Shown here: positions 1 through 43,955 of the stretch, piece after piece
How positions within the stretch are numbered: position 1 is the stretch's first letter
Layout: each line of letters opens with the position of its first letter
NCBI GenBank assembly: GCA_964509655.1
Contig: CAZDYW010000002.1
Coordinates: 1 to 43,955, forward strand
Direction: 5' to 3'
Source: an uncultured Anaerolineales bacterium
GTDB taxonomy: Bacteria > Chloroflexota > Anaerolineae > B4-G1
Length of the DNA: 43,955 bases
Notes under the pieces: generated by a model
What the model saw: only the letters and a program-made list of their open reading frames with translations
Database searches by the model: none
What the model was told of the DNA's origin: nothing
Made by a program: the position numbers and the translations under genes

Positions 1-149
1 ATTTTGATGGTCAAAAATCATCACGTAGGGGCGATCCCTCCGTGGTCGCCCGTACGAAATGCACGAGGGCGTGTACGGAGTCCCGCCCGTACGAAGCGGG
101 CCGCGCGAAATCCCAAAGAGCCATTAGTAGTTACGAGGAGTGAACGATA

Positions 150-815
150 ATGGACACAAAACCCAGACTGAGCTGTGGCACGGTGATCTTGATCCTAATT
201 CTCATCGCCGTCGTCGTCGGCGGCTTGATGACGGTGCGCTCAATCCAGCAGGTGACGCAGCCGCTGGTGGAAGCGGAGCGCTCGTTGCAGGAGCAATTCG
301 AGCGCATCACGCAACCCACCCCGACTATCATCCCCGATCCGGTGACCATCATCCGCGAGGTGCGAAACTTGAGCCGCCTGGAGACCGCCTCTTATACCAT
401 CGAAAAAGTCATCACCGCCGAATCGCGGCAAGGCCCATTCGCCTTTCTTTTCGGCGACAAGCTGATCCTGGTCGCGCACGGGCAAGTCATCGCGGGCGTG
501 GATCTGGGGAAACTGGAGGAAAAAGACGTCTCGGTCGCGGCGGATGGCACGGTCAACGTGGCGCTGCCCGAGGCTGAAGTCTTCGTCGCCACGCTGAACA
601 ACCAGCAATCCTACATCTTCCATCGCGGCACCGGCGTGATTGGAATGAACCCAGAACTGGAAACAGAGGCGCGTAAGGCCGCTGAGGAGGAAATACTCAA
701 CGCAGCGCTGGAGGATGGCATCCTGGAGATGGCCGAGGAGAACGCCAAGACCTACCTACGGCATTTCATCCTGGCGCTGGGATTTGAAGAAGTCAACGTG
801 ACTATCGGTCAATAG
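150..815 (+). CDS. DUF4230-like membrane-anchored protein
   Basis: 221-aa ORF with ATG at 150 and GAGGAG about 8 nt upstream. One N-terminal hydrophobic helix (VILILILIAVVVGGLM) is followed by a soluble domain with the block LILVAHGQVIAGVDLGKL, which I recall as typical of DUF4230. No catalytic motif seen. Confidence 0.55.
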   Translation: MDTKPRLSCGTVILILILIAVVVGGLMTVRSIQQVTQPLVEAERSLQEQFERITQPTPTIIPDPVTIIREVRNLSRLETASYTIEKVITAESRQGPFAFLFGDKLILVAHGQVIAGVDLGKLEEKDVSVAADGTVNVALPEAEVFVATLNNQQSYIFHRGTGVIGMNPELETEARKAAEEEILNAALEDGILEMAEENAKTYLRHFILALGFEEVNVTIGQ

Positions 816-878
816 GCGCAACGCGCTTCTATCTGCATCCATAAGTGCGTTGCATCCCAAACAAACGAGGAGGACACA

Positions 879-1907
879 ATGAAAGCAGTTCAACTGATCG
901 AAATTGGAAAGCCGCTGGAAATGCGCGACGTGCCCATGCCCGAAATCGGCGATCACGACGTGTTAGTGCGTGTCAAGGCCGCCGGGATCTGCCATTCGGA
1001 CGTGCATTATCGCTCCGGCGCCTCCGCTGTCGGGCCCTTGCCCCAAACGCTGGGACACGAGGTAGCCGGGGTCGTGGAGGAAATAGGACCACAAGTCGCC
1101 AACGTGAAGCCGGGCGACCGAGTCTGTTTGCACTACCTGATCACTTGCGGCGATTGCTACTACTGCACGCTGGGGAGTGAGCAGTTTTGCGTCGAGGGCT
1201 CGATGATCGGCAAATATCGCGACGGCGGATTCGCCGAGTTCATCGCTGTGCCCGCCCGCAGCGCCGTGCCGCTGCCGGAGGAGATTCCCTTCGAGCAGGG
1301 CGCGATTATGATGTGTTCATCGGCGACATCATTTCACGCGCTGAACAAATCACGGCTCCAGGCCGGCGAGACAGTGGCCGTCTTCGGCGTGGGAGGATTG
1401 GGCATGTCGGCCGTCCAGCTCGCGAAGGCGATGGGAGCATTGGATGTCTACGCCGTGGACATCAACGAGGAGCGATTGGCGATGGCCGAGGGATTTGGCG
1501 CCATTCCCGTAAACGCGGCAGAGGTCGACCCGGTGGACGAGATCCGTCGGCTGACCGACGGGCGAGGCGTGGATGTTACGCTGGAGCTAATCGGCTTGCC
1601 ACAGACGATGCGCCAGTCAGTCCAATCGCTGGCTGTCTTCGGGCGTGCAGTGCTGGTGGGCATCGCTTCCGAGCCACTGGAAGTTGAGACTTATGGGGAA
1701 CTTCTGGGGCGCGAGGCGGAGGTGATTGGGGCCGCTGACCATCTGTTACATGAATTACCGCTACTGATCGAGTATACGCGACGGGGGATGCTTGACCTGT
1801 CGAATGTAGTTACACGAACTATCCCACTGGACGCGGGCGAGGTCAACGCGGTGCTGGATGAGATGGAGGAATTCGGCGGCGGGGTGCGCACTGTCATCAC
1901 GCCATAA
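879..1907 (+). CDS. zinc-dependent alcohol dehydrogenase (MDR superfamily)
   Basis: 342 aa. Catalytic-Zn motif GICHSD...GHEVAGVVEEIG, structural-Zn Cys cluster CGDCYYCTLGSEQFC, and Rossmann motif VAVFGVGGLG. Confidence 0.85.
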   Translation: MKAVQLIEIGKPLEMRDVPMPEIGDHDVLVRVKAAGICHSDVHYRSGASAVGPLPQTLGHEVAGVVEEIGPQVANVKPGDRVCLHYLITCGDCYYCTLGSEQFCVEGSMIGKYRDGGFAEFIAVPARSAVPLPEEIPFEQGAIMMCSSATSFHALNKSRLQAGETVAVFGVGGLGMSAVQLAKAMGALDVYAVDINEERLAMAEGFGAIPVNAAEVDPVDEIRRLTDGRGVDVTLELIGLPQTMRQSVQSLAVFGRAVLVGIASEPLEVETYGELLGREAEVIGAADHLLHELPLLIEYTRRGMLDLSNVVTRTIPLDAGEVNAVLDEMEEFGGGVRTVITP

Positions 1908-1960
1908 TGAGCTTCCCCTCACCCTAGCCCTTCTCATCGCCCGGCCGGGGTGCGGGAAAC

Positions 1961-2374
1961 TCAAAGATTAGATTGCTGCCCCATCTTCAAATTGATACGT
2001 GTGACGTTGTAGAAGTAGGCCAAAGACTCGGCCATGCCATGTTCAATGCGAAGGTCTACTTGGCCAATCACGTCCACTATATGGCGGTCGCCATTACCCA
2101 GCGGGCACAGGATAGCCAGGCCTGTTTCTTGCAAAACCCACCAGCCCTGGTGATGGCGGCGAAACATCTCGCCCAGGAAGGTGGCCCACAATAGGCGGAT
2201 TTTCTGTGAAGGATTGGGCTGCTGTTGCAAGTACCGGTCGACCCACTCGTCCAAGAAATGCAAGGCATTGGCCTCGTATTCAATCTCGTGGCCAGCGAAA
2301 TCGCTCAGGCTTTCCCGCGCCTTTTCCGCCATTTGGATCAGATCATGCGCCTGTTCGGGCGTCAGAACTTTCAC
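1961..2374 (-). CDS. hypothetical protein (137 aa), probably co-transcribed with the upstream two-component system
   Basis: GTG start at 2374 with GGAGGAGG 4 nt upstream, 23 nt after the response-regulator stop. No motif I can name. Confidence 0.45.
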   Translation of the reverse strand: MKVLTPEQAHDLIQMAEKARESLSDFAGHEIEYEANALHFLDEWVDRYLQQQPNPSQKIRLLWATFLGEMFRRHHQGWWVLQETGLAILCPLGNGDRHIVDVIGQVDLRIEHGMAESLAYFYNVTRINLKMGQQSNL

Positions 2375-2397
2375 AGCCTCCTCCGATTCCGCCCCGA

Positions 2398-3048
2398 CTA
2401 AAGAAACTCTTTCAGATTATGCTTGACGGCGTAAGCAGCAGCTTCAGCGCGATTGGAAAGATCTAACTTGCTGAGAATGCTGCTGACATAGTTACGCACC
2501 GTGCCCTCGCCCAGATAAAGCGTATCGGCTATTTCGCGGTTAGTCTTTCCCTTGGCGACATGGGTCAAGACGTGCATCTCTTGATCGGTCAGATCCGCGA
2601 AAGCGTCCGCGTGCTCTCGTCGTGCCGCTTCCCGCACACGTGCGAAGACCCTCTGCGTGAGTGTTGGGTCCAGAAGTGCTTCACCTCGGCCCACCGCTTC
2701 CAAGGCACGGATCAGGTCATCATTACCGATCTGTTTAAGCACGTAGCCACATGCCCCAGCAGAGATGGCGTCAAACAACATCTCATCCTCGGCATAGGAG
2801 GTCAGCATAATGACTTTCGTATCCGACGCTTGTTCCTTGATCTGTCGGCAAGCGTCAATGCCGCTGCCACCCAGCAGTCGGATATCCATTACCACCACTT
2901 CAGGTTGGAGCAAGAGAGTCTTCTGAACCGCTTCCTTGACCGTCTCCGCTTCATCAACAACCGTGAAGCCAGGATGCCCTTCGATCAGAGTACGCAAGCC
3001 AAGCCGTACGACTTCGTGGTCATCGACGATGAGAATTCTAAGCGTCAT
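2398..3048 (-). CDS. NarL/LuxR-family response regulator
   Basis: 216 aa. Receiver domain ([14 protein letters not shown] ... VVVMDIRL ... KVIMLTS) and C-terminal LuxR HTH ([43 protein letters not shown]). Confidence 0.9.
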
Positions 3049-3061
3049 ACCTTCCTCAAAT

Positions 3062-4456
3062 CTAATATGGCACAGTAAGAATTATTGTCAAGCCCTCATG
3101 CGGCGCCGTGTCTATATCCAACATGCCGCCTAGCAAACGGGCGCGTTCGCGGATGTTGCGCAAGCCATGGCCGTTGTTATTAGGCAGCCGGGAAAGGCCC
3201 ACACCGTCATCGGATACACAAAGCTGGAGCGCATTGGCACCATACCACAAGCTCATCTCAACGCGACGTGCCTGTGAATGGCGAGCTACGTTAGTCAATG
3301 CCTCGCGGGCGATCTGGAAGACGTGTTGCCGACGCTCAGCACCCAGACCGTGCTCATCCTCTCCCTTCACACTGAAGCAAGTCTCCAACAAGGTATTTAC
3401 ACGAAAGTCTTTGAGGATTTTGCGCAAGCCAGTTTCCAGGTTATCCCTCGGCAGTTCACCACGCAGGTCGAAAATATAGCGCCGGATGTCCTGGATGGTC
3501 TGATTTAGGCTCTTGATGGCACGAGTCAGTTGATTGCGTGCCTCTTCCGGTCGAGTGAGGATATTATGCCGAGCACTCTCCAACATCAGTCCCGCCGCGT
3601 ATATTGATTGAATGATACCATCATGTAATTCTCGCCCAATGCGCTCACGCTCACTAACGAGAGCCTGCATGCGCTCCATATCCTCCAGCCAAAGCTCGAC
3701 CTCGCTCAAAACGGCCACCAAGGCCCGTACAACTCCATAGGTGATAGCAAGGCCACATAGGCCACGGAAGAGGGAGATAGAAATGCCAAGGGAGTTCAAC
3801 AACAGGTCCTCGTTGATCAAATTTGCGGGGAAGAAGGAAACTGCCGGCCCGATCAGCCCTCCGAAGATGGAGAAGATACCGAGTGCGAACCCAGTGACTC
3901 GCAGAGGAAGTTTGACCAAGGGTAATCGGTCACGTTCGATGGTGCGATATGTTTCACGACGCAGCCCCCAGGCTCCCATCAGGCCACCAGGGAAGGCAAG
4001 GCCATAACGCACCGCGAGCTCACCCCCCAACCACACCTGTTCGGAGGAAGCGCCGCATAGATGGGCTACAAACATTCCCCCCAGCCACGTTACCCAAAGG
4101 CCAGCGGGGATAACCCATCGCGCCCATCTCTGCCTCCCCGAAGGGAGACCAGCCTGTATGGCGAACATTAACAGAGCAGCATATCCTACTCCCAGCAGCA
4201 GCAAGCGCAGCCACATCAACTCAGGTTCCCACCGGTCCGAGATTCCAAGCCAAGCCCTAATCCAAGCTGCCAGTGCCTCGCAAAACCCGAACAAAGACAA
4301 AGGGACGAGGCCCCGTGCTACCTCCAGGCGTGCCCCTCGTCGCGCCAAGAAGATAATGGAGATTCCAAGTATAAAGAATGCTTGTCCATGTAAAAGTGCT
4401 AATCCGACCTGGCGAGTAGCGAGTGCGCTTTGCGGCATGATCATCCGATGTTCCAC
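3062..4456 (-). CDS. membrane sensor histidine kinase, HisKA_3/NarL type
   Basis: 464 aa. About 240 aa of multi-pass hydrophobic N-terminus, then the H-box [18 protein letters not shown] and HATPase_c motifs ([26 protein letters not shown]). The start may be GTG 4456 or ATG 4444. Confidence 0.85.
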
Positions 4457-4481
4457 CCTTTCCTTTATGCTCTTCTATTTT

Positions 4482-4510
4482 ATTATACCAGCAATGCTTT
4501 TGTGAGACAA
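4482..4510 (-). promoter_or_regulatory. candidate sigma70-type promoter of the kinase/regulator operon
   Basis: On the minus strand: TTGTCT (4510..4505), 17-nt spacer, TATAAT (4487..4482). It lies just downstream of the operon terminator and about 25 nt upstream of the kinase start. Confidence 0.4.
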
Positions 4511-4519
4511 GAGCCAAAC

Positions 4520-4560
4520 GGGAAAGAAAAGCCCCCAAGGTTGTAGCAACCTTGGGGGCT
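4520..4560 (-). terminator. intrinsic terminator closing the hdr-fdh operon
   Basis: Minus-strand RNA GCCCCCAAGGUUG-CUA-CAACCUUGGGGGC (perfect 13-bp stem, 4559..4531) followed by UUUUCUUUC. It sits 42 nt after the ferritin-like gene stop. Confidence 0.75.
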
Positions 4561-4601
4561 GAGTATCTCACCAGATGTTAATTGACAATCAGTTCAGCTT
4601 T

Positions 4602-5093
4602 CTAACCACCCCATGGCATCTGCGCATACTCCTCGAAAGCAGCGTCATGGATCTGCTTAAAAAAGGCCTCATGGCTGCGTTCCCATCGAGCAAGCATCTC
4701 CAGCGCCTTCTTCGCTTCTCCTTCGGCTTTACTGGCCGCTCTCTCGTAGAAGTCGACAAAATCGCGCTCGATCAGATAGGCCATGCGCAGCACCGGCAGA
4801 TCGGGCACCATCGCCTCCAGCACGGTCTGGTCGAGCATTTCGGAGTCGGCGCGTTTGGAGAAGAAACCTTCCTTCTCCAGTTCAAGGGCCATCGCTACGT
4901 TCGGCGGCTCTCCCTCATCCAAAGCATCCAGCAGGCCCTGGATGAACTCGATATGCTTTTGCTCCTCGCCGGCCAACCGTTTGAATGCCCCCACCGCCGC
5001 CGCGTGGCTCAAGCGCTCGGCATTCTCCTCAAAAAACCGCTTGCCCTCATACTCTCGCTGGAGAGCATATTCATAGATCTTGCGAATGTCCAT
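4602..5093 (-). CDS. ferritin-like / rubrerythrin-family diiron protein (no rubredoxin domain)
   Basis: 163 aa. Two E...ExxH-like pairs (EGKRFFEENA ... GEEQKHIEF; ERDFVDFYE ... WERSHEAFF) typical of the ferritin-like four-helix bundle. AGGAGG lies 5 nt upstream of the ATG, 26 nt after the fdhA stop. Confidence 0.65.
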   Translation of the reverse strand: MDIRKIYEYALQREYEGKRFFEENAERLSHAAAVGAFKRLAGEEQKHIEFIQGLLDALDEGEPPNVAMALELEKEGFFSKRADSEMLDQTVLEAMVPDLPVLRMAYLIERDFVDFYERAASKAEGEAKKALEMLARWERSHEAFFKQIHDAAFEEYAQMPWGG

Positions 5094-5119
5094 CTACTCC
5101 TCCTATCTCTAGCAGGTGA

Positions 5120-7180
5120 TCAATTCACCGGCTCGACGCGCACGGCACAGACCTTGTACTCAGGAATCTTGGCGATGGGATCAAGCGCCGCGTTGGTCAG
5201 CGCGTTGGCCGCCGCCTCGACGTAGTGGAAGGGAATGAAGACTACACCGGGCCGAATGCCCGTCGTAAGGCGCACGCTCAACTCGATCTCACCGCGTCGA
5301 CTGGCAACTCGCACCCGCTCCGCGCCATTCAATCCGATGCCAGCCGCATCGTCAGGATGGAGCTCGACGTAAGGCTCCGGTGCCTCCTGTTCTAGCTTCT
5401 CCGAGCGCCGAGTCATCGTGCCGGTATGCCAATGGAACATCATCCGGCCTGTGGTCAGGATGAGAGGATACTCATCGTCCGGCAACTCCACGGCCTCTTT
5501 GAACTCGATAGCATGGAAGTGACCCAGTCCCCGACTGAACATGCCTTTATGCAGATAAGGTGTGCCAGCGTGCTCCTCTGTCGGCACCGGCCATTGGAGA
5601 GAGCCTTCCCTATCCAGCCGCTCGAACGACACTCCGCCGTAGATGGGAGTGACTGCGGCGATCTCCTCCATCACTTCCTCCGGCGACTGGAAGTCAAACC
5701 CCCGAGCTCCTATCCGCTCGGCTAATTGGCAAAGAATCTCCCAATCCGGTTTAGATTCTCCCAATGGCTCGATCGCTTTGCGCACTCGCTGGACGCGCCG
5801 ATCGGTGCCGGTGAAGGTGCCTTCCTTCTCAGCAAACGAAGAACCAGGCAGGACGACATCGGCCAGTTCAGCAGTCTCGGTAAGGAAAATGTCCTGCACC
5901 ACGAGGAAATCAACTTCTTCTAGGCACTCGCGCACGTGGTTTACATCGGGATCGGAGAGCATGGGATTTTCCGCCATCACATAAAGGGCACGAGTGCTCC
6001 CATCCTCGGCTCCCCCTATCATGGCCGTCACCGTCTTTCCCACCTCGTCGGAGAGATTCTTGACGTTCCATACCTGCTCGAACTTCTCCTTGATCTCAGG
6101 CACTGTGACGGCCTGGTATCCGGAGTAGACGTTGGGCAGGCCCCCCAGATCGCAGGCGCCCTGGACATTGTTCTGGCCACGCAGGGGATTGACGCCGCCA
6201 CCAGGGATGCCCATATTGCCAGTGAGCATAGCCAGGTTTGCACATGACTTCACGTTATCGGTGCCAGTGGTATGTTGGGTGATGCCCATCGCGTAGAGGA
6301 TGGCCGCAGGTTTATTCTGCGCGTAAATCCGCGCTGCCTCTCGCAGGTCATCGGCGGGAATACCGCTGATCTCCTCCACCCGCTCTGGTGTATATTCGCT
6401 CACAACCTCACGGAGTTCATCGAGGCCCTCAGTCCGATCCTCTATGAAATCCTCATCATGCAACCCTTCGCTGATGATGACGTTCATCATACCGTTGATC
6501 CAGGCCACATTCGTGCCAGGGCGGGGTTGCAAGTACAGATCGGCCATACGCGCGATGTGTATCTTGCGCGGGTCCACGACGACGATTTTGGCCCCGCGCT
6601 CCTTGGCCTCCATCACGTGGCTGGCGACCAAAGGATGGGCCTCAGAGGTGTTGGAACCGGTGATGAGGAAACACTCGGTGTGTTCGCTGAACTCCGGGAC
6701 GGAGTTGGTCATCGCTCCACTGCCAAACGCGGCGACCAGACCGGCCACCGTGGGAGCGTGTCAGAGGCGTGCGCAGTGATCGACGTTGTTCGTCTTGAAC
6801 ACTGCGCGGGAAAGCTTCTGGATGAGATAGTTCTCCTCGTTGGTGCATTTGGCCGAGGCTAAGAAACTAATGCTATCAGAGCCATACTCATCAGAAATGG
6901 TAGTCAATCGCTCCGCCACCAATCCCAGCGCTTCCTCCCATGTTGCCTCCTCAAGTTGGGCCGAGGGACCATCCCCGCGCCGAATGAGAGGGGTCTTAAG
7001 CCGATCAGGGTGATTGACAAAAGCATCGACGTTCCAGCCCTTGATGCACAGCTGACCGCGACTGATCGGATGTTCCTTATCGGGCAGAACTCCTATGATT
7101 TCTCCATCGAGCACCTGAAAATAAATCCCGCACCCACACCCACAATAAACACAGGTGGTGAGGACGTTTCGGTATTCCAT
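5120..7180 (-). CDS. fdhA: formate dehydrogenase catalytic (alpha) subunit, molybdopterin/tungstopterin, selenocysteine-containing (UGA at 6761..6763 read as Sec)
   Basis: ORFs 6761..7225 and 5120..6748 are in one frame (2061 nt = 687 codons from ATG 7180). Read-through gives [32 protein letters not shown], matching the FdhF/FdhA Sec block. N-terminal 4Fe-4S motif CVYCGCGCG...C. No twin-arginine signal. ATG 7180 has GGGAGG 5 nt upstream and follows the TAG of the upstream gene, so the 7225 start is rejected. Confidence 0.85.
6713..6763 (-). promoter_or_regulatory. Sec UGA plus candidate bacterial SECIS hairpin of fdhA
   Basis: UGA at 6763..6761. After an 11-nt spacer there is an upper stem GGUGGCC/GGUCGCC (6749..6743 pairs with 6737..6731; 7 bp including 2 G-U) with apical loop GGUCU (6742..6738). 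A lower 6-bp stem CGCUCC/GGAGCG (6758..6753 with 6718..6713) is also present. Confidence 0.6.
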
Positions 7181-7190
7181 AAATGCCTCC

Positions 7191-8021
7191 CTACTCCAAC
7201 CTCGAAAGTATCGGCGCCTCTCCAAAAGTCAGAGAGAGCGGTGGTGCATCCTCAATATCGGCCCCAGGCTCGTATCCCACCAAAGTTCCTACGTCCCGTC
7301 GGATCAAGTCATAGAGGACTGTCAATGGAATATGGGCCGGGCAGACCAACTCACATTGGCGGCAAGCGACACAGCGACTGGACATATGCATCGCCCGGAC
7401 TAGATGGAACATTGGGAAGGGGGGAGCCAACACACCCGGTTCCACCCACAAGGGGTCTTCCAAAGCGCAGGCTTCACAGAAGCATTCCGGGCAAATGTTG
7501 CGACACCCATAACACTTGATACACTTCAAGAACTGTTCTTGCCAGAATTCCCGCCGCTCCGCAAGCGACATCTCCTCATATTCCGCGACTAGAGGATTAG
7601 GCGGCCCACTTTCAACCGGCGTTCCGATCAACTCGGCTTGAGGCCAAGGGTCCAATTTAGGCGCAGGATCGGCACAATGACATTCTTCAGCTTCCTCCTC
7701 GGTACAAGCCACCCCTAGTAAGTAGAGCCTATCAGGATCGACTTGTGCTCGCTTGGCCATCTCCACTAATGCGCGGGCGTCACATCCGCGGGCCACAACA
7801 CCTAATTGAGCCTCTGGATAGCGTTTCTGCAAAGCGGAAATGATAAGGCCCATCGCGTAGCGGGGCTCCAGGACCAACTCAGAAGTGTCATCCCCTTCTT
7901 GGAAAAGGTAGGGCGCAGTGCCAACCTCTGTCTTCCGTAGCGCCAAAACGCCATCCAGTTCTTTGAGTTTCTCCGCCACGTGGGCGCGAAGTTCTTCCAT
8001 CAATGTACTTCGTTCGGTCAT
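7191..8021 (-). CDS. 4Fe-4S dicluster protein, putative electron-transfer subunit between FdhA and MvhD/HdrA (FrhB/FdhB- or AsrA-like, family uncertain)
   Basis: Two Cys clusters: CIKCYGCRNICPECFCEAC and CVACRQCELVCP. The N-terminal part contains GVVARGCDARALVEMAK...LLGVAC, reminiscent of FrhB/FdhB-type folds. ATG 8021 has GAGGAG upstream and is preferred. The track start 8072 is a TTG without a good SD. Confidence 0.55.
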   Translation of the reverse strand: MTERSTLMEELRAHVAEKLKELDGVLALRKTEVGTAPYLFQEGDDTSELVLEPRYAMGLIISALQKRYPEAQLGVVARGCDARALVEMAKRAQVDPDRLYLLGVACTEEEAEECHCADPAPKLDPWPQAELIGTPVESGPPNPLVAEYEEMSLAERREFWQEQFLKCIKCYGCRNICPECFCEACALEDPLWVEPGVLAPPFPMFHLVRAMHMSSRCVACRQCELVCPAHIPLTVLYDLIRRDVGTLVGYEPGADIEDAPPLSLTFGEAPILSRLE

Positions 8022-8080
8022 CCTCAGCTCCTCTATGTCGGCATATTGGTGTATTGGCGACCAATCTACCAATTACCAGC

Positions 8081-8503
8081 CTACCGGTCTACCATTTCGT
8101 CGGCGATTGGTCCCAGCGCCCTCACCTTCTCCACGAATTCCTTCGTCACTTTGGCGAACTTCGGCGCCTCGGCCGACGAGACCCAGTCCAGCACGAACCG
8201 GTCAGGGTGAACGCCGACGTACTTCAACAGGTTATGCACCAACGGCATACGCTTTGCCGTGCGGTGATTGCCGTCGATGTAGTGGCAATCGCCGATGTGA
8301 CAACCCAGCACCATCACGCCGTCTGCGCCAGAGCGGAAGGCTCGCAGCACCATCTCCGGCGACACCCGTCCCGAGCACATCACACGGATGGGCAAGACGT
8401 TGGCCGGTGATTGCATCCGGGCCACACCAGCGTTATCCGCCCCGGCATAGGAGCACCAATTACACAAGAAAGCAACAACTCTCGGTTCGAAATCTTCACT
8501 CAT
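8081..8503 (-). CDS. mvhD: MvhD/FlpD-family protein (methyl-viologen-reducing hydrogenase delta subunit-like, 2Fe-2S)
   Basis: 140 aa. Contains VAFLCNWCSYAGADNAG ... IRVMCSGRV ... GADGVMVLGCHIGDCHY, the hallmark FlpD/MvhD pattern. Confidence 0.85.
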   Translation of the reverse strand: MSEDFEPRVVAFLCNWCSYAGADNAGVARMQSPANVLPIRVMCSGRVSPEMVLRAFRSGADGVMVLGCHIGDCHYIDGNHRTAKRMPLVHNLLKYVGVHPDRFVLDWVSSAEAPKFAKVTKEFVEKVRALGPIADEMVDR

Positions 8504-8571
8504 TGTGATTATCCTTTAAGGATACGCCCCATGCACAAAAAGTGTCTGTTGCATAGGGAGTAGTGCGCAAA

Positions 8572-10530
8572 TCATCCCACCATGGCCAACAGGCCATCGA
8601 TCTGGGCCACGATTTCCTGATCGGTGAAGTGCAGTTCCGTGACAGCGCCAGAGGGGCAGGTGGCCACGCAAGTGCCACATCCATGACAAAGGGCAGCATT
8701 GACCTCTGCCTTCCCATCGCTGTTTCGGTCAATGGCAGAATAGGGGCAGGATTTTATGCACTCGCCACACCCCACACAAGCTTCCGTCATCACCTCGGCG
8801 ACGATGGGGGAAATAGCAACCTCTCCCTTATTGAAAATTTTGACAGCTTCCTGCGCAGCCGCTCCCGCGTGGGCCACTGTATCGGGAACATCGCGCGGCC
8901 CCTGGCAACAGCCGGCCAGGAAGACGCCAGCGGTGCTGGTCTCAACCGGGCGCAGCTTAGGATGAGCCTCAGCGAACCAGCCATCTGGCGTGCGCCCCAG
9001 CCCGAAGAGAGATGCTACTTTATTGGAATCAGCATAAGGCTCGATAGCAGAGGCAAGAATGACCATATCCACGTCGGCGATGACTAATCTGCCCAGGTCA
9101 GCGTCCTCGCCCTTGACGCGCAGCTTATCATTGGGCAGCACCTCAACCTCGGCGCCGCGACCGCGCACAAAGGTGACTCCTTCCTCCTGTACCCGCTCGT
9201 AGAACTCTTCGTAGGCCTTACCGAAAGCTCGCATGTCCATATAGAAATCATAGACTTCGGCGCCTGTCTTATCGCGCACCTGGTGGGCATGCTTGAGCGA
9301 GTACATGCAGCAGAAACGGGAGCAGTATTCGTGGGCATTCTCATCCCGGCTACCCACGCAGTGGATAATGGCGACGTTCTCCGGAACCTCTCCCTCGGCG
9401 GTCACGATCTCCCCGCCGGTAGGGCCGCTGGCATTGGTGATGCGCTCAAATTGCAAACCGGTGATGATATTAGGGGATTCGCCGTAGGAATACTGCGGGA
9501 GATTCGTGGGGTCCCACATCTCGAAGCCGGTGGCTATGACGATAGCTCCCACCTCCACGTCGAGCAGTTCATCCTCTTGCTCATAATCAACTGCGCCTGT
9601 GGGGCAGACTCTGGCGCATAAGCCACAACGTCCATCCCGCTGGAAGTAGATGCAGTGATCTGTGTCAATCACCGGCACGTTGGGGATGGCCTGAGAGAAA
9701 GGACGATAAATGGCCTTTCGCTTACCCATCCCGGCCTCATAATCGGTGTCGATAACCTTGGTAGGACATTTCTCCTGACAGAGGCCACAACCGGTGCAAA
9801 GATCCTCGTCCACATACCGGGCATGCTTGCGGATACGGGCTTGGAAATTACCTATGTAACCGGAGATTTCCTCGACCTCACTATAGGTTAAAAGCTCAAT
9901 CTTGGGATGCCGACCGGCATCCATCATTTTGGGGCCGAGGATTCAGGTGCTACAGTCAAGTGTGGGGAAGGTCTTATCGAGCTGAGCCATCCGCCCGCCA
10001 ATGGAGGGCTCTTTTTCCACCAGATAGACTTGGTAGCCAGAATCGGCGATGGAGAGCGCAGCCTGTATGCCCGCGATGCCGCCTCCGACCACGAGCGCGG
10101 CCTCGGAGACCGGCTCCTGGCGGGGCTCCAAAGGTTTATGATAGGCCACTCGCGCTACCGCTGACCGTACCAGGCGCTTCGCCTTCTCCGTAGCTTTCTC
10201 CTTGTCCTTGATCACCCAGGAGACGTGCTCGCGGATGTTGGCCATTTCGAAGAAGTAGGGGTTAAGCCCAGCGCCAGCCAGCGCCCGCTGGAAGGTGGGC
10301 TCATGCATTCGAGGGGTACAAGAGGCCACCACCACCCGCTCCAGGTCCAGATCACGGATATCCTCTTGGATCATCTCTTGTCCGGGTTCGGAGCAAGTGT
10401 ATTTATGCTGCCGAGCAATGACCACGCCAGGCAGTTCAGCGGCCATCTCCACCACGGATGATACGTCCACCGTAGCCGCGATGTTGACGCCACACTCACA
10501 GATGTAGACTCCAATGCGAGGTTCTTCCAT
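8572..10530 (-). CDS. hdrA: heterodisulfide reductase subunit A-like flavoprotein, selenocysteine-containing (UGA at 9943..9945 read as Sec)
   Basis: ORFs 9943..10530 and 8572..9927 share one frame (1959 nt = 653 codons). Read-through gives [27 protein letters not shown]. Other features: N-terminal [15 protein letters not shown] motif [13 protein letters not shown], inserted ferredoxin ([21 protein letters not shown]), and C-terminal ferredoxin ([24 protein letters not shown]). Confidence 0.85.
9905..9945 (-). promoter_or_regulatory. Sec UGA plus candidate bacterial SECIS hairpin of hdrA
   Basis: UGA at 9945..9943. Twenty nt downstream there is a perfect 7-bp stem GGAUGCC/GGCAUCC (9922..9916 with 9911..9905) and a 4-nt apical loop GGUC (9915..9912). 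Confidence 0.7.
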
Positions 10531-10571
10531 AACGTATGAACTCCTTATGCTGACAGTCGGTATCGCTTGGC

Positions 10572-11438
10572 TTACAGAAAATCACTCAACGCCGGTCTCA
10601 CTGACACGACGTGCCGCTTGAACAACAACTTATCCTCCGATAACCCAAAGGCCAATCCGATCAGTTGAGGCAAGAAGAGGATTGGGACATGTAATTCCTG
10701 GTTCATCACGCGCGAGGCCTTACCCTGATAGCTGTCCAGGTTCATATGGCACATCGGACAGACAGTCGAGACGCAATCGGCAGGCTGACATTTCGCCAGT
10801 ATCTCCCCTGCCATGTGATGGCCGACCCTGGGCTTGGTCATCATCAATGAAGTGCCACAGCAAGATGCCTCTCGAGGATGATGATGCACTTCAGCACCCA
10901 ATGCCTCTAAGATGGCGACCATTGAAGTAGGCTTCTCATCATCGTCGAAGGCGCTATAAGGGCGAACGGTCTGGCAACCGTAGTAGGGAGCGACGGTCAA
11001 GCCCTCTAGCGGGCGCTGCACCCGCTCGGCGTAATCCTCCGGGCTGAAATCGTTCGCCAGCACATCCATCAAATGGCGCGACTTGACAGTATTGCGATAG
11101 CTCAAACCCTCCACCTCTAACGCCTTGTTTACTTTTTCCAGAAGCTTTGGATCATCGGAGAGAGCTTGTGAGGTACGCCGAAAGTTGGTGTAGCAAGCAC
11201 TGCAAACAGCGAGCATGTCCGAGGTGTCATCAGCTTGCTCTGCCAAAGCCAGGTTACGAGCTGGAAGCACGATGCCCAGGAGATCACTGATCACCGGAGC
11301 CGCGCTGGCCCCACAGCAGGTCCAATCTTCCAATTCCTCCACCTCAGCCCCCAAGGCCTTCAGCACGGCAAGTGTCGAAGCCTTGTACTCCAGAGCAGAA
11401 GCGTCCGCTGAACAGCCGGGGTAAAAAAGATACTTCAT
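10572..11438 (-). CDS. hdrB: heterodisulfide reductase subunit B-like (two CCG domains)
   Basis: 288 aa. Two complete Cys patterns: YPGC...WTCCG...VCSAC and YYGC...ASCCG...VCPMC. The start overlaps the hdrC stop (ATGA). Confidence 0.85.
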
Positions 11439-12013
11439 TGCTGCGCCTCCAGTTCTGCCACACGCTCAAACAGCGGCTCTAAACGTCCCTCACCGCCCAG
11501 CTTAGGCATTTCTGGGTAAGCCTTTCCACGACTAACCAGGGTGATTCCAAGACCGGCGAAGCCCAGAGCACTCAAAGGATTAGTAGCCAAGAAGAAACGT
11601 ACCATAAACTCCATCTCCCGCATACGTCCATAGCGGCGCACAATGTCGACAAAGGTACGATAGAAGCCAACGCTATCCTTGGATGCAGCGATTCTTTGCT
11701 CAATCGCCATCTCTTTAAGGCGGGTGATGGTCTCGGTGAGAGGAATACCACGGGGGCAACGCACTTGGCACTGATAACAAAGGCTGCATAGCCACATTGT
11801 CTTGCTGCGCAGCACCTCGTCTGTCAGGCCCAACTGTACCATGCGCCACATCTTGCGGGGGCTGATGTCCATCGCTGGAGCTGCCGGGCAGGATGCGGTG
11901 CAAGTACCACACTGAATACAGCGACGGAGAAGTTCTCCATTCTCGATGAGGTGATCTGCAAAGGCGGGATCACGTTTCGCCGTCGTTAAGTTCACAACCT
12001 CAGCAGTCGCCAA
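11435..12013 (-). CDS. hdrC: heterodisulfide reductase subunit C-like (2x 4Fe-4S)
   Basis: 192 aa. CIQCGTCTASCP and CSLCYQCQVRCP. TTG start with AGGAGG 6 nt upstream. Confidence 0.8.
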   Translation of the reverse strand: MATAEVVNLTTAKRDPAFADHLIENGELLRRCIQCGTCTASCPAAPAMDISPRKMWRMVQLGLTDEVLRSKTMWLCSLCYQCQVRCPRGIPLTETITRLKEMAIEQRIAASKDSVGFYRTFVDIVRRYGRMREMEFMVRFFLATNPLSALGFAGLGITLVSRGKAYPEMPKLGGEGRLEPLFERVAELEAQQ

Positions 12014-12203
12014 AGGGGACCTCCTGTTTTTCTACTGTATCTCAAGAATGTTCCCACTATTTATGACAGCGATCACCCATCATCCACAGCGGGGGAATAT
12101 CCGGTGCACCTTTACCATAATCAATTGGCACCTGACATTATAGCACAGAGGATAAGCCAAAATACTTATCATGAGGTGGCTAAACGGCTTACAACACCAG
12201 TAG

Positions 12204-12231
12204 ATTGTACATGTTTACCACAATCTGTCAA
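12204..12231 (-). promoter_or_regulatory. candidate promoter of the hdr-fdh operon with overlapping inverted repeat
   Basis: Minus strand: TTGACA (12231..12226), 16-nt spacer, TACAAT (12209..12204). The inverted repeat AGATTGT-N11-ACAATCT (12202..12226) spans the spacer and -10. A second weaker candidate, TGcTATAAT, has its -10 at 12140..12135. Confidence 0.4.
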
Positions 12232-12264
12232 GGGTAAATTCTCATACTCAAAACCTGCTATCCC

Positions 12265-13707
12265 TCACCCTGCCTTAATTTTTGCACTCCACCACAGAGC
12301 CTCTAACTCATCCTCGGTCAACTTCCTCATATCTCGTCCTTGCTCAAGAGCGGCTTGTTCCATATGACGGAAACGATGTGCGAAACGAGCGTTGGCTTTA
12401 CGCAAAGCGGTCTCCGCATCCAGACCCAGCCAGCGGGCCCAGTTGACTATGGCGAACAATAGATCGCCCAACTCGGCCTCCTTTTCCTCCGGTGAGATGG
12501 CCGATTTCAACTCGCCGATTTCCTCATGCACCTTCTCAACAACCCCACCCACCTCGCTCCAATCGAATCCCACGCGGGCCGCACGACGACTGTAGGTATC
12601 GGCTTGCTGCAATGCAGGCAGAGCATCGGGCACGCCATCGAGCGCCGAACTCCCTTCCCCCCTCTCCTCACGCTTCAGTTCCTCCCAATGGAGCAGTACC
12701 TCATTAGATCCTTTGACCGCCTGATCCCCCCAAACGTGTGGGTGACGATGCTTGAGCTTGACGTCGATGCCAGAGATTACTTGCGCCATTTGAAATTCAC
12801 CCGCCTCTGTCGCAATCTGGGTGTGAAGTAGCACTTGCAACAAGAGATCGCCCAGTTCTTCCCTCAGCGCTGACACGTCGTCGAGATCAATGGCGGACAC
12901 GGTCTCGTAAGCCTCCTCCAACAACGCGGATCGCAAGCTCGCGTGCGTCTGCTCGCGATCCCAAGGGCAGCCATCCGGGGCCCTAAGGTGGGCGACGGTT
13001 TCTTGCAAGCCCTCGAAGCTACTAACGCCCGGCAATGGTGGCACGTAAAGTGTGGTCAAGTGAGCGATGTTCCTTTGATGATCAAGCTCATAGAGGGGCA
13101 AGCGGACGATGCGCTGATCTGGGCTTCCAGCCGCGTGCACTAATACAACCTCGTGGTCGTCCGGATATTGATTCATCAAAGTGAGTTTGACATCGGTGGC
13201 GAGGTCTCTTCCATAGAGCTGGCCCACCAAAGCTGGCAGATCGGAATTCAGTAAAGGGTGATGAAGAAGCGCCAGCTCGATAGCGTCCTGTATCTGCAAG
13301 CCCTCCAAGGCATCTATGCCCAGAGAGGCGAGTGTCGGGGTCACGAAGCTCATCCCCTCCACTATGCGCACCTCAAGGTCAAATTTCTCAGCACTGGTCA
13401 AGATCAGCTTCACTGTGGCTTCCCCCACAAAAGGGTGACCTGGCACAGCATAGATAACACCTTGAGGACGTTGACCCAAACTCAATATCTCGGCAGCAAT
13501 CGCTTCGTAGACTTCCGAGAAGTTATCCGCTTTCTCGTAGAGGTTATCAAAGGAGTGTACTGTAAGATTGGAAGGTAACTCAGCTACTGTGGGATGATGC
13601 TCCGTGCGCAACCAGATTTCATCGGCACTTTCTAAAACGGCCCATGCCTCCCGCGTCAAGTGATGTAGTGCACCAGGCCCAAGACCGAGGATAGTGATCA
13701 CGTTCAT
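12265..13707 (-). CDS. mazG: tetrapyrrole-methylase-like domain fused to MazG nucleoside-triphosphate pyrophosphohydrolase (YabN-like)
   Basis: N-terminus ITILGLGPG (TP_methylase fold). C-terminal MazG repeats (EEAYETVSAIDLDD...EELGDLLLQV and EEIGELKSA...ELGDLLFAIVNWARW). ATG 13707 has GGAGG upstream. The longer track start 13764 would run through the rpsI terminator. Confidence 0.8.
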   Translation of the reverse strand: MNVITILGLGPGALHHLTREAWAVLESADEIWLRTEHHPTVAELPSNLTVHSFDNLYEKADNFSEVYEAIAAEILSLGQRPQGVIYAVPGHPFVGEATVKLILTSAEKFDLEVRIVEGMSFVTPTLASLGIDALEGLQIQDAIELALLHHPLLNSDLPALVGQLYGRDLATDVKLTLMNQYPDDHEVVLVHAAGSPDQRIVRLPLYELDHQRNIAHLTTLYVPPLPGVSSFEGLQETVAHLRAPDGCPWDREQTHASLRSALLEEAYETVSAIDLDDVSALREELGDLLLQVLLHTQIATEAGEFQMAQVISGIDVKLKHRHPHVWGDQAVKGSNEVLLHWEELKREERGEGSSALDGVPDALPALQQADTYSRRAARVGFDWSEVGGVVEKVHEEIGELKSAISPEEKEAELGDLLFAIVNWARWLGLDAETALRKANARFAHRFRHMEQAALEQGRDMRKLTEDELEALWWSAKIKAG

Positions 13708-13749
13708 ATAAACCTCCACAAAAACAGCGAGCGACTGTGCAGCTGGCGT

Positions 13750-13783
13750 ATACAAAAAGGGCAAGACATTTCTGTCTTGCCCT
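13750..13783 (-). terminator. intrinsic terminator after rpsI (end of ribosomal super-operon)
   Basis: Minus-strand RNA GGGCAAGACA-GAAA-UGUCUUGCCC (perfect 10-bp stem, 13782..13759) followed by UUUUUGU. Confidence 0.75.
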
Positions 13784-13805
13784 ATATATCTATTTGTGGT
13801 CTAGT

Positions 13806-14198
13806 TTAGCGCTTGGTGTACTGAGGAGCCTTGCGAGCTTTCTTTAGACCTGGCTTCTTACGTTCTTTGATGCGAGAGTCACGAGTGAGATACCCACCCT
13901 TGCGCAGCGGTGGCCTATAGTCAGGATCCACCTCTAACAGCGCCCGTGCAATACCCAACTGAACCGCGCCTGCTTGTCCTCGAATTCCCCCACCCTTAAC
14001 CAGAACACTGACATCAAAGCGTCCCGATGTATCAGTTGCCTCAAACGGCTCCAGGAGGTGAAACACATCCATCTCGCGGCAGAAATACTCCCTAAGCGGT
14101 CGGTCGTTGACCACGAAAGAGCCACCTTCACCACCAGTATGAAGTCGCACTCGAGCAGTCGCTGCCTTTCGCCTTCCCACTCCTTCGTAATACGTCAT
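13806..14198 (-). CDS. rpsI: 30S ribosomal protein S9
   Basis: 130 aa, [14 protein letters not shown] ... C-terminal [12 protein letters not shown]. Confidence 0.95.
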
Positions 14199-14210
14199 CT
14201 ATATCTCCTC

Positions 14211-14648
14211 CTATCCTTCCAATTCCATCGCTTCCGGCTGCTGAGCTATATGAGGATGATCAGGGCCAGCATAAACCTTTAATTTCTTTAACATCTTCCG
14301 ACCCAACCGGTTTCGGGGCAACATGCCCCGCACCGCGAGTTCAATCACTCGAGCGGGGTTTTTCTGAAGCAGATTGCCCAAGGTAATCGCTTTGAGATTG
14401 CCCGGGTAGCCAGAATGCCGATAATAGATCTTCTGATCTAGTTTGCGGCCTGTCACTTGGATCTCCTCAGCATTGACGATGATCACATAATCACCAACAT
14501 CAACAGCAGGAGAGTAGATCGGCTTATGCTTTCCACGGAGAATTTGTGCTACTTTGCTCGCCAAGCGACCCAAAGTGTGCCCTGCGGCATCCACCACATA
14601 CCATTCTCGTTGGACATCTTGTTCTTTCGTAACGTAAGTCTTTTCCAC
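14211..14648 (-). CDS. rplM: 50S ribosomal protein L13
   Basis: 145 aa, [30 protein letters not shown]. Confidence 0.95.
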
Positions 14649-14685
14649 AGCCTTACAACTCCCGTTTAATAAGTCATTGAAGTTA

Positions 14686-15459
14686 TCAATAATTCACTTT
14701 AATCAGACACAAACCATGTGCAGGAGCAGTAGTGCCTGCTTGACTGCGATCACACGCCTTGAGGGCTGCAACGAACTCCTTCACACTTATTCTCTTCCAC
14801 CCAACCTGGAGCAAGGTACCGACTATGCTGCGCACCATCCGATAGAGAAACGCATTGGCCTCAATATCGAAAGTCAACCACAAGCCTTGCTGTGAGCCCC
14901 GCTCTTGTCTCCGCAACCCATAATCGTAAGGGTGCTCATTCCACGAGGCGCGGAACAGATTCCGCACTGTTACATTGCCTTGAGGCGGTTGCCCAAAAGT
15001 AGCGAAGTCCTGTTCTCCTACCAGGTATTGAGCCGCTTGCTGCATCGCTGCCACATCCAATGGCTTGGACACATGTAAGCTGTATCTATCAACCAAGGGG
15101 CAGCGCACTGGCGTATTGTAAAATGTATACTGGTACCACCGGCTACGTGCGTCGTAGCGCGGGTGAAAATCTAGCTCAGCTACTTCCAATTCACGAACAG
15201 CTATATCTTCAGGCAGTACAGCATTCATAGCTCGCTGCAAGTCGCCTATCTCGTGACGCCAAGCCGTATCAAAAGCGATCACTTGTCCTTTTGCATGCAC
15301 GCCAGCATCCGTACGTCCGGCTGCGATTATATTGATAGTTTCTTGCGTTACCTGCGCCAGTGTAACTTCCAGAGCCTCCTGGATGGTAAAGGCATTAGCC
15401 TGACGCTGAAACCCGCTATAGTTCGTCCCATCGTAGGCTACCACCGCCTTCACTCGCAT
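14686..15459 (-). CDS. truA: tRNA pseudouridine(38-40) synthase TruA
   Basis: 257 aa, [13 protein letters not shown] ... [11 protein letters not shown] (catalytic Asp motif). Confidence 0.9.
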
Positions 15460-15523
15460 CTTACTACAGAAAGCCTCCGTTCGTGAAAGTTCATAAAAGG
15501 CTGATGCTGTTAAAGGAAGAGTC

Positions 15524-15940
15524 CTACTCTTCCTCGACTAGCTCCAAAAGCACCATAGGGGCTGCATCACCTTTTCGCGGCCCCAATTTATAGATGCGAG
15601 TGTAGCCACCTGGTCGATCCATGTAACGTGGAGCAATGTCCACAAACAGCTTCTCCAAGATATCCACCCACCAACCTTCCTTATCCATCACCCATCTGTT
15701 CATACGACTTGACGCCAGTCGGCGTGCATGGACACCACGACTTGGATCATCAGTTTCTGCCTTCAAGCCCCGCTTTGCTAGTGTGATCAACTTCTCAGCA
15801 TGCCGGCGGGTTACTTTAGCCTTTGCTTCAGTTGTTTCGATACGTTCGTGATAAAGCAAGGCCGTCACCAAGTTACGTCTTAAGGCCTTGCGATGTCCGC
15901 TCGATCGCCCCAATTTTTTACCTGCGACGCGATGCCGCAT
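15524..15940 (-). CDS. rplQ: 50S ribosomal protein L17
   Basis: 138 aa, [24 protein letters not shown]...ETTEAKAK. Confidence 0.95.
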
Positions 15941-16905
15941 TATGCACCTCCACTTTCTACTTCATCCAACAAACCTTCTTCGTCAAGACGCTCGCGAACC
16001 TCAATCAATGACTTGGCGCCAAAGTTGCGGACGGCCAACAAGGCATCGTCCCCGCCCTCCTCCAACATCTCCAGCACTTCTCCAACATTTTTGATACCTG
16101 CACGACGAAGAGCGTTGAACACTCGTGTACTCAAATCAAGCCGGTCTAGAGGCATATCATATGCTTCACTGGACAAAACCGGTTCTTCCTCTGGCTCGCT
16201 AGGCTCAGGGGCTTCTTCCTCCAGCGTGAGTCCCGCAATTAGCCGTAGATGTGTCAGCATAATACGGGCTGCGGTTTTCAATGCATTGAATGGCTCGATG
16301 CGACCATCACTCCAAATCTCCAGTGTTAATCGATCATAATCCGTCATCTGCCCCACTCGAGCGCGATCCACATCGAAAGAGACACGACGAATAGGACTAA
16401 ATATTGCATCGACGGGCAACTCACCCACGAGCATCCGGCTCCGTCCTTCTTGGTCAGCAGGACGATAACCATGCCCACGATCAACGGTAAAATCGATATC
16501 AAAAGAAGCCTTCTCATCATCTACAGAGAATAAGTACAGATCAGGGTTCAGAATCTCTACTTCGGGTGGAGCCATAATATCTCCCGCCGTAACAGTGCCT
16601 TCACCCTCTACATGCAAAGACATGTGCATGGTTTCTTCGTTTTCCATCTTCAAGCGCAACTGCTTGACCTGTAACATGAATTGCATTACGTCCTCTCGCA
16701 CCCCCGGTATCACAGAGAACTCGTGAGGAACATCCGTAATGCGAATCGCTGTCACAGCCGCGCCCGGCAACGATGATAGCAACACTCGTCGAAGCGTGTT
16801 GCCCACCGTAATCCCAAAGCCACTCTCCAGCGGGCCGATCACGAATCGGCCATACGTCTGGGATATTACATCTGTCTCAACTTTTGGCAACACTTGAACT
16901 GACAA
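15940..16905 (-). CDS. rpoA: DNA-directed RNA polymerase subunit alpha
   Basis: 321 aa, [35 protein letters not shown]-terminal domain [25 protein letters not shown] start with GAGGAGG upstream. Confidence 0.95.
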
Positions 16906-17035
16906 CCAGCGCCTCCTCTTTCCTAGCCTCCGGTCTGCATGGAAAATGTATCATTGAGAGAAATAATCATCAAAGCAAAAAACATAGAGGTGTACCTTTC
17001 GCCCTCCAGTAACGTCCAAGTTGGCAGGCTAACCC

Positions 17036-17677
17036 CTAACGCGAATAATACTCTACAATCAACTGCTCGTTTATTGCTGTGCTGATCTCCTCGCGCGCCG
17101 GCTCCTTCAACATTTGCCCGGTCATTCCTTCTACATCCAGGCTTAACCAACCCGGCACTGCCCCCTCTTCCAGCCTCTTAGCACGATCTTTAAAGTAAGT
17201 GCGCTTAAGGCTGACCTCACGAACTGAGATCACATCTTGAGGTCTAATGAGATATGAGGGAGTGGTGGTACGAGTGCCATTGACAACGAAATGCCCATGC
17301 GATACCAGTTGACGTGCTTGGGGTCGAGAATCGGCAAAGCCCAACCGATAAACGATATTATCCAACCTTCGCTCCAACAGGATCAGCAGGTTTTCACCCG
17401 TAAGCCCTGGTCGACCCTCAGCTTTTTCAAAGAAACGCCGGAACTGACGTTCCAGCAAGCCATATATGCGCTTAGCCTTCTGTTTTTCACGCAACTGACG
17501 TGCATAATCAGATTGACGACGGCGACGGAAGCGTGCCAGCCAACCATGGTCACCTGGCGGATATCCTCGCTTTCGCTCAAACGGGCATTTTGAGGAGAAG
17601 CATCGCTCCCCCTTCAAGAATAACTTTTCCCCTTCACGACGACACAGTTTACAAACCGGGCCTTTATATCTTGCCAT
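17036..17677 (-). CDS. rpsD: 30S ribosomal protein S4
   Basis: 213 aa, [26 protein letters not shown]. Confidence 0.95.
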
Positions 17678-17711
17678 ACTTTCACTCCTCCGTTATTTAC
17701 CCACACGCAAG

Positions 17712-18098
17712 CTACGTCCGACGCCTCTTAGGTGGGCGACAGCCGTTATGCGGAATCGGGGTCACGTCGGTGATAGAGAGAACTTTAATCCCTGTTGACT
17801 GAATAGCACGGATCGCAGCCTCTCGACCGGGGCCGGGGCCCTTAACGTAAACATCCGCTTCTCGCATACCCATATTTATCGCCTCGTCGGAAGCTTTACG
17901 GGCAGCTTGCTGAGCAGCGAAAGAGGTGCTTCTACGCGCCCCCCTGAAACCGACAGATCCACCACTGGCCCAGTTGAGAACGTTCCCTTGTTGGTCCGTC
18001 ATAGTCACAATAGTATTATTGAAAGTAGCATGGATGTGCGCTTCTCCGCGCGGGACGTTCCTCTTGACCCGTCGGCGTCTCGACCGTCGTTTTGCCAT
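17712..18098 (-). CDS. rpsK: 30S ribosomal protein S11
   Basis: 128 aa, [18 protein letters not shown] ... [12 protein letters not shown]. Confidence 0.95.
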
Positions 18099-18107
18099 TC
18101 CTTCCTC

Positions 18108-18497
18108 CTACTTCTTCTTCATTCCGCGCTTCCGCCCACGGCCAGCCACAGTCTTACGTGGCCCCTTGGCAGTACGCGCGTTAGTGCGTGTTCGCTGACC
18201 ACGAACAGGCAAGTTGCGTATATGCCTGATACCTCGGTAACATCTGATATCTTTCAGACGCCGTATGTTCATCTGGACTTCACGTCGCAAATCACCTTCG
18301 ACCTTGTATCCACGATCAATGGTCGAACGCAAGCTAGCAACCTCCGACTCAGTCAAGTCTCGAACTCGTGTATCCGGGTTAACGTCCGCTGCTTCCAGAA
18401 CATCGTTGCTTAAACTGCGCCCAATCCCATAGATATAGGTTAAGGCAACCTCTACTCTTTTATTCCGGGGCAGATCTACACCTGCTATACGTGCCAT
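18108..18497 (-). CDS. rpsM: 30S ribosomal protein S13
   Basis: 129 aa, [26 protein letters not shown]. Confidence 0.95.
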
Positions 18498-18568
18498 AAC
18501 TAACCTCCCTTAAAAGTCCCAAAGACCAATCCCTCAAACCCTACAAAAAGCTGGGATTGGAGTTTTAA

Positions 18569-18682
18569 CTATCCTTGGCGCTGCTTGTGTTTGGGATTGT
18601 CACAAATTACGTATACGGTGCCACGCCTTCGGACTATTTTGCACTTCGGACAACGTCGCTTAACTGAAGCTGAAACCTTCAT
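18569..18682 (-). CDS. rpmJ: 50S ribosomal protein L36
   Basis: Not in the ORF track because it is under 60 aa. My minus-strand translation is [37 protein letters not shown] (37 aa) with a zinc-ribbon Cys/His pattern. GGGAGG/AGGAG lies upstream of ATG 18682. Confidence 0.9.
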
Positions 18683-18757
18683 CTCCTAAACCTCCCTTTA
18701 GCCAACCAGTCTGTCAAAAAAGAACTTATTCTGCTACTAAAAACAACAAGCATCCAA

Positions 18758-19525
18758 CTAATCCAGCCTTGTCAAAACTTCTGCATTACCATCATTGATA
18801 TAAATGGTATGCTCGAAGTGAGCAGTTTTTTTCCCATTACAAGAAACAACGGTCCAATGATCATCTAGAACCTTCACGCAAGGATCTCCAACCAGCACCA
18901 TGGGCTCCAACGCGACCGTCATCCCTCTTCGCAAACGAACGCCTTGCCCTGGCTTACCATGATTAGGAACCTGAGGGTCTTCGTGCATTTCCCGACCAAT
19001 ACCATGACCGGTGTATTCACGCACCACGTTATATCCATGGCTTTCTACGTAGAACTGTATGGCCGCTGATATGTCGCCAGAACGATTACCTGCACGAGCA
19101 GCAGCAATGCCAGCGCTCAGAGCGCCTTTAGTCACTGCTAACAGATCTTTCACTTCCTGACTGACCTGCCCGACGGGCAAGGTGACCGCTGCATCTCCAT
19201 GATAGCCATCCAAGATTGCTCCCACATCAACACTTATGATGTCGCCTTCTTGGAGCACTCGAGAACCAGGAATACCATGCACTAACTCGTCATTGACCGA
19301 AGCACATATACTGCTTGGGAAAGGATGTAGACTCCCCGGCGGGTATCCTTTGAACGATGGGATAGCATTATGCTTACGAATTATTATTGATTCGGCTACC
19401 TCATTCAATTCCGCCGTGGTAATCCCGGGAGTAACATTTTCGCGCATAGCATCCAACACTTCGGCCACAATCCGGCCAGAGCGGCGCATTTTTTCGATTG
19501 CAGAAGGTGATTTTAGTGTGATCAA
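18758..19525 (-). CDS. map: type I methionine aminopeptidase
   Basis: 255 aa, metal ligands in ISVDVGAILDGYHGD ... GHGIGREMHE ... LEPM. Confidence 0.92.
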   Translation of the reverse strand: MITLKSPSAIEKMRRSGRIVAEVLDAMRENVTPGITTAELNEVAESIIIRKHNAIPSFKGYPPGSLHPFPSSICASVNDELVHGIPGSRVLQEGDIISVDVGAILDGYHGDAAVTLPVGQVSQEVKDLLAVTKGALSAGIAAARAGNRSGDISAAIQFYVESHGYNVVREYTGHGIGREMHEDPQVPNHGKPGQGVRLRRGMTVALEPMVLVGDPCVKVLDDHWTVVSCNGKKTAHFEHTIYINDGNAEVLTRLD

Positions 19526-19548
19526 AATAGCCTACTAACCTAAATGTT

Positions 19549-20877
19549 TTACTTGATGAAACCTTCGTAGTGACGCATCAACAGCTGTGCTTCCAACTGC
19601 CGCATAGTATCCAATACTACACCTACCACAATCAGCAAGCCGGAAGAGGTAATGAGCAAAACCCCTGTTTGCATAAATAGATCTACAATGTAAGGCAATA
19701 CCGCCACCCCACCAAGGAACAAAGCACCTACTAGCGTGATACGCCTATATATGGTATTGATGTATTCCGCTGTCCTCTTACCCGGCCTGATTCCCGGAAT
19801 AAAGCCACCTTGACGCTTCAAAGCCCCCGGCAAGTCCTGCTGCTGAATCATCACATCGGTGTAGAAATAAGTGAACCCTACGACAGCCAAGAAGTAAAGC
19901 AATCCATACCACGGGCTTTGTCCACTGAAAAAGTTCATTACACCTCTTGAAAAATTAGCGACAGCAGCACTCTCGGCATTCGCGAAGAATTGCGCTATTA
20001 CAGCCGGAAAAGTAAGTATGGATTGAGCAAAAATCAAAGGGATCATCCCTGCCGTATTAATACGCAAGGGAATGTGCGTGCTTCCCCCACCATAAACCTT
20101 GATGCCCCGCACACGCTTACCGTACTGGACGGGTATCCTACGCTCCCCTTCCTGCACAATGACAATAACAAACATAGTGACAACGGTTATCAGTAGGAAA
20201 ATGCCCACCATCAAAATCCCCATACCGATGTTGCCCTCGACCGTCGCTTGGGTCCAGATACGCACCAGATTCTCTGGGACACGCGCTACAATGCCACTGA
20301 AAATAATCATGGATAACCCATTGCCAATTCCCTGCTCGGTGATCAACTCACCCAACCAGATGGCGAACATAGTACCGGCAGTCATTGCTACAAGTACCGA
20401 AATCGTAGTCAAGACACTCCCTGGGCTACCAAAGCCGAACTGGGGCAGAACAGGAGCTTGTCCAGCATTGACCAATCGAATTTGACCGAAAGCCTGCAAT
20501 AATCCCAATGGGATGGTGATGTAATAGGTCCACTGGTTCATCTTCTGTTGACCAGCTTCACCCTCTTCAGCCAACCGTTCCAAGCTCGGAATGATCGGCT
20601 GTAGAAGCGACATAATAATGGAAGCAGTTACATAGGGGTACACGCCATTTGCCATAACCGAGAAACGTGCCACCGCGCCACCGGAGAGCATATCCAAAAG
20701 ATTGAACAGCCTACTAGCGCCACCAGTGCCGGCCAACAGTTGTTGTAGCGCAGCCTGATCAACTCCGGGCACCGGCACGTGTGCCGCCAAGCGGTAGACG
20801 ACAAGAATCAGTAATGTGTATAATAACTTGCGCCGCAGGTCGGGCAAGGTCATGGCATTGCGTAAAGCTTTAATCAT
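19549..20877 (-). CDS. secY: preprotein translocase subunit SecY
   Basis: 442 aa, 10-TM profile, LRRKLLYTLLILVVYRL ... GIRPGKRTAEYI. Confidence 0.95.
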   Translation of the reverse strand: MIKALRNAMTLPDLRRKLLYTLLILVVYRLAAHVPVPGVDQAALQQLLAGTGGASRLFNLLDMLSGGAVARFSVMANGVYPYVTASIIMSLLQPIIPSLERLAEEGEAGQQKMNQWTYYITIPLGLLQAFGQIRLVNAGQAPVLPQFGFGSPGSVLTTISVLVAMTAGTMFAIWLGELITEQGIGNGLSMIIFSGIVARVPENLVRIWTQATVEGNIGMGILMVGIFLLITVVTMFVIVIVQEGERRIPVQYGKRVRGIKVYGGGSTHIPLRINTAGMIPLIFAQSILTFPAVIAQFFANAESAAVANFSRGVMNFFSGQSPWYGLLYFLAVVGFTYFYTDVMIQQQDLPGALKRQGGFIPGIRPGKRTAEYINTIYRRITLVGALFLGGVAVLPYIVDLFMQTGVLLITSSGLLIVVGVVLDTMRQLEAQLLMRHYEGFIK

Positions 20878-20946
20878 AATCTTTATCCCCTATTCTGCAA
20901 TCGCCTTACTCTCAGCGATGGAACGAAAACAAATTACAATCAGTCA

Positions 20947-21432
20947 CTATCGCGTTCGGTAGCCTCCGCGCTGCCAAGGCAACTCTTCCACTACACCACC
21001 CGCGGATTCAATTTTGGATTTAGCGCTTTCCGAGAAACGGTGTGCCTTAACAACGAGAGGCCATTCTACCTCCCCTCTACCCAAAACGGCCACCAGTTCC
21101 TTTGAACTGCTGATAACACCAGCTTCGGCCAGTGTTTCGGGTGTTACTTCATCGCCTTCTTGGAAGCCAGCCAACAGGATCCGCTTTATGTTTACAGGTG
21201 TGAATTTAACACGCCATGGATCTCTAAAATCCGCGCCACGCTCCTTGGGAGTCCGTTGCCAGAGAGGTGTCTGTCCACCCTCGAAACCAGGCCGCACTCC
21301 ACCGCCACTACGGGCATTCTGGCCTTTTGTACCACGCCCGGCCGTTTTGCCATAGCCAGAGCCTCTACCACGTCCCACACGCTTCTTTTCTTTCTTTGCA
21401 CCTTCAACAGGGTTCAATTCGTGTAACTTCAC
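20947..21432 (-). CDS. rplO: 50S ribosomal protein L15
   Basis: 161 aa, [23 protein letters not shown]. Confidence 0.95.
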
Positions 21433-21444
21433 CTCTACCTCCCG

Positions 21445-21654
21445 CTACTCCTTGGGATCGCCATTTATCTCCTCTACACTCACAAGATGCCTCACACGGT
21501 CAATCATCCCTCGAATGGTCGGGGTATCCTTTCGCTCCACGACCTGATGCATCTTCCGCAATCCCAAAGCTCGCACTGTGCGCTTTTGTCGATAAGAACA
21601 ACCTATCTGACTCTTAGTCAATGTAATGCGCAAGTTCAAGTCTTTATTGCTCAT
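21445..21654 (-). CDS. rpmD: 50S ribosomal protein L30
   Basis: 69 aa, [26 protein letters not shown]. Confidence 0.9.
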
Positions 21655-22166
21655 TTTTCTCGACTCCAGAATGGCATTACTTTTTCCTTAGGCAAGCCGC
21701 GCTCTCGAGCTACTTCTTCCACACTCCGCAGTCGCTTGAGGCCATCCATAGTAGCCTGTACCACACTGAGCGCATTGGGACTACCTAGCGACTTAGTAAG
21801 CACATCCTGCACACCAACGGCCTTCATCACAGCGCGCACGCTACCGGCTGCGATTACCCCTGTTCCTGGTGATGCAGGCTTGAGCAACACTCGCGCGCCG
21901 CCACACTCGCCGATAATTTCGTGGGGGATAGTAGAACCCAGTAAATTCACGCTCACCATATTACGGCGGGCTCGGTCCATGCCTTTGTGGATCGCATCGG
22001 GAACACCACGTGCTTTTCCAACGCCAACCCCCACCTGTCCATGGTTATCACCAACTACGGTGACTACCCGGAAGCCAAACCTGCGACCTCCCTTGACAAC
22101 TTTCGCAACGCGCTTGATGTCCACAACGCGCTCATCCAGCTCCTCTCGTTTATCGAACTGCGCCAT
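21651..22166 (-). CDS. rpsE: 30S ribosomal protein S5
   Basis: 171 aa, [27 protein letters not shown]. Confidence 0.95.
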
Positions 22167-22183
22167 GCTGCCTCCACTCTACC

Positions 22184-22549
22184 TCAAAAATCAAGCCCGC
22201 CTTCACGGGCAGCTTCTGCCAAAGCCTTCACCCGGCCGTGATACTTGTACCCGCCGCGATCAAAGACTACTTTTTCAACACCTTGACTCAAAGCACGCTT
22301 TGCCAAAATCTCACCAACCAGCTGTGATTGCTCAGTCTTCGTTTTTCCTTCTAAATGCGGCTTCACATCCGGGTCAACGGTCGAAGCAGAAACAAGCGTG
22401 TGTCCCTCCATATCGTCTATCACCTGAGCGTAAATGTGATGCAAGCTACGGAAGACGTTCAAGCGTGGCCGCTCTCGTGTTCCAAACACATGCTTTCGCA
22501 CACGCCTATGCCGTTTCAGACGAGCCGCCCGACGATTAACTCCTGACAT
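22184..22549 (-). CDS. rplR: 50S ribosomal protein L18
   Basis: 121 aa, [20 protein letters not shown] ... [24 protein letters not shown]. Confidence 0.95.
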
Positions 22550-22570
22550 ATCTCACCTTAGATCCATAGA

Positions 22571-23128
22571 CTAATAGGCGCCGATCTTACCGGCCTTGCC
22601 AGCCTTGCGCGGCACATGCTCGCCAACGTAGCGGATACCCTTACCCTTGTAAGGTTCCGGTGGTCGCCAAGCTCGAATCTCCGCCGTCACGCGCCCAACC
22701 AACTCCTTATCAGCACCGCTCACAGTGATCAACTTCGGCCGAGGGTCGACTTCAAAATCGATTCCCTCCGGCGGAGCGATGAGGACAGGATGAGAAAATC
22801 CTAACTGTAGCTCCAGACTGCCATCCTGTTTCTGATCCACACGGTAACCTACACCGCGAACTTCCAATTTTTTCTGGAAACCCTCGGTCACACCGATGAC
22901 CATGTTATTCAACAATGCTCTAGTAAGTCCATGCAATTCCCTATGCCGCTGCTGGTTTGTTGGACGGTGTACATGGATCTGCCCATCCTCAAGCACGATT
23001 TCCATATCCGAATGAAACTCGCGGGAAAGGTCCCCTTTCGGACCCGACACAGTCACTTTAGAACCATCAATATCCACCCTGACTCCCTCAGGAAGAGGGA
23101 TGGGCATTTGGCCAATTCGTGACATCAA
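22571..23128 (-). CDS. rplF: 50S ribosomal protein L6
   Basis: 185 aa, SRIGQMPIPLPEGVRVDIDGSKVTVSGPKG. Confidence 0.95.
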   Translation of the reverse strand: MMSRIGQMPIPLPEGVRVDIDGSKVTVSGPKGDLSREFHSDMEIVLEDGQIHVHRPTNQQRHRELHGLTRALLNNMVIGVTEGFQKKLEVRGVGYRVDQKQDGSLELQLGFSHPVLIAPPEGIDFEVDPRPKLITVSGADKELVGRVTAEIRAWRPPEPYKGKGIRYVGEHVPRKAGKAGKIGAY

Positions 23129-23168
23129 CTATCTCCCTTAACAACACTAGACTCGAAGTAAGTCTAGT

Positions 23169-23576
23169 CTACCACACGTAACACAATACTTCACCACCAA
23201 TTCCCATGCCTCGGGCTTGTTTCCCCGTCAAAACGCCTTTCGAGGTGGTCAAGATAGCAATCCCCATACCACTCCGTACCCATGGTATCTCCGAGGCAGG
23301 AGTATAAACGCGACGCCCCGGCTTACTGACACGCTTCATCCCTCTGATAACCGGGTGGCGATCTTTTCTTTCGCCCACATATTTGAGGTCGATAAGCAAT
23401 TGACTCTGTGGGCTCTCATCTGTCAAATGGTAGTCCCCGATAAACCCTTCGTCTTTCAAAATTTTGGCAATAGACACCTTCATTTTGGACGAAGGTAAAG
23501 CTACACTAGGGTACCCCATTGTCAAGGCATTACGAATACGCGACAACATATCAGCTATTGGGTCAGATACTACCAT
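23169..23576 (-). CDS. rpsH: 30S ribosomal protein S8
   Basis: 135 aa, DPIADMLSRIRNA ... GGEVLCYVW. Confidence 0.95.
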   Translation of the reverse strand: MVVSDPIADMLSRIRNALTMGYPSVALPSSKMKVSIAKILKDEGFIGDYHLTDESPQSQLLIDLKYVGERKDRHPVIRGMKRVSKPGRRVYTPASEIPWVRSGMGIAILTTSKGVLTGKQARGMGIGGEVLCYVW

Positions 23577-23607
23577 TGAATAAGACCTCGTTTTCGCTCT
23601 AGTTGGT

Positions 23608-23796
23608 TCACCAACTCGCTTTTCTCACACCAGGCAACTCGCCTTCCAGGGCAAGTTCCCGAAAGCAAATACGACACAATTCGAATCGCCGCATATAACC
23701 ACGCGGTCGACCACAACGTTTGCATCGATTTCGCACCTGCACTTCGTGCTTACGATTTTTCTCTCTTTCAACCAGGCATTTTCTTGTCATACTCAC
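23608..23796 (-). CDS. rpsN: 30S ribosomal protein S14, type Z (zinc-binding)
   Basis: 62 aa, [25 protein letters not shown] (CxxC...CxxC), C-terminal KASW. Confidence 0.92.
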
Positions 23797-23812
23797 TCCC
23801 TTCCAGTTCAGT

Positions 23813-24358
23813 TCATTGACTTCGACGACGGAATGGCATTCCTAACAACTCAAGTAACTCACGGCCCTCTTCATCTGTGCGAGCAGTGGTCACAAAGCTA
23901 ATTTCCATACCCCGTATTTTATCCACGCTATCATAGTCGATTTCGGGAAAAACGAGTTGCTCAGGTAATCCCAGAGTATAATTGCCACGCCCATCAAGCT
24001 TGTCACTTACACCACGGAAGTCCCTCAAACGCGGCAATGCCACATTGCACAAACGATCAAAAAAAGCCCACATACGCTCGCCGCGCAACGTAACCTGAAC
24101 CCCGACTGGGTCTCCCTCACGCACCTTGAACGCCGAAATAGACCGTTTTGATCGAGTGACTATGGGATGTTGCCCCGTGATCGTCTCTACATCTCGCACT
24201 ACATGATCCAATGCCTTGGCCTCATCCCTCGCTTCACCCACGCCTACGTTGACCACGATCTTTTGCACACGAGGTACTTCCATAATATTTTCATATCCAA
24301 AACTTTCTATTAGTGCTGGACGGGTTTCCTCAAGATAACGCTTCTGCAAACGCTGCAT
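23813..24358 (-). CDS. rplE: 50S ribosomal protein L5
   Basis: Start placed at ATG 24358 ([11 protein letters not shown]), overlapping the rplX TGA by 1 nt. The track's 24400 start would overlap rplX by 43 nt. Confidence 0.93.
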
Positions 24359-24702
24359 CAATCCACCTCTCTGTCTACCACTGCTCCGCATTTCTTGCAC
24401 ACTCGCACCTTACGTCCATCCTCTTGACGCTTAAACCCAACACGGGTGCGTTCCTCACACTGCGGACAAACCAGCATCACGTTAGAAAGATGTATCGGCG
24501 CTTCAAAATCAATGATGCCAGGCTGAATTTCACGACGTCCTGCTCGCATAGGACGCTGATGCTTCTTCACAAGGTTGATACCAGCCACGACCACGCGATC
24601 CTTCTTCGGAAAGACGGATTGCACAGTCCCACGTCTTCCTCGATCTTCCCCGGCAATGACCTCTACCCTGTCTCCCTTTTTAATTCTATTAGCCACTTTC
24701 AC
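24358..24702 (-). CDS. rplX: 50S ribosomal protein L24
   Basis: 114 aa, [21 protein letters not shown] (KOW motif). Confidence 0.95.
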
Positions 24703-24719
24703 GCTCCCTACCAGTGCCC

Positions 24720-25091
24720 CTACAATGCTTCCGGCGCCAGTGAGACAATCTTCATAAAACCCTTCTCACGTAACTCGCGAGCAACCGGCCCGAAGATCCG
24801 TGTGCCCATCGGGTTTAATCCTTTACCTTCCAAAATTACCGCTGCATTGTCATCGAAGCGAATGCTAGAGCCATCAGGACGACGATACTCCTTCTTCGTA
24901 CGCACGATCACGGCTCGCACGATTTCTCCCTTCCCTACCTGAGAACGCGCCGTAGCGTGCTTCACACTCGCCACCACTATGTCCCCTATCCCACCATAAC
25001 GGCGGGCGGATCCTCCTATCACGCGAATGACTTGAAGGTCACGCGCTCCAGTGTTATCAGCTACCCGCACCCGGCTCTCCTGCTGAATCAT
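24720..25091 (-). CDS. rplN: 50S ribosomal protein L14
   Basis: 123 aa, [16 protein letters not shown]. Confidence 0.95.
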
Positions 25092-25093
25092 AA

Positions 25094-25357
25094 TTACCTC
25101 CCCGGTATCTCAGCGCGTTTCAAGATTTTCTCCACGCGCCACCGTTTTTCACGACTCAACGGACGAGAATCCGTAATGCGTACAACATCACCGATGTTAC
25201 AGGCGTTCTCTTCGTCATGCGCTTTGTACTTCTTCCTCAAGCGCAATACCTTTTCATATAATGGGTGGCGCGCCAATCGCTCGACTTCCACCACAACGGT
25301 CTTTTCCATCTTGTCACTTACAACATGACCGACTAAATACTTATGTTGTCCTCTCAC
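25094..25357 (-). CDS. rpsQ: 30S ribosomal protein S17
   Basis: 87 aa, [18 protein letters not shown]...HPLYEK. Confidence 0.93.
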
Positions 25358-25572
25358 TATGCCGCCTCCCCCATAAACTCGGCAAGCAATTCGCGCTCGC
25401 GCAGGATCGTCTTCATCCGAGCGATATCACGCCTGACCATCCTCGGTCGGTTGTGGTCCTCCAGACGCCCTAGATCCAATTGACGACGCAATGTGAAAAG
25501 CTCTCGATAAGCATCCTGTAGCCGGTTCTGTATCTCTTCCGTCGTCCAGTTTCTGATCTCTCGTGCTTCCAT
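25357..25572 (-). CDS. rpmC: 50S ribosomal protein L29
   Basis: 71 aa, [27 protein letters not shown]. Confidence 0.9.
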
Positions 25573-25575
25573 AAT

Positions 25576-25995
25576 CTACCCCGCTATTTCCTCACGTTTT
25601 ACGAACTGACACTTAATGGGCAACTTATGGGAAGCCAAACGGAAAGCCTCACGCGCCATATCCTCAGACACACCGCTCAGTTCAAACATAATACGCCCCG
25701 GTTTCACAACAGCCACCCAATGGTCCACATCTCCTTTGCCCTTACCCATTCGTGTCTCGGCAGGCTTGACTGTGACAGGCTTGTCGGGAAAGATACGAAT
25801 CCAGTACTTCCCACGGCGCCTTACATGGCGCACGATGGCTTGCCGCGCGGACTCAATTTGTCGTGATGTGATCCAGCTCGGCTCCAGGGCTTGTAATCCG
25901 TAATCTCCAAAAGCAACTTCAGCCCCACGTGTTGCCCTGCCCTTCATACGACCACGCATCTGTTTACGATACTTCACTCGCTTTGGCATTAACAT
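25576..25995 (-). CDS. rplP: 50S ribosomal protein L16
   Basis: 139 aa, [19 protein letters not shown]. Confidence 0.95.
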
Positions 25996-26181
25996 GGTAC
26001 CACTCCTAGCCAGTCAATCAGGTAGTTAAAAATCACCTAGTCGGATTAGTCCACAACTTACCCCAGTAAGGTCACGCTAAAATAACCCCTGGACAGGCCA
26101 GGAGCATGAGATAAAACTTCCGTTATAACAACGTCACTTACCAGCTATCTGACTTCGACCTTTGACTACCGGAACATTCAA

Positions 26182-26847
26182 CTAAACAACAAAGGGAGCT
26201 TCCTCTGCCTCTTCCTCAGATAAAATTTCACCCTTATAAATCCAGACCTTCACCCCGATGTGCCCATATGTGGTTCGTGCCTCATCTCTGGCGAAATCGA
26301 TGTTAGCGCGTAAGGTCTGCAAAGGCACACGGCCTTCTTGACGCCATTCTCGACGCGCCATTTGAGAACCGGACAAACGCCCCTTGCATTCGACCTTAAT
26401 ACCCTGTGCCCCAGCGCGCATCGACCCATCTACGGCTCGCTTCATCGCCCGGCCATGATAAATACGCCGCTCCAATTGTGAGACGATATTATTCGCCACC
26501 AATCGAGCATCTAACTCAGGCTGCTCTACCTCTTGCACATCAATAGAGACACGCTTGTCAAGCATATCTTCCAAATCTTGTCTCAGTTCCTTGACGTTAG
26601 AACCACGGCGACCAATGATAATGCCGGGCTTCGCCGTCCAGATGGTGATCGGGATCTTTTTAGGAAACCGCTCAATCTCAATACGGGAAACCCCTGCACG
26701 CCTTGAAGTATTTTCCTGGATAAACTTACGGATTTCCAGATCTTCATGCAATAGGTTGATGTAATCATCACCCTCGGCATACCAATGCGACTTCCAATCG
26801 CGGATCACTCCAATTCTGAACCCATAGGGGTGAACTTTGTGCCCCAA
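26182..26847 (-). CDS. rpsC: 30S ribosomal protein S3
   Basis: 221 aa, GHKVHPYGFRIGVIRDWKSHWYA, KH domain, acidic tail. Confidence 0.95.
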   Translation of the reverse strand: MGHKVHPYGFRIGVIRDWKSHWYAEGDDYINLLHEDLEIRKFIQENTSRRAGVSRIEIERFPKKIPITIWTAKPGIIIGRRGSNVKELRQDLEDMLDKRVSIDVQEVEQPELDARLVANNIVSQLERRIYHGRAMKRAVDGSMRAGAQGIKVECKGRLSGSQMARREWRQEGRVPLQTLRANIDFARDEARTTYGHIGVKVWIYKGEILSEEEAEEAPFVV

Positions 26848-26879
26848 ATTCTCTCCTCCTTCTTGCTCTTAGCCCCCGC

Positions 26880-27236
26880 TTACTCTTTTTCTTCCAGCAC
26901 CACTGTAATGTGCGAAGATCGCTTACGAATTGCACGCACTCGACCGCGTGCTCCATAACGCCGCCGCCAACCCTTACCGGGCATCACTCCTGGGCCTTCA
27001 TCGGCCACGATTCGCGCTACGTACAAGTCGTCGTGTGGAATTCCGAGGTTTTCTTCCGCGTTCGCAATGGCTGAATTAATCACCTTTGCCACTGGGCGTG
27101 TCGCTGCTTGAGGCAAGAAATGCAACACGCTCAACGCTTCATCGACATCTAAGCCACGCACTTGATCAATAACGCGCCGTACTTTACGCGGGGACATAGG
27201 AATGTGCTTCGCCCGGGCTACAACTTCTGTGCCCAT
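26880..27236 (-). CDS. rplV: 50S ribosomal protein L22
   Basis: 118 aa, ARAKHIPMSPRKVRRVIDQVRG. Confidence 0.95.
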   Translation of the reverse strand: MGTEVVARAKHIPMSPRKVRRVIDQVRGLDVDEALSVLHFLPQAATRPVAKVINSAIANAEENLGIPHDDLYVARIVADEGPGVMPGKGWRRRYGARGRVRAIRKRSSHITVVLEEKE

Positions 27237-27248
27237 ACCCTAATCTCC

Positions 27249-27572
27249 TCACTCCTTTTCCATTGCTCTCGCGCCTTCCCGCACCTGGCCCTTTTTCTCT
27301 CTTCGCCTGTAGTGACCACGGAATGTGCGAGTAGGAGCAAACTCCCCCAACTTATGCCCGACCATATCCTCAGTGATATAGATGGGCACGTGCCTTCTCC
27401 CATCGTGTACAGCAATGGTATGTCCGATCATTTGCGGAAAGATGGTTGAGGATCTAGACCACGTGCGAATCACCTGCTTTTCCCCACGCTGGTTCATCTC
27501 TTCAATTTTGCTCAACAGCTTAGGGTCTACGTACGGATAACGTACAGCTCTCCTTGATGATGACCGCGCCAT
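27249..27572 (-). CDS. rpsS: 30S ribosomal protein S19
   Basis: 107 aa, [44 protein letters not shown]. It has a basic C-terminal extension. Confidence 0.95.
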
Positions 27573-27586
27573 AACCTTCCTCTCCT

Positions 27587-28423
27587 CTATCTCCGCCGCT
27601 TACCACGCCGACGCACAATGTACTTATCACTGCTCTTGCTGCGTCGCGTCTTTTTACCCATTGTCTTCTTGCCCCAGGGGGTCTTCGGGCTTGGCATACC
27701 AATGGACGTACGTCCCTCTCCCCCACCATGGGGATGATCACGAGGCGACATCACCGACCCACGTACTGTAGGCCGCCATCCTCGCCAGCGCTTCCGCCCA
27801 GCTTTGCCTAGCTTGATGTTACCGTGTTCAACATTGCCCACTTGACCGATGGTAGCTCGACACTCCTTGCGCACCAGTCTAATCTCTCCACTGGGAAGAC
27901 GCAATGTGACGTGCGCACCTTCCTTAGCAAGGATCTGCACCGATGTACCAGCCGAACGGGCGATTTGCCCCCCTCGTCCCGGTGTCAATTCGACGTTGTG
28001 CACCATCGTACCCGGTGGGATATGTTCTAGAGGTAGCGCATTACCCACCTCAATTTCGGCATTCTTGCCACTCATCAAGCTGTCACCCACCTGCAACCCC
28101 AACGGCGCTATGATATAACGCTTTTCACCGTCGGCATATACAAGCAAAGCTATGCGCGCTGACCGATTAGGGTCGTACTCAACACTCCTAACTCGCGCGG
28201 GGATATCGTCCTTATCTCGCTTGAAGTCAATCAAACGGTACAGCCGCTTGTGTCCACCGCCTCGGTGACGCACCGTAATACGGCCATAGGTATTGCGACC
28301 ACCATGCTTGCGCAAAGGACGCAGCAAACTTCGCTCGGGTTCCGTGCGTGTGATTTCTTTTCCGGTTGGATCTGTTCTCCACCTTCGTCCAGGCGAGGTG
28401 GGCTTATACGTCTTTACCGCCAT
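27587..28423 (-). CDS. rplB: 50S ribosomal protein L2
   Basis: 278 aa, [14 protein letters not shown] ... [17 protein letters not shown]. Confidence 0.95.
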
Positions 28424-28702
28424 CTACATTACCCCCTCAAATACATCCAGCCGTACGCCTCGCGCGACAGTGATGATCGCCTTTTTCCACGCCGGACGGT
28501 ACTTTCCCCATCCATACTTAGCTGGCATAATCATCACGTTAACTTTCTCCACATCCGCCCCGAAAATCTCCTCAACCGCATCCTTAATCTCGATCTTGTT
28601 CGCACCGGGATGTACCTCAAAAGTATACTTCCTCAATTCCGATGCTTGATAGCGCGTCTTCTCAGTATCAATCGGTCGGATGATGATTTCATAGGGATTC
28701 AT
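28424..28702 (-). CDS. rplW: 50S ribosomal protein L23
   Basis: 92 aa, YEIIIRPIDTEKT...KYTFEVHPGANKIEIKDAVE. Confidence 0.93.
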   Translation of the reverse strand: MNPYEIIIRPIDTEKTRYQASELRKYTFEVHPGANKIEIKDAVEEIFGADVEKVNVMIMPAKYGWGKYRPAWKKAIITVARGVRLDVFEGVM

Positions 28703-28709
28703 TATTCAC

Positions 28710-29336
28710 CTATCCCAAAATACGCTCAATAATTTGCAAAGATTCCAACGGCACCAACACGTAATCATAACTCAACAAATCACGGACATTGAGATAACTG
28801 GCCATCAAGGTCTTCACCTGTGGCAAGTTATGGGCCGATTTCTCCACAGCTTTGTTCTTCTCAGGCAACAAGATCAACACGCTCTGATCCTGGTTCAATC
28901 CCAAGTCACTTAAAACCGCAGCCATCGCCTTTGTCTTGGGAACTTCCATCTCCAAAGCATCCACAACGACAATGAGATTTTCTTCCGCCTTGACCGAAAG
29001 CGCCGCTCGCAAAGCTGCCCTGCGCATCTTGCGTGGCATCTTTTTTGTATAATCACGAGGCTTGGGCCCATGAGCTACCGCCCCACCGACGAATAAGTTA
29101 GCAGAGCGACTTCCATGCCGAGCTCGCCCGGTACCCTTCTGTCGATACCACTTACGTGTGGTGCGAGATACTTCCCCGCGCGAGCGCGTCTTATGAGTAC
29201 CCTGGCGCGCGTTCGCCATCTGACGCACAAATGCTTGATGCATCAACGACACATTGACGGGCGCCTCAAAGATATCGGGACGAAGCTCAATGTCCCCAGC
29301 TTGCTCACCTGTGATGCTGTACATCGGGATAACCAT
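28710..29336 (-). CDS. rplD: 50S ribosomal protein L4
   Basis: Start placed at ATG 29336 (MVIPMYS), which has GAGGAG 5 nt upstream. The track start 29348 is a GTG inside the rplC stop. Motif KTRSRGEVSRTTRKWYRQKGTGRARHGS. Confidence 0.93.
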   Translation of the reverse strand: MVIPMYSITGEQAGDIELRPDIFEAPVNVSLMHQAFVRQMANARQGTHKTRSRGEVSRTTRKWYRQKGTGRARHGSRSANLFVGGAVAHGPKPRDYTKKMPRKMRRAALRAALSVKAEENLIVVVDALEMEVPKTKAMAAVLSDLGLNQDQSVLILLPEKNKAVEKSAHNLPQVKTLMASYLNVRDLLSYDYVLVPLESLQIIERILG

Positions 29337-29344
29337 GGTTCTCC

Positions 29345-30007
29345 TCACAGTATTTCACCCCGCTGCTTCGCCAATTCTTTCGACTTGCGCGCTTGTTTGA
29401 TCATCAAAAGACCATCCTTAGCGCCAGGCACACTGCCTCGGACTGCCAATAGATTTCGTTCAGGGTCAACTAACTCAACACGCAGGTTCTGAGCCGAAAC
29501 GCGCTCATTCCCCATATGCCCAGGCATACGCTGCCCTTTCCACACACGGGAGACATGCGTAGTTCCACCAATGGACCCAACAGCACGATGACGATCCGAC
29601 TGGCCATGGGTTTTTGGACCACCCTTGAAGCCATATCGTTTTACTCCACCAGCAAAGCCGCGTCCTTTTGAGGTGCCTACTACGTCTACCTGGTCCCCCA
29701 CTTCAAACACATCCGCAAGCACACGCTGTCCCTCCTCTGCGCTTTCATCCTCTCGAAGCGGGAATTCTCGAAGATGACGCAAAGCAGGCAAGTCGTTCTG
29801 CTCTAAATGACCTTTTTCCCCCCCACTTAAGCGCCATGATGCTACCTCTTCAAAACCCAACTGAACAGCTCGATACCCATCACGCTCAAGGGTCTTAACC
29901 TGAGTCACATAACACGGACCGGCTTCAATGACAGTTACCGGTATAGCTTCGCCTTGGTCATTAAAAACCTGTGTCATGCCAACTTTCTTACCTAATATCG
30001 CTTTCAC
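29345..30007 (-). CDS. rplC: 50S ribosomal protein L3
   Basis: 220 aa, [12 protein letters not shown] ... GKGFAG-type block [18 protein letters not shown] start with GGGAGG upstream. Confidence 0.95.
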
Positions 30008-30141
30008 ACCATACCTCCCTGTCGGCCGCTTACCGCCAAACTTGACCGCCAGGCTGCCATAACCTGACCAACAAGAGACAATTTCTAAGGAGGGAGTAGT
30101 ATCTCTTCCTCCCTCCTTGTCCTGTCCACCCTCAGCTTACA

Positions 30142-30450
30142 CTACAACTTGATCTCGATATCTACACCGGCCGGCAGATTAAGCCGCATCAAGGAATCGA
30201 TGGTTTTATCATCTGGCTCGATCACGTCAATCAGCCGCTTATGAGTGCGGATCTCGAAGTGTTCATGTGAATCCTTATGAACAAACGTAGCACGGCGGAC
30301 GGTAAAACGTTCAATTTTGGTCGGTAGAGGCACAGGCCCGGAGACCTTAGCCCCTGTTCGTTCAGCGGACTCTACGATTCGCTTAGCCGACTCGTCGAGC
30401 ACGCGATGATCGTAAGCCTTCAATCGAATGCGTATCTTCTGCTTGGCCAT
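30142..30450 (-). CDS. rpsJ: 30S ribosomal protein S10
   Basis: 102 aa, [15 protein letters not shown] ... HKRLIDV. Confidence 0.95.
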
Positions 30451-30460
30451 ACTTCGACAC

Positions 30461-31678
30461 CTAGTCCAAAATCTCAGTTACAACACCAGCGCCCACGGTC
30501 AGCCCCCCCTCGCGAATAGCGAACCGGGAACCTTCCTCGACTGCGACTGGCTCAATCAGCTCTACCTTGAGGTTGACTCGATCACCAGGCATCACCATCT
30601 CAACACCCTCAGGCAATGTAATCTCACCAGTTACATCCATCGTCTGGATGTAGAACTGTGGCCGATAACCGGGGAAGAAAGCCTTATGGCGTCCTCCCTC
30701 ATCCTTGCGCAACACATAAACCTCGCTCATGAAAACACGATGGGGCTGAATGCTGCCCGGGACGGCGACTACCTGACCACGCTGCACATCTTCTCGATCC
30801 ACACCTCGCAATAGCAAACCGGCGTTGTCGCCAGCCCTAACGACGTCGAGGGTCTTGTGGAACATCTCCATTGAGGTAACTACGGTCTCGAAAGGATCAT
30901 CCTGCAACCCCACGATTTCAACCGGAGTCATCGGCTTAAGCGTCCCACGATCCACACGCCCAGTGACAACCGTGCCACGTCCCTTGATCGAGAAGACATC
31001 CTCAACAGGCATCAAGAATGGCTTGTCCTCATCTCGCTCAGGAGTTGGGACATAGTCATCAATTACACGCATTAACTCCCAAATAGGTTGATATTCAGGA
31101 GCATCTGGATCAGTGTTCTCACTCTGCAAAGCCTCCAGGGCACTTCCACGCACAATCGGCGTCTCGTCGCCGGGGAAGCCGTACCCATCAAGCAGTTCGC
31201 GCAACTCTAGCTCAACTAACTCCAGCAATTCGGGATCGTCCATCAGGTCAACCTTGTTCAAGAAGACCACGATGGCCGGTACCTCTACCTGACGAGCCAG
31301 AAGCACATGCTCTCGCGTCTGCGGCATCGGACCATCTGCCGCCGAGACAACCAGGATCGCTCCATCCATCTGCGCTGCGCCGGTGATCATATTCTTAATA
31401 TAATCACGGTGCCCAGGGCAATCGATGTGAGCGTAGTGTCGCTCATCTGTCTCATACTCGACGTGCGCGATGGCGACCGTCAAAATCTTAGTCTCATCGC
31501 GACGGAACATCTTTGCATCAGCTTTTGCCACCTCGTCATACGCTTTGTAATTGGCCCAGCCCTTGAGAGACATCACCTTGGTCATAGCCGCGGTGAGGGT
31601 TGTCTTCCCGTGGTCAATGTGGCCGATGGTACCCACGTTGACATGAGGTTTTGTACGTTCAAACTTCTCCTTCGCCAT
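30461..31678 (-). CDS. tuf: elongation factor Tu
   Basis: 405 aa, [25 protein letters not shown]. Confidence 0.97.
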
Positions 31679-31707
31679 TTCTCGCTCCTTTCGGATGATC
31701 TCTGCTC

Positions 31708-33789
31708 TTACCAGCTAACGCCACCAACAATGGCGTCCATCCGCTGTTGATCTACTTTTGCATAATGATCAAATTCCATCGTAAACATACCCCGTCCCTG
31801 CGTCAGACTGCGCACGCCAGTCGCGTACCCGAACATCTTCGCCAGCGGGACAAAGGCGCGTATCACTTTCATATTACCTGCTCTAGAGGTCATTTTCCTA
31901 ATCTCAGCACCTCGCGCATTCAGATCGGACATAACCTCGCCAGTATAAGAATCCGGTGCAACGACCTCCAAATCCATCACTGGCTCCAGCAATACAGGAA
32001 CTGCTTCCTCCACCGCTTGCCTGAAAGCCTTTGTACCAGCCACCTTGAAAGCCAGATCGGATGAGGCTTCATCATCCACCTTCACCCTGCACAGCCTGAC
32101 TTTCACATCCACAAGCCTGTAGCCGACCAATACTCCACTTTCCATCGCTTCGCGGCAACCTTCTTCGATCGCTTCCACATATTTATCTGTTAAGCTGGAG
32201 ATTGACGTAACAGCATTTTCAAACTCGAACCCTTCTCCAGCACGCAAGGGTTCCACCTCCAACCACACTTGCCCAAAGTGGTGGCGCCCACCAGTTTCCC
32301 GGTCAAACACCCCCTCACCTCTCGCGGACTGTGTGATCGTTTCGCGATAAGTAACCCGTGGACGACTCACTCGCCCAGTTACACCGAATTCTCGCTTCAA
32401 ACGATCGGTCAAAATTTCTAGGTGCAACTCCCCCATGCCAGAGATGAGCGTCTGTCCTGTGTGCTCATCGGTTCGCACTACGAAGGTAGGGTCTTCCTCT
32501 GCCAAGCGCTGCAAGCCATCGTTCAACCGTTCTTCATCAGCCGCAGATCGTGGCTCCACTGCCACCGAGATGACAGGCTCAGGGAAGGAAATCGACTCCA
32601 AAACGATTGGAGCATCAGCCGAACATAGCGTTTCCCCCGTGAAAGTATGCTTTAGCCCCACAGTAGCTCCGATGTCACCGGCGCTCAATTCTTTGATCTC
32701 TTCGCGGCGATCGGCGAACATCCGAAGTAGCTTCCCGACTCTTTCCTTACGCTGCTTAATAGCGTTGGTCACCTTAGAACCTACTTCTACCTTTCCAGAA
32801 TAAACACGAAAGTAGGCCAAACGTCCTACATAGGGATCGGCTGCAATTTTAAAGATCAATGCTGAAAGCGGCGCATCAGGGTCCGACGGTCGAAGCTCCA
32901 CCTTATCAGTATAGGGATTTACACCTTCCACCGGCGGAATATCCAAAGGAGATGGTAAGTAATCCACTACAGCATCAAGCAGGGGTTGAACGCCTTTGTT
33001 GCGCAACGCCGAGCCGCATAAGACCGGCTGTAAACTTCCAGCCAATGTTGCTCGTCGCAAGGCCTGCCGCAGTTGATCGACTGAGAGATCACCTTCCTCC
33101 AAATAGAGCATCATCAATTCATCATCAGTCTCGACGATCTGCTCTATGGCTAGTTCTCGAGCATCTAGAACCGCCTCTTCCAAAGCAGCAGGGATCTCTA
33201 TCTCCTCGGGCTTTGCTCCCAACTCATCAGTCCAAACGACAGCCCGCATACTCAGCAGGTCCACTACTCCCTGAAAGCCCGATCCATTGCCGATAGGCCA
33301 CTGAACAATGACCGGATTGGAGTTCAGTCGTTCTCGGATTGTTTCGACCGCATGGGCGAAATTAGCGCCCAGCTTGTCCATTTTGTTAATGAAAACTACC
33401 AACGGCACGCCAAAGCTTTGTGCTTGCCGCCAAACCGTCTCAGATTGCGGTTCTACACCGGCCACAGCATCAAAAACTACCACTCCACCGTCCAACACTC
33501 GCAAGCTACGCTGAACCTCAGCGGTGAAATCGATGTGACCAGGCGTGTCTACAATGTTAATTTGGTGATCATCCCAGAAGCAAGTCACAGCTGCTGCTGT
33601 GATAGTTATGCCTCGCTCTCGCTCCTGCGCCATCCAGTCTGTAACTGTTGTCCCATCATCAACACTACCCATGCGATGCGTACGACCAGTATAGAACAGA
33701 ATGCGCTCCGTCGTAGTTGTCTTACCCGCATCAATATGAGCAATAATGCCGATATTTCTAATACGCCTTAAGGGACACTTACCAAACAT
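31708..33789 (-). CDS. fusA: elongation factor G
   Basis: 693 aa, [32 protein letters not shown]. Confidence 0.97.
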
Positions 33790-33834
33790 CGGTACGTAAA
33801 ACGTGGCTTGCGTTACGCTTTACGCCATCCTCCA

Positions 33835-34305
33835 TCACCAACGATAGTGAGCAAAGGCACGGTTGGCTTCCGCCATCCTGTGCGTGTCTTCCTTCTTCTT
33901 AACCGCGGCCCCACTTCCACGCGCTGCGTCCATCAACTCATCAGCCAATTTCTCAGCCATAGAATGTCCGGGGCGACCACGAGCTGCCCCCACCAACCAG
34001 CGCATAGCCAAACTATCCTGCCGATGTCGTGGCACCTCTACTGGGATCTGATAGGTTGACCCCCCCACACGTCGCGCTTTAACCTCCAATGCCGGCGTAA
34101 TGTTACTCACAGCCTTTTCCGCTAACTCAAGAGGAGATTTATTCGTGCGATCTTTCACAATATCCAATGCATTATACACGATCCGCTGCGCCGTGCTTTT
34201 CTTCCCCCCATCCATTATCTTATTGATGAGCCGACCTATTGTCACACTGTTGTAGCGAATATCCGGCTCTGTCTTCCTCTTAGGTGGACGATATCGTCGA
34301 GGCAT
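33835..34305 (-). CDS. rpsG: 30S ribosomal protein S7
   Basis: 156 aa, MPRRYRPPKR ... NRAFAHYRW. Confidence 0.95.
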   Translation of the reverse strand: MPRRYRPPKRKTEPDIRYNSVTIGRLINKIMDGGKKSTAQRIVYNALDIVKDRTNKSPLELAEKAVSNITPALEVKARRVGGSTYQIPVEVPRHRQDSLAMRWLVGAARGRPGHSMAEKLADELMDAARGSGAAVKKKEDTHRMAEANRAFAHYRW

Positions 34306-34308
34306 ATT

Positions 34309-34728
34309 CTACTCCTTCGGTTTCTTGGTGCCGTATTTGGACCGCTGTTGCTTGCGGTCTTCTACGCCTTGGGCATCCAGAACACCACGGACAATGTGAT
34401 AGCGAACGCCTGGCAAATCCTTTACACGCCCCCCACGCACCAACACAACAGAGTGTTCCTGCAAGGTATGGCCCTCGCCTGGTATGTAGGCCGTGACTTC
34501 TATCCCATTCGTCAAACGCACACGCGCGATCTTGCGCAAGGCCGAGTTAGGCTTCTTGGGCGTCATAGTGCGCACTTGCGTACATACACCACGCTTTTGT
34601 GGCGCACCCTTCGGCTGCTTTGTGCGCCTCTGCTTGAGAGAATTGAACCTATAATGCAAAGCCGGTGCTTTAGGCTTACGCTCCTTAGGATCTCTCCCTT
34701 TGCGAACTAATTGATTAATTGTGGGCAC
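34309..34728 (-). CDS. rpsL: 30S ribosomal protein S12
   Basis: 139 aa, [11 protein letters not shown] ... [11 protein letters not shown] ... [17 protein letters not shown] start. It carries an extra ~15-aa segment ([17 protein letters not shown]) compared with the E. coli or Thermus proteins as I recall them. Confidence 0.95.
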
Positions 34729-34774
34729 CTTTATCCCCCTAACTAACTTTCAATCTAATAAACTCATAAAAGAA

Positions 34775-34798
34775 GGCCATCCCACCTCCACGATGGCC
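34775..34798 (-). promoter_or_regulatory. hairpin with U-rich tail in the rpoB-rpsL spacer (terminator or leader attenuator)
   Basis: Minus-strand RNA GGCCAUC-GUGGAGGUGG-GAUGGCC followed by UUCUUUUAUGAGUUUAUU. It lies downstream of the candidate rpsL promoter and 46 nt upstream of the rpsL GTG. Confidence 0.4.
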
Positions 34799-34869
34799 CC
34801 TCGAAAAATATTATTCAAATTTCAACAGGTGACAGGGACTTAAGCCGCCACCCACCCAAGTGAGTGCAC

Positions 34870-34897
34870 ATTTTACCATATAATTTTCAGAAGTCAA
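34870..34897 (-). promoter_or_regulatory. candidate promoter for rpsL and downstream genes
   Basis: Minus strand: TTGACT (34897..34892), 16-nt spacer ending in TGG, TAAAAT (34875..34870). Located 39 nt after the rpoB stop. Confidence 0.5.
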
Positions 34898-34935
34898 ATG
34901 CACTCAAAGCCTGCAATCTGGATAACCCTTGCCGA

Positions 34936-37900
34936 TCAACGCCGAAGATTCAGAAGCCCCATTCCTAGTCGGGGTGGCTTGGTTTTCTCTTCATCTTTAC
35001 CAAAGCGTAGCACATCACCTTCTTGAGTGATAGCCTCGACCGCCAGGCCCAAGCTCTGCAACTCCTTGACCAAAACCTTGAAAGAGGCTGGGACACCCAC
35101 CTCCTCGACAGGCTCACCCTTAACGATGGACTCGTAGGTCTTCACACGCCCTTGAACATCATCCGACTTGACGGTGAGCATTTCTTGTAGGGCATGAGCT
35201 GCACCATAAGCCTCCAAGGCCCATACCTCCATCTCGCCAAAGCGCTGCCCTCCGAACCGAGCTTTACCACCCAACGGCTGCTGTGTGACTAAGCTGTATG
35301 GACCCGTCGAGCGCGCGTGCGCCTTATCTTCAATCAGGTGATGTAGCTTCATCATATACATCACTCCCACCGTCACAGGCCGATCAAATGATTCGCCGGT
35401 CTTGCCATCATAAAGGGTCATTCTACCTAGTATAGGCAAAGGATCAGAGATTTTCACGCTCGTCTCAATGGCCAATGCTTCTACCTCGTCATCGTCCATT
35501 TCCGAAACCTCTTGGCCTCTATCCTCTAGCCAGATGCGCAAGCAGGCCGCTCTGACCAGTCGATCTGCCTTATCTTTTTCACGCAGAGGCCGATCATCCT
35601 TCTCAAACACCAGCATAGCTTCGGGATCATATCCACGCTCGCGCAACCATTCACGAAGCACTGAACGACGCGCATAAACGGGCTCTGTAGTCAATCGATC
35701 TGGATCATAGTCCCGTTCGGCCAACCAAGCCACAGCATACAAAAGCCTGGCTTCATCATCCGATTGCAACGTTTCCAAGGGATAATTCTGGGCCTTCAAC
35801 CACGCCCAAGCGCGCTCAGTGATCTCATCCCAAGCACGATCGATTAGCCAAGCTCTCGCTAGTTCCGCCTCGACCTGGGACTCATCAGCCCCATCGAAGA
35901 CCGGCGTGACGGCACGAAAGCCCAACCGCGAAGCAGCCCACCCCAAATGGGTCTCTAAGACCTGCCCAATGTTCATACGTCCCGGGACTCCCAACGGATT
36001 CAGTATCACATCAACAGGAGTACCATCCGGCAAGAAGGGCATATCCTCAATAGGCACAACTTTGGAGATGACGCCCTTGTTACCGTGACGTCCAGCCATC
36101 TTATCACCCTCGGTGACCTTCCGCATCTGAGCTACACTAACGCGCACCATTTTCTCTACCCCAGTTGGCAAATCACGGTGCTCTTCACGGTCGAATGCCT
36201 TGACGTCCACCACCTTTCCTCGCTCACCATGGGGCATACGCAAACTGGAATCCTTCACATCGCGTGCCTTCTCACCAAAAATGGCTCGCAATAGCTTCTC
36301 CTCGGGGCTTAGTTCCTTTTCACCCTTAGGCGTGATCTTACCGACCAAGATGTCTAGAGGGCCTACCTCCGCCCCAACGCGAATAACTCCCTCTTCGTCC
36401 AAGTCCTTCAGCGCCGCATCGCCCACGTGTGGTATATCACGGGTGATTTCTTCTGGGCCAAGCTTTGTGTCACGCGCCTCTACTTCGTACTCCTCTATAT
36501 GAATGGATGTGAATTTATCCTCTCTTACCAGGCGTTCGCTAATGAGAATAGCGTCCTCAAAGTTGCCTCCCTCCCAAGAGAGAAAAGCACAAACGACATT
36601 TTGCCCTAACGCTAATTTACCATCTTCGGTTGAGGAGCTATCCGCAAGCACTTGTCCATCTCGCACATACTGCCCTTTGTAGACAATAGCTCTCTGGTCA
36701 ATACATGTACTCTGATTAGAGCGCTGGTACTTGCGTAAGGGGTAGGTGTGTGGCCCATCAGTATGGCGAACCACTACTCGATCACCAGTAACACTGACCA
36801 CCTCTCCATCATCCCCCGTCAACACAACTTGCCCCGAATCATGAGCAGCGCGACCCTCCACACCCGTACCTACCCTGGGAGTCTCTGGACGAACGAGCGG
36901 CACTCCCTGCCGCTGCATGTTAGAACCCATTAGGGCACGGTTAGCATCATCATGCTCCAAGAAAGGGATCATCGCGGCCGAAACACCCACGATCTGACCA
37001 GGAGCAACGTCGACATAGTCTACATTATCCGACGAAACAAAGGAAAATTCACCAGCGTGACGGATTGATACGCGCGAGCGAGTAAGATGCCCATCCTCAT
37101 CCAAATCCACGTTCGACTGGGCAATCATATAACGATCTTCTTTATCAGCAGAAAGGTACTGAAGCTCGTCGCTCACTATTGGAACGATAGAAATTTCTTC
37201 CCGCAAATCCAGTGCAGCGATCTGCTCCGCTAGTTCAGGCGTTACAATCTCACCCTCCTCGGCCACAACTTTTCCATTTTCGTCTACTACATCTTCATCC
37301 AGCTTCTGACCGGTAAGGGCTTCGACAGTGGGCTCCGCGGAATGAAGCACTTTGCGATAGGGCGTCTCTACAAATCCCAACGAGTTCACGCGGGCATGAG
37401 TCGCCAAACGACCGATCAGGCCAATATTGGGCCCCTCCGGGGTCTCGATGGGGCAAATACGCCCATAATGGCTGTAGTGCACATCCCGCACCTCAAAGCC
37501 AGCATACTCACGCCTCAGACCGCCTGGCCCCAGGGCTGAAAGGGTTCGCTTGTGCGTCAACTCCGCCAAGGGATTGGTTTGCTCCATAAACTGTGAGAGC
37601 TGACTGGAGCCATAGAACTGGCGGATGATGGCAACGAATGGGCGGATATTAATCAGGTTAACGGGCGTCAGTGACTCAGCGTCACGGGTAGACATTCGAT
37701 CCACCACGATCCGCTCCATGCGCCGCAGTCCAATGCGCAACTTATTCTGGACCAACTCGCCGACAGTCTTAATGCGTCGGTTACCCAAGTGATCGATATC
37801 GTCTGCATCCTCCATTCCATTGTTAATGCGGATCAAGTGCCTCACAACGGCGACGACATCCCTCTTGGTAATAATGCGATGTTCAAGGTCCATATCAAAT

Positions 37901-38826
37901 CCCAGTCGCTGATTGAGCTTATAACGACCAACTCGTTTCAAATCATAACGCCTGGGATCAAAAAGTTGTTGTTCTAGGTACTCGTACGCATTATCTAACG
38001 TTACAGGGTCCCCCGGTCGCATACGTCGGTAGAACTCCAACAACGCTTCCTCCGCCAAATTCCGATCATCTTGGGGATTCCAATCCGGTTCCTGCTGAAT
38101 CGTCGTAGGGATGTACTTTTGCTGAGGATTGCTGTCAGCATCCTCGAAAAGCTCCAGCAACTTATCATCGCCCCCATCCCCTAATATAGTGCTCCCGACT
38201 CCATCATCTACAGCCGCCAATGCACGCAATAAAATGGTGACAGGCAAAATGCGCTTGCGGTTAAAGCGAACAGTAAGATAGCCCGATTTACGAGTTCCAA
38301 ATTCCAACCAGGCCCCTCGGTCGGGAATGAGCTTGGCGGTACAAAGGCGCAATCCAGTGGCTCGATCCTCCTCAAGGTCGAAATAAACCCCAGGAGAGCG
38401 AATCAACTGACTGACCACAACTCGCTCCGTACCATTGACAATAAATGTACCATCATCGGTCATCAACGGGAAATCGCCGAGAAAGACCTTGGACTGGATT
38501 ATCTCACCCGTCTCGCGATTGGTGAGCACGACATCGACGTACAATGGAGCAGCATACGTGATATCCCGCTCCACACATTCTTCCCGTGAATACCGGGGCT
38601 CTTCAAAACGATAACCCAATTCAAATTGAGCTTTTTGAGCCTCAGAGCCAGGGAAGTACAACTTTAGATTGCCATTGAAGCTTTCGATGGGGGAAATTTC
38701 GTCAAATAACTGACTCAAACCTTCTGTTTGCAACCAATGAAAAGAGCGAAGCTGGACCTGAATCAGCGGCGGTAGCCCCTCCGCATCGGTTATACGCGCG
38801 TAGGACTTACTCCCCATATAAGCCAT
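34936..38826 (-). CDS. rpoB: DNA-directed RNA polymerase subunit beta
   Basis: 1296 aa. Conserved blocks include [40 protein letters not shown] and [19 protein letters not shown]. The C-terminus (KELQSLGL...) is complete. Confidence 0.97.
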
Positions 38827-38883
38827 TTAACACATCCTCCCACTACTTTAGGCGCTTGTGCGCTCCAGAATTGCAGAACTGAG

Positions 38884-38911
38884 ATTTTAACATAAAAAAC
38901 AACCTTGTCAA
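38884..38911 (-). promoter_or_regulatory. candidate rpoB promoter
   Basis: Minus strand: TTGACA (38911..38906), 16-nt spacer ending in TGT, TAAAAT (38889..38884). It is about 55 nt upstream of the rpoB ATG, which has GGGAGG upstream. Confidence 0.55.
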
Positions 38912-39128
38912 ATCATCTCTCAAATACGGCCTAGGATTTTCGTCACCTTGAAGAGGTACTATCAATCACTTGGTTATATCATCTCCTTACGATAACATGA
39001 GGGTGAGGTTAGTAATTTAACTTTACTATACCTCTCCTCCTTTCCTTGGCTGCAGGTCCCCCATTTGTGTTTCATCACAGAAGGGGGATCTGCTTTTTAT
39101 CAATGTAAGCTCCGTTTCGCGTACCACA

Positions 39129-40136
39129 TCATCTCCTCAACGGAATTCGATGCTCCAGATTCAAGCGCATCTGTACTAATCTACGTAACTCCCGGAAGCC
39201 AGCCTCTTTTAGCTCCTTATATAAAGCTTGCTCACTGCCGGGCAATGTGACCTCTACCATCCTACCAGCTTTCGGTCGCAAGCTACTTAGCCCTCTCCGT
39301 ACTAGGATGCCCTCGACGTTTCCCCGGTATTCAGGTGCTATCAGAAATTCCATCCAATCTGGACGCTTTCCCATCTCGCGTACCACCCGAACTGCGCCTC
39401 CTAGAATGCCGTTCTCCTCAATCACCCACCACTTTTCAGGACGCCCATTAAGCCAAGAATCCAGCCTACGCTCCCAACTCGGACGATAGTAATCCTCCCG
39501 CAATTCCAGCACCAAACGCTGAGACTGAGGAATTAGTTTGCGCATCAGCGCAGTCAAGTCCGCTCCATCACTCTGTCGAGCGCGACGCAGAGCAGGATGC
39601 GAGGAGTCAGCGCCATCCCAGGGCGTATCACCTGACCGAAGCAATTGCAACGTCCGCCCTCTTTCCCGAAAGCCAAGGCTCTCATAGAGATGACGCGCGA
39701 CCTCGTTTTCAGCCTTGACCTCCAGCCCTACCCAGCGGCCTTTCCGCGCTGTGATCCCGTCTAAAGCCGCCTCCATCAAAGCGCTCGCGATACCACGCCC
39801 TCGCCATTCTGGGTGAACGACAACGTTACCCACGAAGAAGCCACCATATCTCGCCGCACGGCGCAGTGAGACGTTACCCACAATGCCTTCATTCTCGACC
39901 CATACAAAACCCGGAGTGACCACGCTGTTGCCCCGTAAAGGTTGGAACCACCACCACAACAGCCCCCAGCGAACCGCACGATGCAGCCTCTCCAACGCTA
40001 TCTGACCAGCAGGGTCCATTATATCTGAAAAGGCAATCTCAATCAGATCAACGACCTGCTCAAGATCCCGACGTGGATCAAAGGGACGTATGCCAGTGTG
40101 ATTATGCCTGGCATCCAATACAGGCACTATTACCAT
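39129..40136 (-). CDS. GNAT-family N-acetyltransferase, apparently two tandem GNAT-like domains
   Basis: 335 aa. The N-terminal domain has the acetyl-CoA motif VVVHPEWRGRGIASALMEAAL ... LYESLGF. The C-terminal half (IAPEYRGNVEGILV...LYKELKEAGF) looks like a degenerate second GNAT fold. Confidence 0.75.
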   Translation of the reverse strand: MVIVPVLDARHNHTGIRPFDPRRDLEQVVDLIEIAFSDIMDPAGQIALERLHRAVRWGLLWWWFQPLRGNSVVTPGFVWVENEGIVGNVSLRRAARYGGFFVGNVVVHPEWRGRGIASALMEAALDGITARKGRWVGLEVKAENEVARHLYESLGFRERGRTLQLLRSGDTPWDGADSSHPALRRARQSDGADLTALMRKLIPQSQRLVLELREDYYRPSWERRLDSWLNGRPEKWWVIEENGILGGAVRVVREMGKRPDWMEFLIAPEYRGNVEGILVRRGLSSLRPKAGRMVEVTLPGSEQALYKELKEAGFRELRRLVQMRLNLEHRIPLRR

Positions 40137-40141
40137 CTACG

Positions 40142-40390
40142 CTATGCCATCCCTCTCAATATAGGAGCACTTGTAACGCGCCAACGTAGGCTCCCTTCAT
40201 CCATCCGTAGCTCGAACGCCCGTCCCCCCGCAGCCAAGATGGCAAAACAGCGCTCTCCGTCCTCGCTCCAACGTCGACCCACTCCCTCGATCACCAAAGT
40301 AGCGCCTCGCCAGATGAATAAACGCGGGGTCACCTCACCCTCCCGGCTGAAGCGTGCTTCAACGACGACCGCCTCGCTCTTTATCTTCAA
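40142..40390 (-). CDS. hypothetical small protein (82 aa)
   Basis: TTG start overlapping the cinA TGA by 3 nt, and stop 5 nt before the GNAT ATG, so the position suggests translational coupling. Pattern FIWRGATLVIEGVGRRW...LRW. No family asserted. Confidence 0.4.
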   Translation of the reverse strand: MKIKSEAVVVEARFSREGEVTPRLFIWRGATLVIEGVGRRWSEDGERCFAILAAGGRAFELRMDEGSLRWRVTSAPILRGMA

Positions 40391-40902
40391 AACCTCTCCC
40401 CACTCTCAGCCTTCCGCTTATCTAAATAAATATGCAGCAATTCAAGCGCAGCCTCAGCGGAGTCAGCCTTATTCTCCCATCGGTCGCCATCCCAAACATG
40501 CCGCTCCACCCAGTCAGCCTCTGGCGCAACCAATGCAACGTAGACCAGACCCACCGGCTTCTCAGAAGTACCGCCGCCAGGCCCAGCAATACCCGTCACT
40601 GCCAGGCCAACATCTGCATGAAAAACCTCTCGCACCCCCTGTGCCATCTCCAACGCGGTTTCCTCACTCACCGCGCCCCAGGACTGCAACGTACTACGCC
40701 TTACGTGTAGGACGTGCTCTTTGACCTCAGATGCGTAAGCCGTTATCGAGCCCTGATAGTAAGCTGAACTGCCCGGCACGTTGGTGATCCGATGACCGAT
40801 TAAGCCGCCGGTACAGGATTCGGACACGGCCAAAGTTAGCTTTTGATCCTTTAACAATTGACCGATGCGGACCTCAAGTACATTCTCGCTTTTTGACCTC
40901 AT
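40387..40902 (-). CDS. CinA C-terminal domain protein / nicotinamide-nucleotide amidohydrolase (PncC-like)
   Basis: 171 aa, LTLAVSESCTGGLIGHRITNVPGSSAYYQGSITAYASEVK ... GLAVTGIAGPGGG. Confidence 0.85.
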   Translation of the reverse strand: MRSKSENVLEVRIGQLLKDQKLTLAVSESCTGGLIGHRITNVPGSSAYYQGSITAYASEVKEHVLHVRRSTLQSWGAVSEETALEMAQGVREVFHADVGLAVTGIAGPGGGTSEKPVGLVYVALVAPEADWVERHVWDGDRWENKADSAEAALELLHIYLDKRKAESGERF

Positions 40903-40922
40903 CCTCTTGGCTTCCCCATACC

Positions 40923-40958
40923 AAAAAAAGCCCTGTATCTCAATGACAAGTACAGGGC
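40923..40958 (-). terminator. intrinsic-terminator-like hairpin in the leader immediately upstream of cinA
   Basis: Minus-strand RNA GCCCUGUA-(13-nt loop)-UACAGGGC (40958..40951 with 40937..40930) followed by UUUUUUU (40929..40923). It ends 20 nt before the cinA ATG. Confidence 0.55.
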
Positions 40959-40979
40959 AATACCACGCGAAGCAACATA

Positions 40980-41007
40980 ATTATACAATGTTTCAGAGAT
41001 ACAGCAA
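40980..41007 (-). promoter_or_regulatory. candidate promoter firing toward the hairpin and cinA
   Basis: Minus strand: TTGCTG (41007..41002), 16-nt spacer, TATAAT (40985..40980). Confidence 0.4.
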
Positions 41008-41121
41008 GCATAGCTTCTTTCCCCATCGCTTCATGTGCACAGCAGGCCCTCCCATGGTATACTTTCAAATTGACGAATCGTTGTGACGCCAAAACTATGT
41101 AACGGGAGAAGAGCTGTAAGG

Positions 41122-43785
41122 ATGAATGAATTGACACGTCACTACCGCTTGGCCTTCGAGAATCTAATTACTCATATCTCCACCAATTTCATCAATTTAC
41201 CCCCCCAGGAGATCGACAAGGGCATCAATCACGCCCTGGAGGACGTAGGCCAGTTTATGGAAGTCGACCGTAGCTACGTTTTCTTGTTCTCTGAGGATAA
41301 GACCACGCTTCACAACACTCACGAATGGTGCGCCGATGGCATTATGCCTCAGATCCAACGGATGCAGGATGTGCCGGTGGAGGCCTTGCACTGGTCAAAT
41401 GAGGTATTGATGCGCGGCGAAGCGCTGCACATCCCGCGTGTGGCCGATATGCCGCCAGAGGCAGCCGCCGAACACGAGGAGTTCCAAGGCCAAGGCATCC
41501 AATCACTCATCGCCGCGCCGATGGTCTATCAAGGAGAAACTATCGGCCTGCTGGGATTCGACGCAGTGCGCACAGAAAAGGAATGGACTGCGAGCGACAT
41601 CAAGCTGCTCAAAACCTTGGGAGCCATCTTCGTCAATGCGCTGGAGCGCAAAAGGGCAGACGAAGCCCTACAGGAGAGCCGACGTATGCTCTCGACTCTG
41701 ATCGGCAACTTGCCCGGCATGGCCTATCGCTGCCAAAACGATTCGGATTGGACGATGGAATTCGTCAGCGAGGGCAGCCTGGAACTCACAGGCTATACTC
41801 CCGAAGAGTTAATCGAAAACTGTGAGGTAGCCTACGGCCAATTGATCCATCCGGCTGACAAAGAGGCAGTGCGGGAGAAAGTGCGAGCAGCGTTGAGGCA
41901 CCATAAGCACTTCGAGATCACCTACCGCCTACTCACACCAGCCGGTGAAAAGTGGGTCTGGGAACGAGGGCAAGGCGTGTATGCTCCAGATGGAAAACTG
42001 GAGGCGGTGGAGGGATTCATCACCGATATCACCGAGCGCGTGACAGCTCGCCAGAATCTAGAGCAACGTGTGGCGGAACGCACGCACGAACTCGCCACTC
42101 TATTGGAAATCTCCCACAACACAGTCTCCACGCTGGAGTTAGAGCCCTTGCTAGGGCTGACTCTGGAGCATCTGGGGCAAGTCGTGGCCTACGACGCCGC
42201 CTCTACAATGATCCTGGAAGATGACTCGCTGAAGATCGTGGCCTATCGTGGCCCGATACCACATCAAGAGGCGCTGGAGCTGAGCTTCCCGATAGATGAA
42301 GCGGAGGCCAACCGCGCGGTGATTCAGAGCCGAGAACCGATCATCATCGATGATGTCCAAAGCGACGAGCCCTTGGCGCGTGCTCTCCGAGAGACCGCCG
42401 GCGAGGAATTGAACACCACATACGGTTATATCCGAGCCTGGATGGGTGTACCGCTGGTGGTCAAGGATCAGGTATTGGGAATGCTGACCCTTGATCACAA
42501 CGAGCCGCGCTATTATACCGCTGAGCATGCAGAACTGGCCTTGGCCTTCGCCAACCAGGTCGCGGTGGCTATCGACAACGCCCGTCTCTACGAGGCGGAA
42601 CAGGAGCGCCTGGAGGAAAGCGAACAGCGGCGTAAAGTGGCCGAGGGGCTGCGCGATGTGCTGGCCATCCTCAACTCAGACCTTCCACTCGACGAAATTT
42701 TGGACTACATCACCGCCCAGGCCTGTCGGCTGCTCAATTCAGAAGCGGGCGTCGCCTATCAAATAGATATGGAGGATGAGCTGATTGAGATAGAGGCCGC
42801 CTGTAACATGCCGGATGGCTTTTTGGACATCGGCTCCTTGCCCCTCCTGGATACGGAGCCGAACCGGACGGTCTTGAACGGACAGCCTTTCGCCACCTCA
42901 GATCTCCAAATTCGGCTAGCGAACATAGATGAGGAGATGCTCCAAGTGGACCCCAGCGTGGGAATGTGGCGAAAAATAGTCGGCGAGCATTTCCAATCCT
43001 ACCTCTCCGTGCCCATCTTGATCAAAGAACAAGTTTACGGCGCTATCTCTCTTTTCTACACTCAGCGCCATGAGTTCTCCAAAGAAGAGATCGATCTGGT
43101 AGTCACACTCGCCGATCAAGCTGCCCTCGCCATCGCCAACGCTCGGTTACGCATCAAGGCCCAAAAAAGCGCAGCCGCCGCCGAGCGCAGCCGACTGGCC
43201 CGCGATCTGCACGACGCAGTCACACAGACACTCTTTTCCTCCAGCCTCATCGCCGAAGTGCTGCCCCGCATATGGGAGGCGAACCCAGAAGAAGGCCGCC
43301 GCCGCCTGGAGGAACTGCGCGAGCTTACGCGCGGAGCGTTGGCCGAGATGCGGACGCTGCTCCTAGAGCTGCGCCCCGCCGCCCTCGTCGACGCCAAGCT
43401 GAGCGATCTGATCCATCAACTGGCCGACTCCATCACCGGTCGAGCGCGAGTGCCGGTCAGCGTGGAGGTGGAGGGCAATTGTGATTTGTCGGTGGAGGTC
43501 AAGGTCGCCCTATACCGGATCGCCCAGGAAGCGCTGAATAATGTGGCCAAACACGCCGACGCCACGCAGGCAACGGTGAGTTTACACTGTCACTCAGACC
43601 ATCAAACAGATCATGTCAAATTGTGCATTTGCGACGATGGGACTGGGTTCGACTTGAAAAGCTTGCCGCCGGACAGCCTAGGGCTGGGCATTATGCGCGA
43701 GCGCGCCGAGACAGTCGAAGCTATGTTGTCCATTAAAAGCGTGCCAGGTGAAGGGACAGAGGTTGAGGTTGAGGTTGAGGTTTAA
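41122..43785 (+). CDS. cytoplasmic multi-sensor histidine kinase (GAF-PAS-GAF-GAF-HisKA_3-HATPase_c)
   Basis: The track ORF begins at GTG 41083; ATG 41122 (MNELTRHY) is the likelier start. No TM segments seen. PAS block LPGMAYRCQNDSDWTMEFVSEGSLELTGYTPEEL, three GAF-like blocks, H-box ERSRLARDLHDAVTQTLFS, and ATPase motifs EALNNVAKHA, DDGTGF, GLGIMRERA. Confidence 0.85.
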   Translation: MNELTRHYRLAFENLITHISTNFINLPPQEIDKGINHALEDVGQFMEVDRSYVFLFSEDKTTLHNTHEWCADGIMPQIQRMQDVPVEALHWSNEVLMRGEALHIPRVADMPPEAAAEHEEFQGQGIQSLIAAPMVYQGETIGLLGFDAVRTEKEWTASDIKLLKTLGAIFVNALERKRADEALQESRRMLSTLIGNLPGMAYRCQNDSDWTMEFVSEGSLELTGYTPEELIENCEVAYGQLIHPADKEAVREKVRAALRHHKHFEITYRLLTPAGEKWVWERGQGVYAPDGKLEAVEGFITDITERVTARQNLEQRVAERTHELATLLEISHNTVSTLELEPLLGLTLEHLGQVVAYDAASTMILEDDSLKIVAYRGPIPHQEALELSFPIDEAEANRAVIQSREPIIIDDVQSDEPLARALRETAGEELNTTYGYIRAWMGVPLVVKDQVLGMLTLDHNEPRYYTAEHAELALAFANQVAVAIDNARLYEAEQERLEESEQRRKVAEGLRDVLAILNSDLPLDEILDYITAQACRLLNSEAGVAYQIDMEDELIEIEAACNMPDGFLDIGSLPLLDTEPNRTVLNGQPFATSDLQIRLANIDEEMLQVDPSVGMWRKIVGEHFQSYLSVPILIKEQVYGAISLFYTQRHEFSKEEIDLVVTLADQAALAIANARLRIKAQKSAAAAERSRLARDLHDAVTQTLFSSSLIAEVLPRIWEANPEEGRRRLEELRELTRGALAEMRTLLLELRPAALVDAKLSDLIHQLADSITGRARVPVSVEVEGNCDLSVEVKVALYRIAQEALNNVAKHADATQATVSLHCHSDHQTDHVKLCICDDGTGFDLKSLPPDSLGLGIMRERAETVEAMLSIKSVPGEGTEVEVEVEV

Positions 43786-43795
43786 GGTTGAGGTT
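43759..43795 (+). repeat. hexanucleotide tandem repeat (GAGGTT)4 + TAAGGTT + GAGGTT spanning the kinase stop codon
   Basis: Read directly: four perfect copies at 43759..43782 encode the (EV)4 tail. The TAA stop (43783..43785) lies in a degenerate copy, and one more copy is at 43790..43795. Confidence 0.9.
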
Positions 43796-43871
43796 AAGTC
43801 ACACCACCAGGAATTCCAGCACCAGATCTTCAAGCTGGTGCATACAAAAACAATGAGAGGAAATGAGGAGC

Positions 43872-43955
43872 TATGATGGAATCAAATGTCATCCGCGTGT
43901 TGTTAGTCGATGATCACAAAGTAGTGCGCAGTGGGTTAGGGGCCTTCTTGATGGC
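43872..43955 (+). CDS. NarL-family response regulator, 5' fragment (runs off the window)
   Basis: ATG 43872 with GAGGAG 3 nt upstream. Translation MMESNVIRVLLVDDHKVVRSGLGAFLM is a receiver-domain N-terminus. Confidence 0.75.

Follow-up and report, generated by a model that had tools for sequence, protein, structure and literature searches.

A seven-gene operon of an uncultured Anaerolineae bacterium appears to encode a soluble, cytoplasmic Fdh-Hdr complex of the methanogen Fdh-MvhD-HdrABC type, a reading to which we assign a probability of about 0.7. The complex would link formate/CO2 to ferredoxin and a disulfide, in either a bifurcating or a confurcating manner. The operon lies within a stretch of 43,955 nucleotides, called the window here, and the observations reported concern gene content, cofactor motifs, homology, selenocysteine decoding signals, and conserved synteny. 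A first-pass annotation had read these genes as a formate-driven Hdr-type module, and each step of that reading found support at the sequence level.

Gene organization and expression signals

The operon comprises seven minus-strand genes at 4602-12013, all in one direction, in the order hdrC, hdrB, hdrA, mvhD, fdhB', fdhA, and a ferritin-like gene. The features are given below in order of transcription.

12204..12231, minus strand: predicted sigma-70-type promoter, TTGACA-16-TACAAT, 11 of 12 consensus matches, about 190 nt 5' of hdrC
11435-12013, minus strand: hdrC, 192 aa, TTG start with an AGGAGG Shine-Dalgarno sequence
10572-11438, minus strand: hdrB, 288 aa, start overlapping the hdrC stop by 4 nt
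8572-10530, minus strand: hdrA, 652-aa selenoprotein
9943-9945, minus strand: in-frame TGA, Sec196 of HdrA
9905..9922, minus strand: SECIS-like hairpin of hdrA, 7-bp stem, GGUC loop
8081-8503, minus strand: mvhD, 140 aa, FlpD family, 5 Cys
7191-8021, minus strand: fdhB' (the earlier "FeS gene"), 276 aa, FdhB/FrhB family
5120-7180, minus strand: fdhA, 686 aa, ATG start at 7180
6761-6763, minus strand: in-frame TGA, Sec140 of FdhA
6732..6748, minus strand: SECIS-like hairpin of fdhA, 6-bp stem, GGUCU loop
4602-5093, minus strand: ferritin-like (rubrerythrin-family) gene, 163 aa, last in the operon
4520..4560, minus strand: intrinsic terminator at the operon end, 14-bp stem with 9 GC pairs, loop of 3, T-tract
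4510..4482, minus strand: separate promoter-like site for the downstream histidine kinase, 3' of the terminator

The junctions from hdrC to the ferritin-like gene measure -4, 41, 68, 59, 10, and 26 nt, and each carries a Shine-Dalgarno-like sequence. The co-directional genes, their short or overlapping junctions, and the bracketing promoter and terminator described in the first-pass annotation were all found again, and co-transcription of the seven genes is predicted. As a class, promoter-like and terminator-like sites were not enriched relative to shuffled sequences, so only the two strong sites, the promoter at 12204..12231 and the terminator at 4560..4530, were counted. The predicted transcript leader of about 190 nt matched no family in an Rfam search and folded no better than its shuffles.

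The Hdr core

Profile searches against Pfam and NCBIfam bore out the family assignments made earlier for the gene products. HdrC contains two CxxCxxCxxxC motifs (8 Cys), corresponding to two [4Fe-4S] clusters, and its best solved-structure matches were 8rvv_C (E 1.2e-19) and 7bkb_C (E 2.3e-19). HdrB carries CCG domains (PF02754, E 6.2e-24, two stretches) with the motifs C9-X31-CC-X36-CxxC and C155-X37-CC-X32-CxxC (10 Cys), and aligned with methanogen HdrB (5odc_B) at E 4.6e-40 over residues 1-285. Both CCG patterns, previously noted as intact, are complete in this end-to-end alignment and are predicted to hold two non-cubane [4Fe-4S] clusters. HdrB and HdrC nonetheless fell well short of the cut-offs that NCBIfam sets for subunits of CoB-CoM reductase, and HdrB scored slightly better with the model for SdhE of methylmenaquinol:fumarate reductase (184.8 bits, E 2.4e-54) than with the CoB-CoM model (161.6 bits), both far below cut-off; the substrate of HdrB may thus differ in kind.

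HdrA combines an N-terminal 4-Cys domain, the FAD motif GGGIAG(149), an inserted ferredoxin domain (8 Cys, 245-309), and a C-terminal ferredoxin domain (8 Cys, 585-625), confirming the FAD motif and ferredoxin domains seen before. Its NCBIfam match was HdrA2 (NF040770, 851 bits). Grouping with bifurcating homologs had been set beforehand as a check, and the solved methanogen HdrA 8rvu_a aligned over residues 1-648 (E 1.2e-231), nearly the full length, whereas the match to the short, non-bifurcating sHdrA (6tjr) was limited to residues 325-565. By these alignments the protein is a full-length HdrA of the bifurcating type; it is of the plain form, without a GltD insertion.

Selenocysteine decoding in HdrA and FdhA

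Two selenoproteins, HdrA and FdhA, had been proposed, and the evidence upholds both. Each gene has one in-frame TGA, which in hdrA falls opposite the Cys within the methanogen HdrA sequence FPTLDCSMCIL. This TGA is kept in 38 of 42 related loci and replaced by TGC or TGT in the other four; that of fdhA is TGA in 49 of 50. One locus (L052) has TGC at both positions, a paired Cys replacement. The hdrA hairpin begins 20 nt past the UGA (21st base); across 19 loci its nucleotides are invariant although wobble positions on either side differ, and a single compensatory change, from C-G to U-A, was seen in L048 and L057. The fdhA hairpin begins 12 nt past the UGA (13th base) and is kept in 19 loci, with G-C/G-U exchanges and one change from G-C to A-U.

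Mechanical ORF calling breaks both hdrA and fdhA, as would be expected if the stops were genuine and the two were pseudogenes or split genes of a decaying operon. We consider this extremely improbable. The TGA falls exactly at the known Sec/Cys position across the loci counted above, with Cys codons elsewhere, conserved SECIS-like hairpins with suppressed synonymous variation lie 3' of it, and the frames are intact and conserved on either side; on the sequence evidence, the decay reading is effectively refuted.

MvhD and the formate dehydrogenase arm

PF02662 (FlpD) covered the whole of MvhD at E 6.6e-53, and the protein also matched the MvhD part of HdrA2 in NCBIfam; it is predicted to be a [2Fe-2S] connector to HdrA. 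The earlier observation that mvhD is present in the operon and hydrogenase genes are not was confirmed.

The most likely start of fdhB' is the ATG at 8021, giving 276 aa; homologues are 270-276 aa long, a length that favours this codon over the less likely upstream TTG at 8072. The product, previously set apart as a non-canonical FeS subunit, is no orphan, being an FdhB homologue both by sequence (9t1s_M, E 7.4e-36; 7bkb_E, E 3.4e-29; 8rvu_E, E 6.9e-26) and by Foldseek, where 8rvu_E (ElpB) and 7bkb_E ranked on top, followed by FrhB. Its structure matches skip about 115 residues of FdhB, and the FAD/F420-binding domain (PF04432) is missing. Canonical relatives of 400 aa carry PF04422 and PF04432, which the 265-290-aa form lacks, and aligning the two forms reveals a deletion of about 110 residues. 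The 15 conserved Cys fall into a 4-Cys site at the N-terminus, a pair of ferredoxin motifs, and a CxCxxC. The question of its role is answered in part: it is FdhB without the flavin domain, probably a pure iron-sulfur wire as judged from these motifs.

FdhA is the Mo/W-bis-PGD catalytic subunit, with Sec140-His141 and an N-terminal [4Fe-4S] motif, and scored as a TIGR01591 Fdh-alpha equivalog (888.9 bits against a cut-off of 666.25). Its closest solved match was the Hdr-bound FdhA2 of Methanococcus maripaludis (9t1s_L, E 9.4e-239); 7bkb_D also matched, as did 7qv7_S, the CO2-reducing HDCR FdhF, which was the best match outside Hdr complexes. The N-terminus, MEYRNVLTTCVYCGCGCG, contains neither a Tat nor another signal peptide, and FdhA is therefore predicted to be cytoplasmic, in agreement with the first reading.

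The diiron protein encoded last matched the Rubrerythrin profile (37.7 bits against a cut-off of 22.8) and weakly the TM1526 structure 1vjx. It has no rubredoxin domain, and its ligands E14, E44/H47, E109, and E138/H141 are invariant. The gene lies 3' of fdhA in five of 33 evaluable related loci, adjoins Sec-fdhA genes at other loci, and also occurs 3' of a non-Hdr, NuoF/NuoG-type formate dehydrogenase, so it tracks formate dehydrogenase and not HdrBC. Its role, earlier left open, is thereby answered in part: it follows formate dehydrogenase genes, in a minority of related operons, and the protein most likely assists or protects the oxygen-sensitive enzyme without being one of its core subunits.

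Conservation among relatives

About 60 genome assemblies of Anaerolineae retain the mvhD-fdhB'-fdhA module, which hdrA usually precedes. Among loci with FdhB' at at least 50% identity, mvhD was upstream in 50 of 53, fdhA downstream in 34 of 35, and hdrA upstream in 33 of 38. Neighbours included an FNT formate transporter (9 loci) and a MobA-like gene (12 loci), and in related loci the same operon type can be accompanied by an HdrL-like HdrA or by a Flx/Asr-like module. Sister operons have NAD(P)H-binding modules built into HdrA at precisely the inserted ferredoxin domain, which fits that domain as the low-potential exit. A search of the window for candidate disulfide carriers such as DsrC or LbpA found none, nor does one recur beside the operon in relatives.

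Proposed complex and alternative readings

All six core products found their best matches among subunits of solved methanogen Fdh-Hdr or Elp-Hdr complexes, and every cofactor cysteine and the FAD motif are present. From here we infer complex formation, bifurcation, direction, and acceptor, with an electron path drawn by homology with 7BKB, 8RVU, and 9T1S. Formate would be oxidised at the Sec-Mo/W-pterin site of FdhA, and electrons would pass from its [4Fe-4S] cluster through FdhB', with no flavin and about four [4Fe-4S] clusters, to the N-terminal cluster(s) of HdrA, the [2Fe-2S] of MvhD, and the HdrA FAD. There the pair would be split, the low-potential electron leaving through the inserted ferredoxin domain to ferredoxin and the high-potential electron passing through HdrC to HdrB, whose two non-cubane clusters would reduce a disulfide. 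Loss of the FAD/F420 domain of FdhB' suggests an input module dedicated to formate/CO2, without an F420 side reaction. That the disulfide is CoM-S-S-CoB is very unlikely; we know of no CoM or CoB in the bacterial host. The reaction is expected to be reversible, and a confurcating CO2 reductase would be equally possible in fermentative or syntrophic Anaerolineae.

Such a reductase would draw on reduced ferredoxin and a thiol (or another mid- or high-potential donor) to make formate, whose export would serve fermentation or syntrophy as an electron sink. This reading, which we advance tentatively, differs in direction only, not in architecture. Methanogen Hdr complexes make formate from CO2 via FdhAB under bifurcating conditions (PMC13518236), and confurcation has been suggested for the HdrABC-type complexes of syntrophs (PMC5947623); the FNT channels adjoining the operon in nine relatives would suit export as well as import, and the match of FdhA to HDCR FdhF points the same way. 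The sequence, however, fixes neither direction, and for the Chloroflexi cluster Sewell et al. proposed formate oxidation supplying the Wood-Ljungdahl pathway (PMC5736913).

It is unlikely that the HdrBC-like part of the proposed Fdh-Hdr complex passes its high-potential electrons to something other than a disulfide, for instance to a quinone at a CCG site like that of SdhE, to a sulfur compound, or, through the diiron protein, to peroxide/O2. SdhE is the best NCBIfam match of HdrB, rubrerythrin has been put forward as the terminal partner in Rub-Bfu, another bifurcating family (PMC9304861), and a gap of 26 nt with a strong Shine-Dalgarno sequence brings the diiron gene close to fdhA in translation. 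Yet both HdrB scores are far below cut-off, its CCG motifs and end-to-end alignment are those of methanogen HdrB, the operon encodes no membrane subunit, and the diiron gene is missing from most related operons and tracks formate dehydrogenase, as given above. Highly doubtful, too, is a linear flow, without energy coupling, from formate through HdrA to ferredoxin or the HdrBC substrate, or an arrangement of Fdh and Hdr modules as separate neighbours. Two loci (L026 and L037) do have mvhD-fdhB'-fdhA without an adjacent hdrA, and 13 of 32 loci showed no hdrCB within the 10-kb flank, but many of these absences trace to 1.3-3.4 kb insertions in hdrA that shift hdrCB past the fetched flank. Moreover, the only known role of MvhD is to dock an input module to HdrA, hdrA adjoins mvhD in 33 of 38 loci, and HdrA retains all domains and clusters of the bifurcating enzyme.

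Relation to known systems

Methanogen FdhAB-MvhD-HdrABC (Methanococcus maripaludis; Methanospirillum hungatei Fdh-Hdr-Fmd, 7BKB; M. maripaludis FdhA2B2-Hdr, 9T1S) has the same six subunit types, shared cofactor cysteines and FAD motif, a cytoplasmic formate dehydrogenase without a signal peptide, and MvhD as connector with no hydrogenase. Its bifurcation is experimental (as summarised in PMC12350162 and PMC13518236). In contrast, the host here is a bacterium, neither Fmd/Fwd nor polyferredoxin genes are present, and an FdhB' without PF04432 would not be expected to reduce F420 or to support bifurcation driven by F420H2; methanogen fdh and hdr genes are also often unlinked, whereas those of the window form one operon. 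The Elp-Hdr complex of Methanothermobacter marburgensis (8RVU) and archaeal type II HdrA-Molybdop-FdhB clusters share the arm in which FdhA-like, FdhB-like, and MvhD-like subunits dock on HdrABC. Elp and the Anaerolineae module are mirror-image simplifications: Elp lacks the molybdopterin/formate site and retains the F420H2-oxidising FAD site, while in the Anaerolineae module it is the F420/FAD site that has gone and the Sec-formate site that remains.

Among non-methanogens, MetFV-HdrABC-MvhD (Moorella), FlxABCD-HdrABC (Desulfovibrio), and HdrABC/HdrL-MvhD-FeS (Syntrophobacter Sfum_0819-0824) share the HdrABC core and MvhD with the window, their disulfide acceptor being, where known, DsrC-type. 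In Syntrophobacter, an FdhB-like FeS protein likewise adjoins mvhD (PMC5947623). The input in the window is a formate dehydrogenase in place of NADH or methylene-THF.

The first-pass annotation had called this the least-explained system in the window, which overstates the case, as the cluster type has been in print since 2017. HdrBCA-MvhD-FdhBA with a Sec formate dehydrogenase was described, from genomes alone, in marine Chloroflexi DscP3/Dsc4 single cells and Desulfobacula toluolica Tol2 (Sewell et al. 2017, PMC5736913). That cluster, partly from the same phylum (marine Chloroflexi), has hdrC/B, hdrA, mvhD, an FeS "FdhB", and Sec fdhA in common with ours, and the role proposed was likewise an Hdr-associated, possibly bifurcating formate dehydrogenase; loss of the flavin domain in "FdhB" was not noted. 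Set side by side by description, the window differs in having hdrC and hdrB as separate overlapping genes, an HdrA that is also a selenoprotein, and an appended diiron gene. The window operon is a further case of this genomically described cluster type, with a predicted function. If run as a CO2 reductase, its complex would dispose of ferredoxin and thiol electrons as formate.

Organization and surroundings of the operon

The operon consists of seven co-directional genes on the minus strand of the window, in which hdrC, hdrB, hdrA, mvhD, an FeS gene designated here fdhB', and a selenocysteine (Sec)-encoding fdhA are co-linear in a bacterium without mvhAG. The gene list and coordinates of the first-pass annotation were correct, apart from the starts of the FeS gene and fdhA, which were corrected to 8021 and 7180. 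The successive junctions measure -4, 41, 68, 59, 10, and 26 nt, and a Shine-Dalgarno-like sequence precedes each gene. The proposed promoter and strong terminator were both recovered, each as the strongest of its kind in the region.

Features of the operon and its downstream neighbors (window coordinates)
12231..12204, minus: predicted promoter, TTGACA-16-TACAAT, 11/12 matches, about 190 nt upstream of hdrC
11435-12013, minus: hdrC
10572-11438, minus: hdrB
8572-10530, minus: hdrA
8081-8503, minus: mvhD
7191-8021, minus: FeS gene (fdhB')
5120-7180, minus: fdhA
4602-5093, minus: ferritin-like gene
4560..4530, minus: predicted terminator after the last gene, 14-bp stem with 9 GC pairs and a T-tract
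Directly past the operon terminator: separate promoter-like site for the histidine-kinase/response-regulator pair
3062-4456, minus: HisKA_3 histidine kinase, multi-pass-membrane, directly downstream of the terminator
2398-3048, minus: LuxR-type response regulator, partner of the kinase

A riboswitch in the leader of about 190 nt ahead of hdrC was considered and dropped, because the leader matched no Rfam family (an E-value scan gave just a chance CPEB3 match) and its predicted fold was no better than those of shuffled sequences. The kinase/response-regulator pair is a possible regulator of the operon; a HisKA_3 kinase holds the same position in two related loci, L006 and L010 (65-69% identity).

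On one side the operon is flanked by a mazG-methylase fusion, truA, rpoA, ribosomal protein genes, and secY, and on the other by a NarL-type two-component pair, a zinc alcohol dehydrogenase, and a DUF4230 gene. Positions 14686-43785 form a housekeeping block in which Pfam confirmed truA, rpoA, ribosomal protein S4, methionine aminopeptidase, and secY. Given these surroundings, the operon is part of the core chromosome, with no obvious mobile element. Large ORFs farther along the block are of sizes fitting EF-Tu, EF-G, S7, and an RNA polymerase subunit, their putative products.

Selenocysteine in HdrA and FdhA

The first-pass annotation had proposed two selenoproteins, and comparison with related loci bore this out for HdrA and FdhA. 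The in-frame TGA of hdrA lies within a segment of 11 residues (not shown) and aligns with a Cys of methanogen HdrA, while that of fdhA lies in HCARL-U-H. TGA occupies the Sec position in 38/42 related HdrA and 49/50 related FdhA sequences, with Cys codons in the exceptions; locus L052 has Cys codons at both positions. This pattern led us to reject a reading of the in-frame stops as pseudogene lesions.

Close downstream of each UGA is a SECIS-like hairpin with a GGUC(U) loop, beginning after 20 nt (21st base) in hdrA and after 12 nt (13th base) in fdhA. The hairpins are conserved across loci at the nucleotide level while adjacent wobble positions vary, and compensatory changes are present. Our argument for SECIS elements rests on this conservation rather than on folding energy, because single-sequence energies downstream of both UGAs were no better than those of shuffles. 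At gathering threshold, Rfam matched nothing in the whole window, including SECIS and the Moco riboswitch, and no selABCD genes lie within the window. Sulfate reducers provide precedents for both Sec-HdrA and a cytoplasmic Sec-FdhA (PMC5109826).

HdrABC and MvhD resemble the methanogen complexes

Pfam and NCBIfam searches confirmed the family assignments of HdrC, HdrB, HdrA, MvhD, FdhA, and the rubrerythrin-family protein, and the best matches of the core subunits to solved structures were to Hdr complexes having a formate-dehydrogenase-type arm. For HdrA these were 8rvu_a (Elp-Hdr of Methanothermobacter marburgensis, E 1.2e-231, residues 1-648), 5odc_A (E 1.3e-229), and 7bkb_A (Fdh-Hdr-Fmd of Methanospirillum hungatei). 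HdrA is full length and comprises a 4-Cys N-terminal cluster domain, the FAD-binding thioredoxin-reductase fold with the expected motif (GGGIAG), and the anticipated 2x[4Fe-4S] ferredoxin domains, one inserted and one C-terminal, with 8 Cys each; 27 Cys and 1 Sec were mapped in the protein. Placement of HdrA with non-bifurcating homologs had been named in advance as evidence against a bifurcating-type complex. The short, non-bifurcating sHdrA (6tjr) aligned with just residues 325-565, and therefore no such placement was found.

HdrB matched 5odc_B end to end (E 4.6e-40) and, as first noted by eye, carries two complete CCG motifs, C9-X31-CC-X36-CxxC and C155-X37-CC-X32-CxxC, providing 10 Cys for two non-cubane [4Fe-4S] clusters. 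HdrC has two [4Fe-4S] motifs and was closest to 8rvv_C (E 1.2e-19). Both clearly have the HdrBC fold. They fell below the NCBIfam CoB-CoM equivalog cut-offs (HdrB, 161.6 versus 345 bits; HdrC, 87.5 versus 160 bits), and HdrB scored marginally higher against the SdhE model than against the CoB-CoM HdrB model. MvhD is a member of the FlpD family (PF02662, E 6.6e-53), a [2Fe-2S] connector encoded here with the input module; its occurrence without hydrogenase genes was as originally described.

A formate dehydrogenase arm with a derived FdhB

FdhA scored 888.9 bits against TIGR01591, for which the curated Fdh-alpha cut-off is 666.25. Its best solved matches were, in order, 9t1s_L (the Hdr-bound FdhA2 of M. 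maripaludis, E 9.4e-239), FdhF of HDCR, and 7bkb_D. The protein is of the Mo/W-bis-PGD type with a U140-H141 active-site motif, and the sequence has no signal peptide, in agreement with the earlier prediction of a cytoplasmic enzyme lacking a Tat signal.

The 276-residue FdhB' had been called a non-canonical FeS subunit. Its FeS character stands, while a canonical family could now be found for it. Pfam and NCBIfam gave no PF04422 or PF04432 and just weak Fer4, LutB, and AsrA matches, from which alone placement was impossible. A phmmer search of PDB sequences returned 9t1s_M (FdhB of M. maripaludis, E 7.4e-36), 7bkb_E (FdhB of M. hungatei, E 3.4e-29), and 8rvu_E (ElpB, the FdhB-like subunit of the archaeal Elp module, E 6.9e-26), each as a pair of segments between which about 115 residues of the archaeal protein are left unaligned. 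With an AlphaFold model (pLDDT 74.8), the fold search gave ElpB and FdhB first, followed by FrhB, HCAR, and Fsr (N-terminal domain). An assignment as AsrA/sulfhydrogenase-beta was rejected, as both searches indicate FdhB/ElpB/FrhB.

Homologs of FdhB' numbered 683 representatives at E <= 1e-10 in a 50%-identity library. Relatives of about 400 residues that were tested have PF04422, PF04432, and Fer4. In the 265-290-residue form, to which FdhB' belongs, PF04422 and PF04432 are undetectable, and the alignment places a deletion of about 110 residues over PF04432. Close homologs share 15 invariant Cys (C80, C106, C114, C116, two CxxCxxCxxxCP motifs, and CxCxxC), nearly enough to supply the 16 ligands that four [4Fe-4S] clusters, the number reported for FdhB/ElpB, would require (PMC12350162). 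FdhB' thus shows neither of the FAD/F420-binding domains of methanogen FdhB (PF04422 and PF04432) in domain searches and retains the cysteines of the FeS chain. From the FdhB/ElpB homology, the deletion over the PF04432 region, and the retained Cys, we read FdhB' as a derived FdhB that would have kept the iron-sulfur wire and lost the FAD/F420 site.

Conservation and variants of the operon

We recovered 66 related loci and took synteny counts from the 63 with FdhB' of at least 50% identity, using evaluable denominators. The hosts are nearly all Anaerolineae/Thermoflexia MAGs; L054 comes from a single Deltaproteobacteria MAG, and distant relatives were found in Aminicenantes and Dehalococcoidales. 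In the closest locus, from an uncultured Anaerolineales MAG, the operon proteins are 93-100% identical and the mazG neighbor is the same. mvhD lies immediately upstream of fdhB' in 50/53 loci, fdhA downstream in 34/35, and hdrA upstream in 33/38; hdrB falls inside the 10-kb flank in 19/32, and the diiron (ferritin-like) gene is downstream in 5/33.

Genes that recur beside the operon in relatives encode a MobA-like guanylyltransferase in 12 loci and, in 9 loci each, an FNT formate/nitrite channel and a HypA-like protein; none of these three is encoded within the window. Sensor/regulator genes and a gene for a second HdrB/HdrD-like protein also recur (63 loci surveyed). The HypA-family (Ni/Zn metallochaperone) gene immediately follows fdhA and precedes the MobA-like gene in nine loci without a hydrogenase (L015, L017, L018, L022, L023, L025, L028, L030, and L063; e.g. 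L063:9806-10168). MntA (Polbeta nucleotidyltransferase)-HepT toxin-antitoxin pairs intervene between mvhD and fdhB' at L010:9142-10022, L017:8406-9288, and L034:2280-3160, with further small genes in L017 and the 59-nt gap alone in the window; the gap between these two genes would seem a hot spot for insertion.

In L054, L055, L057, and L058, HdrA (59-69%) and FdhA (66-73%), and likewise MvhD and FdhB', are far closer to the window proteins than are HdrB and HdrC (37-46% identity only). This disparity suggests that exchange of the HdrBC module may have occurred separately from the remaining genes of the operon.

Gaps in the tblastn matches to HdrA of relatives were considered as inteins or introns, which we rejected, for they proved to be an in-frame GltD-like domain or nuoE/nuoF-like genes. 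Seven operons (L003, L007, L013, L019, L020, L033, and L057; e.g. L013:6760-9498) encode an in-frame GltD/NfnB-like insertion of about 450 residues (Fer4_20 and Pyr_redox_2) in the inserted ferredoxin domain of HdrA. This is the known variant HdrL, or type III HdrA, and it implies that these sister versions of the operon would be coupled to NAD(P)H.

In about ten Anaerolineae operons (L009, L014, L038, L039, L041, L042, L044, L045, L048, and L049; e.g. L014:4237-9536), hdrA is split at the same domain, with some 3.2-3.4 kb between the halves holding two nuoE-like (2Fe-2S_thioredx) genes alongside one of nuoF type (Complex1_51K, NADH_4Fe-4S). Fused to the C-terminal half is an N-terminal Fer2_4/[4Fe-4S] NuoG/HydA-like domain, and upstream lie genes for PHP, HATPase, and DRTGG regulators of the sort usual at HydABC loci. 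Co-occurrence of HdrA with BfuABC is known for Bam (PMC9304861), and no description of this Hdr/Bfu-like hybrid was found in a survey of HdrA (PMC12054007). At L067:405-5734, a second Hdr input module directly precedes hdrCB-hdrA-mvhD-fdhB'-fdhA-rbr. It encodes two Fer4 proteins (one Fer4_22/AsrA-like), an FNR-like NAD_binding_1 and DHODB_Fe-S_bind protein, a second Sec-type HdrA-like protein, and a second MvhD, and one HdrBC may be common to the two donor arms.

The diiron protein

Classical rubrerythrin has a C-terminal rubredoxin domain besides its four-helix bundle with E, ExxH, E, ExxH diiron ligands. The 163-residue product of the last gene lacks the rubredoxin domain, scores above the cut-off of Pfam Rubrerythrin, and has six invariant ligands (E14, E44/H47, E109, and E138/H141). 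Its sequence match to solved structures was weak (1vjx, E 0.046), and Foldseek with the predicted structure gave no match at E <= 0.001, returning generic helical-bundle and ferritin-like matches at E >= 0.01, which support no assignment more specific than a ferritin-like diiron protein. Close homologs number more than 2,000. In each context examined the gene follows Sec-fdhA; some of these are Hdr-type operons, and in two a ParA/ArsA-like ATPase and MobA come next. At L071:987-6492, a protein 77% identical is encoded after a NuoF-like gene and a NuoG-fused Sec-FdhA, with no hdr genes. Since the gene follows Sec-fdhA in both Hdr and hdr-less loci, it tracks formate dehydrogenase rather than Hdr, and it is optional. 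The most parsimonious guess would be that the protein serves in protection or maturation.

Proposed mechanism and relation to known systems

By homology to 7BKB, 8RVU, and 9T1S (M. maripaludis FdhA2B2-Hdr), and from the methanogen biochemistry summarized in PMC12350162 and PMC13518236, formate would be oxidized at the Sec-Mo/W-pterin site of FdhA. Electrons would then pass through FdhB', the N-terminal cluster(s) of HdrA, and MvhD to the FAD of HdrA. Bifurcation there would send one electron through the inserted ferredoxin domain to ferredoxin and the other through HdrC and HdrB to a disulfide. The inserted domain as low-potential exit is supported indirectly by the sister operons, as their GltD/NfnB-like NAD(P)H domain or nuoE/nuoF-like genes sit exactly inside it. 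The input arm would be specific for formate because the F420 site is lost. The FdhB' module is a mirror image of what is seen in archaeal Elp and type II clusters, where F420 has been kept and the formate site lost.

The complex could run toward formate oxidation, as proposed for the marine Chloroflexi cluster, or it could confurcate, making formate as an electron sink. The host Anaerolineae are non-methanogenic and probably do not reduce sulfate. No candidate thiol carrier (DsrC, TusA, LbpA, or GcvH-like) recurred among ORFs flanking the operon in the 63 related loci. We propose tentatively, at a probability of about one in four, that in these hosts a conserved Sec-dependent Fdh-Hdr complex couples formate/CO2 and ferredoxin to an acceptor that is neither CoM-S-S-CoB nor DsrC, with the flavin-less FdhB' marking a bacterial, formate-only input lineage. 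Under the same proposal the acceptor would be a new low-molecular-weight or protein disulfide or, where it is encoded, the FDH-linked diiron protein as a peroxide- or O2-reducing sink.

The reading of the operon as a whole is solid. A flavin-containing FdhB is a defining feature of the methanogen Fdh-MvhD-HdrABC family; because FdhB' is without the flavin domain, we file the operon as one predicted to work like that family with a derived input arm, and not as a strict member. A cluster of the HdrBCA-MvhD-FdhBA type that includes a Sec-FDH was reported by Sewell et al. (2017) from the Chloroflexi genomes DscP3/Dsc4 and from Desulfobacula toluolica, and those authors put forward bifurcation as a suggestion (PMC5736913). 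As the gene set is shared with the window, the operon is an instance of a bacterial kind already predicted from genomes and not a new kind of system. FdhB-like FeS proteins also adjoin mvhD/hdrL in Syntrophobacter (PMC5947623), and Hdr-hydrogenase clusters have been noted in Anaerolineae.

The substrate that HdrABC complexes of bacteria reduce, and whether these complexes bifurcate, are questions of long standing in anaerobic bioenergetics. The system is a well-defined target, encoded in one operon that includes two selenoprotein genes and clearly homologous to complexes of solved structure, though it is not the easiest experimental entry point because its hosts are uncultured. Many uncultured Anaerolineae, bacteria that abound in sediments, digesters, and the subsurface, conserve a complete methanogen-like Fdh-Hdr machine minus the F420 site. 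In them the predicted complex could set the exchange of formate with partners or the feeding of ferredoxin-dependent CO2 fixation.

Follow-up and report, generated by a model that had tools for sequence, protein, structure and literature searches.

Analysis of the DNA stretch presented here (43,955 nucleotides; the window) raised the question of whether two open reading frames (ORFs), 6761..7225 and 5120..6748, represent two genes or a single gene, fdhA, that contains a selenocysteine (Sec) codon. The initial annotation had described the two ORFs as in frame and parted by a TGA, and the coordinates check out. Both ORFs lie on the minus strand in one frame, and the TGA at 6761-6763, which is codon 140 of fdhA, is their sole separator. 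The features of the gene are as follows.

5120..7180, minus strand: complete fdhA coding sequence, 686 codons including Sec140, ending with the stop codon TGA at 5120-5122 (from the translation)
7186..7191, minus strand: Shine-Dalgarno sequence GGGAGG, 5 nt before the ATG at 7180, read directly from the sequence
6761..6763, minus strand: in-frame UGA, codon 140, putatively read as Sec; aligned to Sec140 of E. coli FdhH and to X (Sec) of 9t1s_L
6746..6748, minus strand: GTG from which ORF finders begin a 542-aa "second gene", an artefact; located in the 5' arm of the hairpin
6730..6750, minus strand: predicted SECIS apical stem-loop; 8-bp stem in the window, conserved 6-bp core (6743-6748 with 6732-6737), loop GGUCU (6738-6742)

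The ATG at 7180 is most likely the true start of fdhA, because it is preceded by the Shine-Dalgarno sequence and because homologues align from residue 1-4. Analysis of the fdhA product with Pfam revealed the domains Molybdop_Fe4S4 (1e-14), Molybdopterin (1.3e-77), and Molydop_binding (5.8e-35) in this order, all above the curated cut-offs. Searching the Protein Data Bank (PDB) revealed full-length matches to solved formate dehydrogenases (9t1s_L, 9e-239; 7bkb_D, 1e-208; 1aa6_A, 1e-180; and 7qv7_S). The domain architecture is also that of E. coli FdhF (FdhH), to which FdhA can be aligned over the full length, although with an identity of only 42%. This alignment revealed the four cysteines of the [4Fe-4S] cluster, C10, C13, C17, and C45 (corresponding to C8, C11, C15, and C42 in E. 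coli), and the conserved active-site arginine, R334 in RGQNNVQG (corresponding to R333). The sequence thus identifies fdhA as the gene for the catalytic subunit of a cytoplasmic Mo/W-bis-PGD formate dehydrogenase, with formate oxidation or CO2 reduction as the predicted reaction. The enzymes differ in their partners, which are hydrogenase 3 in E. coli and Hdr/MvhD in the window.

The UGA is located exactly in the catalytic Sec/Cys column. It shows no offset from E. coli Sec140 or from the Sec of 9t1s_L, and it is followed by His141, as in U140-H141 of E. coli. The FdhF context to which the read-through product had initially been likened (CARV-U-HGPSVAGL..GNGAMSN) is correct, and in both genes the UGA occupies codon 140.

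To follow this codon through related genes, a set of 80 related genome loci was used, which comprised 41 distinct sequences with TGA (Sec forms) and 39 with TGC or TGT (Cys forms) in the UGA column. In the 41 TGA-bearing loci, the frames are intact on both sides of the TGA. Their sources are Anaerolineae/Thermoflexales, Syntrophaceae, Desulfobacterium N47, Desulfuromonadaceae, WOR-3, and Clostridia. Chloroflexota lineages (Anaerolineae, Thermoflexales, and relatives) account for about 28 of the 41 Sec sequences, and the Sec-versus-Cys statistics given below ignore phylogeny. Cys orthologues reach up to 77% identity with FdhA.

The hairpin downstream of the UGA begins 11 nt past this codon and consists of the arms GGUGGCC and GGUCGCC, which an extra C-G pair extends to 8 bp, and the loop GGUCU. 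The distance from the UGA to the loop is 18 nt in all TGA forms, and the stem length among them is 6 to 8 bp. In bacterial SECIS elements, the apical loop lies 16 to 37 nt from the UGA (PMC10778597), and the spacing in fdhA is within this range. The loop GGUCU was found in all 41 Sec homologues and in 4 of the 39 Cys homologues. The glycine codon at position +7 is GGT in 41/41 Sec forms compared to 6/39 Cys forms. Third-position entropy at codons +5 to +9 amounts to 0 to 0.44 bit in the Sec forms and 1.8 to 1.9 bit in the Cys forms; this drop is limited to these codons of the Sec forms, and the two sets show equal variability in the flanking codons. The mean minimum free energy of the 21-mer hairpin is -12.4 kcal/mol for Sec and -4.6 kcal/mol for Cys sequences (p = 1.8e-13, Mann-Whitney test, which ignores phylogeny). 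The six core pairs are paired in 240 of 240 cells in the Sec forms, with compensatory changes on both sides at three pairs, whereas in the Cys forms core pair 18-30 is unpaired in 23/39 and pair 21-27 in 21/39. RNAalifold, run unsupervised, returned exactly the apical hairpin. These alignments indicate that the hairpin is conserved specifically with the UGA across phyla, at the nucleotide level, and that it decays in Cys orthologues.

Folding of the single sequence provided modest evidence for a hairpin beyond chance. The 25-nt apical hairpin alone gave -13.8 kcal/mol (z = -2.0) and was matched by 8 of 200 shuffled sequences. The fold of the 81 nt after the UGA (z = -0.38) was uninformative in this GC-rich coding sequence. 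It is therefore the comparative evidence from the homologue alignments, and not the single-sequence folds, which shows that the upper hairpin is not a product of chance.

The initial annotation had described a two-tier SECIS-like structure, and only its upper tier stood up to this comparison. The proposed lower stem has the following position.

6713..6758, minus strand: proposed lower stem, CGCUCC (6753-6758) with GGAGCG (6713-6718), which can pair in the window sequence

Of the cells of this 6-bp stem, 60% are paired in the Sec homologues compared to 74% in the Cys homologues, its third positions are unconstrained, and it is not part of the RNAalifold consensus. As a conserved feature it was rejected on both the Sec and the Cys alignments, and it is probably incidental. 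At gathering thresholds, no Rfam family was found, whether in the window or among 10 related Sec loci. Below threshold, RF01989 (SECIS_3), whose consensus covers the same FdhA codons, aligned end to end with the window (51.2 bits, E = 1.7e-11 on 151 nt; gathering score, 63), but most of the model's lower helix is left without pairing there. Two Cys orthologues used as controls scored 45.4 and 24.5 bits. Since a Cys orthologue reaches 45.4 bits, the match mostly reflects coding conservation, and it was dropped as SECIS evidence for lack of discrimination.

The closest known element for comparison is the SECIS of E. coli fdhF. It likewise lies within the ORF, with GGUCUG formed from the homologous Gly-Leu codons at an identical distance of 18 nt after the UGA. 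The E. coli element contains a bulged U and a tetraloop closed by an A-U pair, features also found in the Rfam SECIS_2 consensus. The window hairpin has neither of them and instead forms a perfect GC-rich 8-bp helix with a 5-nt loop. The lower stem of the 40-nt E. coli element lacks a conserved counterpart here. Archaeal SECIS elements, in contrast, are located in untranslated regions and not in the ORF (PMC10778597).

Taken together, the position of the UGA and the constraint on the hairpin make it very probable that fdhA is one gene, with UGA 140 decoded as Sec by means of a bacterial-type SECIS within the ORF. According to this prediction, codon 140 would supply a Sec that serves as a ligand to the metal, and its decoding would be directed from within the reading frame. 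The SECIS would be a GC-rich hairpin of 6 to 8 bp made by the Thr-Val-Ala-Gly-Leu-Val-Ala codons, with the GGUCU loop beginning 18 nt past the UGA. By analogy with E. coli and Moorella, SelB carrying Sec-tRNA(Sec) would bind this loop and bring Sec to the ribosome with the UGA in the A site.

The window and related loci were also searched for the Sec machinery. No selA, selB, selD, or tRNA-Sec gene was found in either the 44-kb window or the fetched Anaerolineae loci, and tRNA-Sec scans gave no hit in the window plus 42 related loci. When E. coli SelA, SelB, and SelD served as tblastn queries against the window and all loci, EF-Tu, a SelB paralogue, was the only hit in the window, and selA together with selD was detected in one Clostridia locus (L072). 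NCBIfam analysis of 20 other ORFs of the window revealed no selenium genes. A Sec-containing formate dehydrogenase and SelB have been described in Anaerolineales single-cell genomes (PMC4959059). Because no sel gene or tRNA-Sec gene was found in the window or the fetched Anaerolineae loci, the Sec-decoding trait of the source organism is counted as assumed; its genome would presumably contain selABCD. The organism, with its formate-linked Hdr module, probably uses Sec.

Several other explanations of the interrupted frame were weighed. If the UGA were a nonsense mutation, it would be a real premature stop in a decaying fdhA, a reading that fits the splitting of the gene by ORF finders and in public gene calls as well as the lack of Sec machinery in the window. 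Such decay is hard to reconcile with a TGA that 41 distinct homologues of several phyla share in this column, their frames intact and their amino acids strongly conserved on either side, with the placement of the UGA exactly at the catalytic residue, or with the nucleotide-level constraint on the hairpin downstream. Neither relaxed constraint nor frameshifts were found around the UGA in the relatives. This pattern of conservation effectively refutes a pseudogene, the probability of which appears negligible. A sequencing or assembly error that turned a Cys codon into TGA is conceivable in that TGC and TGT are one base away and close Cys orthologues exist. However, the TGA is present in independent assemblies from many samples, hdrA of the same operon has a second TGA in its Sec/Cys column, and the TGA of fdhA goes together with the SECIS-specific synonymous codons GGT CTG, which are atypical of Cys forms. 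A misread base is accordingly extremely improbable.

Genome-wide reassignment of UGA to a standard amino acid such as Trp or Gly would likewise yield read-through, with nothing specific in its favor. Yet UGA ends 10 of the 38 ORFs in the window, fdhA itself among them, and conserved genes, for example those of EF-Tu, EF-G, and rpoC, are as long as expected and free of internal UGA. In-frame UGAs were noticed only at the two Sec/Cys columns of fdhA and hdrA, the other ORFs having been viewed unsystematically. The chance of such a reassignment is minute. A naturally split enzyme, with a 139-residue Fe-S protein ending at the UGA and a 542-residue protein starting from GTG 6748, could draw on the in-frame GTG that follows 12 nt past the UGA. 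No Shine-Dalgarno sequence was found upstream of this GTG, however, and the split would cost the enzyme its metal-ligating residue and His141. Moreover, the GTG is the conserved Val codon of the hairpin arm and is present in 39 of the 41 Sec forms. A split enzyme is thus highly unlikely.

With fdhA read as a single selenoprotein gene, the second ORF proves to be an artefact of the split, in agreement with the initial annotation, which had noted that its GTG lies inside the hairpin. Among the best 120 database homologues, 69 are the same truncated fragment, starting at this Val or at the next Met. The public gene calls of a 96%-identical relative split fdhA likewise, and an exact look-up of the 542-aa fragment of the window returned no record. 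A UGA read as Sec with a SECIS downstream is a well-known arrangement that gene callers routinely misannotate. The finding is mainly of use for annotation, in which a single selenoprotein gene should replace the two ORFs, and the same holds for hdrA. Since this split recurs in both the public calls and these homologues, selenium dependence and formate metabolism are under-reported in Anaerolineae.

Analysis of the genomic neighborhood of fdhA revealed the following features.

7191..8072, minus strand: FdhB-like iron-sulfur subunit, short; 293-aa ORF as listed, start codon uncertain
8081..8503, minus strand: mvhD-like gene; Pfam FlpD (6.6e-53), NCBIfam VhuD / HdrA2 C-terminal region
8572..10530, minus strand: hdrA, 652 codons; in-frame UGA at 9943-9945 in LDCST-U-ILGPK
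9905-9922, minus strand: hdrA hairpin; folded stem of 7 bp that includes GAUGCC/GGCAUC; loop GGUC at 27 nt downstream of the UGA
10572-11438, minus strand: hdrB
11435-12013, minus strand: hdrC; together with hdrB (joint span 10572..12013) assigned by Pfam CCG domains / 4Fe-4S dicluster

The genes hdrC, hdrB, hdrA, mvhD, fdhB-like, and fdhA are adjacent and co-oriented, and their order is the same in the 96%-identical relative. The HdrA protein matched 8rvu_a and 5odc_A in the PDB (about 1e-230). The FdhB-like protein matched 9t1s_M (1e-35), 7bkb_E, and 8rvu_E in two stretches. FdhA, the FdhB-like protein, and HdrA all had their best structural matches among the archaeal Fdh-Hdr enzymes (7BKB from Methanospirillum hungatei and the F420-dependent formate dehydrogenase 9T1S). 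Because about 115 middle residues of archaeal FdhB are absent from the protein encoded here, F420 dependence of the window complex seems unlikely. The hdrCBA-mvhD-fdhB-fdhA operon is predicted to encode a formate-oxidizing (or CO2-reducing) flavin-based electron-bifurcating complex of the Hdr type.

The HdrA subunit would also be a selenoprotein, with Sec insertion by a similar SECIS with a GGUC loop. A second Sec codon in the operon had been part of the initial annotation and gained support from the relatives, in which the hdrA UGA is conserved and switches together with that of fdhA. The hdrA hairpin folds with -12.3 kcal/mol (z = -3.0), and comparison of the two hairpins revealed GGUC in both loops. 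The UGA and the hairpin are kept in 14 neighboring hdrA copies, with a compensatory change from C-G to U-A in L022 and L023. All 14 neighboring copies that accompany a Sec fdhA have Sec in hdrA; fdhA and hdrA are both Sec in 11 loci and both Cys in one relative, L018. It is possible, but rather doubtful, that this reflects an Anaerolineae clade in which FdhA and HdrA of the Hdr-Fdh module are obligate selenoproteins, with Sec gained and lost together and a shared GCC-GGUC loop motif. If the coupling reflected a functional need for Sec in HdrA and were not simply due to the Sec machinery being available, natural Sec/Cys pairs, for instance the window and L018, could be used to probe the role of Sec beside the bifurcating flavin/Fe-S site of HdrA.

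Operons of the type HdrBCA-MvhD-FdhBA with Sec-containing FdhA have been reported for deep-sea Chloroflexi and Desulfobacula toluolica by Sewell et al. 2017 (PMC5736913). The window resembles these operons in gene order and content, the Sec FdhA, the short Fe-S FdhB, and the phylum. It differs from them in genome and habitat, the nearest relative of the window being from a microbial-mat metagenome. Sec in HdrA, present here, is not mentioned in the consulted sections of that paper. The occurrence of Sec-FdhA in Hdr-Fdh operons of Chloroflexi is thus already published, and the fdhA finding is of a known kind and of low novelty. A likely Sec user with such a module is relevant to the anaerobic flow of carbon and electrons through mats and sediments, with no new principle involved.

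Translation of the minus strand from position 7180 to 5120 revealed a gene, fdhA, encoding a formate dehydrogenase catalytic subunit and interrupted by one in-frame UGA. Its domain order in Pfam was Molybdop_Fe4S4, Molybdopterin and Molydop_binding. In a PDB search, the best solved relatives were all formate dehydrogenases (FDH): the F420-dependent enzyme 9t1s_L (9e-239), E. coli FdhH 1aa6_A (1e-180), HDCR FdhF 7qv7_S and the Hdr-associated FDH 7bkb_D. The gene, its operon partners and the hairpins discussed here are as follows.

11435-12013, minus strand: hdrC
10572-11438, minus strand: hdrB
8572-10530, minus strand: hdrA
9943-9945, minus strand: in-frame UGA of hdrA, context LDCST-*-ILGPK
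9905-9922, minus strand: hairpin of hdrA, 7 bp as folded, containing GAUGCC/GGCAUC, loop GGUC
8081-8503, minus strand: mvhD
7191-8072, minus strand: short FdhB-like Fe-S protein
7180-5120, minus strand: fdhA, 686 codons by translation, with one internal stop
7180, minus strand: probable fdhA start ATG, with GGGAGG upstream at 7186-7191
6761-6763, minus strand: internal TGA of fdhA, codon 140
6746-6748, minus strand: GTG opening the second ORF, within the hairpin's 5' arm
6730-6750, minus strand: apical hairpin of fdhA, 8 bp (GGUGGCC/GGUCGCC and a further C-G pair), loop GGUCU

The initial annotation had joined ORFs 6761..7225 and 5120..6748 across the TGA; both share one frame, in which this TGA is the sole internal stop. 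The second ORF was correctly regarded as an artefact of the split, as its GTG lies within the hairpin arm and no Shine-Dalgarno sequence was found upstream of it. The same split recurs in public data. Among the 120 best protein-database clusters, 69 were fragments of 529 to 562 residues starting at Val or Met right after the UGA, and the 51 full-length clusters were all Cys forms with at most 77% identity to the window protein. For a relative at 96% identity, recovered from a microbial-mat metagenome, public gene calls list fdhA as two pieces (139 + 543 residues) and likewise hdrA (195 + 450 residues). Selenoproteins of Anaerolineae MAGs are thus systematically mis-annotated by such splitting (protein matches P0004-P0120; loci L084/L085), an error that the present finding corrects.

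Aligned with the fdhF gene of E. coli (NC_000913), fdhA showed 42% identity over the full length, with the UGA at codon 140 in both genes. E. coli His141, Arg333 (R334 in the window) and the four [4Fe-4S] cysteines were all aligned in the window protein, and the UGA column matched the X (Sec) of 9t1s_L. The UGA therefore sits on the catalytic Sec/Cys column without offset, and the E. coli Sec context given in the initial annotation proved accurate. The comparison set comprised 80 loci from a scan of species-representative genomes, the closest being Anaerolineae/Anaerolineales MAGs (L001 at 96% identity). The active-site column held TGA in 41 distinct sequences and TGC or TGT in 39. TGA was present in every Chloroflexota-labelled locus covering the site (66-96% identity) and also in Syntrophaceae/Smithella, Desulfobacterium N47, a Desulfuromonadaceae MAG, WOR-3 and a Clostridia MAG. 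Neither a nonsense mutation nor a base-calling error at codon 140 can explain this pattern, because TGA recurs in a single catalytic column in several phyla and both flanks are under purifying selection. UGA terminates 10 of the 38 window ORFs, fdhA itself among them, and is thus a normal stop in this genome.

The proposed GGUGGCC/GGUCGCC stem with loop GGUCU is present, begins 11 nt past the UGA and folds at -13.8 kcal/mol (z = -2.0). Its sequence is constrained in a manner linked to the UGA. The loop GGUCU occurred in 41/41 Sec vs 4/39 Cys sequences, and the same held for Val codon +5 as GTG (39/41 vs 10/39), Gly codon +7 as GGT (41/41 vs 6/39) and Leu codon +8 as CTG (38/41 vs 13/39), counted from the UGA. 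Third-position entropy in Sec forms fell to 0-0.44 bit, a drop confined to codons +5 to +9, where Cys forms had 1.8-1.9 bit; most flanking multi-codon positions had 1.3-1.9 bit. The mean folding energy of the 21-nt hairpin was -12.4 kcal/mol for Sec vs -4.6 kcal/mol for Cys forms (Mann-Whitney p = 1.8e-13, uncorrected for phylogeny). All six core pairs (columns 16-21 with 27-32) were paired in every Sec sequence, with both-sides changes at pair 18-30 (G-C to A-U and C-G), pair 19-29 (A-U) and pair 21-27 (G-C twice, U-A once), and all five whole-structure measures exceeded all or nearly all of 500 shuffles. With the same structure imposed on the Cys alignment, pairs 18-30 and 21-27 were each open in a majority of sequences, and no measure exceeded the shuffles. 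The stem is hence kept in Sec forms and degraded in Cys forms. Unsupervised RNAalifold on the Sec alignment returned exactly the 6-bp, 5-nt-loop hairpin and nothing else. Two closely related loci, otherwise similar here, read GTG GCC GGT CTG (L077, TGA) vs GTA GCC GGC TTG (L078, TGC).

The two-tier structure originally proposed is upheld in its apical tier only. CGCUCC (6753-6758) and GGAGCG (6713-6718) do flank the apical hairpin, so the lower stem can form in the window sequence; of the cells of this stem (columns 6-11 with 46-51), 60% were paired in the Sec alignment vs 74% in the Cys alignment, third positions of its codons were unconstrained and the RNAalifold consensus of the Sec alignment omitted it. 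Nothing in these alignments suggests selection on the lower stem. The conserved element matches in size the E. coli minimal apical hairpin (Liu et al. 1998, cited by PMC4607533).

Comparison of E. coli fdhF (UGA CAC GGC CCA UCG GUU GCA GGU CUG CAC) with window fdhA (UGA CAC GCU CCC ACG GUG GCC GGU CUG GUC) revealed GGUCUG, encoded by homologous Gly-Leu codons, 18 nt from the UGA in both. The apical GCCGGUCUGGC presumably also fits the Moorella thermoacetica fdhA hairpin co-crystallised with SelB. The 18 nt fall inside the bacterial SECIS range of 16-37 nt (PMC10778597). At gathering thresholds, Rfam gave no match for the window or 10 related Sec loci. At a permissive threshold, SECIS_3 (RF01989) matched the window end to end with 51.2 bits (gathering score 63). 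Cys orthologues scored 45.4 (L018) and 24.5 bits (the more distant L034); the score thus reflects mostly conserved coding sequence, and the match was discarded as SECIS evidence.

The second UGA of the operon, in hdrA, occupies the Cys/Sec position within the DCSxC/U-ILxPK motif. Its hairpin (-12.3 kcal/mol, z = -3.0) has a loop beginning 27 nt past the UGA, and comparison of the two hairpins revealed a common heptamer, GCCGGUC (5' arm and loop). UGA and hairpin were conserved in 14/14 fetched hdrA copies adjoining a Sec-fdhA, with a compensatory C-G to U-A change in L022 and L023. L018 is the only locus with a Cys-fdhA in a Chloroflexi-like operon; its hdrA is also Cys, with the loop changed to GGCC. 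A genome-level Sec trait would be expected to produce such joint gain or loss. L018 (8001-10043; hdrA at ~4900) belongs to a MAG labelled Thermoguttaceae (Planctomycetota) and carries an all-Cys, Anaerolineae-like hdr-fdh operon at 69% identity. Its fdhA keeps most of the hairpin (loop GGUUU, -12.5 kcal/mol), and the operon could have switched recently from Sec to Cys, have been transferred horizontally or have been misbinned. Some Anaerolineae contigs encode a pair of paralogues less than 10 kb apart, both accompanied by a GGUC(U) hairpin: Sec-fdhA in L003 (~2337, ~8008) and Sec-hdrA in L004 (~984, ~5275).

Sec-containing FdhA is a classic bacterial selenoprotein, and the bacterial Sec insertion pathway is well established. 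By analogy with this pathway (summarised in PMC10778597), SelB with GTP and Sec-tRNA(Sec) would bind the in-frame hairpin at its apical loop with the UGA in the A site, outcompete release factor 2 and insert Sec, which would ligate the active-site Mo or W. The comparisons show what the gene encodes, where its UGA lies and that constraint on the hairpin goes with the UGA; we infer SelB binding and Sec insertion at the fdhA UGA. It is very probable that the 6730-6750 hairpin directs UGA-140 to be read as Sec. The earlier reading of this UGA as Sec is supported, except for the lower tier, which lacks comparative support. The window contained no tRNA genes, and tblastn with E. coli SelA, SelB and SelD matched only EF-Tu there. 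Among all loci, tblastn placed selA and selD beside fdhA only in the Clostridia MAG locus L072 (1214-4782), a few kb upstream of its Sec-fdhA. SelB and Sec-FDH have been reported in Anaerolineales single-cell genomes (PMC4959059).

The co-oriented cluster runs hdrC, hdrB, hdrA, mvhD, the FdhB-like gene and, last, fdhA. PMC5736913 describes an HdrBCA-MvhD-FdhBA operon with Sec-FdhA from deep-sea Chloroflexi and Desulfobacula, and window fdhA is a further instance of this known arrangement. The FdhB-like protein, which had no clear Pfam or NCBIfam family match, is a truncated form of FdhB: it aligns with residues ~38-124 and ~242-378 of the archaeal F420-dependent FdhB 9t1s_M and lacks the ~115 residues between them. 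It probably acts solely as an Fe-S wire rather than as an F420/FAD site. A gap of 26 nt (5094-5119) separates fdhA from a downstream rubrerythrin gene; in the 96%-identical relative, a DUF3800 gene is inserted between the two (L084/L085, 11639-12271). The remaining window is a bacterial ribosomal-protein/RNA polymerase/EF-Tu/EF-G region with two-component regulators. Directly upstream of the operon lies a fused tetrapyrrole-methylase and MazG gene (12265-13764, minus strand, 499 aa), and the operon adjoins an rpsI-rplM-truA-rplQ-rpoA ribosomal cluster, a synteny kept in the closest relative.

Follow-up and report, generated by a model that had tools for sequence, protein, structure and literature searches.

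The hdrA gene of this Anaerolineae-type bacterium is one continuous gene and very probably encodes a selenoprotein, with an in-frame UGA and a hairpin shortly downstream of it together specifying selenocysteine, as comparison with related sequences indicates. It belongs to a known selenoprotein family that is routinely split by gene callers, and is not a novel kind of system. The gene lies on the minus strand of the window, by which we mean the whole 43,955-nt stretch of DNA that was analysed:

8572..10530, minus strand: hdrA, a single 652-codon coding sequence through an internal UGA, with its terminal TGA at 8572..8574
9952..9954, minus strand: codon for Cys193, the putative C-x-x-U partner of Sec196 (DC-S-T-U in the translation)
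9943..9945, minus strand: in-frame UGA, proposed selenocysteine codon 196, aligning with Sec197/Cys197 of solved homologs
9923..9942, minus strand: 20-nt spacer between UGA and hairpin, of fixed length and with no conserved structure
9905..9922, minus strand: candidate SECIS hairpin, with a 7-bp stem (GGAUGCC/GGCAUCC) and the apical loop GGUC (9912..9915), supported by folding, synonymous invariance and RNAalifold

Continuity and identity of hdrA

Frame inspection and translation show that the minus-strand TGA at 9943..9945 links two ORFs in one shared frame, 9943..10530 (195 aa plus stop) and 8572..9927 (451 aa), and that only this TGA and five sense codons (9928..9942) lie between them. Read through, the product has 652 residues, the internal stop being codon 196 and the translation otherwise unbroken. 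Residues 1-648 align with solved HdrA structures (PDB 8rvu, 5odc, 7bkb and 9sfi; five chains, E 1e-231 to 4e-192), and a tblastn search with the read-through protein as query recovers residues 1-651 as a single segment in related loci. Homology thus runs the full length of the protein, through the N-terminal Fe-S, thioredoxin-reductase-like FAD, inserted ferredoxin and C-terminal ferredoxin domains; the matches to NCBIfam HdrA2 (E 6e-256) and HdrA (E 7e-189) both fall under curated cut-offs that are methanogen-specific. The continuity of the gene is therefore a direct observation. A preliminary description of this DNA had already placed a single TGA and five sense codons between same-frame ORFs, which is what we find, and had argued for one gene as opposed to two ORFs or a pseudogene, a claim borne out by the end-to-end alignment and by the related loci.

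Our comparison set comprised 79 related loci from other genomes, with 59-97% protein identity (80 sequences with the window), spanning Anaerolineae, other Chloroflexota and some deltaproteobacterial MAGs, and including many independent MAG assemblies. TGA stands at the aligned codon in 79/79 of them and is the single in-frame stop of every locus. A sequencing or assembly error for TGC or TGT, either of which is one base away from TGA, is accordingly a negligible prospect, the same TGA being present in 79 independent assemblies from various studies and environments, among them the 97%-identical locus L071 on contig CAZANJ010000006.1. It might instead be supposed that hdrA is a pseudogene, or that it is truly split into a 195-aa N-terminal part and a 451-aa C-terminal part translated independently from the ATG at 9927. 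Gene callers do yield this 195/451-aa division, the protein database lists C-terminal fragments of 450-451 aa under the name 'heterodisulfide reductase subunit A' (the window's own, P0006, and P0009, P0013, P0016, P0017, P0028), and there is an ATG five codons past the hdrA stop. Unlike a decaying pseudogene, however, the gene keeps the same TGA in all 79 relatives down to 59% identity, with no other frame disruption and with both halves conserved, and a split would cut the thioredoxin-reductase-like FAD-binding domain exactly at its redox Cys/Sec column. The internal ATG also has by eye no AGGAGG-like Shine-Dalgarno sequence (upstream bases GGCCCCAAA), whereas the start at 10530 has AAGGAG before it, and the ATG ATG overlaps the 5' edge of the hairpin, whose stem begins at 9922 with the final G of the second ATG. 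We consider decay or a true split very improbable.

The column occupied by the UGA

The column of UGA196 corresponds to residue 197 of both PDB 9sfi_A, where it is 'X' (selenocysteine), and 5odc_A, from M. thermolithotrophicus, where it is Cys; the remaining three solved HdrA chains (8rvu, 8rvv, 7bkb) have Cys, as do 113/114 full-length homologs. The stop had been suggested to sit at a conserved HdrA Cys, and the alignment places it in precisely this Sec197/Cys197 column. That M. maripaludis HdrA carries Sec197 is reported in a 2026 cryo-EM paper on Hdr (PMC13518236). As in a selenoprotein subfamily of HdrA, UGA is conserved among the orthologs while Cys homologs exist. One distant homolog (P0112; locus L085) has Trp in the Sec column; a mistranslated TGA was considered for it and ruled out, the codon being a genuine TGG, with no hairpin behind it.

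The DCxxC motif to which this column belongs is conserved among full-length HdrA homologs (second Cys in 113/114). A selenylsulfide between Cys and Sec197 has been proposed from the M. maripaludis cryo-EM structure, where the Cys is left unnumbered (PMC13518236), and we infer that Cys193 is the partner of Sec196 here.

A hairpin maintained behind the UGA

The perfect 7-bp hairpin with a GGUC loop that had been described 20 nt downstream of the UGA is recovered both by single-sequence folding and by RNAalifold. It starts exactly 20 nt past the UGA (9922..9905) and equals the centroid structure, at -12.3 kcal/mol. Against shuffled sequence, its fold z-score is -2.7 for the 36-nt core and not significant in 46-66-nt windows (-0.18, -0.60). 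Perfect 7-bp hairpins with 3-8-nt loops number 22 per strand in the 43,955 nt, so that about 0.014 would be expected in the 28-nt interval behind a given codon. Taken from the single sequence alone, the evidence against a chance hairpin is modest. Because the folding energy of longer windows is not significant, we rely on the comparison of related loci, and this is decisive.

The 18-nt hairpin is present 20 nt downstream of the UGA in all 79 related loci. Its synonymous third positions are kept in 80/80, 80/80, 80/80, 79/80 and 79/80 sequences, while flanking third positions vary freely. When 329 windows of five conserved, degenerate codons are compared across the whole gene, codon entropy is lowest over the hairpin codons, DAGRH, at 0.04 bits, against a gene mean of 1.18 bits and 0.65 for the next independent window. 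The GGUC loop is invariant (80/80), including the synonymous U (Gly third base) and C (Arg first base). The spacer at 9923..9942 has free third positions and not one indel in the 80 sequences, and RNAalifold pairs none of it; the consensus structure is the 7-bp stem with its GGUC loop. Covariation is almost nil, with one compensatory pair (C-G to U-A, in L066) among the 80 sequences, because the stem hardly varies. MAG copies assigned to deltaproteobacteria, Syntrophaceae and Syntrophorhabdales (L057, L059, L061, L067, L077, L078) have the identical hairpin.

The nearest relatives with a Cys codon (L080, L082, L083) share the operon, and in these the loops read GGCC, GGCA or AGCC and the stems are degraded; their fdhA likewise has a Cys codon. 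What is left of the hairpin in L080 looks like a remnant and suggests conversion from Sec to Cys. In Cys-type homologs the peptide over the hairpin differs from protein to protein (MVEAGRH, MTQVGSH and others), so its invariance in the UGA clade reflects a constraint on the RNA and not on the protein. The preliminary description had named relatives that keep the stop without the hairpin as grounds for giving up its reading; we found the opposite, all 79 having both and the Cys-codon relatives having lost GGUC. The hairpin is kept by selection, and its presence is coupled to that of the UGA.

Like the fdhF SECIS of E. coli (PMC8659212), the hdrA hairpin is a stem-loop inside the coding sequence 3' of the UGA that exposes G and U in a GGUC apical loop, as bacterial SECIS elements do. 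Unlike it, the hairpin is a perfect stem, with neither the bulged U17 nor a conserved lower stem, and lies 20 nt past the UGA as opposed to 11 nt. A bulged U17 and an 11-nt spacing are not universal among bacterial SECIS (bSECISearch model). In the E. coli element, G23 and U24 are the conserved apical-loop positions, and U17 and G23 are SelB-binding sites (PMC8659212). In Rfam the whole window gave no hit of any kind at gathering thresholds, and at E up to 10 the hdrA hairpin still matched no family, the fdhA element described below being the only hit; a literature search on the exact hairpin sequence found no paper.

Operon context and a second UGA in fdhA

Genes on both sides of hdrA, on the same strand, bear on its function:

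11435..12013, minus strand: hdrC, start codon uncertain (NCBIfam CoB_CoM_SS_C E 8e-25, below curated cut-off; Pfam Fer4_8, Fer4_17)
10572..11438, minus strand: hdrB (Pfam CCG twice; NCBIfam CoB_CoM_SS_B E 2e-47, below curated cut-off)
8081..8503, minus strand: mvhD of the FlpD family, in an all-Cys form (Pfam FlpD E 7e-53)
7191..8072, minus strand: FdhB-like iron-sulfur subunit, whose C-terminal half matches 9t1s_M (E 1e-35), 7bkb_E and 8rvu_E
5120..7180, minus strand: fdhA, formate dehydrogenase alpha, read through an internal UGA (NCBIfam Fdh-alpha)
6761..6763, minus strand: second in-frame UGA, FdhA residue 140, at the classical FdhA selenocysteine site
6708..6766, minus strand: candidate fdhA SECIS, a long stem directly after the UGA with the upper hairpin GGUGGCC-GGUCU-GGUCGCC at 6749..6731 (Rfam SECIS_3, folding)

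The order hdrC-hdrB-hdrA-mvhD-fdhB-fdhA most likely encodes a formate-dependent, flavin-based electron-bifurcating Fdh-MvhD-HdrABC complex. The position of fdhA next to hdrA-mvhD-fdhB is conserved in the closest clade. Translated through its UGA (...HCARL*HAPTV...), fdhA scores 692.7 bits against NCBIfam Fdh-alpha, over the cut-off of 666.25, and the codon for residue 140 is TGA in 30/31 fdhA copies from the related loci. At permissive thresholds the element behind this UGA matches Rfam SECIS_3 (RF01989) with 51.2 bits and E 3.9e-10, under the gathering score of 63; its core is conserved in related loci, with wobble and compensatory changes, and the offset of G23/U24 in its loop equals that of E. 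coli fdhF, with 11-nt spacing (numbering as in PMC8659212). The hdrA hairpin and the fdhA SECIS have the loop core GCCGGUC in common. As a marker of further SECIS the 7-mer GCCGGTC was uninformative, with 11 occurrences in the window against 6 expected.

Decoding of UGA

TGA ends 15 of the 44 long ORFs in the window, two of these 15 being the internal UGAs of hdrA and fdhA; genuine TGA terminators include those of hdrA and fdhA themselves and of a 1296-aa ORF (34936..38826). A scan for ORFs joined by an in-frame TGA returned hdrA and fdhA as the only coding-strand cases, and four others that are antisense to real genes. There is no general reassignment of UGA.

An explanation that dispenses with selenium would have the UGA read by a near-cognate Trp or Cys tRNA, or as a reassigned codon, the hairpin merely slowing the ribosome or stabilising the mRNA. 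Stem-loops behind a stop can stimulate read-through in other systems, and the TGG of L085 does put Trp in the Sec column. Yet in the window another 13 long ORFs end normally in TGA, the UGA196 column holds Sec in an experimentally solved homolog, a Cys codon in hdrA goes with one in fdhA in related operons, and the loop core of the hairpin recurs in the fdhA SECIS of the same operon. Moreover, GGUC is invariant even at the Gly third base (80/80 U) and the Arg first base (80/80 C), where pairing and protein impose nothing; this fits sequence-specific recognition, comparable to that of G23/U24 in E. coli (PMC8659212), and not a generic roadblock. We give read-through of this kind very little credence beside selenocysteine insertion.

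Sec decoding has indirect support from the UGA and SECIS_3-like element of fdhA, and from the SelB genes that have been reported in single-cell genomes of Anaerolineales (PMC4959059). Neither selA, selB, selD nor tRNA-Sec was seen in the window or in the flanks examined. A tRNA scan found none in the window and only tRNA-Ser and tRNA-Phe, with no tRNA-Sec, in 60 related loci; Pfam detected no sel gene among 20 window ORFs, some flanking and some farther away. The Pfam-scanned ORFs include a two-component system, an alcohol dehydrogenase, YabN/MazG, ribosomal proteins S9 and L5, SecY, a GNAT acetyltransferase, CinA and a GAF/PAS histidine kinase.

If decoding follows the bacterial Sec system, then with a ribosome at UGA196 the 18-nt hairpin 20 nt downstream would recruit SelB·GTP·Sec-tRNA(Sec) through its GGUC loop, and selenocysteine would be inserted at this codon in place of termination. 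Homology to the M. maripaludis structure suggests that Sec196 would then lie within C193-x-x-U196 of the thioredoxin-reductase-like FAD domain, at the position of Sec197 in that protein, where the Cys-Sec selenylsulfide is proposed to act as a redox relay that connects the bifurcating FAD with an iron-sulfur cluster (PMC13518236). Judging by gene order and homology, the formate dehydrogenase of the Fdh-MvhD-HdrABC complex would be a selenoprotein too.

It is tempting to see in the hdrA hairpin a distinct, ultra-conserved class of SECIS, given its invariant 18 nt, perfect stem with no bulged U, fixed and unstructured 20-nt spacer, absence from Rfam, and unchanged occurrence in Chloroflexota as well as in deltaproteobacterial lineages, at an HdrA identity of only ~60%; we regard this as a speculative and rather doubtful proposal. 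Its identity across phyla could be due to Sec-hdrA modules having passed from one phylum to another, and not to constraint alone. If such a class were real, one SelB must read both the hdrA element and the fdhF-type 11-nt element, a natural test of spacing tolerance. The current understanding of selenocysteine decoding is left unchanged by our findings on hdrA.

Comparison with known Sec-HdrA systems

Among bacterial selenoprotein families HdrA is already established, with members in Syntrophobacter, Syntrophus, Moorella, Carboxydothermus and others (Zhang et al. 2006, PMC1794560), and this together with M. maripaludis Sec197 (PMC13518236) agrees with the preliminary statement that HdrA was already known as a selenoprotein. 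As in those strict anaerobes (PMC1794560), hdrA here has an in-frame UGA and co-occurs with a probable Sec-FdhA. The published bacterial Sec-hdrA operons, compared with ours by their description, are mainly glpC-hdrA-frhD-frhG-frhA and linked to hydrogenase, whereas the present one is hdrCBA-mvhD-fdhBA, linked to formate and found in Chloroflexota. The M. maripaludis Sec-HdrA (PDB 9sfi/9t1s) resembles it in full-length homology (E 4e-192), in a Sec column within D-C-x-x-U, and in association with MvhD/VhuD, HdrB, HdrC and formate dehydrogenase (PMC13518236). It differs in that the host here is an Anaerolineae-type bacterium and not a methanogen, and that the hairpin of this hdrA is of the bacterial type and lies within the coding sequence. 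The M. maripaludis gene uses an archaeal SECIS, located outside the coding region. The FdhB-like subunit also departs from methanogen FdhB, matching its C-terminal half only and being shorter (293 aa against 380-414 aa).

Gene content and order are the same in the HdrBCA-MvhD-FdhBA cluster described from deep-sea Chloroflexi and from Desulfobacula toluolica, with Sec-FdhA downstream of mvhD, hdrA and hdrBC (Sewell et al. 2017, PMC5736913). In its passages on the cluster, that paper describes Sec for FdhA only, with none mentioned in HdrA, and hdrC and hdrB, unlike in the cluster as presented there, are separate ORFs in our window.

Implications

This hdrA and dozens of orthologous genes from MAGs of Anaerolineae and other Chloroflexota are listed publicly as truncated fragments of ~450 aa, an annotation by which the selenoproteome of these abundant subsurface bacteria and their capacity for electron bifurcation are both underestimated. 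The locus also illustrates overlapping constraints, in that the peptide M-M-D-A-G-R-H, variable among Cys-type homologs, is held fixed here by the RNA hairpin. Read correctly, the operon would encode a formate-linked Fdh-MvhD-HdrABC module that is intact and contains two selenoproteins, and it predicts selenium-dependent formate metabolism in this lineage.

The hdrA gene and its internal UGA codon

Two minus-strand open reading frames (ORFs), 9943..10530 (195 aa) and 8572..9927 (451 aa), lie in one frame and are separated only by a TGA at 9945..9943 and five sense codons. When 8572..10530 is translated in one frame only this TGA breaks the reading (...[23 protein letters not shown]...), as codon 196 in a product of 652 residues. 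The preliminary description had read the pair as one hdrA encoding selenocysteine (Sec), and its statements on the ORFs, the TGA and a downstream hairpin all proved correct when the minus strand was re-read. Features of the operon, in which hdrA is preceded by hdrC and hdrB and followed by mvhD, an FdhB-like gene and fdhA, are:

11435..12013, minus strand: hdrC, operon member
10572..11438, minus strand: hdrB, operon member
8572..10530, minus strand: hdrA, one frame read through the UGA, from alignment to HdrA structures
9922..9905, minus strand: hdrA hairpin GGAUGCC-GGUC-GGCAUCC, from centroid fold and conservation
8081..8503, minus strand: mvhD, operon member
7191..8072, minus strand: FdhB-like Fe-S protein, C-terminal half matching FdhB structures
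5120..7180, minus strand: fdhA, read through an in-frame TGA
6761..6763, minus strand: fdhA in-frame TGA, in HCARL*HAPTV, the classical formate dehydrogenase Sec site
6708..6766, minus strand: fdhA SECIS, Rfam SECIS_3 match below the gathering score

Residues 1-648 of the read-through HdrA align with the solved structures 8rvu, 8rvv, 5odc, 7bkb and 9sfi (E 1e-231 to 4e-192), which together with the single in-frame stop bears out the one-gene reading. A focused alignment places the UGA, as had been proposed, at the conserved Cys column of HdrA: the residue is Cys in 8rvu, 8rvv and 7bkb, Cys197 in 5odc_A and 'X' at residue 197 of 9sfi_A. Among the 120 best database matches, 114 are full-length (at least about 650 aa; identity 58-73%), and 113 of these carry D-C-x-x-C. 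The sole exception, the Dehalococcoidia-labelled homolog P0112 (L085:1242-3200), has a genuine TGG (Trp) at the column, in DCSAWIL, and no hairpin, perhaps through an inactivating change or a sequencing error. Relatives with TGA at this column (UGA-type) are present in the protein database only as 450-451-aa C-terminal fragments, several carrying the name 'heterodisulfide reductase subunit A', confirming a suspected mis-annotation of a kind already noted for archaeal hdrA (PMC12054007).

Conservation of the UGA and hairpin

Scanning a single genome for each species with six seed peptides, among them KMMDAGRH, which favours the UGA clade, yielded 79 related loci (59-97% identity), mostly from Anaerolineae, Thermoflexia and other Chloroflexota metagenome-assembled genomes (MAGs), with some from MAGs of deltaproteobacteria, Syntrophaceae and Syntrophorhabdales. 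The aligned codon is TGA in all 79 loci, within KTFPTLDCS[T/I/A][11 protein letters not shown], and no locus has a second in-frame stop from codon 6 to the natural gene end. Such a pattern contradicts a pseudogene or a truly split gene, since the same stop is kept in 79 genomes without other lesion and a split would bisect the HdrA FAD domain at its redox-active column. An assembly error at this TGA is excluded by its presence in 79 independent assemblies.

The hairpin is conserved at the level of nucleotides. Third positions of its synonymous codons GAU, GCC, GGU, CGG and CAU are the same in 80, 80, 80, 79 and 79 of 80 distinct sequences, while those of equally conserved flanking codons are freely variable; these positions are not biased by the KMMDAGRH seed because the search patterns were degenerate. 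Across the 333 conserved, degenerate codon columns of hdrA mean codon entropy is 1.18 bits, and the lowest of 329 five-codon windows is D-A-G-R-H, over the hairpin, at 0.04 bits (next independent window 0.65 bits). RNAalifold on 20 diverse members returned exactly the 7-bp stem and GGUC loop and no other structure, with one compensatory pair, C-G to U-A in locus L066, that also changes Ala to Val. A related stop lacking the hairpin, which the preliminary description had named as counter-evidence, was thus not encountered among these loci.

Several MAGs have two or three hdrA paralogs of only about 60% mutual identity, all with the identical 18-nt hairpin (L001:1722-3668 and L001:6001-7953; L016, L035 and L062 in one MAG; L066 and L071 in one MAG). 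In every locus the Sec codon of the main hdrA match is TGA, and for the second L001 copy (1722..3668) the hairpin alone was recorded; Sec-hdrA is accordingly a multi-copy family in these genomes.

Within the UGA clade the peptide over the hairpin is always M-M-D-A-G-R-H, but it varies in homologs with a Cys codon (MVEAGRH, MVDASRH, MTQVGSH, MTSVGMH and others), which places the constraint in RNA and not in protein. The three closest Cys-type relatives (L080:6001-7965, L082:2932-4890 and L083:6001-7956) are 71-73% identical, share the operon and all have TGC; their loops are GGCC, GGCA or AGCC, not GGUC, with further stem changes. The hairpin is therefore coupled to the UGA. In L080 a remnant is still recognisable (GAUGCC-GGCC-GGCAUC), and, as hairpin relics have been described for recent Sec-to-Cys conversions (PMC1794560), suggests that the whole operon converted recently. 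In all three of these operons the fdhA codon is likewise Cys, against TGA in 30 of 31 fdhA copies from UGA-type loci; the two genes switch codon type together, as is expected if the switch follows presence or absence of the Sec-decoding trait.

A second UGA and SECIS in fdhA

fdhA likewise appears in ORF lists as two ORFs (6761..7225 and 5120..6748), and directly 3' of its UGA is a long stem with the upper part GGUGGCC-GGUCU-GGUCGCC. This element scores 51.2 bits (E 3.9e-10) against Rfam SECIS_3, short of the curated gathering score, which is 63. With the U of UGA taken as nt 1, its upper stem begins at nt 15 and G and U of the loop fall at nt 23 and 24, an arrangement known from E. coli fdhF (PMC8659212). 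The core GCCGGUC is common to this element and the hdrA hairpin, but the latter lies 9 nt (three codons) farther from its UGA and has neither a bulge nor a conserved lower stem. In an fdhA paralog upstream of hdrA (L029:4128-5894, 49% identical) the Sec codon is TGG and the loop GGTC has become GATC; decay or functional divergence of this copy may account for the changes.

A scan of the window's coding strands found in-frame TGA junctions only in hdrA and fdhA. General UGA reassignment is excluded, as TGA ends 15 of 44 long ORFs, only two of these being the internal hdrA and fdhA codons; TGA genuinely terminates, among others, hdrA, fdhA and a 1296-aa ORF (34936..38826).

Chance, generic read-through and decoding machinery

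As claimed from the sequence, a perfect 7-bp hairpin begins exactly 20 nt past the hdrA UGA; it is the centroid structure in every folded window (-12.3 kcal/mol). Folding z-scores against dinucleotide shuffles are -0.18 (66 nt) and -0.60 (46 nt); the 36-nt core alone gives -2.7. The window contains 22 perfect 7-bp hairpins (loops of 3-8 nt) per strand, and about 0.014 are expected in the 28-nt interval behind a given codon. The single-sequence evidence against chance is modest; the comparative evidence for UGA and hairpin, drawn from aligned genomes, is decisive. Read-through independent of selenium, with the hairpin as a generic stimulus, is an improbable alternative, leaving unexplained both a loop that is invariant where neither pairing nor coding constrains it and the same loop core in the fdhA SECIS.

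No tRNA gene was found in the window, no sel gene among 20 window ORFs scanned against Pfam, and no tRNA-Sec in 60 related loci scanned for tRNAs. The pairing of UGA and hairpin in two genes of the operon, and SelB genes published for Anaerolineales genomes (PMC4959059), point indirectly to selA, selB, selC and selD in the host.

Operon context

The operon order is kept in the closest clade (L001-L031, L067, L071 and L076) and matches the HdrBCA-MvhD-FdhBA cluster of deep-sea Chloroflexi with a Sec-containing FdhA (PMC5736913). In some relatives 0.5-2.7 kb of inserted DNA interrupts the otherwise conserved hdrA-mvhD-fdhB-fdhA order, in the mvhD/fdhB gap (L009, L010, L011, L015, L016) or the fdhB/fdhA gap (L005, L076). 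The 293-aa product of 7191..8072, between mvhD and fdhA, has weak Fe-S Pfam matches only; its C-terminal half resembles FdhB of methanogen Fdh-Hdr complexes (9t1s_M, E 1e-35; 7bkb_E; 8rvu_E), and it falls short of those subunits by about 90-120 residues, its N-terminal half having no match there. Next to the operon, with only a YabN-like methyltransferase/MazG gene between (12265..13764), is an apparent large ribosomal-protein, secY, rpoA, EF-Tu, EF-G and rpoC cluster (13806..38826, minus strand), of which Pfam confirms only S9, L5 and SecY, the remaining members being judged from ORF sizes.

Implications

We are highly confident that hdrA encodes selenocysteine through this hairpin, and its re-annotation as one gene is well supported. 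By the established bacterial mechanism, SelB·GTP·Sec-tRNA(Sec) would bind the GGUC loop and deliver Sec to UGA196. A cryo-EM study of the M. maripaludis Hdr-Vhu-Fwd assembly described Sec197 of HdrA in an apparent selenylsulfide with a cysteine, between the bifurcating FAD and cluster A3 (PMC13518236, 2026); by analogy Sec196 and a neighbouring Cys, probably Cys193 from the C-x-x-U spacing, would form a redox-active pair near FAD. Gene order and homology to the methanogen Fdh-Hdr complexes 7bkb, 9t1s and 8rvu suggest that the operon products form a formate-dependent electron-bifurcating complex.

HdrA has been recognised as a bacterial selenoprotein family since 2004-2006 (PMC1794560), and the splitting of hdrA by gene callers (PMC12054007) and the operon type in Chloroflexi (PMC5736913) were also already known. 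Mildly noteworthy are the hdrA hairpin, which is identical in every nucleotide from phylum to phylum and absent from Rfam, and the occurrence side by side, in one operon, of 11-nt and 20-nt spacings between UGA and stem.
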